From: Gammaproteobacteria bacterium | Lineage (GTDB): Bacteria > Pseudomonadota > Gammaproteobacteria > G965277405 | NCBI GenBank assembly: GCA_965277405.1 | Contig: OZ255726.1 | Location: 2,052,675 to 2,084,674, forward strand | Direction of reading: 5' to 3' | Length of the DNA stretch: 32,000 nucleotides | In this document: piece after piece, positions 1 through 32,000 of the stretch | Position numbering within the stretch: the first letter of the stretch is position 1 | Layout: each line of letters begins with the position of its first letter | The notes under the pieces: generated by a model | The model's database searches: none | What the model was told of the DNA's origin: nothing | What the model saw: only the letters and a program-made list of their open reading frames with translations | Position numbers and translations under genes: made by a program

Positions 1-79
1 CGGTTTGTGCCTGCGGAATGCGCCTTGCAATTGCAGGTAAATTCGCTCACTCAGCGAGTTAGTCAGATGTTGCTTGGGG
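1..79 (+). mobile_element. Partial MITE-like repeat (right-end portion, truncated by window edge)
   Basis: Positions 1-79 align by eye with the right ~80 bp of the full copy at 30549-30851 (cggtttgcgccttgcaat...cagcgagttaatcagaggttccctaag). The terminal inverted repeat is degenerate here (gagttagtcagatgttgcttgggg). Confidence 0.6.
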
Positions 80-218
80 AACATATAAGATAATTTAAAC
101 GAAATTCAATACCTTACATATCTTACATACATTACAATAGCAAAAGTAGTGTACGTATTAACTGCCTGTAGCTGTGTACACGCTTTAACAATAAGCAGCA
201 ACACAGCGATAAGTTCAT

Positions 219-347
219 AAAAAAAGCCCCCTTACGCCGAGGGTAAACCTAGACGATGCGAGGGCTTTAGGACGCATTTAAGCGGAGCCTGCGAAAAGAA
301 TTTCATTGGTATGAAAAGCTAAGCCAAACTGTAGTCGGTTAAACTAT
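219..347 (-). ncRNA. tracrRNA: Predicted tracrRNA (anti-repeat near the 5' end, intrinsic terminator at the 3' end)
   Basis: Plus-strand 326-343 (AAACTGTAGTCGGTTAAA) is the exact reverse complement of repeat positions 3-20. Read on the minus strand, the flanking GG (325-324) can form G.U wobbles with the repeat UU, and UUCAUACC further 3' can pair with the repeat 5' end GUUGUGAA. On the minus strand, 244-226 (ACCCTCGGCGTAAGGGGGC) forms a GC-rich hairpin followed by T7 (225-219). The 5' end is inferred from the promoter-like motif at 354-383. Confidence 0.65.
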
Positions 348-353
348 CGGATT

Positions 354-383
354 ATCATACCACAACATTCATTTTTTACACAA
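354..383 (-). promoter_or_regulatory. Sigma70-like promoter for tracrRNA (minus strand)
   Basis: The minus strand reads TTGTGT (383-378), 18 nt, then TGG-TATGAT (extended -10-like, hexamer 359-354). This places a start near A347/G348, just upstream of the anti-repeat. Confidence 0.4.
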
Positions 384-388
384 AAGAT

Positions 389-3300
389 ATGAAAAAAATA
401 CTTGGTATAGATGTAGGAAGCAATTCTATTGGTTGGGGCTTAATTACAGCAAGTGACAGTGGCTTGTGTAGCGATGTTGTAGCCTTAGGATCCCGTATAT
501 TCATGAAAGCTATTCAGGACGACAGTACCAAACCTAAAAACGTCCAGCGCCGTACAAGTCGTTTGTTACGCAGGGTTTTAGAAAGGCGCGCTAGGCGCAA
601 AAGAAATTTGGCAAACTATTTAATATCGCAAAATTTACTCCCAGCTGCACTCAGCGACAATTTTCACCAAGAAGGCTTATTAAATAGTTTAGGAGACCCA
701 TATGAACTACGTGCTAAAGCCTTAGACGACCAGCTTAAACCCTATGAATTAGGTCGTGTTTTGCTGCACTTTGTAGCGCGTAGAGGCTTTTTAAGTTCAC
801 GTAAAAGCTTACTCGGAGACTTGGTAGACGACCCTGACATGCAAGCTTATTTAAACGAAGTAGCAGAGGAAAGCGCCCAGGGTAACAGCCAAACAGAAAA
901 AGAGGAAAAGCAGTTTTTACTAGAAATAAGCATTTTACGCAACAAAATTATACTTTCTGGCAAGCGCAGCCTAGGTGAATATTTGTTTGCTTTAGTCAAT
1001 AGTAACAAAAGAAACAGGAAGCATGCCTTTGAGATTATTCGTACTGATAGAGCCATGTATCATGAAGAGTTTACCCAAATATGGCAACAGCAAACAACCT
1101 TTTTTGCGCACTTACCCAACAGCTTTATTGAAAAGGTTGAAAAAATTATTTTTTACCAAAGACCCCTTAAATTAAAAAAAAACCGCATAGGAAAATGCTC
1201 GTTAGAAAGGAATAAATACCGTGCAAAACAAGCCACTTTACAAGCGCAGCAGTTTCGATACTTACAAGACATTAACAACCTTATCATTTATCAAGGTAAT
1301 GCTGCCGACCGCCCACTTACTCATGAGGAAAAAGAAAAACTTTATAAAATTTTAGAACAACAAAAAAAAATCACTTACGCCGTTATTAAAAAAAAATTAG
1401 GGTTACCTAGAACAATCACTTTTAATCTGCAAGCAAGTAAGAAAGAACTTCAAGGCAATGAGACTGCTTGCAATATTCGCTCTGTTATCGGTGAAGTCTG
1501 GGACAATATGGAAGATTTAGAACAAGAAAAATTGGTGGAAGACTTGCTGACCATGAAGAAGAAGTCTGCGTTAAAAAGACGTCTGATAAACTACTGGGGG
1601 TTTAGCGTAGACGCAGCCATACAACTTTGTTTGCTCGAATTTACTGCAGGTCATAGTAACTTATCACTTAAAGCTCTTAATAAATTATTACCTCATCTAT
1701 ATGAAGGGAATATGTATAGCGATGCAAGAATAAAAGCTGATTATGAGGTTACCCAAGAGTCAAAAAACTTAGACCGTCTCGGCAGCCCGCCTGTAACTTG
1801 TAACCCCATTGTCAATAAAGGATTGCACGAATTACGGCGCTTAGTTAACGCAATTATCGCCCAGTACGGCAAGCCTGATATTATTCGTGTGGAAATGGCT
1901 AGAGACTTAGAGCAAAATACTAAGCGCTACAAAGCAGCAGAAAAAACACGTAAGGCGAATGAAACACGTAATGAAAAAGCAGCAACGCAGTTTGCATCTT
2001 TAATGGGTCCGCACCATAGCAAAAAACCCTCGCTAAATGACAAAATTAAATATCGACTATGGCAAGATCAAAACAAACTTTGCGCCTATAGTTGCCAAAC
2101 CATTGCTGCTACGCAAGTATTTAGTCTAGATACCGAAATAGACCATATTTTGCCGCGGAGCAAATCCTTAGATAATTCTTATCCTAATAAAGTTATTTGT
2201 TTTAGTCAGGAAAATCAGAAAAAACACGATACAACGCCCTTCATGGCTTGGGGAGGTGACACTGACAAGTGGCGCAATATGCTACAGGCAGCAAATACAT
2301 GGAAGATTAAAAAGAAGCTTAGAGACAATAAGCTACAGCGTTTTAAAATCACTGCAGAAGAGTTAAAGGAAATAGCACGTGGCGCTGTTACTACGCAGCT
2401 CAACGATACCCGCTATATTGCACGCGAAGCCTTAAGTTATCTAGCTACATTAGGTTGCGATACGCATGCTGTAAAAGGTCACACTACTGCATGGCTACGG
2501 GGTAGACTGGGCTTTAATTTCTTACTTAATGTTGATGATACAAAAAATCGTGAAGATCACCGGCATCATGCCGTTGATGCTGTCGTAATCGCTGCCACAT
2601 CGCGCCAGCTATATCAAAAAATTGTCGATGCAATAAAACAACAACAACAACATGGTTACAAAGCACCATTGATATTAGATGACTATGCCCACATTCGCCA
2701 ACGCTTGCTCGTGCTGTTACAACACGTTACTGTATCTTATATACCACAATACCAGCTAACAGGCGCGCTGCACGAAAGCAGAGGGCTTGGGTTTATCACT
2801 GTAAAGGAAGACAATACTGAAATTACGGGAACAGTTAATAGAACGGCTGTAGATAAAAAATTGAATAGTAAGCGTGCTTTAAAAATTATTGATAAACAGG
2901 TGCGTGAACTAATTTTAGCACAGCTAACAGCACATAATAACAATCCCAAAGAAGCATTTATAGACAATAACTACCCTTTGCACAAAGATGGTAAAACCCC
3001 CATTAAGCGGGTGCGTATATGGAAGACAAAGATATCAACAGAAAAACTCCATGCTACCAAATTAGCCATACATGACCAAGCGGGCAAGGTATTCAAATGG
3101 TGTCTTTTTGGCAACACCCACCATGTAGAAGTCATTAAAGAAAAAGCAACGGGGAAAATTGCAAGTAAATTTATTACGATGTACGCAGCCAGTTGTCGTT
3201 TAAAGGGTATTGGGGTAGCGCAATCTGCTGCGGTGATAACCAATCATGGGCAAGAGTATGAATTTATTATGGCGCTGCATATCAACGACACGGTAAGTTT

Positions 3301-3523
3301 GCGCATCACAGGCAATGACGAACGCGTGTTGTATAGGGTGCAGAAGTTCAGTTTGGATACGAACACTCTTTTCTTGTGTTTAAACGTGGCGGCAACTTTA
3401 CACCATAAAAATCAACAGCTTAGCATGAACATCAACACCGCTAATTTTGAAAAATACCAACCTATGTTACATAAGGTCAATGCTATAGGTCAAGTTGTGC
3501 GTGTTATTGCCAGTTATCCTTAA
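389..3523 (+). CDS. cas9: Cas9, compact type II-C-size endonuclease (1044 aa)
   Basis: RuvC-I motif is GIDVGSNSIGWGLI at the N-terminus. An arginine-rich bridge helix follows (RRTSRLLRRVLERRARRKRNL). The HNH motif is EIDHILPRSKSLDNSYPNKVICFSQENQKKHDTTPF and the RuvC-III motif is HRHHAVDAVVIAA. cas1, cas2 and a CRISPR array follow directly, and no csn2 or cas4 is present. Confidence 0.95.
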   Translation: MKKILGIDVGSNSIGWGLITASDSGLCSDVVALGSRIFMKAIQDDSTKPKNVQRRTSRLLRRVLERRARRKRNLANYLISQNLLPAALSDNFHQEGLLNSLGDPYELRAKALDDQLKPYELGRVLLHFVARRGFLSSRKSLLGDLVDDPDMQAYLNEVAEESAQGNSQTEKEEKQFLLEISILRNKIILSGKRSLGEYLFALVNSNKRNRKHAFEIIRTDRAMYHEEFTQIWQQQTTFFAHLPNSFIEKVEKIIFYQRPLKLKKNRIGKCSLERNKYRAKQATLQAQQFRYLQDINNLIIYQGNAADRPLTHEEKEKLYKILEQQKKITYAVIKKKLGLPRTITFNLQASKKELQGNETACNIRSVIGEVWDNMEDLEQEKLVEDLLTMKKKSALKRRLINYWGFSVDAAIQLCLLEFTAGHSNLSLKALNKLLPHLYEGNMYSDARIKADYEVTQESKNLDRLGSPPVTCNPIVNKGLHELRRLVNAIIAQYGKPDIIRVEMARDLEQNTKRYKAAEKTRKANETRNEKAATQFASLMGPHHSKKPSLNDKIKYRLWQDQNKLCAYSCQTIAATQVFSLDTEIDHILPRSKSLDNSYPNKVICFSQENQKKHDTTPFMAWGGDTDKWRNMLQAANTWKIKKKLRDNKLQRFKITAEELKEIARGAVTTQLNDTRYIAREALSYLATLGCDTHAVKGHTTAWLRGRLGFNFLLNVDDTKNREDHRHHAVDAVVIAATSRQLYQKIVDAIKQQQQHGYKAPLILDDYAHIRQRLLVLLQHVTVSYIPQYQLTGALHESRGLGFITVKEDNTEITGTVNRTAVDKKLNSKRALKIIDKQVRELILAQLTAHNNNPKEAFIDNNYPLHKDGKTPIKRVRIWKTKISTEKLHATKLAIHDQAGKVFKWCLFGNTHHVEVIKEKATGKIASKFITMYAASCRLKGIGVAQSAAVITNHGQEYEFIMALHINDTVSLRITGNDERVLYRVQKFSLDTNTLFLCLNVAATLHHKNQQLSMNINTANFEKYQPMLHKVNAIGQVVRVIASYP

Positions 3524-3547
3524 ATTTTGCTAGCTGTACAAAAAATA

Positions 3548-4441
3548 ATGATTAAACGCATTATTGATATTGGGCAAGCAAGTTACTTGCATATTCAGCA
3601 TCAACAACTATGCATTGAACAAGCAGGTAAACAAGTAGGGCGTATTCCCATAGAAGATATAGCTATTATTATTATTCACGATACTGCTAGCTACTATACT
3701 CATGCCTTGTTTATCGAGCTATTAAGACATAATGTTGCAGTAGTGTTTTGCGACCGCCATCATCTACCCTTGGGACAACTAGCCCCTATAGCATCTCATA
3801 GTTTGCATACCAAAATCATTCACGAGCAAATACAAGTTAAAAAATCCACTAAAAAACGCCTGTGGAAGCTGATAGTCCAAGCAAAAATTCGTGAACAAGC
3901 CACCACTTTGAGGTTGACAGGCAAGGATGCACAAAAAATAAGCGCCCTTGTTGACCAAGTAAAAAGTGGAGATAGTGCTAATGTAGAAGCCAATGCTGCG
4001 CGTTGCTATTTTAATGAATTATTTGGCAACGCCTTTAGACGCGACAGGCAACAAGCTGGCATAAATGCTCTGTTAAATTATGGGTATAGTGTAGTGCGTG
4101 CAATGTTTGCGAGGGCTATTGTTGCCACGGGCTTACACCCCACTTTTGGCATCCAGCATTCTAACCAATACAATCACCTATGTTTAGCAGATGACTTAAT
4201 GGAGCCATTTCGCCCTTGGGTGGATGAAGCGGTGTATGCGCTGACACATAAAAACGAGGTTATATCCGTTGACAAAGCAAGCAAAACGACGGTACTTAAT
4301 CTGTTGAGTAACAATGTAGTATGGACGAAGAAACACCAACCTTTTATGGTTGTGAGCCATTATTTAGCGGCAAACCTCAAACAAGCTTTAGTAACGAACC
4401 AGCCTGTTTTTAGCATTCCACAAAGAGTTGACAAACAATGA
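3548..4441 (+). CDS. cas1: Cas1 integrase
   Basis: Cas1 motifs are present (NALLNYGYSVVRA; GLHPTFGIQHSNQYNHLCLADDLMEPFRP). The gene lies between cas9 and cas2. The ORF track starts at TTG 3527, but ATG 3548 (MIKRIIDIG) seems the more likely start. Confidence 0.9.
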   Translation: MIKRIIDIGQASYLHIQHQQLCIEQAGKQVGRIPIEDIAIIIIHDTASYYTHALFIELLRHNVAVVFCDRHHLPLGQLAPIASHSLHTKIIHEQIQVKKSTKKRLWKLIVQAKIREQATTLRLTGKDAQKISALVDQVKSGDSANVEANAARCYFNELFGNAFRRDRQQAGINALLNYGYSVVRAMFARAIVATGLHPTFGIQHSNQYNHLCLADDLMEPFRPWVDEAVYALTHKNEVISVDKASKTTVLNLLSNNVVWTKKHQPFMVVSHYLAANLKQALVTNQPVFSIPQRVDKQ

Positions 4442-4797
4442 GCAGCAGGGATTGTACTTACAATAAAGTTATATTTGGCGGACTTAAAACCATGTGGATA
4501 ATTGTGCTATTTGACTTGCCTACAGTAAGTAAAACAGAACGCAGAGCCTATACTGTTTTTCGTAAGCATTTACTCAATGACGGTTTTAATATGATGCAGT
4601 TTTCCGTGTACATGCGTCATTGTGCTAGCGAAGCAAACGCGCAGGTGCACGAGACGCGCATACAAGCAGCCTTACCGAGCTTAGGAGAGGTAAGGGTCAT
4701 AAAAATAACCGATAAGCAATTTGGTAAAATTCAAGTTTTTTATGGTAAAAAACGCAAAAAAACCGAAATTCCGCCATTACAAATGGATCTTTTTTAA
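4438..4797 (+). CDS. cas2: Cas2
   Basis: The start overlaps the cas1 stop in an ATGA arrangement. The core MWIIVLFDLPT...FSVYMRHC is typical of the Cas2 ferredoxin fold with the beta1 Asp. The CRISPR array lies immediately downstream. Confidence 0.9.
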   Translation: MSSRDCTYNKVIFGGLKTMWIIVLFDLPTVSKTERRAYTVFRKHLLNDGFNMMQFSVYMRHCASEANAQVHETRIQAALPSLGEVRVIKITDKQFGKIQVFYGKKRKKTEIPPLQMDLF

Positions 4798-4847
4798 ATG
4801 CCACTTAGGCATACAACCCTTACCAACCAAGTAGTTTCCCACTTTGT

Positions 4848-6126
4848 ACTTTAACCGACTACAGTTTAACCACAATTCACAACAATCCGCACGACCATCT
4901 GCGAGACAACCATACTTTAACCGACTACAGTTTAACCACAATTCACAACTCTCATTGTTCAAACGGCAGGGCATTGTTAACTTTAACCGACTACAGTTTA
5001 ACCACAATTCACAACAAAGAGAGTTAATGAATAGCTACATGGAAGACTTTAACCGACTACAGTTTAACCACAATTCACAACCGGTCACGTTGTCGTGACG
5101 GCAATGTATTTACTTTAACCGACTACAGTTTAACCACAATTCACAACGACGAATGATGATACTCGCTACTGTACCAACTTTAACCGACTACAGTTTAACC
5201 ACAATTCACAACACCTAGGACTGTTGCGATTTAGGTAATCAACTTTAACCGACTACAGTTTAACCACAATTCACAACTGGTTTCGGCACGTTAAAAAAAT
5301 AGCAGACACTTTAACCGACTACAGTTTAACCACAATTCACAACCGAAAGCTACGGACGACGAAATAAGCTTGGACTTTAACCGACTACAGTTTAACCACA
5401 ATTCACAACACTCCGAATGCAATCATCAATACCGCATTTACTTTAACCGACTACAGTTTAACCACAATTCACAACAGAAATCGGCTAAATCCGACTAAAT
5501 CGTCTACTTTAACCGACTACAGTTTAACCACAATTCACAACAACAATATGAGCGTGATAATTGCGTTTCAACTTTAACCGACTACAGTTTAACCATAATT
5601 CACAACAAAAGCTAAAGGGGATATCTGCTTTGAAGGACTTTAACCGACTACAGTTTAACCACAACAATGGCTGTGTTATTGAACCTGCGGCTATACTTTA
5701 ACCGACTACAGTTTAACCACAATTCACAACAACTGACCATAGCTTGTTACGATTTAGCAAACTTTAACCGACTACAGTTTAACCACAATTCACAACAATT
5801 TGACCGCTGTCATAAACTTTAGAATAACATTAACCGACTACAGTTTAACCACAATTCACAACAATTTAACCGCTGTCATAAACTTTAGAATAACTTTAAC
5901 CAACTACAGTTTAACCACAATTCACAACAACCGACCATAGCTTGTTACGATTTAGCAAACTTTAACCGACTACAGTTTAACCACAATTCACAACAATTTA
6001 ACCGCTGTCATAAACTTTAGAATAATTTTAACCGACTACAGTTTAACCACAATTCACAACAAATACAAGTTGCCAAACTTACTGATGCAAACTTTAACCG
6101 ACTACAGTTTAACCACAATTCACAAC
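4848..6126 (-). CRISPR. CRISPR array, 20 repeats of 36 bp and 19 spacers of 29-30 bp; crRNA probably transcribed from the minus strand
   Basis: The plus-strand repeat is ACTTTAACCGACTACAGTTTAACCACAATTCACAAC. Repeat starts are 4848, 4914, 4980, 5046, 5112, 5177, 5242, 5308, 5374, 5440, 5506, 5571, 5637, 5695, 5761, 5827, 5893, 5959, 6025 and 6091. The reverse complement begins GTTGTG, like other type II-C repeats. Orientation is inferred from the strand of the tracrRNA terminator and from G.U-compatible pairing. Confidence 0.95.
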
Positions 6127-6151
6127 AGTTGTGAGAATCGTGATAAAAAGG

Positions 6152-6449
6152 CTGGGGTGTTACCCTCTTGACAAAAATGCTCTAATACAGTGAGTTGGTT
6201 GGCAATTGTTAATGGTAGATGATGGTACGGTGCGAGCCAAAGCATGCCTGCCACGGATGCAACATAGCAAGTGAGGGCAATTACTGCAATCTGCAAGTAT
6301 ATTGAACACAGGGATGGAAAAAAAGCTGCGCTAACGTCGTTGCAGCACTTGATAATACCACCAAGTATTATTTGCGCACTGCGGCTAGTTATCATCAGCG
6401 TTTTTTCTCCGTCTCGCCCATCATGGACTTAATCAGAGATTCCTTGTAG
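6152..6449 (-). mobile_element. MITE-like repeat, near full length, inverted orientation
   Basis: The reverse complement of 6449-6330 is nearly identical to 19987-20110 (gattaagtccatgatgggcgagacggagaaaaaacgctgatgataactag...). The rest is diverged but alignable. The copy begins 25 bp after the last CRISPR repeat. Confidence 0.7.
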
Positions 6450-6685
6450 GGTTATATTATACACTAGTCTTGACCACCCACGGGTGAGCAGATTGGTGTT
6501 ATGCAGGATAAACGCGGTCAAAGTCCAGCAATCGACAGCAACACCCAAATTGACAAAACCAAGCCCTAAAATTAGAAATATCAGCCATTTAGTGGCAATT
6601 TATCATTCACTAGCTAGTATTGACCCTGACGATATGACTTTTTTTTATGTCATTCTTATACGTTAAAGCGATTGTCGGGGGGTCA

Positions 6686-8155
6686 ATGCGTCGCACTATA
6701 TGTTTCGTCCATAAGGGGCAGATAAGAGAGTTGGTACCGAGAGAACCAACACAAACTGTCCTGAATTTTCTGCGGTATGAAGACGCCTTGACTGGTACGA
6801 AGGAAGGCTGCGCTGAAGGAGATTGTGGTGCATGCACCGTTGTCCTTGGCGACCTTGAGCTAGACGGCTCAATTCGCTATCTGGCCGTCAATTCCTGCAT
6901 TCAGTTTTTACCAATGCTGGATGGTCGAGAGTTGATTACCGCAGAAGACCTGAAATTAGCAGACGGCTCTTTGCATCCAATCCAACAAGCAATGGTTGAC
7001 CACAACGCCACCCAATGCGGCTTCTGCACCCCAGGATTTGTCATGTCTCTGTTTGCTGAAAAGCACGGCAGCAATTCTGCTGATACTTGGGACGTCAATA
7101 ATGTACTTGCGGGGAATCTGTGCCGCTGTACTGGGTATGGGACCATTATTGCGGCTGCAAAGAGCGCAGCTGCAAGCCACGCTGACGATCAATTTGATGG
7201 GACAATGGAGACCAGAGCCGGCATGCTGAAATCTCTTCAGCAAAATCCCCCCCTTGCTCTGCAGGCAAAAGGTAACCGCTATTTCGCTCCCACATCAATA
7301 GCTGAGCTTGCCGATTTGCTGGCAACCTATCCGCAGGCCATCCTCCTTGCTGGTGCGACGGATATCGGGCTGTGGGTGACTAAGCAGCATCGTCAACTCG
7401 ATACACTCATTTATCTCGGGCGGATACAAACACTCAAAGCAATGGTACTGGATGAAAACTCGATCTCGATTGGCGCGGGCGTCACGTATGCAGAAGCTTG
7501 GAAAACACTGGGGTCAGAGTATGCGGATCTGCATGAACTAATCCGCCGCATTGGCTCTACACAGATCCGCAATTCCGCAACCATTTGCGGTAATATTGCC
7601 AACGGATCGCCGATCGGAGATATGCCGCCAGCGCTGATCGCGCTTGACGCCACGGTGACCCTAACGAGCAAACGAGGTAGTCGTAGCATCGCGCTTGAAA
7701 AATTCTTCATCGGCTATAATACGCAAGATTTGCAGCCGGGGGAGTTTGTAGAAAAAGTATCTATACCAAGACCATCGGCTACTAAGCAGTTCAGGGCCTA
7801 CAAAATATCTAAAAGGTTTGACCAGGATATTTCAGCTTTGTGTGCCGCTTTTAATCTCACATTGGCAGGGATAACGGTCAAAGACATCCGCATATGTTAT
7901 GGGGGCATGGCTGGTACGCCCTTGCGCGCTCAACAAACCGAAGCTGCCGTCATCGGCAAAGACTGGGTGCGCGCAACCATTGATACGGCCTTGCAGGCTA
8001 TGAGCAAAGATTATCAACCGCTCAGCGATATGCGGGCGAGTGATCGGTACCGGATGGCGGTGGCACAAAATCTGTTGTTGAAATTTTTTATTGAGACAAC
8101 AGATCGGCACACGGCAACCCGTCTGCTCGGCGATATGGAGCGCGCCCATGCGTAA
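6686..8155 (+). CDS. xdhA: Xanthine dehydrogenase small subunit (2Fe-2S plus FAD-binding)
   Basis: 2Fe-2S motifs are present (CAEGDCGACTV, CGFCTPG, CRCTGY), as is the FAD-binding LLAGATDIGLWVTK. The start is probably ATG 6686, preceded by GGGGGG. The track ORF starts at 6647. Confidence 0.9.
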   Translation: MRRTICFVHKGQIRELVPREPTQTVLNFLRYEDALTGTKEGCAEGDCGACTVVLGDLELDGSIRYLAVNSCIQFLPMLDGRELITAEDLKLADGSLHPIQQAMVDHNATQCGFCTPGFVMSLFAEKHGSNSADTWDVNNVLAGNLCRCTGYGTIIAAAKSAAASHADDQFDGTMETRAGMLKSLQQNPPLALQAKGNRYFAPTSIAELADLLATYPQAILLAGATDIGLWVTKQHRQLDTLIYLGRIQTLKAMVLDENSISIGAGVTYAEAWKTLGSEYADLHELIRRIGSTQIRNSATICGNIANGSPIGDMPPALIALDATVTLTSKRGSRSIALEKFFIGYNTQDLQPGEFVEKVSIPRPSATKQFRAYKISKRFDQDISALCAAFNLTLAGITVKDIRICYGGMAGTPLRAQQTEAAVIGKDWVRATIDTALQAMSKDYQPLSDMRASDRYRMAVAQNLLLKFFIETTDRHTATRLLGDMERAHA

Positions 8156-10499
8156 TTCTGTTCCTAGCAAAACCGAAATTCGCGGTAAGATTGGCAGGCA
8201 GCTGATGCACGACAGCGCTGTCAAGCAGGTTGCAGGCGCAGCGCACTATATTGATGATGTTGCGGAACCTAAGGATCTGCTGCATCTGTATGTCGCCAAG
8301 AGCACGATGGCCCACGCAACAATCAGTAAACTCGACGTGTCGCAAGCCAGCGCTGCCGCAGGTGTCGCCGTTGTCTTGACTGCAGCAGATGTGCCTGGCG
8401 TCAACGATGCCTCTCCCGTGGCAGGGGACGACCCAGTTTTTGTAGAAGACCTAGTTGAATATGTCGGACAGTCGTTGTTTGTCGTTGCCGCCGATAGCCT
8501 GGAGCAGGCGCGAGCGGCCGCGGCTCTTGCTGTTGTGGAATATGAACAACTCCCTACTGTGCTGACAGTTGAGCAAGCACTCGCAGCGGGTTCGTTCGTG
8601 CTGCCAAGCCGTCACCTTGTCAAGGGAGACCCTGCATCAGCCCTCAAAACGGCCGTAAATAGATTGCAAGGTCGCGTTGAAATTGGTGGTCAGGACCATT
8701 TTTATCTTGAAGGTCATATCTCCGTGGCAACCCCGCGCGAGGATGGGGATGTCCACGTTCATTGTTCGACGCAACACCCGACTGAAGTTCAGCATAATGT
8801 CGCAAAGTTTCTTGATGTGGCGGACCATTCGGTCTGCGTTGAAAACAGGCGAATGGGCGGTGGGTTTGGCGGCAAGGAAACACAAGGGGCGTGGTTTGCC
8901 GCGATGGCAGCATTAGTGGCAACAACAACCGGGCGCCCAGCAAAACTAAGGGTGGACCGGGATGATGATATGATTATGACTGGGAAACGCCATGACTTTG
9001 TGATCGAGTATGATGTCGGGTTTGACGATGACGGCAAGATTGACGGCGTGGAATTTATGTTTGCATCGCGCTGCGGCCGCTCTGCGGACCTATCTGCTGC
9101 GATCAACGACCGAGCCATCTTCCATGCGGATAACTGCTATTTTATGGAAAATATCTCGATTATTTCGCACCGTTGCAAGACCCATACGGTCTCCAATACC
9201 GCCTTCAGGGGTTTTGGCGGCCCGCAGGGGATGATCGGCGTTGAACGGATGATTGACGAGATTGCACACGCGCTTGGCAAAGATCCTCTCGACATCCGCA
9301 AAATCAACCTATACGGCAAAACGGAGCGCAATGTCACTCCGTATCATATGGAGATTAAAGATAATATTATAGCGGAAATTATCGCCGATCTTGAGAAAAA
9401 ATCAGCCTATGCGGCGCGCGTCAAGGCTGTCCGTGAGTTTAATGCCAGCAGCGCGTATCTGAAAAAGGGCATTGCGTTGACACCTGTCAAATTCGGTATA
9501 TCTTTTACCACGACATTCCTCAACCAAGCTGGCGCACTCATTCATGTTTACACTGATGGCAGCGTCATGCTCAACCATGGCGGCACCGAGATGGGTCAGG
9601 GTCTGTTCATCAAGGTGGCCCAGGTTGTTGCCGAAGAATTGCAGATTGATATCGAGAGGGTAAAAATCACAGCAACGACAACCGACAAGGTGCCAAACAC
9701 GTCAGCAACAGCCGCGTCCTCTGGATCTGATATGAACGGCAAGGCGGCACAAATCGCCGCCAGAACAATTAAAGACCGATTAACCAAGTTTGCAGCAGAG
9801 CATTATCAGGTTGCTGCAAACGCTATTCGCTTTCTGCCCAATCGCATCCAAATTGGCAATAAGGTTGTTACATTTGCCGCACTGGTCGAGCAAGCCTACC
9901 TAAACCGAATTTCTCTTTCCGCGACTGGATATTATAAAACACCGAAAATCCACTATGACGCGGAAAACTATTCTGGACGCCCGTTTTACTATTTCGCATA
10001 CGGAGCCGCTGTCGCGGAAGCCATGATTGATACGTTGACTGGTGAGAGCAAAATCATGCGGGTTGATATCATCCATGATACTGGCAAAAGCCTTAATCCA
10101 AGCATTGATCTTGGTCAGATTGAAGGGGGCTTCATCCAGGGAATGGGATGGCTGACAACCGAGGAACTGGTGTTTGACGAGCGGGGTAACCTGATGACGC
10201 ATGCCCCGTCTACATATAAGATCCCAACGTGCAGCGACCGTCCCGCTATTTTCAATATGGAAATCTATGCTGGTGGCGAGAATGTGGAAAACAGCATTCA
10301 CAAGTCAAAAGCAGTTGGCGAACCGCCGTTAATGCTGGCGATTTCTGTCTTTAATGCGCTAACCGACGCCGTCAGAAGCGTTGCTGACTACCGCGAATTT
10401 CCTGCACTGGATGCCGCTGCGACACCAGAGCGAATTCTGCACGCCGTGCAGGATTTGCAGGAAAGGATGCGCAATAGCCAAAGGACTCCACCCGCATGA
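8148..10499 (+). CDS. xdhB: Xanthine dehydrogenase molybdopterin-binding large subunit
   Basis: The GGGFGGKE motif and family-typical length are present. ATG 8148 overlaps the xdhA stop (8153-8155), suggesting translational coupling. The track ORF starts at 8091. Confidence 0.9.
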   Translation: MRNSVPSKTEIRGKIGRQLMHDSAVKQVAGAAHYIDDVAEPKDLLHLYVAKSTMAHATISKLDVSQASAAAGVAVVLTAADVPGVNDASPVAGDDPVFVEDLVEYVGQSLFVVAADSLEQARAAAALAVVEYEQLPTVLTVEQALAAGSFVLPSRHLVKGDPASALKTAVNRLQGRVEIGGQDHFYLEGHISVATPREDGDVHVHCSTQHPTEVQHNVAKFLDVADHSVCVENRRMGGGFGGKETQGAWFAAMAALVATTTGRPAKLRVDRDDDMIMTGKRHDFVIEYDVGFDDDGKIDGVEFMFASRCGRSADLSAAINDRAIFHADNCYFMENISIISHRCKTHTVSNTAFRGFGGPQGMIGVERMIDEIAHALGKDPLDIRKINLYGKTERNVTPYHMEIKDNIIAEIIADLEKKSAYAARVKAVREFNASSAYLKKGIALTPVKFGISFTTTFLNQAGALIHVYTDGSVMLNHGGTEMGQGLFIKVAQVVAEELQIDIERVKITATTTDKVPNTSATAASSGSDMNGKAAQIAARTIKDRLTKFAAEHYQVAANAIRFLPNRIQIGNKVVTFAALVEQAYLNRISLSATGYYKTPKIHYDAENYSGRPFYYFAYGAAVAEAMIDTLTGESKIMRVDIIHDTGKSLNPSIDLGQIEGGFIQGMGWLTTEELVFDERGNLMTHAPSTYKIPTCSDRPAIFNMEIYAGGENVENSIHKSKAVGEPPLMLAISVFNALTDAVRSVADYREFPALDAAATPERILHAVQDLQERMRNSQRTPPA

Positions 10500-11596
10500 C
10501 GGATTGGGCAGATATCCTCAGCAAACACATGGAAAACGGCTGCCACTCCATCTTGTTGACGATTGCCGCCGTCCGCGGTTCTACCCCACGGGAAACTGGG
10601 ACGCGGATGTTGGTCACGATGCAGCAGACGTTCGGAACAATCGGCGGCGGAATGCTCGAATATCGGGCAATTCAACACGCAACTGGGCTGTTGCAGTCTG
10701 CTACGACTACCCCAGCAATTTTAAAAATCCTGCTCGGTCCAGAGCAGGGGCAATGTTGCGGTGGGCTGGTTGAACTGCTCGTCGCGCCTCTTGGTCAGCA
10801 AGATCTTGTGTGGATGAAAAATATTGTGGCGGCGAACAAACACTCACGGTGTGCTGTTCTGCATACCCGCTGGCAGGGCGGACAGATCCAGCGCCAGGTA
10901 TTCTGTAACCTTGATGACATTCCTGCCAATGAAAATTTGCTCAGACAACTATCGAGGATGGTTAGCAGCGATGGCACACCCCTTGTTGCAACCACCCCTG
11001 CGGGCGCAGATTTTACAGTTATAGAAGCCTTGAGCACTAACAAATTTCACCTTGTGCTGTTTGGTGCAGGTCATGTCGGCAAAGCCATCGTCCAGACTCT
11101 GGCAGGCTATCCCTGCTCGATCGCATGGGTCGATGAGCGCGCCGATATGTTCCCAGCAACCCTCCCTGCGATTGTAGAAAAATGGGTTACACCCTATCCT
11201 GCACGGTTGGTTGGTGAAACCCCACCAAATAGTTATTTCCTCGTGATGACCCATAGCCATCAACTGGATATGGAGATATGTGCGGCCATATTGAAGCGCG
11301 GTGCTTTTGGATATCTTGGGTTGATTGGCTCGAAAACGAAGCGGAATAAATTTGTAAAACGGTTAAAATTCAGAGGGTTTTCTTCAACGCGTATCAGTAA
11401 ACTCGTTTGCCCAATCGGGGTTGCTGCCATCAGCGGCAAGCATCCAAATGAAATTGCCATCAGTGTCGCAGCGCAGTTGCTGCAGCACCAGGAAATGCGT
11501 CAGTTGGCATCGAGAGATCTCGCAGTGTTTACCAGAGTTGAGGAAAAACGTAAGAAACTGACTCAGGTTACTGCAAAGTTTGAGACTAGTTTATAG
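10496..11596 (+). CDS. xdhC: XdhC/CoxI-family xanthine dehydrogenase maturation protein
   Basis: The start overlaps the xdhB stop in an ATGA arrangement. The N-terminal domain is XdhC-like and a Rossmann-like LVLFGAGHVGKA is present. The gene sits directly after xdhAB. Confidence 0.8.
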   Translation: MTDWADILSKHMENGCHSILLTIAAVRGSTPRETGTRMLVTMQQTFGTIGGGMLEYRAIQHATGLLQSATTTPAILKILLGPEQGQCCGGLVELLVAPLGQQDLVWMKNIVAANKHSRCAVLHTRWQGGQIQRQVFCNLDDIPANENLLRQLSRMVSSDGTPLVATTPAGADFTVIEALSTNKFHLVLFGAGHVGKAIVQTLAGYPCSIAWVDERADMFPATLPAIVEKWVTPYPARLVGETPPNSYFLVMTHSHQLDMEICAAILKRGAFGYLGLIGSKTKRNKFVKRLKFRGFSSTRISKLVCPIGVAAISGKHPNEIAISVAAQLLQHQEMRQLASRDLAVFTRVEEKRKKLTQVTAKFETSL

Positions 11597-11638
11597 GAGC
11601 ATAGCTAATTCTGGATTAAACAACAGAGAGACCGATAT

Positions 11639-13183
11639 ATGGAGACACAAGTTGCGCCGACACCCCGCCTAGAACTGAAGGGTATTACCAAAGCCTATCC
11701 TGGCGTGTTGGCTAATGATAGCATCGACCTGAAAATTTTCCCTGGAGAAATCCATGCTCTTTTTGGCGAAAATGGAGCCGGAAAAAGTACGCTCGTCAAA
11801 ATCATATATGGGGTTTTGCAAGCCGATTCTGGCATAATGGAATGGGATGGTAGGCCATTGCAAATTGCCAATCCCCACGCTGCGAGGAAAATCGGCATTG
11901 GTATGATTTTTCAGCATTTCTCACTCTTTGAGGCAATGACTGTTGTCGAGAATATCACGCTGGGGCTGCCATACCGCGAGAATATGGCTGAACTCGCGCA
12001 ACGCATCCGCGAAATTTCAGAAAATTACGGTCTCCTCCTCAACCCGTACCGATATGTCCATACGCTCTCTGTAGGCGAAAAACAGCGGATAGAAATTGTC
12101 CGTTGTCTGCTGCAAAACCCTAAATTGCTCATCATGGATGAGCCAACATCAGTTCTCACGCCGCTAGAAGCTGACAAGATGTTTACAACGCTACGCTGTC
12201 TGGCAACTGAAGGGGTTGCCATACTCTATATCAGCCATAAACTTTACGAAATACAGACCCTTTGCCATAAGGCAACAATCCTGCGGGGCGGCAAGTACAT
12301 TGCAGAATGTGACCCAAGCGTAGAGACCGCTAAAAACCTCGCCGAGATGATGACTGGCACCAACTTTACTGCAGCAAAGCACAGCGATAATAGCACGCGT
12401 GATCTGGTCTGCCTCAAGGTCAACAACCTCTCTTTGGATAGTACTGGTCAGTTTGGCACCGACCTCAATTTGATCAATTTCGAAGTAAGAAGCGGAGAAA
12501 TTTTCGGAATTGCCGGGGTTGCTGGCAATGGGCAAGTTGAGCTGCTAGCAGCACTTAGCGGCGAAGTAACGTGCAAAAATGCGCACGACATTCTGCTTGA
12601 ACAACAACCGATTGCCCATACAGGTCCCAATCAACGCAGGGAACTTGGTGTTGCATTTGTCCCCGAAGATCGGTTGGAGCATGGGTCTGTGGCTGACATG
12701 AGTTTGGTGGATAACGCCTTCCTCAGCGCCTATGGGCAGAAAAAACTTGTATGCATTGGTTGGATTAAAAGGCGCAAGACGATGAAATATGCAGATGAGA
12801 TTGTCGCCAAGTTCGATGTACGAACCACAGGGATTACCCACATGGCCAGCAGCCTGTCAGGCGGAAATCTGCAAAAATTTATCGTCGGCCGCGAAATGCT
12901 GAAAAAACCGAAATTGATCATTATTGCGCATCCTACGTGGGGGGTTGATGCATGTGCCGCCGCGGCTATCCAGCAGGCAATAATCGACCTCGCCGCAACA
13001 GGTACAGCTGTTTTGGTGGTTAGTCAGGACCTAGACGAACTATTTGCCATCAGTCATCGCATCGCGGTCATAGCAGCGGGCCGACTGTCCATCAGCCGCG
13101 CTGTTGATGAAATAGCAGTCGAGGATATCGGCGAGTTGATGGGCGGCGCCGCGGCAAAAATGGAATGTAACAATGTTGCTTAA
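11639..13183 (+). CDS. ABC transporter ATP-binding protein with two fused NBDs (sugar/nucleoside CUT2 type)
   Basis: Walker A is GENGAGKST, the signature LSVGEKQR and Walker [10 protein letters not shown] second, degenerate NBD is present (GVAGNGQ, LSGGNLQK). Two permease genes follow. Confidence 0.9.
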   Translation: METQVAPTPRLELKGITKAYPGVLANDSIDLKIFPGEIHALFGENGAGKSTLVKIIYGVLQADSGIMEWDGRPLQIANPHAARKIGIGMIFQHFSLFEAMTVVENITLGLPYRENMAELAQRIREISENYGLLLNPYRYVHTLSVGEKQRIEIVRCLLQNPKLLIMDEPTSVLTPLEADKMFTTLRCLATEGVAILYISHKLYEIQTLCHKATILRGGKYIAECDPSVETAKNLAEMMTGTNFTAAKHSDNSTRDLVCLKVNNLSLDSTGQFGTDLNLINFEVRSGEIFGIAGVAGNGQVELLAALSGEVTCKNAHDILLEQQPIAHTGPNQRRELGVAFVPEDRLEHGSVADMSLVDNAFLSAYGQKKLVCIGWIKRRKTMKYADEIVAKFDVRTTGITHMASSLSGGNLQKFIVGREMLKKPKLIIIAHPTWGVDACAAAAIQQAIIDLAATGTAVLVVSQDLDELFAISHRIAVIAAGRLSISRAVDEIAVEDIGELMGGAAAKMECNNVA

Positions 13184-14252
13184 GATCGAAAAACGCCTTG
13201 AGCCTTCGCGGTCAATGGTGTATGTAACTCCAGTTCTTGCCATATTTTTCACTATTGTCACGGCGATGGTGCTCTTCACGTTTATGGGAGTCGACCCTAT
13301 TGATGCTCTCATAAATTTTTTTATTGTCCCGATCAACAACGAGTATGGTGTCACCGAGGTTCTCGTTAAAGCAACACCGCTAATCCTTTGTGCCATCGGT
13401 CTTTCTGTGGGATTTCGGGCGAATATCTGGAATATTGGTGCAGAAGGGCAGCTAACGCTCGGTGCTATTTTTGGCGGGGGTGTTTTTGTCTATTTTTACG
13501 ATGTTGACAGCGGGTTTCTGCTGGTGGTCATGATTATCATGGGTGCCGTCGGCGGTGCACTCTGGGCTGCCATTCCGGCTTTCCTTAAAACCCGGTTCAA
13601 TGCCAATGAAATCCTCACCAGTCTGATGCTGGTGTATGTTGCTCTGCTGATCTTGAGTTTTCTGGTCCACGGACCGTGGAGCGATCCAGACGGGTATAAT
13701 TACCCTGAATCAAGAATGTTCAGCGCCAGCGCGACCATGCCGATTCTGTGGCAGGGAACGCGCTTGCATCTGGGAACGATCCTAGCATTATTCGCCGTCT
13801 TCACCACTTGGATAATGCTGGCGAAAACGCTGATTGGTTTTCAGATCAAAGTCATCGGCTCAAGCGCAAAAGCATGTAAGTATGCTGGTTTCAGCCAAAA
13901 AAAAATTACTTGGTTCTGCCTGCTTTTTGGTGGAGGTATGGCTGGAATCGCGGGGATTTCCGAAGTCGCAGGTCCAGTTGGTCAACTGGTGCCCATCATC
14001 TCCCCAGGGTATGGATTTACAGCCATTATTGTTGCATTTCTCGGGCGGCTTCACCCAGTCGGTATTATTTTCGCTGGGCTACTAATGGCGCTGACCTATC
14101 TTGGCGGTGAAACGGCGCAGCTCAATCTAGGACTGCCAACTGCCGTGACTGGTGTCTTTCAGGGAATGGTTCTCTTCTACCTGCTGGGCTGCGATGTGTT
14201 GGTCAATTACCGTTTTCGTCCGCTTGGTTTTGCACGGGCTGTTCATGAGTGA
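13173..14252 (+). CDS. ABC transporter permease
   Basis: The protein is a hydrophobic multi-span ORF. It overlaps the upstream ATPase gene by 11 nt and its stop overlaps the next permease start. Confidence 0.85.
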   Translation: MLLKIEKRLEPSRSMVYVTPVLAIFFTIVTAMVLFTFMGVDPIDALINFFIVPINNEYGVTEVLVKATPLILCAIGLSVGFRANIWNIGAEGQLTLGAIFGGGVFVYFYDVDSGFLLVVMIIMGAVGGALWAAIPAFLKTRFNANEILTSLMLVYVALLILSFLVHGPWSDPDGYNYPESRMFSASATMPILWQGTRLHLGTILALFAVFTTWIMLAKTLIGFQIKVIGSSAKACKYAGFSQKKITWFCLLFGGGMAGIAGISEVAGPVGQLVPIISPGYGFTAIIVAFLGRLHPVGIIFAGLLMALTYLGGETAQLNLGLPTAVTGVFQGMVLFYLLGCDVLVNYRFRPLGFARAVHE

Positions 14253-15174
14253 TTTTAGCTTGTTAGTCCCAGTAATTCTAACTGTTATCACCGCGGCAAC
14301 ACCGCTGGTTTTGGCCAGCATTGGCGAATTGGTGACAGAAAAATCTGGCGTTCTTAACCTAGGCATAGAAGGCATGATGATTGTCGGAGCTGTAGCCGCA
14401 TTTGTGACTGCAAAAGTGACCAGCAGCTATATTCTTGCTGTCCTTGTCGCCGCGCTGGCGGGTACTTGCATGGCGTTTATATTTGGTATCCTCACCCTTT
14501 CCTTGATGGCTAATCAGGTAGTAACTGGGCTGGCGCTGACGTTGTTCGGGACAGGTCTATCCTCGCTGGTTGGGCAGGACTTTGTCGGGGAGCCAATCGC
14601 TGCGATTGTCAAACTCGATATCAATGGCTTAACGACTCTGCCGATTGTCGGCCCCATCCTGTTTGGTCAGGATGCCTTGGTGTATTTGTCATTTGTGATG
14701 GTGGTGCTGGTTATCTGGTTCCTTAATACAACCAAAGCAGGCCTGATTCTTCGCGCTGTGGGTGATTCGCATGATGCTGCACATTTAATCGGATATTCGG
14801 TTATCGGCATCCGTTATCTTGCCGTTATGTTTGGTGGGGCCATGGCTGGAATTGGCGGCGCCTACCTCTCCTTGGCCTATACCCCGATGTGGGCGGAAAA
14901 CATGACAGCAGGTCGCGGTTGGATTGCTCTCGCCTTGATTGTCTTTGCAACTTGGAAACCTGGGTTGGTGCTGTTCGGTGCTTATATGTTTGGTGGTATT
15001 ACCCTGTTGCAATTGCATGCGCAGGCCGCAGGATTTGGCTTGCCGTCGCAAATGTTATCGATGTTGCCTTATCTGGCGACAGTGATTATCCTAGTTTTGA
15101 TTTCTAAGGACGAGTCACGTATCCGCAGACACGCTCCAGCTTGTATTGGGAAGATATTTCACCCTGCAGCGTAA
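14245..15174 (+). CDS. ABC transporter permease (second subunit)
   Basis: The protein is a hydrophobic multi-span ORF. The probable start, ATG 14245 (MSDFSLLVPV...), overlaps the upstream stop at 14250-14252. The track ORF starts at 14152. Confidence 0.85.
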   Translation: MSDFSLLVPVILTVITAATPLVLASIGELVTEKSGVLNLGIEGMMIVGAVAAFVTAKVTSSYILAVLVAALAGTCMAFIFGILTLSLMANQVVTGLALTLFGTGLSSLVGQDFVGEPIAAIVKLDINGLTTLPIVGPILFGQDALVYLSFVMVVLVIWFLNTTKAGLILRAVGDSHDAAHLIGYSVIGIRYLAVMFGGAMAGIGGAYLSLAYTPMWAENMTAGRGWIALALIVFATWKPGLVLFGAYMFGGITLLQLHAQAAGFGLPSQMLSMLPYLATVIILVLISKDESRIRRHAPACIGKIFHPAA

Positions 15175-15251
15175 TGCCCAAATTTAGGGAATTATATACC
15201 ATTTTAGCCAAGCACCACTTAACATATAGTTATTAAATGGTTTAAATACTA

Positions 15252-15279
15252 TTGACAAATAAATTTATTCCCCTACAAT
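15252..15279 (+). promoter_or_regulatory. Near-consensus sigma70 promoter inside the element, upstream of its three-gene operon
   Basis: TTGACA (15252-15257), 16 nt, then TACAAT (15274-15279). A GGAAGGGGG Shine-Dalgarno-like sequence follows before ATG 15303. Confidence 0.5.
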
Positions 15280-15302
15280 TCTAGCCATAGGAAGGGGGTG
15301 TC

Positions 15303-15938
15303 ATGAACAAGCACAACAAACCTGAAATTATGAGCGCGTGGGACTTTATGGCGAGGTTCCCAACAGACGAACTGGCACGCGACCATATCGAACGCATGCG
15401 TTGGGGCAATGAACCTTATTGTCCACACTGCTGGAGCATATCGGTCAGTCGAATTAAGAACGAAAAACCCCAGCCGTTTCGCTGCAAGGATTGCCGAAAA
15501 CATTTTTCTGTCACGACGGGTACAGTTTTCCATTCAACGAACCTATCACCGCGTAAGTGTCTTTATGCAATCTATCTCATGGCTATTGCTAAAAAGTCGA
15601 TTTCAAGCTGCCAGATGGCGCGGGAGCTTGGTTGCACACAAAAGACAGCATGGTATCTCGCACAACGCATTCGGGAAACCTGGCTGAATAAGTCCAGCAC
15701 TGGCGATCTGATGACCGGCGAAATAGAAATAGATGAAACCTATATCGACGGCATCGAAAAGAATAAGCACGCCAATAAAAAACTTAGGGCCGGTCGTGGG
15801 CCGGTCGGAAAACAAGCTGTTATCGGGGTGCGTGAGCGTAAATCCGGTCGTATTACGGCACGTCCGATTGCCCACATCAACCAAACCATACGTAACGCCG
15901 ACGGTGTTCTTGGGTACAAGAACCTGACGGTTAATTGA
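15303..15938 (+). CDS. IS1595-family transposase-derived protein, C-terminally decayed (Zn-ribbon plus HTH plus first catalytic D only)
   Basis: The N-terminus has a CPHC...CKDC zinc ribbon and FHSTNLSPRKCLYAIYLMA...SSCQMARELGCTQKTAWYLAQRIRE. EIDETYIDGIEKNKHANKKL and GRGPVGKQAVIGVRER match the family pattern. The ORF ends after ~195 homologous residues, so the second D and the E of the DDE triad are absent. Confidence 0.7.
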   Translation: MNKHNKPEIMSAWDFMARFPTDELARDHIERMRWGNEPYCPHCWSISVSRIKNEKPQPFRCKDCRKHFSVTTGTVFHSTNLSPRKCLYAIYLMAIAKKSISSCQMARELGCTQKTAWYLAQRIRETWLNKSSTGDLMTGEIEIDETYIDGIEKNKHANKKLRAGRGPVGKQAVIGVRERKSGRITARPIAHINQTIRNADGVLGYKNLTVN

Positions 15939-15949
15939 AAGGATAAACA

Positions 15950-16705
15950 ATGCCGCGCAAAGCCGAACAGCTTATTGAACCCATTGATACGACAATGGAC
16001 ACGCTGACAGCAACTGTCTTTTCAAACCAGAGAACTGTGCAGGCCCCGCCGGTTTCTTTACCCAAAGCTTTAACGCCGAACAGCCGCATCAAGATGGACG
16101 GGATTACGTTTCTGTCCCTATTGTCGGAGGCGGTAATCCCAGTCGCGTTTTTCGATCCGCAATATCGTGGCGTTCTCGAAAAGCTATCTTATGGGAACGA
16201 GGGGAAGGGGCGCGGAAAACGACGCTGCGCCTTGGAACAAATGCCCGAGGATGTAATCGCTCAATTCGTGCGCGGTATTGATCGCACCCTGATTCCATCT
16301 GGGCATTTGTTTTTATGGGTGGATAAGTTTCACCTCTGCCAAGGTATTCATGCGTGGCTGGACGGAACCTCGCTTGATATCGTTGATCTGGTTACTTGGG
16401 ATAAGGGAACCTTTGGTATGGGTTATCGGACACGCCGCCGCGCCGAGTACTGCATCATCCTTCAAAAACAGCCGCGCAAGGCAAAAGGTGTTTGGACAAT
16501 CCATAATATCCCAGATGTGTACCGCGAAAAGGCCGGACGGAAAGAACACCCGCATATCAAACCTATAGATTTACAAGGCGAACTTATGGCCGCAGTGAGC
16601 CGCGAAGGTGATTTCGTGATTGACCCAGCCGCAGGATCATTTTCGGTTATGCAAGCCACGCTAAATTACCGCCGCACTTTCCTTGGCTGTGATTTGAACG
16701 GATAA
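15950..16705 (+). CDS. Beta-class amino DNA methyltransferase (N6-A or N4-C, PF01555-like motif order)
   Basis: A motif IV-like FFDPQYRG lies in the N-terminal half. HPHIKPIDLQGELM is followed by a motif I-like DFVIDPAAGSFSV near the C-terminus. The IV-then-I order is that of the beta class. Confidence 0.8.
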   Translation: MPRKAEQLIEPIDTTMDTLTATVFSNQRTVQAPPVSLPKALTPNSRIKMDGITFLSLLSEAVIPVAFFDPQYRGVLEKLSYGNEGKGRGKRRCALEQMPEDVIAQFVRGIDRTLIPSGHLFLWVDKFHLCQGIHAWLDGTSLDIVDLVTWDKGTFGMGYRTRRRAEYCIILQKQPRKAKGVWTIHNIPDVYREKAGRKEHPHIKPIDLQGELMAAVSREGDFVIDPAAGSFSVMQATLNYRRTFLGCDLNG

Positions 16706-16710
16706 CGATC

Positions 16711-17382
16711 ATGGCCCGCATTCGGAATGCCCGTCCAAAGAATGTTTCTGGCTCTTACGAGCGGATATTCGACAATGCCGAACTCGGCGCACTCATTAGT
16801 AAAGTTCAATCCGCCGTCATCACATCGGGAACGGAGTTAGAGAAAAGGATCTCTGATATGGTCACCAATATAGACTGTCTGGATTCCTTTCTCAAACAAG
16901 AAATTATGCCGGATGGTGTGTGGCTCGCACGCAAGCGGCAAATTAAACGGAGCGATACCCTAGACTTTGCGGGCGCAGAGCCGGATTTCATGATTTTCAA
17001 ACGCCGACAAGGTGTCCAGTCCTGCCATATCGTTGAGCTAAAAGACGGACACGTATTTGATACCAAGAAAGCCAGTGCGGAACGTCAAGCTATGCATAAT
17101 TTTATCTCGCACAATGCCCAACACATCCAATATCGATTTCAAGCACATTTTTGTGCGTTCAATCAGGATGATCAGAATATGATATGGGTAGGTTTCAAGA
17201 AACGAATAGTTTTAAACGAAACAATGACAGGGCGCAAGTTCTGCGAGCTTTTAGAGCTAGATTATGACGCTATAATCGAGGCGAGGAAGGCTGACGGACC
17301 TGATAATGTCAATTTCTTCCTGTCAGAACTGGTCAAAATAGAGGGCATCCGTCCGCATCTGTTGGAATTGCTCAATGGCTAA
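16711..17382 (+). CDS. Putative type II restriction endonuclease (PD-(D/E)xK-like core)
   Basis: EPDFMIF...x15...HIVELKDG fits the D-Xn-E-X-K pattern. The gene starts 5 nt after the methyltransferase stop on the same strand. Its stop codon lies inside the right TIR. Confidence 0.55.
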   Translation: MARIRNARPKNVSGSYERIFDNAELGALISKVQSAVITSGTELEKRISDMVTNIDCLDSFLKQEIMPDGVWLARKRQIKRSDTLDFAGAEPDFMIFKRRQGVQSCHIVELKDGHVFDTKKASAERQAMHNFISHNAQHIQYRFQAHFCAFNQDDQNMIWVGFKKRIVLNETMTGRKFCELLELDYDAIIEARKADGPDNVNFFLSELVKIEGIRPHLLELLNG

Positions 17383-17462
17383 AATGGTATATAGTTCCCC
17401 AAATTTATAATAGTTTTTAACAAAGAGAGAATGAAATGAAATTTTTAACACAGGAGAATGAA

Positions 17463-18545
17463 ATGAAATTTAAGTCGTTGGTATCCCTTGGTCGCGCATT
17501 AGCCGTCGTCGCTGCAGTGCTTGCAGTTGGCACTGTATCTGCCGCAGACAAGGTCGGGTTTGTCTACGTTGGCCCAGTGGGGGATTATGGGTGGTCATAC
17601 CGCCATGACATAGGCCGTCAGTCTGTAGCAAAGGCTTTCGGCGATAAAGTCAAAACAACATTCGTCGAAGACGTCAAGGATGGTGCAGATGCAGAACGCG
17701 TCATCCGCCAGATGGCTGCACATGGTCATAAACTTATCTTCGTAACGTCATTTGGTTTCATGAACCCGATGATGAAAGTTGCCAAACTATTCCCGCAGGT
17801 AAAATTCGAGCATGTAACAGGCTATAAGCGCGCCAATAATGTTAGCACTTATTCTGGGCGTAAGTATGAAGGGCGATATGTAGTCGGAAAAATTGCCGGG
17901 ATGATGACTAAATCAAACATCATCGGCTATGTCGCAGCTTTCCCGATCCCAGAAGTTATTCGCGGCATCAACGCAGTTGCGCTTGCCGCTAGCAGCGTCA
18001 ATCCAGACATCCAAGTTAAAGTTATTTTGGTCAATTCGTGGTATGACCCAGGTAAAGAAGGGGATGCTGCTAAAGCCCTCATTGACCAAGGCGCAGATAT
18101 CATTATGCAGCATACCGATAGCCCGGTTGCCTTGCAGGTTGCGCAAAGCCGCGGCGTTTGGGGGGTTGGGCAGTCTTCAGATATGAAAGTTTTTGCACCA
18201 GAATGGCAACTGACGGCGATCATCGACAACTGGGACGCATATTATATCGAGCGCACCCAAGCAGCCCTCGACGGTTCGTGGAAATCCCAAGATGTATGGG
18301 GTGGTTTGCAATCCAAAATGATCGAACTTGCAAAATACAATGACGCCATTCCGGCTGATGTTGTCAACATCGCCGAAGCAACAAAAGCGGCGATTATCGA
18401 CGGCTCTTTGAAACCTTTTGCTGGCCCGTTTAACAAACAAGATGGTACGGAAGCCGTGGCGGCTGGTGAAGAACTGGACGATGACGCTCTGCTTGGCATG
18501 GACTGGTATGTAGAAGGTGTTCAAGGAAAATTACCGAATAGCTGA
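17463..18545 (+). CDS. BMP-family (PnrA-like) ABC transporter substrate-binding protein
   Basis: A signal peptide is present (MKFKSLVSLGRALAVVAAVLAVGTVSA|ADK), and FVYVGPVGDYGWSY is typical of the BMP/nucleoside-binding family. An alternative in-frame start at 17436 was created by a tandem duplication. Confidence 0.85.
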   Translation: MKFKSLVSLGRALAVVAAVLAVGTVSAADKVGFVYVGPVGDYGWSYRHDIGRQSVAKAFGDKVKTTFVEDVKDGADAERVIRQMAAHGHKLIFVTSFGFMNPMMKVAKLFPQVKFEHVTGYKRANNVSTYSGRKYEGRYVVGKIAGMMTKSNIIGYVAAFPIPEVIRGINAVALAASSVNPDIQVKVILVNSWYDPGKEGDAAKALIDQGADIIMQHTDSPVALQVAQSRGVWGVGQSSDMKVFAPEWQLTAIIDNWDAYYIERTQAALDGSWKSQDVWGGLQSKMIELAKYNDAIPADVVNIAEATKAAIIDGSLKPFAGPFNKQDGTEAVAAGEELDDDALLGMDWYVEGVQGKLPNS

Positions 18546-18647
18546 CCTGATACACCACAACACCCCTCCAAACTCGCACTGGAAGTTGGTTGGTGTTAAG
18601 TTACTGGTTATAGAGAGCATATCGCAGCAAGTCTGCAACCCGAGTAG

Positions 18648-18827
18648 ATGTTGATGTTTGCCGAGCGCAATGCTGTCGATTTTTCATTTAAATCGATTGA
18701 GGAGGTGCGCTCTGCCTACGAATTCAGCAGACTTCAGGATATGAAAGATAATGTCATAGCTATAGCCGACGCACTGGATTTGACAAAACATCAAATTGCC
18801 ACCCTCGAGTCATATTTAAGCGCATGA
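18648..18827 (+). CDS. Small hypothetical ORF (59 aa) translationally coupled to the cysteine desulfurase gene
   Basis: The ORF is open from ATG 18648 to TGA 18825-18827, just below the 60-aa cutoff of the ORF track. Its stop overlaps ATG 18824 of the next gene (ATGA). No strong Shine-Dalgarno sequence and no recognisable family. Confidence 0.3.
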   Translation: MLMFAERNAVDFSFKSIEEVRSAYEFSRLQDMKDNVIAIADALDLTKHQIATLESYLSA

Positions 18828-19981
18828 CCCTGGTTGCGGATCATACTGAAACCATCATGCATAAAGGCGAAGAAATTCACCTGCCCCTTTTTCTCGACCA
18901 TCAGTCGACAACCCCTCTCGCTGCGCAAGCTAGGGAAGCTATGTGGCATGCGTTTGAATTTCCAGGCAACGCACACAGCAAAACCCATATTTTTGGGCTC
19001 GATGCTGCTGACCTTATCGAGCATGCTAGGGGGCAAGTCGCAGACCTGATCGGTGCCCGAGCGGATGAGATCCATTTCACCCCCAGCGCCACCGCCTCCA
19101 ACCACCAGCTACTGTATCAAGTAGCCCGTTCTTCTAATAAGTCTGCACATTTTGTCACGCTGAACAGCGAGCATAATTCAATCATTGAGACTTGCGTATC
19201 CTTAAGACAAGCAGGTTACGCGGTCACCTTCCTCCCGGTGCAAGCCAACGGCAGGCTCGATCTAACATTACTAGATACAGCCATTAAGCCGGAAACCCGG
19301 CTAGTATCGATTCAGGCGGCGAATAATGAAACGGGGGTGTTGCAGGACTTGGAAGAGGTCAACAAGTTCTGTATCAACCGCAATATCCCCTTTCATACCG
19401 ACGCGGTGCAAGCTCTCGGTACGCAGAAGATTGATGTTGAAAATGGCATCGCGTGCATGAGCATTTCGGCGCACAAAATTTACGGACCGCAGGGGGTTGG
19501 TGCCTTGTATGTTCGCAGCGACCTTGGCGATTCTCTGTGTCCCAAACCAGCGGGTACACCAGCCACGGCTCTGATTGCCGGATTTGGTGCCGCGAGCGAA
19601 CTGGTTTGCATAAGCCGTGAACAGGATCATGCGCATCTTCTCACCCTTTCAACCCTGTTAATGTCTATTTTGACCGAGGAACTTGGCAACGATGTTTCGT
19701 TAAATGGCGATCGTAACCTTAGTATTCCCAGCTGCCTGAATATCATGTTTGCTGGCGTTGCAGCAGAAGACCTACTCCTCCAGGTCCCGGCGCTGGGTCT
19801 GTCGACGAACTCCGCCTGCCTCTCCTCATCAGGTGCTAGGTCGCACGTGCTGCAAGCGATGGGGCTGGATGCGACCCAGTCGGAGAGTAGCATCCGTATC
19901 GGTATGGGGCGTTATCTCACCGCGAATGAAGTTGATTATGCCGCTAACATGCTGGTGGATGCGTATAGAAGTTTGAGATAA
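18824..19981 (+). CDS. NifS/IscS-like cysteine desulfurase (class V aminotransferase)
   Basis: The PLP-lysine motif is SISAHKIYGPQGVGALYVR. LFLDHQSTTP lies near the N-terminus, and the active-site Cys loop is STNSACLSSSGARSHVLQAMG. An alternative start is possible at 18857. Confidence 0.9.
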   Translation: MTLVADHTETIMHKGEEIHLPLFLDHQSTTPLAAQAREAMWHAFEFPGNAHSKTHIFGLDAADLIEHARGQVADLIGARADEIHFTPSATASNHQLLYQVARSSNKSAHFVTLNSEHNSIIETCVSLRQAGYAVTFLPVQANGRLDLTLLDTAIKPETRLVSIQAANNETGVLQDLEEVNKFCINRNIPFHTDAVQALGTQKIDVENGIACMSISAHKIYGPQGVGALYVRSDLGDSLCPKPAGTPATALIAGFGAASELVCISREQDHAHLLTLSTLLMSILTEELGNDVSLNGDRNLSIPSCLNIMFAGVAAEDLLLQVPALGLSTNSACLSSSGARSHVLQAMGLDATQSESSIRIGMGRYLTANEVDYAANMLVDAYRSLR

Positions 19982-19986
19982 TAACG

Positions 19987-20280
19987 CTTAGGGAAGCTAT
20001 GATTAAGTCCATGATGGGCGAGACGGAGAAAAAACGCTGATGATAACTAGACGCAGTGCGCAGATAATACTGGTGGTATTATCAAGTGCTGCAACGACGT
20101 TAGCGCAGCGTTTTTTCCCGGCCTTCTATTGAATATATGATGGTTTGCCTACAAGCGGTACTTGCTGTGTTGCATCCCTTGGCGTATATGCTACGGCATG
20201 CTCTTAGCGGTTTGCGCCTTGCAATCATCAGCAATTGCAGGCAAACTCGCTCCATCAGCGAGGCTTCACCAAATGGTAAG
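19987..20280 (+). mobile_element. MITE-like repeat, full-length copy with degenerate right end
   Basis: The copy starts CTTAGGGAAGCTATGATTAAGTCC, 5 nt after the desulfurase stop. By eye it is almost identical to 30549-30851 through 20265. It contains the hairpin GATAATAC-tggtg-GTATTATC (20063-20083) and gcgcagcg-T6 (20103-20116). Confidence 0.8.
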
Positions 20281-20328
20281 CGCACATCAACCAGTTTATA
20301 CCAGTGCCAATGTTAACTATATTCTTTT

Positions 20329-20766
20329 TCATGTGCGTGCATATTTTATAAAAGGGGTTTTAGACCCTATCTTGTCGTATAAATTTCGGGCTGCTATATT
20401 GAAGTCCTGTGTCAGCCAATACACACCTTTCGCGTTTTTCTCGTCTGCACGCGCATAAATTTGTGATATTAATTTGCTGGCAACACCGTGTTTCCTGTAA
20501 TTTTTATCCACGAATAAATCCTGCAAATAGCAGATCTTTTCCTGCTGCCAGAGGTGTAGGTGATAAATACAGTGGACAATTCCCACTGCATTGCCGTCAA
20601 TGTATGCGATATATCCTTCACATTCTGCATCTTCGTCAATTAGTCGCGAAAAAGTCAAATCAAAAACAGTGTTGCTCCTTGCCACCTTGTAGAAGGCTAG
20701 GTATTGCTTCCATAACCGAGACCATGAATCTTTATGACAATCTGTTAAAGCGTGAATAGCTATCAT
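20329..20766 (-). CDS. GNAT-family N-acetyltransferase
   Basis: Motif A is QDLFVDKNYRKHGVASKLISQIY, and the size is typical at 145 aa. Confidence 0.85.
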   Translation of the reverse strand: MIAIHALTDCHKDSWSRLWKQYLAFYKVARSNTVFDLTFSRLIDEDAECEGYIAYIDGNAVGIVHCIYHLHLWQQEKICYLQDLFVDKNYRKHGVASKLISQIYARADEKNAKGVYWLTQDFNIAARNLYDKIGSKTPFIKYART

Positions 20767-21099
20767 GTTACATCTCCAACATATTCACCGCCCTGCGACC
20801 CGTAGAAGATTACCCAGGTTTCAAGGCTGTTATGAAAATAGAAAAATTGCTGCTGCATGATAGCAGAAACAAACAAGAAGTCACATACCTCAAAAGGTAC
20901 AATTAGTTTTCCATCTGCAACTTGCCAGAGCCGGAGATCACTACTAGGGTCAGAAATACTTTTTTCATGTTGTTTGGTCTCAGTCGCATTGCATCATATT
21001 ACCCTCCTTAGTTGTAAATGCTACGGAGGTTGTTTAGACATCAGCTAACTAAGAAGCTGGTACTGTATTAGTTACTAAACAAAGGAGTACAGCATGAAC

Positions 21100-21219
21100 A
21101 ACCCACATCAGCACTTGCTAATACCCACAAGTCCCACCAGTGTTATCTGCGCACTGCGCTTAAGTTTCATCAGTGTTGTTGCTCAGTCTCGCCCATCATG
21201 GACTTAAGCAGCGGTTGCC
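21100..21219 (-). mobile_element. MITE-like repeat fragment (left ~120 bp, inverted)
   Basis: The reverse complement reads gcttaagtccatgatgggcgagactgagcaacaacactgatgaaacttaagcgcagtgcgcagataacactggtgggacttgtgggtattagcaagtgctg. This matches the left part of the 30549 copy, including its cttgtggg insertion variant. Confidence 0.65.
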
Positions 21220-21227
21220 ATGATTTA

Positions 21228-21512
21228 AACAAGTAAACAGCCGCAATGAGTGGACTTGGTACAAAATATATCCTCCATCGCTGCATCTACAGCGATGGCT
21301 GAGGTTATACACCACTTGCATCACATGTACGCGCAGCAGCGTTTGCAGTGGATATTGCGGGCCGACCGCCTGTTTTGCGCAGGTTTGGTGTAGTGTTTAG
21401 CAACAACTGCATTTAACTGCAGTTATGGAATAACAGCTGCTAATTTCTCAAGAAATATTTCTCTACGAGATTTGTGGTTTTGCAGTGCGTATTCCGACTC
21501 TGCAAACGTCAT
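21228..21512 (-). pseudogene. IS5-family transposase N-terminal remnant (frameshifted, truncated)
   Basis: The minus strand from ATG 21512 gives MTFAESEYALQNHKSRREIFLEKLAAVIP. After frameshifts it gives YPLQTLLRVHVMQVVYNLS and MEDILY...SLRLF. These parallel E. coli IS5 InsH (LTFADSEF..RKEIFLSRMEQILPW...[37 protein letters not shown]). Only ~95 codons remain. Confidence 0.7.
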
Positions 21513-21821
21513 TTGCTTTATATCAATTCCCAAAAATAATAGTTAGAGTATTATGACAGATTAGTAGGGTTTTTTGGGGGGGGGTAGAGTGTCACTAAAT
21601 AAATGAAGAAAATTGAATGACACGTATACTGAATGTATTCCGTAAGTTTGCAGTATGTAATGTTCGTCCGCTACACAAAGCAGTAATATGCCGACAAATT
21701 CCCACGTTGTTGGCTGTGCAGACATTGCATATGTTGACTGAAACCAGAGGATGCGAAGATAAATTGATAGGATGGGAACGATTAAGAAGCCGAGGATAAT
21801 TCACTTTTTGGAGGTTGGAGT

Positions 21822-23129
21822 ATGAGCGTAGATTTTTTTAAAGATATTGAACCAGTCACCTTCAAAGGTCCAAGTAGTGATGATGCATTTGCGTTTCATC
21901 ATTACAATCCAGACGAGGTAGTGCTTGGGAAGAAAATGCAGGATCAATTGCGTTTTGCTGTAGCTTATTGGCATAGTTTTGCGTGGTTGGGTGGTGATGC
22001 GTTTGGTGGACAGACATTTGCAAGACCGTGGTTTCCACAGGACAGCATGGCAATGGCAAAAGTTAAAGCTGACCATGCATTTGCAATGTTTAGAATTTTA
22101 AACGTGCCATTCTTTTGTTGGCATGATGCTGATGTACGCCCTGAAACAGGAAATTTTCGCGATAACCTGAGTACATTGGATGAAATAACCGATTATATGG
22201 CAGGAAAAATGGCAGAAACAGGTGTCAAAGTACTTTGGGGTACGGCGAATATGTTTAGTCACCGTCGTTGGATGGCGGGTGCATCAACCAATCCTAACCC
22301 AGATGTATTCGCATTTGCAGCAGCAACAGTGAAGTCGTGTATGGATGCAACGCACAAGCTCAATGGTGAAAATTATGTGCTTTGGGGCGGTCGCGAAGGA
22401 TATGAAACGCTGCTTAACACTGATCTTAAATCAGAGCTAGACCATATGGGACGTTTTCTTAATATGGTTGTTGAATATAAATATAAGATTGGGTTCAAAG
22501 GAATGATTTTGGTAGAACCAAAGCCACTGGAGCCGAGTAAACATCAATACGATTACGATGCTGCAACGTGCTATGGTTTTTTGCAAAAATACGGGCTTGA
22601 AAATGAAGTTAAACTCAATTTAGAGCAAGGGCATGCCATTCTTGCCGGGCATACATTTGAACACGAACTCGCAACAGCAGCAGCATTGGGTGTATTTGGC
22701 TCGATTGATATGAACAGAAACGATTATCAGTCTGGTTGGGATACTGATCAATTTCCAAATAATGTGGCGGAAGTTGCATTAGCGTATTACCAAATTCTTA
22801 AAGCGGGCGGATTTACTGCTGGAGGTACAAATTTCGATGCGAAATTAAGGAGACAATCAATTGACCCACGTGATTTGATAGCGGCACATATTGGCGGCAT
22901 GGATGTCTGTGCGCGAGGGCTGAAATCTGCGGCTGCGATGATTGAAGATGGTGGTCTTGCAACGCGGTTACAGGCTAGATATTCTGGTTGGCAATCAAAA
23001 CAAGCACAAGCAATGCTGAACAGCGACCTAGCGAGCATTGCGCAAGATGTTCTTAACAAACATACCAACCCTGCGCCGCGATCTGGCGAGCAAGAGCTCC
23101 TTGAAAATTATGTGAATAGGTTTGTGTAA
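21822..23129 (+). CDS. xylA: Xylose isomerase
   Basis: The N-terminus [12 protein letters not shown]...[30 protein letters not shown] and [15 protein letters not shown] are XylA signatures. Length is 435 aa. Confidence 0.95.
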
Positions 23130-23205
23130 CAATTTGCTGCCAACTGCCGCTTCATACCATGCGAGAGCGAACTGCGATGGTGGAATAGTGCGATGGCATA
23201 AAGTT

Positions 23206-23261
23206 TTGACACCAAGTGCAAATTCTGTATATTGATATTTGGCATGTGAGATGACTCACAT
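23206..23261 (+). promoter_or_regulatory. Putative xylFHG promoter with a downstream operator-like palindrome
   Basis: TTGACA (23206-23211), 16 nt, then TATATT (23228-23233). The inverted repeat ATGTGAG-atga-CTCACAT follows at 23244-23261, before the Shine-Dalgarno AGGAGA and ATG 23287. Confidence 0.4.
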
Positions 23262-23286
23262 ATTTGGTAATTTAGGAGAATACAAC

Positions 23287-24312
23287 ATGAAAAAATTTAT
23301 TTTTATACTTGTTGTTTGCAGTAGTTTTTGGGCAAACATCTCGCTGGCAGCAGCTGTTAAAGTTGGGGTAAGTTGGTCAAATTTTCAAGAAGAGCGCTGG
23401 AAGACAGATGAATCTGCTATAAAAAGTGCGCTTAAAAAATTAGGTGCGGAATATATTTCAGCAGATGCGCAATCATCCGCAAGCAAGCAATTATCCGATA
23501 TCGAAAACCTGATAGCTCAAGGTGTTGATGCCTTGATTATATTAGGTGTCGATACTCAAGCGGTAATACCTGCGGTGCAAGCAGCAGCTGACGAAGGAAT
23601 TCCTGTTATTGCCTATGACCGCTTGATTGAAGATGACAGATCCTTTTACTTGACTTTCGATAATGTTGAAGTCGGTAGAATGCAAGCAAGGGCAGTGTTT
23701 AAAATTGCTCCAAAAGGTCGGTATGTAATGATTAAAGGTTCACCAACCGACCCCAATGCTGACTTTCTACGTGGTGGTCAACAAGAAATTATTCAACAAG
23801 CAGTGAGCGCAGGAGATATTACTATTATCGGCGAAAGCTATACGGATGGATGGCTGCCAGCAAATGCTCAAGCCAGTATGGAACAGATACTCACTGCACA
23901 TGATAATCGCGTCGATGCCGTGATTGCGTCGAATGATGGCACAGCAGGTGGGGTTGTTGCTGCATTAACTGCTCAAGGAATGGAAGGAATTCCGCTTTCA
24001 GGTCAAGATGGCGACCATGCTGCATTGAACCGGATAGCCTTAGGAACACAAACTGTATCTGTATGGAAAGATGCCCGTGCGCTGGGCAAGCACGCTGCAG
24101 AAATTGCCGTTGCTCTTGGTAATGGGGCTGATCTGGATGATGTAGCGGGTTCTGTTGTTTTTAACACACCCAAGAATGTGAAGATGAACGCATTGTTTTT
24201 AAACCCAGTACCTATAACAAAAGATAACCTTTCCGTAGTTGTCGACGCTGGGTGGATAAGCAAGTCCAAACTCTGCCAAGGAGTAACAGCTAAAGTAGCA
24301 CCTTGTAATTAA
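23287..24312 (+). CDS. xylF: D-xylose ABC transporter substrate-binding protein
   Basis: A signal peptide is present (MKKFIFILVVCSSFWANISLAAA). VKVGVSWSNFQEERWKTDE and VIAYDRLI are XylF-like. The gene is adjacent to xylA. The track ORF starts earlier, at 23239. Confidence 0.9.
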   Translation: MKKFIFILVVCSSFWANISLAAAVKVGVSWSNFQEERWKTDESAIKSALKKLGAEYISADAQSSASKQLSDIENLIAQGVDALIILGVDTQAVIPAVQAAADEGIPVIAYDRLIEDDRSFYLTFDNVEVGRMQARAVFKIAPKGRYVMIKGSPTDPNADFLRGGQQEIIQQAVSAGDITIIGESYTDGWLPANAQASMEQILTAHDNRVDAVIASNDGTAGGVVAALTAQGMEGIPLSGQDGDHAALNRIALGTQTVSVWKDARALGKHAAEIAVALGNGADLDDVAGSVVFNTPKNVKMNALFLNPVPITKDNLSVVVDAGWISKSKLCQGVTAKVAPCN

Positions 24313-24339
24313 TCATTGTAATTAATCATTAAAAATAGT

Positions 24340-24380
24340 ATGCCCATCCGTTCTGTCTGATTTGATGGGCATATTTTTAT
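24340..24380 (+). terminator. Intercistronic hairpin plus T-tract between xylF and xylH (terminator/attenuator)
   Basis: ATGCCCATC (24340-24348) pairs with GATGGGCAT (24364-24372), a 9-bp stem with a 15-nt loop, followed by ATTTTTAT. Confidence 0.55.
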
Positions 24381-24390
24381 GTAAGCCAAG

Positions 24391-25689
24391 ATGAAAAATA
24401 CTGTAGTTGCAGCAGATACAGCTAGCAGGCGTTCGTTAGCAAAAATCCTTGAGCTAGACGTGCGACTATTAGGAATGATTGGTGCATTTATTTTTTTATG
24501 TATTGCTTTTAATATTGTGACTGATGGACGCTTTTTAACGCCACGCAATATTTTTAATCTTTCTATTCAAACAGTTTCAGTAGCAATCATGTCCATGGGC
24601 ATGGTATTTGTGATTGTTACTCGACACATAGATTTGTCTGTAGGCGCAGTGCTGGCAATGACATCTGCGCTGATGGCTGTTGCGCAAACTCAGTTCATCC
24701 CGTATATATTTAATATTGATATCGGCGATCCAATGATTGCTCCCGTAACTATAATAATTGGTTTGGCAATAGGTGTGTGCATTGGCTGTTTTCATGGATG
24801 GCTGATTGGTTATCAATCTATACCCGCATTTTTGGTGACGCTCGGGGGGTTATTAGTGTGGCGTAACGTTGCTTGGTTTACCACAACTGGACAAACAATA
24901 GCCCCGCTTGATGCAAATCTACGCCTGTTAGGTGGCGCTGGAGGCACTTTGGGTACCAGCCTGTCTTGGGTAGTTGGCATTGGTATATCTGCAGCAGCAT
25001 GTTGGTCAATTTGGAGGTCTAGAAACAATAAGACGGCGCATAACTTTCCTGTCAAACCACTTTGGGCAGAATTCGTACTCTGCTTGTTGGCAAGCGCAAC
25101 AGTGCTTGGATTTGTCGCAATTTTGAATAGTTATCATATCCCCGCAGCAAAACTTGCCAGAATGTTTGCTGTGCGCGGTGAAACCGTTCCAGCTGGATAT
25201 TCACAAGGATATGGAATTCCAATTTCGGTGCTTATTTTGATTATCACTGCAATCGTAATGACAATAGTAGCGCGTAAAACCCGTTTTGGTCGCTACATCT
25301 TTGCCACAGGCGGTAACCCCGAAGCGGCGTTGCTTGCTGGGATAAATACCCGAATGTTAACCATTAAAGTATTTGCGTTGCTTGGGTTTCTTTGTGCACT
25401 ATCTGCAGTTATAGCCCAGTCACGACTGCAAGCACATACCAATGACATTGGTACGCTTGATGAGTTAAAAGTGATAGCTGCCGCAGTTATTGGCGGGACT
25501 GCACTTTCTGGTGGAATCGGAACAATTTATGGCGCAATACTTGGGGCGATGATTATGCAGTCATTACAATCAGGAATGGCAATGGTTGGTGTGGACGCAC
25601 CATATCAGAACATCGTTGTTGGCATTGTGTTAGTGTTTGCTGTATGGGTGGATTTTATCTACAGAAAAAAAGTAGGGTTAAAAACATGA
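24391..25689 (+). CDS. xylH: Sugar (xylose) ABC transporter permease
   Basis: The 432-aa protein is multi-span and hydrophobic. It lies between xylF and the ATPase gene, and its stop overlaps the next start (ATGA). Confidence 0.85.
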
Positions 25690-26450
25690 CCACAGCGCTC
25701 GTTGAAATGCAAAATATGTCGATTGCATTTGGTGGCGTGCAGGCTGTTGACCAAGTGAGTGTTGATTTAATGGCTGGCGAAGTTGTAGGGCTATTGGGTC
25801 ATAATGGCGCTGGTAAATCGACACTGATTAAAATGTTATCAGGCGCGTATCAACCAGATAGCGGCACAATACTTGTGAATGGTAAAAATGTAGTAATAAA
25901 AAATCCGCGTGATGCGCGCAAATACAATATTGAAACAATTTACCAAACACTTGCATTGTCAGATAATCTTGATACTGCAGCAAATATATTTTTAGGGAGA
26001 GAGCTGACAACACCATTTGGCTTTATAGATGCAGATCAAATGGAAGCGAAATCGAGAAAACTGATGCACCGGTTGAATCCAAACTTTACTAAGTTTGCTG
26101 ACCCTGTGCATGCACTGTCGGGCGGACAGCGGCAATCTGTCGCAATTGCACGAGCCGTGTATTTTAATGCGCGTATTTTGATTATGGATGAACCGACTGC
26201 AGCACTTGGACCACAAGAGACGCAAATGGTCGCAGCAATCATCAAGGAATTGAAAACGCAAGGCATTGGTATTTTTTTAATTAGCCATGATATTAATGAT
26301 GTTATGCAACTCTGTGATCGTGCGAGTGTCATGAAAAACGGTAAACTCGTGGGTACAGTGCAGATTGCTGATGTGACCGATGACGACCTGCTAGGAATGA
26401 TTATTTTAGGAAAGCAGCCAGCTAAAATCGCACACGCTGTGAGCAATTAA
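25686..26450 (+). CDS. xylG: Sugar ABC transporter ATP-binding protein, single-NBD form (254 aa)
   Basis: Walker A is GHNGAGKST, the signature LSGGQRQ and Walker B ILIMDEPT. There is only one NBD, unlike the 513-aa two-domain E. coli XylG. The symbol is assigned by context. Confidence 0.75.
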
Positions 26451-26866
26451 CTGGTGGCAAGCTCTGATATATGCTGTGTTGCAGACGTTCATTTTATAAT
26501 ATATTTGCCACGGGACTGAAAATATCATCCGGCAGGCAGGATGATAACCGAGCGCAATGCTCCTGCTAGAATGGTCAAGAATGGTCAAGAATGGTATTGA
26601 CTTTTGAAATTGGTGTTTAACGTATCCGCCATGATGACTACTCCATATCAAATATTGAAAGTGATATGGTTTGCTGCTGCAGTTCCAATTATGCCAACAG
26701 TTACATCCTACAATTTAAGAATGAACAATTACAATCAGAGGTTTATTTGCTAATGGTTGGTGTTGACTTTTAGTTGCTTATGCAAGCAGGATGGAGGGTG
26801 TTAGCAGGTGATAGTGGGTGGGACTAATTTAAGTAAAAGTTGGGTAAAGTGGGGGAGGGTAAATGT

Positions 26867-26895
26867 GTGCTGCGGAAATGAATATTCCGCAGCAC
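26867..26895 (-). terminator. Hairpin downstream of the cold-shock gene
   Basis: A perfect 11-bp stem, GTGCTGCGGAA / TTCCGCAGCAC, with a 7-nt loop lies 16 nt past the csp stop. The trailing T-tract is weak (ACATTTACCC on the minus strand). Confidence 0.5.
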
Positions 26896-26910
26896 CGTAT
26901 TTACGTGGTC

Positions 26911-27117
26911 TTAGACCGCGAGAACATTTGTTGCACAAGGTCCTTTTTGACCTTGCCCTACTTCAAACTCAACAGCCTGCCCATCTGCCAGTGTTGCGTA
27001 TCCGCCGCCATTTTTGATTTCGGAATGATGGACAAATAAATCTTGTCCACCAGCTTCAGGAGTGATAAATCCAAAACCTTTGTTGGCATTAAACCATTTT
27101 ACGGTACCTTTACTCAT
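26911..27117 (-). CDS. CspA-family cold-shock protein
   Basis: [20 protein letters not shown] carries the RNP1 motif and DLFVHHSEI carries RNP2. Length is 68 aa. Confidence 0.95.
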
Positions 27118-27331
27118 ATTATATACTCTTTAAAAATTGGTGAAACTGTTAGTCTTCTATACATGAATCCACCAGTCCATCATAGAAGTTGTAACGTGCT
27201 CATTTGGTCTGCAGTGCTAATACCAATACAATCTAATATTCTCATAAGCAGACCATGACAAATTACTCGTATACTGCATGATGCAGTTAGAATTTCTGAA
27301 TGCAACTGTTTTTGTTAATCTATTTAGCAGA

Positions 27332-28807
27332 TTAATTGGTGAGGATTCTTGCCACAGCTTGTTTCCAGCGTGCATACAGTGCATCAGCTTGCTGTGACGC
27401 TAGCTGCGGAACAAACTGTTGGTCACGTTGCCAATGTTGCGAAATTTCCCTCATTGTTGGGTAAATACCTATTTTCATACCAGCAATCCAAGCGACACCG
27501 AGCGCTGTTGTTTCTATGATTTTTGGACGATCTACAGTGATTTGGGTAATGTCGGCAAGCGTTTGCAGCAGCCAGTTATTTGCCACCATGGCGCCATCTA
27601 CACGCAAAGAAAATTCAGTGGTGGCGTTCCAATCTTTCCGCATTGCGTCAAGCAAGTCACGCGATTGAAACGCAATGGCTTGTAAAGCCGCGTGGGTGAT
27701 TTCTGCGATGCCGCTGTCACGTGTCAGTCCCAAAATCGCACCGCGCGCGTTGCTGTCCCAATATGGGGCTCCTAGCCCAGTAAACGCTGGCACAAATACC
27801 ACTGCAGATTGCTTAGCTTGCATTGCAAGCGCTTCGCTTTGGGATGCGTTTTCTAAGACTTTAATACCATCACGTAGCCATTGGATGACTGCGCCGGCAA
27901 CAAAAATTGAACCTTCAAGTGCGTAAGCAAACTCACCTTCGATATCGTAGGCGATCGTTGTTAGCATTCTGTTTGCAGATTGTAATGGGGTCTTACCAGT
28001 GTTCAAGAGCACAAAACATCCAGTACCATATGTGGATTTCACCATGCCTGGAACAAAACACGACTGGCCAATTGACGCGGCTTGCTGGTCGCCGGCTACA
28101 GCAATAATCGGTAGTTGCATGCCAAATTGTCGGGTTGTACCAAAATTTGCAGCACATGGGTGCACAGTCGGCAGCATAGAATGCGGGATGTTAAATAGTG
28201 CTAATAACTCATCATCCCATTCACGGCTATGAATATTGTAGAGCATCGTCCGCGCGGCATTGGTGCTATCTGTCGCATAGGTCTTGCCTGCTGTTAAGCG
28301 CCAAATGAGAAATGTATCGATTGTACCAAAGCGCAATGTGCCATGTGCAGCGGCTTGTCGTGCACCGTTGACGTTTTCTAAAATCCAATGGACTTTAGTA
28401 GCAGAAAAATAGGCATCTATCAATAATCCTGTTTTCTCACGCACCATTGGCTCGATGTTGTCGGCTTTGAGCCGCTCACACAGTTCAGCAGTCCGCCGAT
28501 CTTGCCAAACTATGGCGTTGTATATTGCTGTGCCCGTCGTCGCATCCCACACCACAACTGTTTCGCGTTGATTGGTGATGCCGATGGCCTTAACAGCAAG
28601 CGTCGTGTTGGCAATCGCCGTGGTGCATACATTCAAGACTGATTGCCAAATCTCTTCTGGGTCATGCTCCACCCAACCAGAATTTGGGAAGTATTGGCTG
28701 AACTCTTGTTGCTCAATGTTGGCTATCTCCATGTTGCTGTTGAAGATAATAGCTCGGCTTGAAGTGGTACCTTGATCGATTGCTAATATGCCAGGTTGAT
28801 TATTCAT
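27332..28807 (-). CDS. glpK: Glycerol kinase
   Basis: ILAIDQGTTSSRAIIF, GITNQRETVVVWDATTGTAIYNAIVWQDRRTA and FVPAFTGLGAPYWD are present. The probable start is ATG 28807 (MNNQPG). The track ORF begins at GTG 28873. Confidence 0.9.
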   Translation of the reverse strand: MNNQPGILAIDQGTTSSRAIIFNSNMEIANIEQQEFSQYFPNSGWVEHDPEEIWQSVLNVCTTAIANTTLAVKAIGITNQRETVVVWDATTGTAIYNAIVWQDRRTAELCERLKADNIEPMVREKTGLLIDAYFSATKVHWILENVNGARQAAAHGTLRFGTIDTFLIWRLTAGKTYATDSTNAARTMLYNIHSREWDDELLALFNIPHSMLPTVHPCAANFGTTRQFGMQLPIIAVAGDQQAASIGQSCFVPGMVKSTYGTGCFVLLNTGKTPLQSANRMLTTIAYDIEGEFAYALEGSIFVAGAVIQWLRDGIKVLENASQSEALAMQAKQSAVVFVPAFTGLGAPYWDSNARGAILGLTRDSGIAEITHAALQAIAFQSRDLLDAMRKDWNATTEFSLRVDGAMVANNWLLQTLADITQITVDRPKIIETTALGVAWIAGMKIGIYPTMREISQHWQRDQQFVPQLASQQADALYARWKQAVARILTN

Positions 28808-28927
28808 TCTGTATATTCCATTCATTGGCAGGTTTGACACAGTCCATGCGAACAGCAAACAGGCATACTGCACAGCTTGTGCTTGCGAACGAGATTGCGG
28901 CTATGCGGCTATAGTAGTTGCCATATT

Positions 28928-28965
28928 GTAGGGAACCTCTGCTTAAGTCCATGCTGGGCGAGACA
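28928..28965 (+). repeat. Solo terminal fragment (~38 bp) of the MITE-like repeat
   Basis: TGTAGGGAACCTCTGCTTAAGTCCATGCTGGGCGAGACA matches the MITE left end/TIR consensus CTTAGGGAAgCTaTGATTAAGTCCATGATGGGCGAGAC. Confidence 0.55.
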
Positions 28966-29256
28966 TACAAATAAGTTCTATCCTTTGATTAATAAAATAT
29001 TGAGCGCTGCAATATACTTGACAAAGACAGAGTTAGGATAATAATCGCCAGCAATTCTTATACGCATCGCGTTTTGGATATTGGCGTATGGTGTTAAGAT
29101 ATATCAGCCAAAACCGTTGCACACTGCGTTTTGCAGCGTTTATGCAAAGCATAAGTATACAGTAGTGTTGAAAACTCATTCTACTATTATCAATCTCGCA
29201 AGTTTCGCTGACGTTGACTTCAGCCACAATACCACTGCGACAACATAGGAAAAGCT

Positions 29257-30552
29257 ATGAGTAATCGCAAAGCACATCTGCACATTGATGGCAGAGATCC
29301 AATTGAGCTAAACATCATCTCTGGAACGCTTGGCCCTGATGTTATCGATGTCGCTCCTTTGCTTGCTGAAGGGTATTTTACCTATGACCCGGGCTTTATC
29401 GCCACCGCGTCGACCGATTCAAAGATTACTTTTATCGATGGTGACGAAGGGATATTGCTCCACCGTGGCTATCCAATCGAGCAACTGGCAAAGGAGTCTA
29501 ATTATATAGAACTGAGCTATTTGTTACTGAATGGCGAGTTACCAACAATTGAGGAATATAACTCGTTCAAACGGCGTATTAAAAATCATACGATGGTCAC
29601 AGAACGCATGGCCAAATTCATTAATGGTTTTAGAGCAGACTCGCATCCGATGGCGGTGATGTGCGGATTAGTTGGCGCATTGTCGTCTTTCTACCATGAA
29701 AATCTGGATATTTCTAACCCAGAACATCGGTGTCAAACAGCGATTCGCATTGTCTCAAAAATGCCAACACTGGCAGCAATGGCATATAAATATTCACAAG
29801 GATTGCCGTTTATTTATCCTGATAACAGTTTAGCTTTTGCAGAAAACTTTCTCCACATGATGTATGCAACGCCATGCGAAAAATATGTAGTTGACCCGCT
29901 GCATGCTCGGGTGATGGATGTGATTTTTATGCTCCATGCCGATCATGAGCAAAATGCTTCTACTTCAACTGTTCGTCTGGCTGGATCTACCAACGCCAAC
30001 CCATATGCCTGTGTGGCATCGGGAATTGCTGCTTTGTGGGGACCACTCCATGGCGGAGCGAACGAAGCGGTGATTTTAATGCTACAAGAAATCAACTCGG
30101 CAGATCGTATTGCTGGATTTGTCAATCGTGCCAAAGACCCAAATGATTCATTCCGCTTGATGGGGTTTGGACATCGTGTCTATAAGAATTTTGACCCGCG
30201 CGCCAATGTGCTGCGGGATTTTGCCAAAGAGATCATTGCCAACAGACCAGAAGACGAGTTGAGCAAAATGTTTGTGATTGCCGAAGAATTAGAAAAAATC
30301 GCCTTGGAAGACCCGTATTTTATTAAAAAACAATTGTATCCAAATGTTGATTTTTACTCAGGTATCGTGTTGAGCGCTTTAGGAATTCCAACAACCATGT
30401 TCACCGCAATTTTTGCAATTGCTCGGAGTATTGGCTGGATTTCTCATTGGCATGAGATGAGTAGCAGCCCAGGAAAAATAGGCAGACCCAGACAACTGTA
30501 TACAGGAGCAACGCGTCGCGATTACATTGCTGCAGAACTGCGCTCAGCCTAA
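29257..30552 (+). CDS. gltA: Citrate synthase (type II)
   Basis: The signature [14 protein letters not shown] is present, with [15 protein letters not shown] and a C-terminal RPRQLYTG. Length is 431 aa. Confidence 0.95.
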
Positions 30553-30851
30553 GGAAGCTCTGATTAAGTCCTTGATGGGCGAGACGGAGCAAAAACGCTG
30601 ATGATAACTAGACGCAGTGCGCAGATAATACTGGTGGTCTTGTGGGTATTGCCAAGTGCTGCAACGACGCAGCGCAGCGTTTTTTCCCGTCCTTCTATTG
30701 AATATATGATGGTTTGCCTACAAGCGGTACTTGCTGTGTTGCATCCCTTGGCGTATATGCTACGGCATGCGCTTAGCGGTTTGCGCCTTGCAATCATCAG
30801 CAATTGCCAACAAACTCTCTCTATCAGCGAGTTAATCAGAGGTTCCCTAAG
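30549..30851 (+). mobile_element. MITE-like repeat, complete reference copy (~303 bp) with both TIRs
   Basis: The left end is CTAAGGAAGCTCTGATTAAGTCC. The reverse complement of the right end is CTTAGGGAACCTCTGATTAACTC, giving a ~23-bp imperfect TIR. TA dinucleotides flank the GGGAA/AGGAA cores at both ends. No conserved ORF is present. Confidence 0.8.
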
Positions 30852-31708
30852 TGTCAAAACTACACACGTTGTTTACAAAAACCAACAATTCTAGCAGCTG
30901 GTGGTAGATTCCCTAAAGCGGAATGTGTGCGACTGAGGTTATAGTGATTAAGATATTTTGGAAGAGCTTTGTTGCGCTCATCACTTGTTTGCTATGGCTG
31001 CGAAAATGCCCATTCCTTGCTAAGCGTTTGTATCAACCTTTCTGCTTTTCCGTTGGTCTGCGGCCTGTATGGTTTGGTAAAAACGTGCTTGATTTGACAA
31101 GCATCAAGATATCGATTTACGAACTTTGATCGATATGCAGGTCCATTGTCTGTCATCAGCCGGTTCACCGCTATTCCCAAAGATGAAAAATGCTCCAATG
31201 CTCGGTGTATAAACCCCTGAGTCGTTTCCTTTTTCTCATCAGGAAGCACCTCCACAAACGCCCATCGACTATGGTCATCTATACAAACATGGGCGCACTC
31301 AATACCATGGCCTGTATTTGCTTTTGCAGGAGCACCAAATTTATGCCCAGTGGAGTAAAACGTTGCAGTTTGTTGATGTCCAGATGCAGCATGTCACCAG
31401 GGTGTTCATGCTCATAGCGATGCGCTTTTTCTCTTTTTAAGGTCTTTTTTGTAAGGCATAGCCGTCTCAAAATTTTGGTGACAGTGGAGTATGCCAATTG
31501 CAAATACTTGGCAATGCTCCGTGCATTCATTTGTGACTCTAAATAGAGTTTTTGGATGCGTTGAGCCAAGGTCTCAGCGAGCTTAGCTGGGGTTGAAATT
31601 GGCCTGCTGGAAAGATTGTACAGTGCAGATGTTCCACCTGATTTATAGCGTCTGAGCCACTTGTAAACAGTTAGTAGCGAATAGTATCGAAATGGCAAAA
31701 TAGTTGGC
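30852..31708 (-). pseudogene. IS481-family transposase pseudogene (5'-truncated, one frameshift, one in-frame TAG)
   Basis: YKWLRRYKSGG...SSRP, YEHEHPGDMLHLDINKL, then after a frameshift GHKF...HVCIDDHSRWAFVEVLPDEKKET, MTDNGPAYRS and TKPYRPQTNGKAERLIQTLSKEWA. An in-frame TAG lies at 30992-30994, then TSDERNKALPKYLNHYNLSRTHSALGNLPP, with the final stop at 30860-30862. The first ~40 codons of a typical family member are missing. Confidence 0.8.
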
Positions 31709-31756
31709 TACGCGATTCACAGGGTGATTGTCGACAAGCACCCTGTGAATCGCGTA
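31709..31756. repeat. 48-bp near-perfect palindrome
   Basis: TACGCGATTCACAGGGTG (31709-31726) and CACCCTGTGAATCGCGTA (31739-31756) are exact reverse complements. The 12-bp centre ATTGTCGACAAG is itself palindromic except for its outer pair. Confidence 0.9.
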
Positions 31757-31900
31757 ATTGTATGTAAACGCCTGAATCACACCTTGTTGCTCAAGCTCAT
31801 TCAGTTCGCGCTCATCCATAATCGTGAAGGCCATCTCAAGCTGTTGCAGCGAGCGTTTGAAATTATCGAATCTGTGTATCCAACGAATATCGGGTGACAT
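31757..31900 (-). pseudogene. Truncated HI0074-like nucleotidyltransferase substrate-binding (HEPN) protein, N-terminal ~48 codons
   Basis: DIRWIHRFDNFKRSLQQLEMAF...LNELEQQGVIQAFTYNY resembles the N-terminus of HEPN-type toxins of MNT-HEPN pairs. Similarity stops where the palindrome and IS481 remnant begin. The remainder of the 85-aa track ORF reads through those elements. Confidence 0.5.
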
Positions 31901-32000
31901 CAGAATCTCCGTTATGTAAATGCTGGACGTAGTTCCTTAAAACTAATTGTTGGGGTACGGGCTATTATTGCTGATTTTTTTTTGCAACATCAGCAAACCG

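Follow-up and report, generated by a model that had tools for sequence, protein, structure and literature searches.

Does the CRISPR-Cas9 locus in a 32,000-nucleotide stretch of DNA (hereafter, the window) from an uncultured gammaproteobacterium constitute a working adaptive immune system, and from which strand would its guide RNAs be read? In our opinion, it is most probably a working type II-C locus whose tracrRNA and crRNAs are minus-strand transcripts; we assign this reading as a whole a probability of approximately 0.88.

The gene content is read directly from the DNA. Cas9, cas1, cas2, the 20-repeat array, and the anti-repeat all lie where the original prediction had placed them (Table 1). 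The ORF map and the Pfam matches of the neighboring genes bear out the predicted II-C layout, in which the operon consists of cas9, cas1, and cas2 only; neither csn2 (the II-A marker) nor cas4 (the II-B marker), both predicted to be absent, is present in the locus. The cas2 stop codon is followed by 50 nt and then by the array, and the neighboring genes are unrelated to CRISPR, as seen on the downstream side in the window and on the upstream side in L001, the corresponding locus of a near-identical strain. Gene calls in L001 revealed no further cas gene up to 10 kb upstream and approximately 6.5 kb downstream. The adaptation module is that of subtype II-C, i.e., a Cas1 of the NMENI type (Pfam Cas_Cas1; TIGR03639 cas1_NMENI, 291 bits with a cutoff of 120; PADLOC Cas1_II) together with Cas2 (Pfam CRISPR_Cas2; TIGR01573, 68 bits; PADLOC Cas2_II). 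It should be noted that both genes have alternative starts, the L001 gene calls mapping to 3548 for cas1 and to 4492 for cas2. Judged by its sequence, the locus is a complete type II-C CRISPR-Cas9 immune system, apparently active in its host.

Table 1 Features of the locus; positions are nucleotides of the window, except where residues of Cas9 are indicated
Feature	Position	Strand	Remarks
tracrRNA gene	219-348	-	~130 nt; 5' end inferred at G348/A347; 3' end, T-run 226-219
tracrRNA intrinsic terminator	219-265	-	Extended G+C hairpin, core stem 243-227, then C + T7
tracrRNA stem-loop 2	269-290	-	AGG..CGC-loop-GCG..CCU; predicted fold
Nexus-like hairpin	293-304	-	GAAA-UUCU-UUUC; directly 3' of anti-repeat; predicted in cofold
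Anti-repeat	307-346	-	Predicted to pair with the minus-strand repeat along all of its 36 nt (RNAcofold, RNAduplex)
tracrRNA promoter, putative	354-362	-	Extended -10, TGGTATGAT; hexamer TATGAT, 359 to 354
cas9	389-3523	+	ORF of 1044 aa, type II-C
Cas9 RuvC-I	residue 8		D8, aligned residue
Cas9 bridge helix	around residues 54-75		Arg-rich
Cas9 HNH	residues 565-618		D585, H586, N609
Cas9 RuvC-III	residues 669-755		H726/H727, D730
cas1	3527-4441	+	Type II (NMENI) class; ORF start TTG 3527
cas2	4438-4797	+	ORF start ATG 4438
Putative acquisition "leader"	4798-4847	not assigned	50 nt, cas2 stop to first repeat
CRISPR array	4848-6126	-	20 repeats, 19 spacers; repeat in crRNA sense, GTTGTGAATTGTGGTTAAACTGTAGTCGGTTAAAGT
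Truncated repeat	5637-5664	-	7-8 nt of the lower-stem segment missing
Ancestral block	5695-6090	-	Six spacers and mutated repeats, common to the window and L001
Candidate external pre-crRNA promoter	6456-6463	-	TG then TATAAT, no -35; read from sequence

The effector is a single large protein with a split RuvC domain, an inserted HNH domain, and the catalytic residues expected of type II. Its Pfam matches are HNH_4, Cas9_a, and RuvC_III, and it matches the NCBIfam equivalog TIGR01865 (cas_Csn1) over its full length with 599 bits (cutoff 100). The claim of intact nuclease motifs is upheld by a family alignment, in which D8, E502, D585/H586, N609, and H726/H727/D730 are invariant among 30 members; inactivating substitutions at the catalytic residues were looked for in this alignment, and none were found. 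D8 and H586 align with D8 and position 582 of GeoCas9. The best matches among solved structures are all II-C enzymes (Geo, Thermo, Nme1, and Hpa), with the II-A enzymes St1 and Sa below them and the large SpCas9-type enzymes lower still. The top Foldseek matches of an AlphaFold2 model are likewise all Cas9 proteins, the best being Nme1Cas9 (E 7e-37); the model is mediocre (pLDDT 67, pTM 0.36) and served fold-level matching only. Thus, by the ranking of both sequence and structure matches, the protein groups with II-C orthologs. At 22-25% identity to the solved Nme1, Geo, Thermo, and Hpa enzymes, it is not near-identical to any of them, in agreement with the prediction of an uncharacterised ortholog. 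The prediction regarding its size held only in part: the length of 1044 aa stands, but the protein is not especially small. The matched solved II-C chains comprise 1082-1092 (Nme1), 1087-1095 (Geo), and 1055 (Hpa) residues; 1044 aa is therefore a normal II-C size, with nothing particularly compact about it.

For the tracrRNA gene, both strand and conservation are directly observed. The anti-repeat is marked by a single inverted, perfect 18-nt copy of the repeat at 326-343 (0.04 expected by chance). A covariance model built on the window tracrRNA, R1, matches positions 218-350 of the minus strand (86.9 bits, E 7.5e-21) and finds homologues in 37 of the 82 sequences searched, the window included (36 besides it), all on the strand opposite to cas9 and just upstream of it; the matches extend to loci with Cas9 proteins only 31-39% identical. 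In 15 loci, one 18-nt motif of the scaffold is conserved without any change, and it invariably lies upstream of cas9. Compensatory (double) changes occur in 15 of the 21 modelled pairs, and paired cells amount to 95% versus 84% in shuffles, a count that rests on an alignment fitted to the R1 model. No Rfam family reached the gathering threshold in the whole window, or E<=1 in positions 1-6700, for either the tracrRNA or the repeat.

The predicted RNA consists of an anti-repeat, a structured 3' tail, and a terminator, an arrangement expected of type II. Its predicted duplex with the repeat comprises a 22-bp upper stem, which includes the perfect core, then a 2-nt bulge in the tracrRNA and two pairs, and, beyond an internal loop of UU/UU, a lower stem of 6 bp; the same architecture is found in all ten loci with known repeats. 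The nexus-like hairpin covaries in relatives (GGAA/UUCC, GGAG/CUCC, GAAGC/GCUUC, GGAAC/GUUCC), and for stem-loop 2, helix 3 of the covariance model has compensatory changes in five of five pairs. The terminator, indicated by a terminator scan, the alignment, and the predicted fold, is approximately 24 nt longer than in most relatives. One further helix, UUUCAU/AUGAAA, was proposed by RNAalifold and the covariance model. We take it to be an alternative conformer of the free RNA, because the lower stem formed with crRNA nt 3-8 requires its 5' arm, and its 3' arm is part of the GAAA/UUUC hairpin, which covaries better.

The arguments by which the original prediction had put the guide RNAs on the minus strand withstood closer inspection. 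The reverse complement of the repeat does start with GTTGTG, reading GTTGTGAATTGTGG...AAAGT. The argument from wobble pairing is borne out by a minus-strand duplex of 32 pairs, five of them G.U, which covers repeat nt 1-36 at -39.6 kcal/mol, versus about 18-22 pairs and -26.8 kcal/mol on the plus strand. This geometry recurs: in 10 of 10 loci, the minus-strand duplex spans repeat nt 1-36, and each time it is the more stable of the two, by 1.4-15.6 kcal/mol. The terminator scan recovers the core stem with its C and T7 tail on the minus strand and no plus-strand terminator there, and an extended -10 element precedes the anti-repeat, as had been claimed. In a related locus, L003, the 23 of 26 repeats closest to cas2 differ from the complement of the tracrRNA by a G-to-A change, which amounts to a G.U wobble only in a minus-strand crRNA. 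These observations support the production of tracrRNA and crRNAs from the minus strand; the antisense orientation of the array relative to the cas genes is deduced from the conserved tracrRNA strand together with the pairing.

The array itself records how spacers have been gained. Its repeats are 36 nt and its spacers 29-30 nt long, 16 of the 19 spacer sequences being distinct; four of the 20 repeats carry point mutations and one is truncated, and the six spacers of the ancestral block are three distinct sequences, duplicated. The window and L001 have flanks of 99.2-99.5% identity. Their arrays have only the six cas2-distal spacers in common; 13 cas2-proximal spacers are private to the window and 19 to L001. 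New spacers thus enter at the cas2-proximal end, and the polarity of this turnover is directly visible; given the minus-strand reading of the array, spacer acquisition is at the transcription-downstream end. In L003, the repeat variant likewise spreads from the cas2 end. All strain-specific spacers of the window and L001 adjoin the "leader" end, the "leader" being located at the transcription-downstream end of the array; its length is constant at 48-52 nt in 13 loci, and its sequence is weakly conserved. By analogy with N. meningitidis (PMC12477760), we infer that this segment has a leader role in spacer acquisition. Within the window and within L001, no self-targeting is seen.

Searched with the whole array, 50,697 phage records yielded no match beyond one sub-significant alignment (E 0.4), and 72,556 plasmids yielded none. 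IMG/VR was scanned seven times with 22-nt PAM-proximal spacer seeds. Six scans were empty, and the seventh, with spacer 7 of L001, yielded a perfect 30/30 protospacer match on a viral contig. This protospacer is located inside an iteron-like tandem repeat of 11 nt, and its 30-mer sequence is found in five metagenome contigs; for this reason, its flank is not trustworthy, and no PAM is claimed. The exact CRISPR repeat is absent from JGI metagenome contigs.

Two readings of the locus depart from ours at the root. Arrays are by default taken to be co-directional with the cas operon, with the leader by cas2 and degenerate repeats at the opposite end, and crRNA and tracrRNA would then both be plus-strand transcripts. 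Such a reading accommodates the variable spacers at the cas2-proximal end and the mutated repeats and ancestral spacers at the distal end, and a plus-strand duplex of 18-20 bp, starting near nt 1-3 of the plus-strand repeat, is possible at the energy given above. The two L001 spacers that match the viral contig also have, in the plus sense, the 3' flank TACAA, but this is merely the next unit of the targeted tandem repeat. A plus-strand tracrRNA would have approximately 45 nt between the anti-repeat and the cas9 start, which hold no scaffold, hairpin, or terminator, whereas the conserved covarying scaffold and the terminator are on the minus strand only, in 37 of 37 matches, and the plus-strand duplex is the weaker one in all ten loci. 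Moreover, orientation cues of this kind are documented to mislead in Neisseria and Campylobacter, where the arrays are experimentally antisense (PMC3737331). We consider plus-strand guide RNAs very improbable. That the locus is a decaying remnant that has lost immunity is improbable too, if somewhat less so. The truncated repeat, the four mutated ones, the duplicated ancestral spacers, and the empty searches with the window's own spacers would suit decay. However, the three cas ORFs are full length with conserved catalytic residues; the 12 repeats nearest cas2 are intact, all damaged repeats being in the cas2-distal part; and new spacers differ completely between two strains with 99% identical flanks. 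The absence of targets is expected with an uncultured host.

Transcription starts leave more latitude within the minus-strand reading. For the tracrRNA, all 17 aligned loci have a TATAAT, TATGAT, or TATAGT box at a distance of 7-9 nt from the anti-repeat. The TGnTATRAT motif occurs three times in the 32 kb, with 3.2 expected, i.e., at chance level; what speaks for a putative promoter is the conserved position of the box. Upstream of the array, the candidate external promoter, a low-confidence one, could drive a conventional precursor; a consensus promoter scan did not report it. The same scan recovered neither the tracrRNA promoter nor a repeat-internal one, because both are without a good -35. 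crRNAs may start at promoters within every repeat, the RNase III-independent route of N. meningitidis and C. jejuni, instead of being processed from one long precursor, a possibility to which we give somewhat less than even odds. All 12 distinct clade repeats end in TAnnnT (nt 31-36 in the crRNA sense; TACAAT, TACACT, TATACT, TAAAGT), which presumably corresponds in position to the Neisseria -10 box, with TTGC or TTGT (TTGy, nt 9-12) 16 nt upstream. Acquisition at the transcription-downstream end also fits leaderless expression (PMC12638026, PMC12477760). Yet the element is poor in the window (TTGTGG-16-TAAAGT, 7/12, no TG, below the scan threshold), and the canonical TGn is present in L002 only. 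Conservation of TAnnnT has another explanation, because these bases also pair with the 5' end of the tracrRNA, and the 22-bp perfect upper stem would be a good RNase III substrate. As for cas9, no promoter was identified in the stretch of approximately 40 nt that separates its ATG from the tracrRNA start, and nothing convincing upstream of or within the tracrRNA gene. Throughout the clade, the tracrRNA and cas9 starts are packed within approximately 30-40 nt, with the tracrRNA -10 inside the cas9 5' leader, so that the promoters must interlock. The only -10-like element facing cas9 is a repeat-type TAnnnT box inside the anti-repeat (TAAACT, 340-345). It is conceivable, although unlikely, that this box is the cas9 promoter and couples the dosage of effector and guide scaffold. 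If so, transcription of cas9 would be in competition with that of the tracrRNA for one stretch of DNA, and a degenerate repeat would serve as the effector promoter; to our knowledge, such built-in coupling is undescribed in type II systems.

According to the minus-strand reading that we favor, the plus strand would express cas9, cas1, and cas2, while a tracrRNA of approximately 130 nt would be transcribed divergently from cas9, starting some 40 nt from its ATG at the extended -10 promoter and stopping at the intrinsic terminator at 219. The array would be transcribed on the minus strand, toward cas2; each crRNA would therefore consist of a spacer followed by GUUGUGAAUUGUGG..., the repeat part pairing along its full length with the anti-repeat. 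The RNA ends given here are predicted ones, and crRNA 5' ends would arise either from repeat-internal promoters of the Neisseria type or through an external promoter and RNase III. The tracrRNA tail, with its nexus-like hairpin, second stem-loop, and terminator hairpin, would provide the Cas9-bound scaffold, and the complex would be expected to cut PAM-flanked DNA with its RuvC and HNH sites. Cas1-Cas2 would place new spacers at the cas2-proximal repeat, the last to be transcribed.

Outside its own strain, the nearest relatives of this Cas9 are 47-52% identical and form a large uncharacterised clade, mostly in gammaproteobacteria. Its hosts include sulfur-oxidising symbionts (the Gsub sponge symbiont JYIN01, Ruthturnera, Spongiihabitans), Methylococcales, Cycloclasticus, and Hydrogenovibrio, with scattered Nitrospiria, Zetaproteobacteria, and others. 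The Gsub repeat appears in PMC5361782, as an array only. Clade members share with the window the locus order, repeats of the form GTTGTGAwTTGCrG...GGTTAcAcT, and a highly conserved tracrRNA with an invariant GCUUUUCAUACCAAUGAAAU core. The window is, by these sequence comparisons, the most divergent member at the RNA level. Its R1 score of 87 bits is the lowest among close relatives (93-139 bits) except for L010 (82 bits); its repeat has TTTAACC...AAAGT where relatives have GTAACC...ACACT; its terminator hairpin carries a 24-nt insertion; and it is without the covarying hairpin that, in relatives, extends across the stop codon of cas2.

The Neisseria repeat starts with GTTGT and ends in a TAnnnT box, and the C. 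jejuni tracrRNA is located between cas2 and the array. The N. meningitidis system (Nme1Cas9; PDB 6JDQ, 6JDV) resembles that of the window in its cas9-cas1-cas2 operon without csn2 or cas4, 36-nt repeats, 30-nt spacers, an array antisense to the cas genes, the cas-proximal entry of new spacers at the transcription-downstream end, and overall Cas9 fold. It differs in Cas9 sequence (22% identity) and in its unrelated tracrRNA scaffold sequence; compared with it, the clade's tracrRNA is divergent and immediately upstream of cas9, and the putative repeat-embedded promoter of the window is much weaker (no TG, TAAAGT). GeoCas9 and ThermoCas9 of Geobacillus (PDB 8JTJ, 8UZA, 9AR4) are the best solved sequence matches (E 8e-74 to 4e-70), similar in size (1082-1095 aa solved chains) and domain order but different in identity (22-25%), Firmicutes origin, and guide RNA. 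CjCas9 is a far less similar protein (E 4e-29 with a truncated chain, 17% identity), but the C. jejuni array is also antisense to the cas genes, and its repeats carry promoters (PMC3737331, PMC5965381). For N. meningitidis and C. jejuni, experiments have demonstrated the antisense arrangement relative to cas9-cas1-cas2 (Chylinski 2013, PMC3737331), and 3'-end spacer acquisition, in-repeat promoters, and odd repeat-mutation patterns are reviewed as a II-C pattern (PMC12638026, PMC5965381, PMC12477760). Guide RNAs reversed relative to the cas genes are thus the documented II-C norm, and the layout of this locus is ordinary; what is novel, as far as sequence comparison goes, is limited to Cas9, a new, uncharacterised variant.

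For technology, the clade offers biochemically untried Cas9 proteins of approximately 1010-1070 aa, sharing 22-25% identity with the II-C enzymes in current use, with a clearly definable single-guide scaffold that, if our reading holds, would be unusually invariant across several phyla. It is a useful addition but an incremental one, many orthologs of this kind having been catalogued before. For biology, the locus is a well-resolved natural example of how II-C arrays grow opposite to the start of transcription, and of how the standard cues of array orientation mislead in this subtype.

The first 6.1 kb of the window hold what the original prediction described, namely cas9, cas1, cas2 and a 20-repeat array (see table). 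The absence of csn2 and cas4 from the ORF map, from the Pfam assignments of the neighbours and from the gene calls of L001, a second assembly with the same locus (ENA ERZ26859072), bears out the predicted II-C layout. The Cas9 protein contains the Pfam domains HNH_4, Cas9_a and RuvC_III, and matches the NCBIfam Cas9 equivalog TIGR01865 over its whole length (599 bits against a cutoff of 100). Its nuclease motifs had been judged intact, and the key residues are indeed invariant in an alignment of 30 sequences that includes its relatives: D8 (RuvC-I Asp), E502 (RuvC-II Glu), D585, H586 and N609 of HNH, and H726/H727 and D730 of RuvC-III. In the alignment with GeoCas9, D8 and H586 fall on the catalytic residues D8 and H582 of that enzyme; the deposited GeoCas9 chain has Ala at 582, presumably representing the nuclease-dead H582A mutant.

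Features of the CRISPR-Cas locus in the window
Feature	Position	Strand	Description
tracrRNA -10 box	362-354	-	TGGTATGAT
cas9	389-3523	+	ORF, 1044 aa
cas1	directly after cas9		NMENI type, 291 bits
cas2	directly after cas1		followed by 50 nt, then the array
CRISPR array	4848-6126		20 repeats of 36 nt, 19 spacers

Comparative sequence evidence is decisive for the strand of the RNAs. The inverted copy of the repeat core occurs once, at 326-343 (chance alone would give 0.04 such matches), and the 18-nt sequence TTCATTGGTATGAAAAGC adjoining this anti-repeat recurs exactly in 15 loci, in each case a short way upstream of cas9 and on the same strand as that gene. A covariance model of the tracrRNA, built from 14 of these regions read as the minus strand, produced 37 matches in the 82 sequences searched, every one on the strand opposite cas9. 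The 5' end of the match lies a few tens of nucleotides from the cas9 start in nearly all loci (the distance is greater in related loci L002, L003, L006, L010 and L068), and the matches extend to loci whose Cas9 is only 31-39% identical. In the tracrRNA alignment, which is itself fitted to the model, 95% of cells are paired (shuffles: 84%), and compensatory changes are seen at 15 of 21 pairs. The hairpin directly following the anti-repeat, GAAA-loop-UUUC, is replaced in relatives by GGAA/UUCC, GGAG/CUCC, GAAGC/GCUUC or GGAAC/GUUCC. No Rfam family was matched by the tracrRNA.

The signals flanking the tracrRNA point to the same strand. A terminator scan found the G+C hairpin and T-run at its 3' end on the minus strand alone, as predicted. 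The proposed minus-strand promoter is likewise present; since the TGGTATGAT motif by itself occurs at chance frequency, the argument rests on its position, a TATAAT, TATGAT or TATAGT box being found 7-9 nt before the anti-repeat in 17 of 17 aligned loci. Directly 3' of the terminator, L001 carries a 15-nt tandem duplication, cagcgataagttcat (9806-9835), of which the window has one copy (204-218).

Because the anti-repeat of a minus-strand tracrRNA has the plus-strand repeat sequence, the array must be transcribed from the minus strand to give the crRNA. The predicted pairing agrees: in each of 10 loci the duplex with the tracrRNA covers nucleotides 1 to 36 of the minus-strand repeat and has a common layout, in which a long upper stem is followed by a bulge on the tracrRNA side, a short GC step, an internal loop rich in U and a lower stem of 5-6 bp. 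This duplex (-37 to -48 kcal/mol) is always better than its plus-strand alternative, the window values being -39.6 and -26.8 kcal/mol, respectively. On the plus strand, moreover, a scaffold would not fit, since the cas9 start codon comes less than 45 nt after the anti-repeat. Conservation, terminator, box position and pairing thus support the claim that both RNAs would be read from the minus strand.

How the crRNA 5' ends arise is a separate matter. Transcription from promoters within the repeats is a route to which we give somewhat less than even odds. Read in crRNA sense, all distinct repeats of the clade have TAnnnT at their end, where the Neisseria repeat has its -10 box, with a TTGC/TTGT element 16 nt upstream; these bases, however, are also constrained by tracrRNA pairing. 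The version found in this locus (TTGTGG-16-TAAAGT, lacking the TG) is a poor match and was not called by a consensus promoter scan, while a conventional precursor could instead start from a TG-TATAAT box at 6463-6456. The putative pre-crRNA leader contains a hydrophobic 91-aa ORF (6120-6395, minus strand, running into the last repeat), which matches nothing in Pfam or NCBIfam and probably does not represent a gene. At 6112-6140 (the same in L001, 16133-16161), the last repeat ends in a near-perfect palindrome that it shares with its flank, ATTCACAAC-A-GTTGTGAGAAT, apparently a partial inverted copy of the repeat on the side of the array that is upstream in transcription.

Comparison with L001, whose flanks are 99.2-99.5% identical, shows the polarity of acquisition. 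Only the six spacers farthest from cas2 are common to both arrays, whereas the cas2-nearest spacers (13 in the window, 19 in L001) all differ, and mutated repeats lie in the cas2-distal part; new spacers therefore enter beside cas2, where transcription of the array ends. Such a seemingly paradoxical arrangement has been described for II-C (Chylinski et al., PMC3737331). In related locus L003, a repeat variant that gives a G.U wobble solely in minus-strand crRNA occupies the 23 cas2-proximal units, and the older form three distal ones.

The six ancestral spacers (window 5695-6090; L001 15716-16111) represent three sequences, duplicated and shuffled differently in each strain (A,B',B,A',B,C versus A,B,B,B,C,B'), which indicates recombination between repeats in the old part. 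Repeat 13 (5637-5664) is 7-8 nt short, having lost, probably by slippage, one copy of an internal direct repeat CACAA/TTGTG; part of the segment pairing in the lower stem is thereby gone, and the spacer 13 crRNA may be defective. Among related arrays, L026 contains seven spacers that are variants of CGATAGAGnnnnGAGGTTTCAATCCCGCTA (8549-9010), which indicates that spacers were acquired repeatedly from a multi-copy target whose core varies at 4 nt, and L018 is split between repeats by a 1.46-kb insertion (8598-10022), which may be an IS element or other insert. An alignment of L002-L022 that reaches about 30 nt to each side of the cas2 stop codon (alignment A7) reveals in these relatives a covarying hairpin of 9-14 bp across that codon, which might keep antisense array transcripts out of cas2; the window lacks it, having a different 5-bp hairpin at 4801-4815.

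The spacer search proposed for deriving a PAM yielded one full match and no PAM: phage, plasmid and IMG/VR searches gave no hit of use except for L001 spacer 7, which matches a viral contig at 30/30 positions, with spacer 3 matching nearby at 27/31. The target is an 11-nt tandem repeat also found in unrelated metagenome contigs, the 30-mer being present in five JGI contigs. In the viral contig (IMG/VR UViG_3300033075_001394, 8840-9170), direct and inverted 11-nt units, GGTATGATACA, form an iteron-like cluster, possibly the replication-origin region of a mobile element that this species targets.

The stretch that adjoins the array on its downstream side (6647-11596) holds a xanthine dehydrogenase cluster (XdhA-like, XdhB-like, XdhC) and, after it, genes of ABC transporters for nucleosides or sugars; in L001, a DDE transposase lies some 3.5 kb upstream of cas9. 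The window's citrate synthase shares 66-73% identity with homologues from Gammaproteobacteria (Spongiibacteraceae, Moraxellaceae, Marinospirillum).

The solved Cas9s nearest in sequence are GeoCas9, ThermoCas9, Nme1Cas9 and HpaCas9 (E 1e-74 to 1e-52), to which identity is 20-25% by structural alignment of a model of moderate confidence (pLDDT 67). The closest relatives outside the strain are about 50% identical and form a large family, mainly from uncultured gammaproteobacteria (sulfur-oxidising symbionts, Methylococcales, Cycloclasticus, Hydrogenovibrio); in the literature searched, the clade is mentioned solely in an array table for the sponge symbiont Gsub, with no characterisation, in keeping with the predicted uncharacterised ortholog. 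The locus architecture and the antisense RNA layout are already known, and the trait that the original prediction found striking is standard for type II-C. Given its remoteness from solved Cas9s, its uncharacterised relatives and a tracrRNA outside Rfam, this is a known kind of locus with a new Cas9 ortholog and a new guide scaffold.

Follow-up and report, generated by a model that had tools for sequence, protein, structure and literature searches.

Five consecutive spacers of a CRISPR array near the start of the DNA analysed here (a stretch of 32,000 nucleotides from a gammaproteobacterial genome, hereafter the window) carry only two sequences, each of which recurs in versions differing by a single base. 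The first-pass annotation had taken these differences, which fall at predicted seed positions, as a possible record of phages that escaped immunity and were then sampled again, and had named duplication within the array followed by drift as the alternative. Which of these histories does the locus support? The evidence below indicates that the five spacers probably arose by segmental duplication inside the array, followed by change in place, in the older part of the type II-C array.

The window starts with a compact type II-C CRISPR-Cas locus, in which a predicted tracrRNA on the minus strand is followed by cas9, cas1 and cas2 on the plus strand and then by the array (array 1):

219..360, minus strand: predicted tracrRNA (18-nt anti-repeat at ~326-344, intrinsic terminator at 243-227, cofold -69.1 kcal/mol)
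389..3523, plus strand: cas9, 1044 aa (TIGR01865, E 2.6e-179)
3527..4441, plus strand: cas1, type II, NMENI subtype model (TIGR03639, E 9.6e-87)
4438..4797, plus strand: cas2 (TIGR01573, E 6e-19)
4798..4847, no strand: region between cas2 and the array, the probable acquisition (leader) end by II-C analogy (PMC6008519, PMC8092290, PMC12638026) and by the polarity of repeat decay
4848..6126, minus strand (crRNA sense): CRISPR array of 20 repeats of 36 nt and 19 spacers of 29-30 nt

NCBIfam models matched three adjacent open reading frames as cas9, cas1 and cas2, the gene set of a type II-C system, and neither csn2 nor cas4 was found at the locus, where these three are the only reading frames between the tracrRNA and the array. 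The gap between cas2 and the array is 50 bp, and downstream of the array a short flank leads to a xanthine dehydrogenase operon. No Rfam family matched window positions 1-7000. The host genome, a single 2.17-Mb contig, contains a second type II-C locus outside the window (G000:C1:1403666-1415683), with the same layout: an anti-repeat on the minus strand, the genes cas9 (1089 aa), cas1 and cas2 in plus-strand orientation, and an array (array 2) of 104 repeats and 103 spacers at G000:C1:1408852-1415683. The Cas9 of the window (1044 aa) is ~30% identical both to this second Cas9 and to the nearest Cas9 among 40 relatives. Just upstream of the second cas9 (G000:C1 ~1403880-1404090) lies a short copy of its ribosome-binding region and first codons, apparently the remnant of a duplication of the cas9 5' end. 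At the cas-distal end of array 1, an inverted repeat (window 6118-6138, stem ~7-9 bp) is formed by the final 9 nt of R20, the terminal repeat, and the adjoining flank; in a minus-strand transcript the 5' end of the first repeat would thus pair with upstream flank RNA, a pairing that resembles the leader-repeat hairpins blocking extraneous crRNAs.

The recurrent spacers are arranged as follows:

5731..5760, minus strand: spacer 14 (S14, A), T at plus-strand base 4
5797..5826, minus strand: spacer 15 (S15, B), G at plus-strand base 6
5863..5892, minus strand: spacer 16 (S16, B'), A at plus-strand base 6
5929..5958, minus strand: spacer 17 (S17, A'), C at plus-strand base 4
5995..6024, minus strand: spacer 18 (S18, B'), identical to spacer 16

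Parsing of the array reproduced both of the reported polymorphisms, namely a single difference at base 4 (T/C) between S14 and S17 and a single difference at base 6 (G/A) between S15 and the identical pair S16=S18. Along the plus strand the spacers thus run A, B, B', A', B'. Each of the five is 30 nt long and in register, with exact boundaries and array repeats on both sides, as expected of duplicated units, and A-B ... A'-B' forms a colinear block of more than one spacer. Since all other spacer pairs in array 1 are more than 12 mismatches apart, the resemblance within this group is not due to chance.

The meaning of the two polymorphic positions depends on the strand from which the crRNAs are made. 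A stretch of 18 nt ahead of cas9 (plus strand, ~326-344) has the same sequence as the minus-sense repeat, a terminator scan placed a minus-strand intrinsic terminator at 243-227, and the minus-strand RNA running from ~360 to 219 has the predicted anatomy of a tracrRNA. In cofolding, this RNA formed a long intermolecular duplex with the minus-sense repeat (-69.1 kcal/mol) and no intermolecular pairing with the plus-sense repeat (-39 kcal/mol), so that the locus has, as predicted from sequence and cofolding, the tracrRNA anti-repeat of a type II-C system. Because the anti-repeat is complementary only to the minus-sense repeat, the crRNAs are assigned to the minus strand, as the first-pass annotation had supposed. 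A Cas9 guide has its PAM-proximal seed at the spacer's 3' end; with minus-strand crRNAs, the plus-strand 5' end of each spacer is thus PAM-proximal here. Given this tracrRNA-derived strand, the placement of the two differences in the seed, 4 and 6 nt from the PAM-proximal end, was borne out.

Acquisition end and decay of the repeats

The escape reading had taken A, B, B', A', B' as a chronological order, supposing that new spacers enter at the cas-distal end (6126). Cas-distal entry is contradicted both by the literature on type II-C systems and by the decay of the cas-distal repeats, and the chronology resting on it is inverted. Type II-C arrays acquire spacers at the cas2-proximal end, which is downstream in transcription (PMC6008519, PMC8092290, PMC12638026, PMC12477760). 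In the II-C arrays of Flavobacterium columnare, transcription starts inside the array and runs towards the variable leader end (PMC8092290), and in Neisseria, for which the acquisition polarity is taken from later papers, the end adjoining the last repeat was amplified as the leader end (PMC12477760). Along with acquisition at the transcription-downstream end, these arrays are unique among subtypes in having more mutations in the transcription-proximal repeats (PMC12638026, PMC12839519).

The variant repeats of array 1 are the following:

5571..5606, minus strand: R12, C26T
5637..5665, minus strand: R13, 7-nt deletion between two ACAA direct repeats
5827..5862, minus strand: R16, T3A
5893..5928, minus strand: R17, G10A, in the same CpG as the A vs A' difference
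6025..6060, minus strand: R19, C2T

Mutated repeats cluster cas-distally in both arrays of the genome. In array 1 they hold ranks 12, 13, 16, 17 and 19 of 20 (one-sided p 0.016), 0/11 falling in R1-R11 versus 5/9 in the rest (Fisher p 0.008). In array 2 they occur only in the cas-distal quarter (ranks 80, 90, 97, 99, 101 and 104 of 104, p 1.7e-5), and the cas-distal end itself is a truncated repeat. The array would be read antisense to the cas operon and towards the acquisition end, the strand following from complementarity to the tracrRNA and the acquisition end from repeat decay together with the literature. We infer that new spacers enter array 1 at the cas2-proximal end. Since II-C entry is on the cas2 side and the mutated repeats are cas-distal, the A/B block would sit in the old, decaying third of the array, farthest from cas2 and transcribed first. 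If the copies were acquisitions with cas2-side entry, their order in time would therefore be B', A', B', B, A.

With the polarity corrected in this way, escape and re-acquisition would mean that B' and A' were taken up first, that a seed-mutant escaper arose, and that B and then A were acquired from it cas2-proximally. The newest copies, S15 and S14, would then both be variant alleles, which is a coherent haplotype switch. That these two alleles adjoin, as one escaped target haplotype would give, and that both differences fall in the first 6 of the 30 PAM-side positions (at 4 and 6), speaks for this history and counts against duplication. However, two protospacers alone would have to account for five slots in a row, the target contributing no further spacer, and either S16 or S18 would exactly repeat a spacer still present in the array, which brings no benefit. 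Escape also offers no reason why substitutions should be as dense in the flanking repeats as in the spacers. R16, R17 and R19 have one private substitution each; R1-R11 are perfect. A point against duplication is that none of the variant repeats was duplicated along with the spacers, so that under this history every point change must postdate the copying. The density of changes was 2/150 nt (1.3%) in the spacer copies versus 3/216 nt (1.4%) in repeats R14-R19, and that of 0/396 nt in R1-R11 would have a probability of 0.0075 at the distal rate. The changes in the repeats are not explicable by escape from immunity; a single process of in-place change in an old segment accounts for both kinds.

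The 7-nt loss in R13, flanked by direct repeats of 4 nt, bears the mark of slippage in this part of the array. With it goes most of the spacer 13 crRNA handle on the side next to the spacer, and the unit is probably non-functional.

Repeated blocks, targets and the rival histories

The history that we consider likely for spacers 14-18 would begin with the copying of a two-spacer unit (A-repeat-B), by replication slippage or unequal recombination between identical 36-nt repeats. One extra B unit would have been copied as well, and the copies would then have gained point changes in place, like the surrounding repeats. In favour of duplication, the two sequences fill five consecutive slots and include an exact extra copy (S16=S18).

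Array 2 is rich in block duplications, which also argues against escape. Its spacers 45-48 read B-C-B-C' (letters here denote array 2 families), D.EFG at 49-53 recurs as DEFG at 56-59, and H-H-I at 61-63 recurs with H at 68 and I at 71; other copies are A at 42 and 75 and H' at 91. The block copies are nearly all identical. Blocks that recur with their internal order intact are a hallmark of copying from repeat to repeat, not of independent uptake. Over both arrays of the genome, redundant copies account for 14/122 spacers (11.5%), compared with 19/906 in 29 other type II arrays and 24/1547 in 51 arrays of other types, all 80 from the same class and together ~2% redundant (Fisher p 6e-6, which is overstated since copies within a block are not independent events). 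In the SpacerPlacer survey repeated spacers made up 3.3%, and 86% of them were duplications, with reacquisitions and independent insertions at ~1% each (PMC11472070). Because this prior and the local context both point to it, duplication is favoured for A-B-B'-A'-B', and the ~1% share of reacquisitions weighs against escape.

A different origin of the copies would be recombination between arrays, in which diverged A-B versions from sister lineages were joined by homologous recombination after uptake of DNA. The alleles are linked as this would predict, A with B and A' with B', and recombination between arrays is reported to be documented but rare (PMC4524480, as cited in PMC11472070). No second lineage or related array was found in the collections searched, the extra B' copy would still require a duplication, and the whole is less parsimonious than local slippage, so that we regard recombination as very improbable. 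Still less credible is an artefact of assembly or polishing, by which the copies or the single-base differences would not be real. The single 2.17-Mb contig is probably a long-read assembly, and arrays with internal repeats are hard to polish; against this, systematic errors would strike copies in identical context alike, the lengths of the units are exact, and the same kinds of feature recur in the second, much longer array.

The first-pass annotation had proposed a search for targets carrying either allele, and none was found in phage, plasmid, metagenome or genome collections. With the variable base left out of the pattern, A and B protospacers were absent from the host's own genome, from INPHARED (50,697 phage records), from the PLSDB plasmids, from IMG/VR, and from JGI metagenome contigs and GTDB species genome contigs, which counts against escape. 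Searches with the whole arrays, which overall included the own genome, INPHARED, PLSDB, IMG/VR and the JGI and GTDB contigs, gave no target either. A search of metagenome and genome contigs with a 20-nt core of the repeat brought up no further array carrying it, so that no stage between the single and the duplicated block was observed, which counts against duplication; the host is the only genome of its family in the collection searched, where its nearest relatives share only the class.

A self-target of B' was considered in a three-copy gene for a subtilase with P-domain (906 aa), at G000:C1:1392-1408, 12493-12509 and 598702-598718, and rejected: the match comprises 17 contiguous nt (19/30 overall) with mismatches in the seed, and lies within chance, ~0.4 such 17-mer matches being expected for 119 spacers by our own estimate. 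Separately, spacer T22 of array 2 matches G000:C1:1943879-1943900 over 22/22 nt, far beyond chance, and may mark a partial self-target or the remnant of a mobile element.

Some spacers of this genome are true repeated samplings of one target region. S8 of array 1 (window 5344-5373) and T96 of array 2 (G000:C1:1415156-1415185), one from each Cas9 system, share 28 nt, offset by 2 nt and with one mismatch, so that they were acquired independently, with different PAM spacing. T8 and T44 of array 2 have 27 nt in common at an offset of 3 nt, with one base different, and T63 and T101 of the same array overlap on opposite strands. The pairs S8/T96 and T8/T44 are independent samplings of one target region, and re-acquisition from variant targets thus happens in this lineage; these pairs with one SNP each count for escape and against duplication.

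The proposed bias of the substitutions towards the seed was examined over further pairs. The discovery pairs alone (A/A' and B/B') have a mean position of 5 of 30 (p ~0.05). Among the in-register pairs of array 2, C/C' has its difference at position 17 and H/H', whose members lie at least 23 spacers apart, at positions 3-4, the latter being a further point for escape. All four in-register pairs of the genome, the discovery pairs included, average position 7.6 (p 0.03). Other type II arrays, a small sample whose orientation came from the GTT-start rule alone, had 5 near-identical pairs offering 11 variant sites, with a mean position of 15.3 of 30 (p 0.47). The bias thus did not extend to this sample, which argues against escape.

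Overall, the seed positions remain in favour of escape and re-acquisition, whereas the chronology, the block pattern, the identity of S16 and S18 and the lack of bias elsewhere do not, and we consider that history unlikely. Duplication with later change, which the first-pass annotation had kept as its alternative, fits better with the colinear blocks and with the equal density of substitutions in spacers and repeats.

Spacer substitutions and the array's own repeat

Random drift alone probably does not explain the base changes that would have followed the copying, since in this genome they sit within short segments that match the repeat exactly. In the discovery pairs the repeat-matching alleles are A' and B' (7 and 8 nt); after this had been noticed, the four other SNP-bearing pairs of the genome were used as a replication set. 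In 6/6 SNP-bearing pairs the variant site lies inside a same-strand stretch in which one allele is identical to the array's own repeat, over 7, 8, 6, 6, 6 and 7 nt, compared with only 2-4 nt for the other allele (spacers in window 5731-6024, and T8, T44, T46, T48, T61, T91 and T96 of array 2). Such stretches cover only 4-6% of spacer positions. With the repeat-like allele taken as given and the SNP placed randomly within that spacer, the joint probability is 5e-4 to 9e-4, and that of the four replication pairs alone 0.008. Shuffled repeats gave at least 4/6 in 0.13% of trials and 6/6 never in 3000, and control sequences gave 0/6 (reverse complement), 2/6 (reversed repeat) and 1/6 (the other array's repeat). 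No repeat-identical stretch was found in the seven identical-copy families of array 2.

The variant sites of the spacers also map to repeat positions that are themselves mutated in variant repeats. Position 27 of the array 2 repeat is changed in R80 (C>T) and R99 (C>A) and corresponds to the C/T difference of T96/S8, with T46/T48 at position 26, and the CpG at positions 9-10 of the array 1 repeat corresponds both to A'/A (C/T) and to R17 (G>A). The pattern was seen at 0/23 variant sites in 12 pairs from 81 arrays of other genomes; the effect is specific to this genome or has some other cause.

In a lineage prone to slippage, the repeat-identical stretches suggest either brief template switching or a hot spot of mutation that spacers and repeats share. 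One possible reading is a short template switch against a nearby repeat, for which S8, taken as outgroup to T96, and the double change at neighbouring bases in H/H' both speak. The other possible reading is a hot spot of shared sequence context; in a test on SNPs of paralogs, GCCA and CCGA contexts looked ~2.4-2.7-fold enriched, in counts dominated by a few multi-copy families. Either reading would tie the base changes to the array's own sequence, by which the escape reading of A and B is weakened further: target evolution would not make variant sites coincide with repeat-identical stretches. As a tentative and rather doubtful extension, we propose that spacer ends in this lineage become rewritten, whether by repeat-directed template switches or by a hot spot common to spacers and repeats, and that the block duplications come from the same slippage-prone replication. 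If true, spacers would decay or be inactivated in a way not described before, able to mimic the signatures of seed escape.

Further ideas about the repeat-like alleles were set aside. Similarity of the whole spacers A and B to the repeat, which would make them degenerate repeats, was marginal (p 0.014 and 0.1 before multiple testing), and a general excess of repeat-like k-mers across all spacers was not significant. Selection against mispairing of the tracrRNA with repeat-like seeds is unlikely, because the k-mers are short (6-8 nt vs a duplex of at least 30 bp) and a mutated seed would lose its target.

Comparison with known systems

Recurrent spacers that differ in the seed tempt one to read them as fossils of phage escape. 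The strand of the array, its true acquisition end (inverted in type II-C), the block structure and the decay of neighbouring repeats should be checked first. In the present case the escape record is disfavoured, its chronology being inverted and no target having been found in the collections searched, and duplication of repeat-spacer units is an already known process. What remains is that two Cas9 arrays are unusually rich in duplications and that their spacer SNPs track repeat-like microsegments; this association and the duplication load are the only part that might repay further work, and the association, if real, matters for inferring host-virus history from spacer polymorphism.

The A/B block is like known duplications of spacer-repeat units by replication misalignment (PMC11472070; recombination study PMC4524480) in its identical boundaries, its colinear blocks and its location away from the acquisition end. 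Unlike those, the copies here have diverged by single bases, and redundant copies are ~5x commoner in the two arrays of this genome than in 80 others. The locus as a whole is like the II-C loci of Neisseria meningitidis, Riemerella anatipestifer and Flavobacterium columnare, with cas9-cas1-cas2 followed by the array, 36-nt repeats, 30-nt spacers, and a tracrRNA and crRNAs antisense to the cas operon. Acquisition on the cas2 side, downstream in transcription, has been shown in those three species and would apply by inference to the array here; unlike in those loci, the nearest Cas9 found in 40 relatives is only ~30% identical.

As in re-acquisition from CRISPR-escape phage mutants, near-identical spacers differ at seed positions, but no polymorphic target was found, and duplication is the better fit to the order within the block, the exact extra copy and the decay of the repeats. 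Mutagenesis templated by quasi-repeats through short template switches is known from Ripley-type models, from quasipalindrome hot spots of E. coli and from genomic template switches; to our knowledge it has not been described for CRISPR spacers. The substitutions here differ from that process in that the flanking microhomologies are very short (2-5 nt), and the pattern is absent from 12 near-identical pairs of other genomes. They resemble it in that one allele restores perfect identity over 6-8 nt with repeat sequence 11-36 nt away, and in that one case changes two adjacent bases at once.

Follow-up and report, generated by a model that had tools for sequence, protein, structure and literature searches.

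A three-gene cassette inside an ABC importer operon

The 32-kb window, by which we mean the whole stretch of DNA that was analysed (32,000 nucleotides), carries an element of 2,213 bp (15187-17399 after refinement of its boundaries; it starts GGGAAT and ends TTCCC) that separates the second permease gene of an ABC importer from the gene for its BMP-family binding protein (Table 1). Within it, ORF1, ORF2 and ORF3 form a three-gene, same-strand operon behind the sole strong promoter-like site, and no extra small ORF was found between the three genes in the ORF list of the window. This near-consensus promoter, already picked out in an earlier reading made from the sequence alone (hereafter the sequence-only reading), was recovered by a consensus scan, and a weaker counterpart was present at the equivalent position in two related loci, L002 and L003.

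The ends of the cassette had first been read as 30-bp inverted repeats matching at 28 of 30 positions, with an outer AAATTT as a possible target duplication. Real IS ends are indeed present, and the inverted repeats at 15180-15210 and 17376-17406 extend over 31 nt with 94% complementarity, but their outer part includes flanking target DNA; the true terminal inverted repeats (IRs) are 24 bp long, match at 23/24 positions and begin at 15187 and 17399. Similarly, AAATTT does belong to the target, yet it is only part of a perfect 8-bp duplication, CAAATTTA, and not a 6-bp one. The IR core GGGAAYTATATACCATTTTAGCC was found at only two places in the window, both of them in the IRs (0 expected from 100 shuffles), and by this search the 32-kb window holds a single copy of the element. 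The termini read GGGAATTAT and GGGAACTAT and would be compatible with ggnnatTAT, the terminal consensus of the ISNwi1-like subgroup of the IS1595 family. Short imperfect terminal IRs and an 8-bp target-site duplication (TSD), both features of the IS1595 family, are thus present in the window copy.

The placement of the insertion within an importer operon was borne out by synteny. The permease and BMP genes are direct neighbours in 72 of 80 related metagenomic loci, with alignment ends at most 350 nt apart, and we read this adjacency as the syntenic empty site of the window copy, the arrangement (permease directly followed by BMP gene) that the sequence-only reading had proposed to look for. 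No spacer of the neighbouring CRISPR array matched the element or any retrieved related locus.

Table 1. Features of the element and of the host genes on either side of it, in window coordinates.
Feature	Position	Strand	Basis or remark
Second permease gene of ABC importer (host, outside element)	14152..15174	+	Pfam BPD_transp_2
Left target-site duplication, CAAATTTA, 8 bp	15179..15186	.	Identical to right copy; directly outside IR
IRL, left terminal inverted repeat, GGGAATTATATACCATTTTAGCCA	15187..15210	+	23/24 vs IRR; core shared with relatives
Sigma-70-like predicted promoter, TTGACA-16-TACAAT	15252..15279	+	Consensus scan, 11/12; upstream of three-gene operon
ORF1, 211 aa, IS1595-family transposase remnant	15303..15938	+	Pfam, NCBIfam, alignments to 311-aa relatives
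Transposase-gene deletion junction, ATTG microhomology	15867..15870	+	DNA alignment A2 and junction sequences
ORF2, 251 aa, beta-class N6/N4 DNA methyltransferase (M)	15950..16705	+	Pfam, PADLOC, motifs
ORF3, 223 aa, PD-(D/E)xK Type II restriction endonuclease (R)	16711..17382	+	PADLOC, motif, predicted structure
IRR, right terminal inverted repeat	17376..17399	-	Pairs with IRL; overlaps last ORF3 codons
Right target-site duplication, CAAATTTA, 8 bp	17400..17407	.	Identical to left copy
BMP/PnrA-family substrate-binding protein gene (host, outside element)	17436..18545	+	Pfam Bmp 1.9e-50; synteny

The transposase remnant and the restriction-modification pair

ORF1 had been described as an IS1595 transposase with a Zn-ribbon, an HTH and the first catalytic D only, and the domain searches agreed. 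It matched PF12760 (Zn_ribbon_IS1595) and PF12762 (DDE_Tnp_IS1595), the latter at positions 3-60 of 153 only, and covered positions 2-116 of 215 of NCBIfam transpos_IS1595; searches of Pfam, NCBIfam and PADLOC returned transposase families only, with no C-protein or HTH_3-type match. Its closest relatives are 311-aa full-length transposases, and the nearest named transposase among the matches was ISRhba1 (57% identity). Alignments A1 and A2 show which parts survive in ORF1: the Zn-ribbon with its four cysteines, the HTH, DETY with the first catalytic D, and the C-terminal tail. The second D and the E are gone from the DDE triad, which is complete in the IS1595 family. Because these two residues are missing, the window copy is presumably unable to move by itself; judged by its sequence, it is a defective derivative and no autonomous member of the family.

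Compared with the transposase gene (tnp) of L003, the window copy has lost exactly 300 bp, or 100 codons, in frame (alignment A2, columns 693-993). The missing segment is internal to tnp, and both the tnp 3′ end and the 11-nt spacer between tnp and M are preserved. Divergence between the window and L003 was compared by pN only, as synonymous sites were saturated (pS > 0.8), and pN was 0.13 and equal in the tnp, M and R genes; the deletion is therefore recent relative to the window-L003 divergence.

The second and third genes had been called a beta-class amino-methyltransferase and a protein with a PD-(D/E)xK nuclease-like core, and both assignments held. In ORF2 the motifs run in the order motif IV DPQY, then HPHIKP, then motif I DPAAGSFS, and the protein matched Pfam N6_N4_Mtase (1.8e-10) and PADLOC MTase_II (PDLC03271, 7.8e-82). 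All 92 columns with at least 95% conservation among 56 homologues are unchanged in it. ORF3, whose stop codon falls within IRR, had no Pfam match and no meaningful match to any solved structure among PDB sequences; over its full length, it matched PADLOC REase_II (PDLC03487, 7.4e-41). Its catalytic residues are D92, E109 and K111, and the stretches E90-P91-D92 and E109-L110-K111 are invariant across alignment A3 (ORF3 and 19 homologues). An AF2 model (pLDDT 89) has core strands that place the motif residues as in PD-(D/E)xK enzymes, and the top structural neighbours were PD-(D/E)xK or restriction-type nucleases, albeit as weak matches (best Foldseek E = 7e-3).

The ORF3 family counts 469 members, and all 54 conserved columns are unchanged in ORF3. 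No relatives were found in phage records or viral contigs, and those in plasmid records were only distant Campylobacter homologues (35% identity) without a transposase. Since neither M nor R departs from its family at any highly conserved position, both are probably functional, and we regard ORF2 and ORF3 as a Type II restriction-modification (R-M) pair that is probably active.

Intact relatives and graded decay

The sequence-only reading had proposed searching for the same ends around the same trio elsewhere, and such units were found in a series of related loci (L numbers) and in a Ruegeria metagenome-assembled genome (MAG). An intact relative is ~2.5 kb long and consists of IRL, promoter, a tnp encoding 311 aa (Zn-ribbon, HTH and DDE), M (251 aa), R (223 aa) and IRR, with gene spacings of 5-12 nt and the R stop codon within IRR. 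Uninterrupted 311-aa transposases followed by M and R inside the same ends were found in L003, L010, L015, L031 and L040, and these parental elements keep the complete D-D-E triad; in L002, L038 and L039 the same gene is broken by a frameshift or a nested insertion. The IR core, the trio and perfect 8-bp TSDs that differ from locus to locus occur together in L002, L003, L010, L014, L015, L031, L038, L039, L040 and L079, and the IR core also bounds the Tnp-M-R units of the Ruegeria copies. An 8-bp TSD recurs at all complete relatives, and outside Ruegeria perfect ones flank 14 complete insertions besides that of the window, at 13 distinct sites.

Some genomes carry several copies. One Longimicrobiales MAG holds four (L085-88) with four different TSDs, and the Ruegeria MAG holds at least 18 at 99.85-100% identity, with a perfect 8-bp TSD in 8 of the 14 inspected. 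The Ruegeria element reaches ~300 bp past R, its ends having been located by copy-to-copy alignment. For L010 and L015, in-silico excision of the element plus one TSD copy restored an intact ORF. For the element family, evidence of transposition thus comes both from multiple copies at distinct positions and from empty sites. From these sequences, the intact copies are most simply taken to move as single units in many marine bacteria.

Other relatives have lost their transposase to different extents. Only the tnp C-terminus is left in L001, L009, L011 and L074, where M-R is intact; L043 keeps 38 aa of tnp and has lost M as well; and L069 and many others have no tnp left next to an intact M-R pair, L069 being a cargo-only cassette of 1,485 bp (IRL-M-R-IRR). 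IRR remnants were found beside Tnp-less M-R pairs, and in a tree of R, Tnp-bearing and Tnp-less loci are intermixed. Many family members, for example a Poribacteria clade, have M-R without a trace of Tnp or IR, and because of these members it is still conceivable that the R-M family was originally free and may have been captured more than once. The Ruegeria Tnp shares 44% identity with the L003 Tnp as against 77% between the Ruegeria M and the window M, a disparity that hints at module exchange in the Ruegeria element.

A probable transposon-like R-M unit and its rival readings

A tIS is an IS-like structure (one transposase, IRs and a TSD) with passenger genes unrelated to transposition, a class defined in the IS1595 family. 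In the window M and R lie inside the IRs, and in relatives they accompany tnp. Since relatives carry the same ends, a full-length tnp, M, R and their own 8-bp TSDs, the segment 15187-17399 is very probably a non-autonomous, transposase-defective IS1595-family tIS with a built-in Type II R-M cargo. The suggestion of the sequence-only reading that it is a passenger-carrying IS, a mobile R-M unit with a dead transposase, was accordingly supported; its further impression of an undescribed architecture was not borne out, as the IS1595 tIS class is defined and transposon-like R-M units with IRs and 8-bp duplications have been reported. The cassette neatly exemplifies a type of element that was already known, and no new system needs to be proposed for it.

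Published IS1595-family tIS include tISCpe8/MTnSag1 (lincomycin resistance and mobilisation) and ISNha5 (regulator cargo). Like these, the present element has a single Zn-ribbon IS1595-type DDE transposase, short IRs, an 8-bp TSD and passengers inside the IRs. It differs in its cargo, a full Type II R-M operon that follows tnp in one predicted transcription unit and has the R stop in IRR, and in that the window copy is transposase-defective. No ISfinder or TnCentral name for the element was found among the matches, and we found no open-access paper on an IS1595 tIS with complete R-M cargo; an earlier description may exist in Siguier et al. 2009 or in ISfinder. Furuta, Abe and Kobayashi 2010 (PMC2853133), who cite Siguier et al. 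2009 for IS-flanked R-M genes, described two units with 8-bp TSDs: a Type II R-M unit of X. oryzae, whose IRs measure 65 bp, and a Type IIG unit of N. gonorrhoeae, whose IRs measure 26 bp and which carries a degenerate transposase-like gene (COG3677); they also reported empty sites in relatives and discussed non-autonomous mobilisation. There as here, R-M genes are enclosed by imperfect IRs at the termini and by direct repeats of 8 bp, relatives have empty sites and, in one of those cases, the transposase is apparently inactivated. However, those units are single and without a demonstrated autonomous parent, whereas the present family offers full-length parents, genomes with many copies (at least 18) and a graded series of decayed forms.

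Ordinary Type II pairs of the same protein families (PDLC03271/PDLC03487), for example on Campylobacter conjugative plasmids, have homologous, adjacent genes in the same order, M then R; the Campylobacter pairs lack a transposase and IRs and are carried by conjugative plasmids. With MITEs and mobile insertion cassettes, the window copy shares intact IRs and a TSD, the lack of a working transposase and potential mobilisation in trans, but it differs from them in retaining coding sequence for two thirds of the transposase and a full cargo operon.

Among the readings that compete with a defective tIS bearing a live cargo, one that we consider unlikely is that the whole cassette including the R-M genes is non-functional, its ORFs being intact only through the recency of decay. 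The transposase is dead already, and R or M is interrupted or frameshifted in many relatives (L049, L057, L067, L071, L072, L080 and L084). Against this, M and R together show 0/146 departures at highly conserved columns in the same operon in which the tnp stump is already drifting, and the strong promoter-like site is kept. Losing a methyltransferase while its restriction enzyme is active would kill the cell, which speaks for the joint maintenance of both genes. We conclude that M and R are most likely still working as an ordinary R-M pair.

A bolder extension, which we also hold to be doubtful, is that transposase and R-M pair are more than vehicle and cargo and form a co-adapted alliance: the R-M genes would share the promoter of the transposase and be regulated by its binding at IRL, post-segregational killing would stabilise insertions, and the window stump would act as an InsA-like repressor of M and R. 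If this were true, transposition would amplify an R-M system, to 18 or more copies per genome, and spread it across bacterial phyla in sponge-associated communities.

Very unlikely, in our assessment, is the suggestion of the sequence-only reading that the Zn-ribbon/HTH stump was co-opted as a controller, here taken to regulate the R-M operon or the ends. It would bind IRL or the promoter in the manner of IS1 InsA, and the three genes would act as a functional trio. ORF1 is intact and in frame, with its four Zn-ribbon cysteines, HTH and C-terminal tail; it heads the operon, with the one strong promoter-like site ahead of it, and its pN relative to L003 is the same as for M and R. IS1595 is also related to IS1, where InsA, the product of the N-terminal part, acts as a repressor of the promoter in IRL. 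Yet the 211-aa form is a singleton cluster among ~15 billion proteins, known from one contig of 2.17 Mb, and its nearest relatives are full-length enzymes; other decayed copies retain different pieces of tnp or none, with M-R intact in all but L043; and chance alone gives an in-frame outcome in one third of deletions. ORF1 further departs from its family at 3/63 highly conserved positions, including G44W in the CPHCG Zn-ribbon motif, as compared with none of 146 in M and R. The likeness to InsA and to truncated-transposase inhibitors (a Zn-finger and HTH product without a catalytic domain) is architectural only. InsA is made as a programmed product and is not known to be missing from any IS1, unlike the 211-aa protein, which comes from a unique deletion and is under relaxed constraint. 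C-protein-controlled R-M systems, for their part, use a small Xre-type HTH controller and C-box operators upstream of R, and ORF1 has no similarity to known C-proteins.

A last reading is that an R-M pair landed in, or recombined into, a resident IS1595 copy and took the place of the catalytic half of the transposase there, giving a one-off composite. The sequence-only reading had likewise spoken of a replacement, and a truncated tnp directly followed by M and R in the window alone would suggest it. This reading is refuted by alignment A2 and is almost certainly wrong, since relatives at many independent sites carry full-length tnp, M and R with identical spacing, the same IRs and their own TSDs, and the window gap is internal to tnp, away from the M junction.

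For the defective tIS we thus propose the following history. The transposase of an intact element would move the whole unit, duplicating 8 bp of AT-rich target. One copy inserted in the ~45-nt spacer between the permease and binding-protein genes of a nucleoside-type ABC importer, duplicating CAAATTTA, and afterwards the 300-bp in-frame deletion at the ATTG microhomology removed the second D and the E. M would protect host DNA, and R would cut unmodified incoming DNA and penalise loss of the cassette. Given its intact ends, the window copy could be mobilised in trans by a full-length relative. As there is no terminator inside the element, its promoter probably transcribes onward into the binding-protein gene. 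The window copy would represent one stage of a path that leads from a full tIS through tnp decay, tnp loss and IR loss to a resident R-M pair.

R-M systems have long been argued to act as selfish mobile elements, and we know of few clear cases in which an R-M pair with its own dedicated transposase demonstrably moves as a unit. The element family described here would be such a case, with autonomous parents, perfect TSDs at about two dozen independent sites and in-silico empty sites, and its members line up as successive stages of decay, the mobile unit at one end and a resident R-M pair at the other. For annotation, the 469-member family of the 223-aa protein, whose members are mostly labelled 'hypothetical', can be flagged as a Type II restriction enzyme. 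The window locus, otherwise an ordinary decaying mobile element, illustrates how defence genes may join an operon without destroying it.

Ends and genes of the element

The inverted repeats (IRs) that the sequence-only reading had placed around the segment are real: the 31-nt pair is 94% complementary, and its 23-nt core (GGGAAYTATATACCATTTTAGCC) occurs at only two places in the window, against none expected from 100 shuffles. Comparison with relatives set the IS ends at GGGAAT... (15187) and ...TTCCC (17399), giving an element of 2,213 bp with the octamer CAAATTTA directly outside both ends. Because this octamer flanks both corrected ends, AAATTT belongs to an 8-bp target-site duplication (TSD) and not to the inverted repeat; the proposed duplication therefore stands, but AAATTT is only part of it. 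Inside the repeats, three tightly packed same-strand ORFs follow the near-consensus promoter that had been described. ORF1 is, as first read, an IS1595 transposase (Tnp) without most of its DDE core, and it matched positions 2-116 of 215 in NCBIfam transpos_IS1595. Profile searches likewise bore out ORF2 as a DNA methyltransferase (M).

Coordinates of features in the window and, where a locus handle (L number) is given, in related loci of other genomes or metagenomes
Feature	Position	Size	Description
Type II CRISPR-Cas locus	389-6150		1,044-aa Cas9 (HNH_4, Cas9_a, RuvC_III), Cas1; array of 20 copies of 36-bp repeat ACTTTAACCGACTACAGTTTAACCACAATTCACAAC, 30-nt spacers, several duplicated
Apparent purine-salvage cluster	6647-18545		Xanthine dehydrogenase subunits and XdhC (6647-11596), then ABC ATPase, two permeases, Bmp nucleoside-binding protein
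Flanking genes			BPD_transp_2 permease; Bmp/PnrA binding protein (Pfam)
TSD copies	15179-15186, 17400-17407	8 bp	CAAATTTA
Inverted repeats	15180-15210, 17376-17406	31 nt
Promoter-like site	15252-15279		TTGACA-16-TACAAT, 11/12 consensus positions
ORF1 (tnp stump)	15303-15938	211 aa	Zn_ribbon_IS1595; DDE_Tnp_IS1595 profile positions 3-60/153 only
ORF2 (M)	15950-16705	251 aa	N6_N4_Mtase (Pfam); PADLOC MTase_II PDLC03271, 7.8e-82
ORF3 (R)	16711-17382	223 aa	PADLOC REase_II PDLC03487, whole length, 7.4e-41
Exact direct repeat	17427-17471	18 nt	GAGAATGAAATGAAATTT, copies 27 nt apart
L069, cargo-only cassette	4208-5692	1,485 bp	IRL-M-R-IRR; perfect 8-bp TSD AAAATTTA; no tnp
L043, deleted copy	4715-5686		IRL, promoter region, 38 tnp codons, last codons of M, intact R, IRR
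L002, second IS1595-family element	6690-7727		Same GGGAATTATATA terminus
L010, tIS in M homologue	2661-5931
L015 and L012, tIS in M homologue	~2923-6194

ORF3 matched no Pfam or NCBIfam family in profile searches, and the Shedu nuclease domain was a weaker PADLOC match than REase_II. In an alignment with 19 homologues (20 sequences), E90-P91-D92 and E109-L110-K111 were invariant. In a confident AlphaFold2 model (pLDDT 89, pTM 0.82), D92 opens one core strand and E109/K111 close the following one, the arrangement of PD-(D/E)xK enzymes. Foldseek matches in the PDB were all weak (E of 7e-3 or worse), and the top ones (Nt.BspD6I, FokI, Mus81 and cap-snatching endonucleases) all have the PD-(D/E)xK fold. 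Homologues of 35% identity lie beside a methyltransferase on Campylobacter conjugative plasmids, where they are annotated as restriction endonuclease. The nuclease-like character first read from the motif is thus upheld, and we refer to ORF3 as R.

The same unit in other genomes

The ORF3 family comprised 469 proteins, the best 120 of which were 61-79% identical over the full length. Neighbourhoods of ORF3 homologues contained a full-length IS1595 transposase of 310-311 aa with both Pfam domains, then a 251-aa methyltransferase and a 223-aa protein, with the gene spacing of the window. These trios are bounded by the window's IR core, the recurrence that the sequence-only reading had suggested searching for; each is flanked by a perfect 8-bp duplication of its own (TTAATTTG in L002; ATAATTTA in L003, the full-length comparator, where a DDE_Tnp_1_4 transposase gene is interrupted by the element). 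By tblastn and an IR/TSD search we surveyed the 80 loci that scanning a single genome per species had yielded. Tnp-M-R units were complete, with a perfect 8-bp TSD, at L010, L014, L015, L031, L038, L039, L040 and L079. One Longimicrobiales MAG carried four copies (L085-88) of 2,533 bp each, with TSDs all different. A Ruegeria sp. MAG (NZ_CBDAQX01) accounted for 18 loci (L017-L030, L057, L060, L062, L073), which means at least 18 copies of the element and of its R-M operon; copy-to-copy alignment defined an element of 2,749 bp with a perfect 26-bp IR, 99.85-100% identical over shared sequence. A perfect 8-bp AT-rich TSD flanked 8 of the 14 Ruegeria copies inspected, and some copies had no matching TSDs. 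Removing the element and one TSD copy from L010 and L015 restored an intact 262-aa or 292-aa ORF, a precise in silico empty site. The proposed search for the window's own empty site was also productive: among related metagenomic loci (57-81% identity), the Bmp gene follows the permease gene directly in 72 of 80, with alignment ends never more than 350 nt apart and a spacer of ~45 nt in the closest relatives. Together, trios with their own TSDs, multicopy genomes and empty sites demonstrate that IR-tnp-M-R-IR transposes as one unit, which with its cargo is by definition a transporter IS (tIS).

Several local features accompany these insertions. In L010, L015 and L012 the tIS lies, at two different insertion points, in a resident gene homologous to its own methyltransferase gene, with no second R gene nearby; in L010 and L015 the intact ORF that in silico excision restores is this M homologue. 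The homologue may be an orphan 'vaccinating' methylase that the arriving element struck, or the target may just have been AT-rich. In L002 a second IS1595-family element, its transposase 49% identical to that of L003, begins right after the right TSD of the tIS, so that two related elements are abutted end to end. Five Ruegeria copies are interrupted, L017, L022, L027 and L057 by a second repeat of ~1.4 kb and L025 by another insert, and the right flanks of L018 (ATTCATAT) and L030 (ATATGAAT) are reverse complements of each other, which suggests that copies have rearranged with one another. In the window, the insertion lies within what looks like a purine-salvage cluster. Just downstream, the RBS and start codon of the Bmp gene are doubled by the 18-nt repeat, a sequence that the closest relative (L090) has only once; the doubling may have adjusted translation initiation after the insertion, or it may be chance. 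Spacers of the neighbouring CRISPR array matched neither the tIS nor any fetched locus.

The surveyed loci form a decay series that begins with full elements. Tnp is broken by another IS in L022, L027 and L039 and survives as assorted fragments in L001/L009, L011, L036, L049, L074 and L078; L069, from a Gammaproteobacteria MAG, is a cargo-only derivative, presumably mobilised in trans; an M-R pair with only an IRR remnant persists in L013, L032 and L037, and M-R pairs without IS trace occur, for example, in a Poribacteria clade. In L043 (Thermohalobaculum sp. MAG) nearly all of M is gone; R without M should be lethal there, unless R is silent or the genome is protected by a further M copy. A neighbour-joining tree built from R intermingles loci with and without Tnp all the way to its deepest branches, a pattern that fits an old association of Tnp with M-R and repeated loss of the transposase. 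Repeated capture may also have occurred: the Ruegeria Tnp is only 44% identical to that of L003, while the Ruegeria M is 77% identical to the window M. By record title, the MAG hosts span Alphaproteobacteria, Gammaproteobacteria, Poribacteria, Latescibacterota, Acidimicrobiales, Bdellovibrionales, Phototrophicaceae, Spirochaetota and Longimicrobiales, and several titles among L009-L088 explicitly name sponge-associated hosts, such as Poribacteria, Poriferihabitaceae, 'Spongia_Bin9' and RHO/CAR/SB sponge bins. These titles suggest that the M-R family has spread within sponge-associated communities; searches of phage records and viral contigs gave no relative.

A 300-bp deletion in the window transposase

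Aligned as DNA with L002 and L003, the window element is collinear throughout save one gap of exactly 300 bp in tnp, in frame and at ATTG microhomology, which deletes ~100 residues, including YTDGH (second D) and HTNGIESFW (E). We compared the window proteins with 56 M and 51 R homologues at columns at least 95% conserved. Window M deviates at 0/92 and window R at 0/54, whereas the stump lacks 33/96 and deviates at 3/63 of those remaining (G44W in the CPHCG Zn-ribbon motif, Y59F and G149D). By these comparisons M and R are probably still under selection and predicted active, and tnp appears to be drifting. Relative to L003, non-synonymous divergence (pN) is 0.13 in tnp, M and R alike (synonymous sites are saturated), and this equality makes the deletion recent relative to the window/L003 divergence.

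It is conceivable that the stump was recruited as a regulator, a third component of the system, as its retained Zn-ribbon and HTH recall an InsA-like architecture. We disfavour this proposal: the 211-aa product is a singleton cluster from one contig among ~15 billion proteins, with 311-aa enzymes as nearest relatives; other short Tnp forms are heterogeneous C-terminal truncations, so that decayed copies retain different pieces of tnp; and constraint on the stump is relaxed. The whole cassette might be an inert fossil, a reading that is hard to square with how perfectly M and R are conserved. The suggestion that an R-M pair locally replaced the catalytic half is refuted by the DNA alignment with L002 and L003, in which the gap is internal and the C-terminal tail is kept (AHINQTIRNADGVLGYKNLTVN in the window, AHIDQSLRNARGVLGYKALTAN in L003). 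Read from these alignments, the parent element had tnp, M and R, and the internal deletion came later in the window copy.

Proposed mechanism and relation to known elements

From established IS1595 biology, an intact transposase would bind the IRs and move the whole unit; the related MTnSag1 is reported to form a circular intermediate. Tnp, M and R would be co-transcribed from the IRL-proximal promoter. No terminator-like site lies close to the end of the element, so transcripts probably run on into the Bmp gene. As in other R-M systems, M would shield the genome, and R would restrict foreign DNA and penalise loss of the element. The window copy would be immobile alone and mobilisable in trans.

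The sequence-only reading did not recognise the architecture as a described system, but its kind is already known. The tIS class was defined for the IS1595 family, and its examples tISCpe8/MTnSag1 and ISNha5 are tIS like the window element's family. Furuta et al. 2010 (PMC2853133) reported R-M units bounded by terminal IRs and flanked by 8-bp duplications, among them one with a degenerate transposase-like gene, and cite the IS1595 paper for IS-flanked R-M genes. In the open-access literature we found no description of the Tnp-M-R family, its multicopy state or its host range. The window element is a defective member of the known tIS kind and, as far as that literature goes, a new one, and the Tnp-M-R family is a clear instance of R-M genes that travel together with a dedicated transposase.
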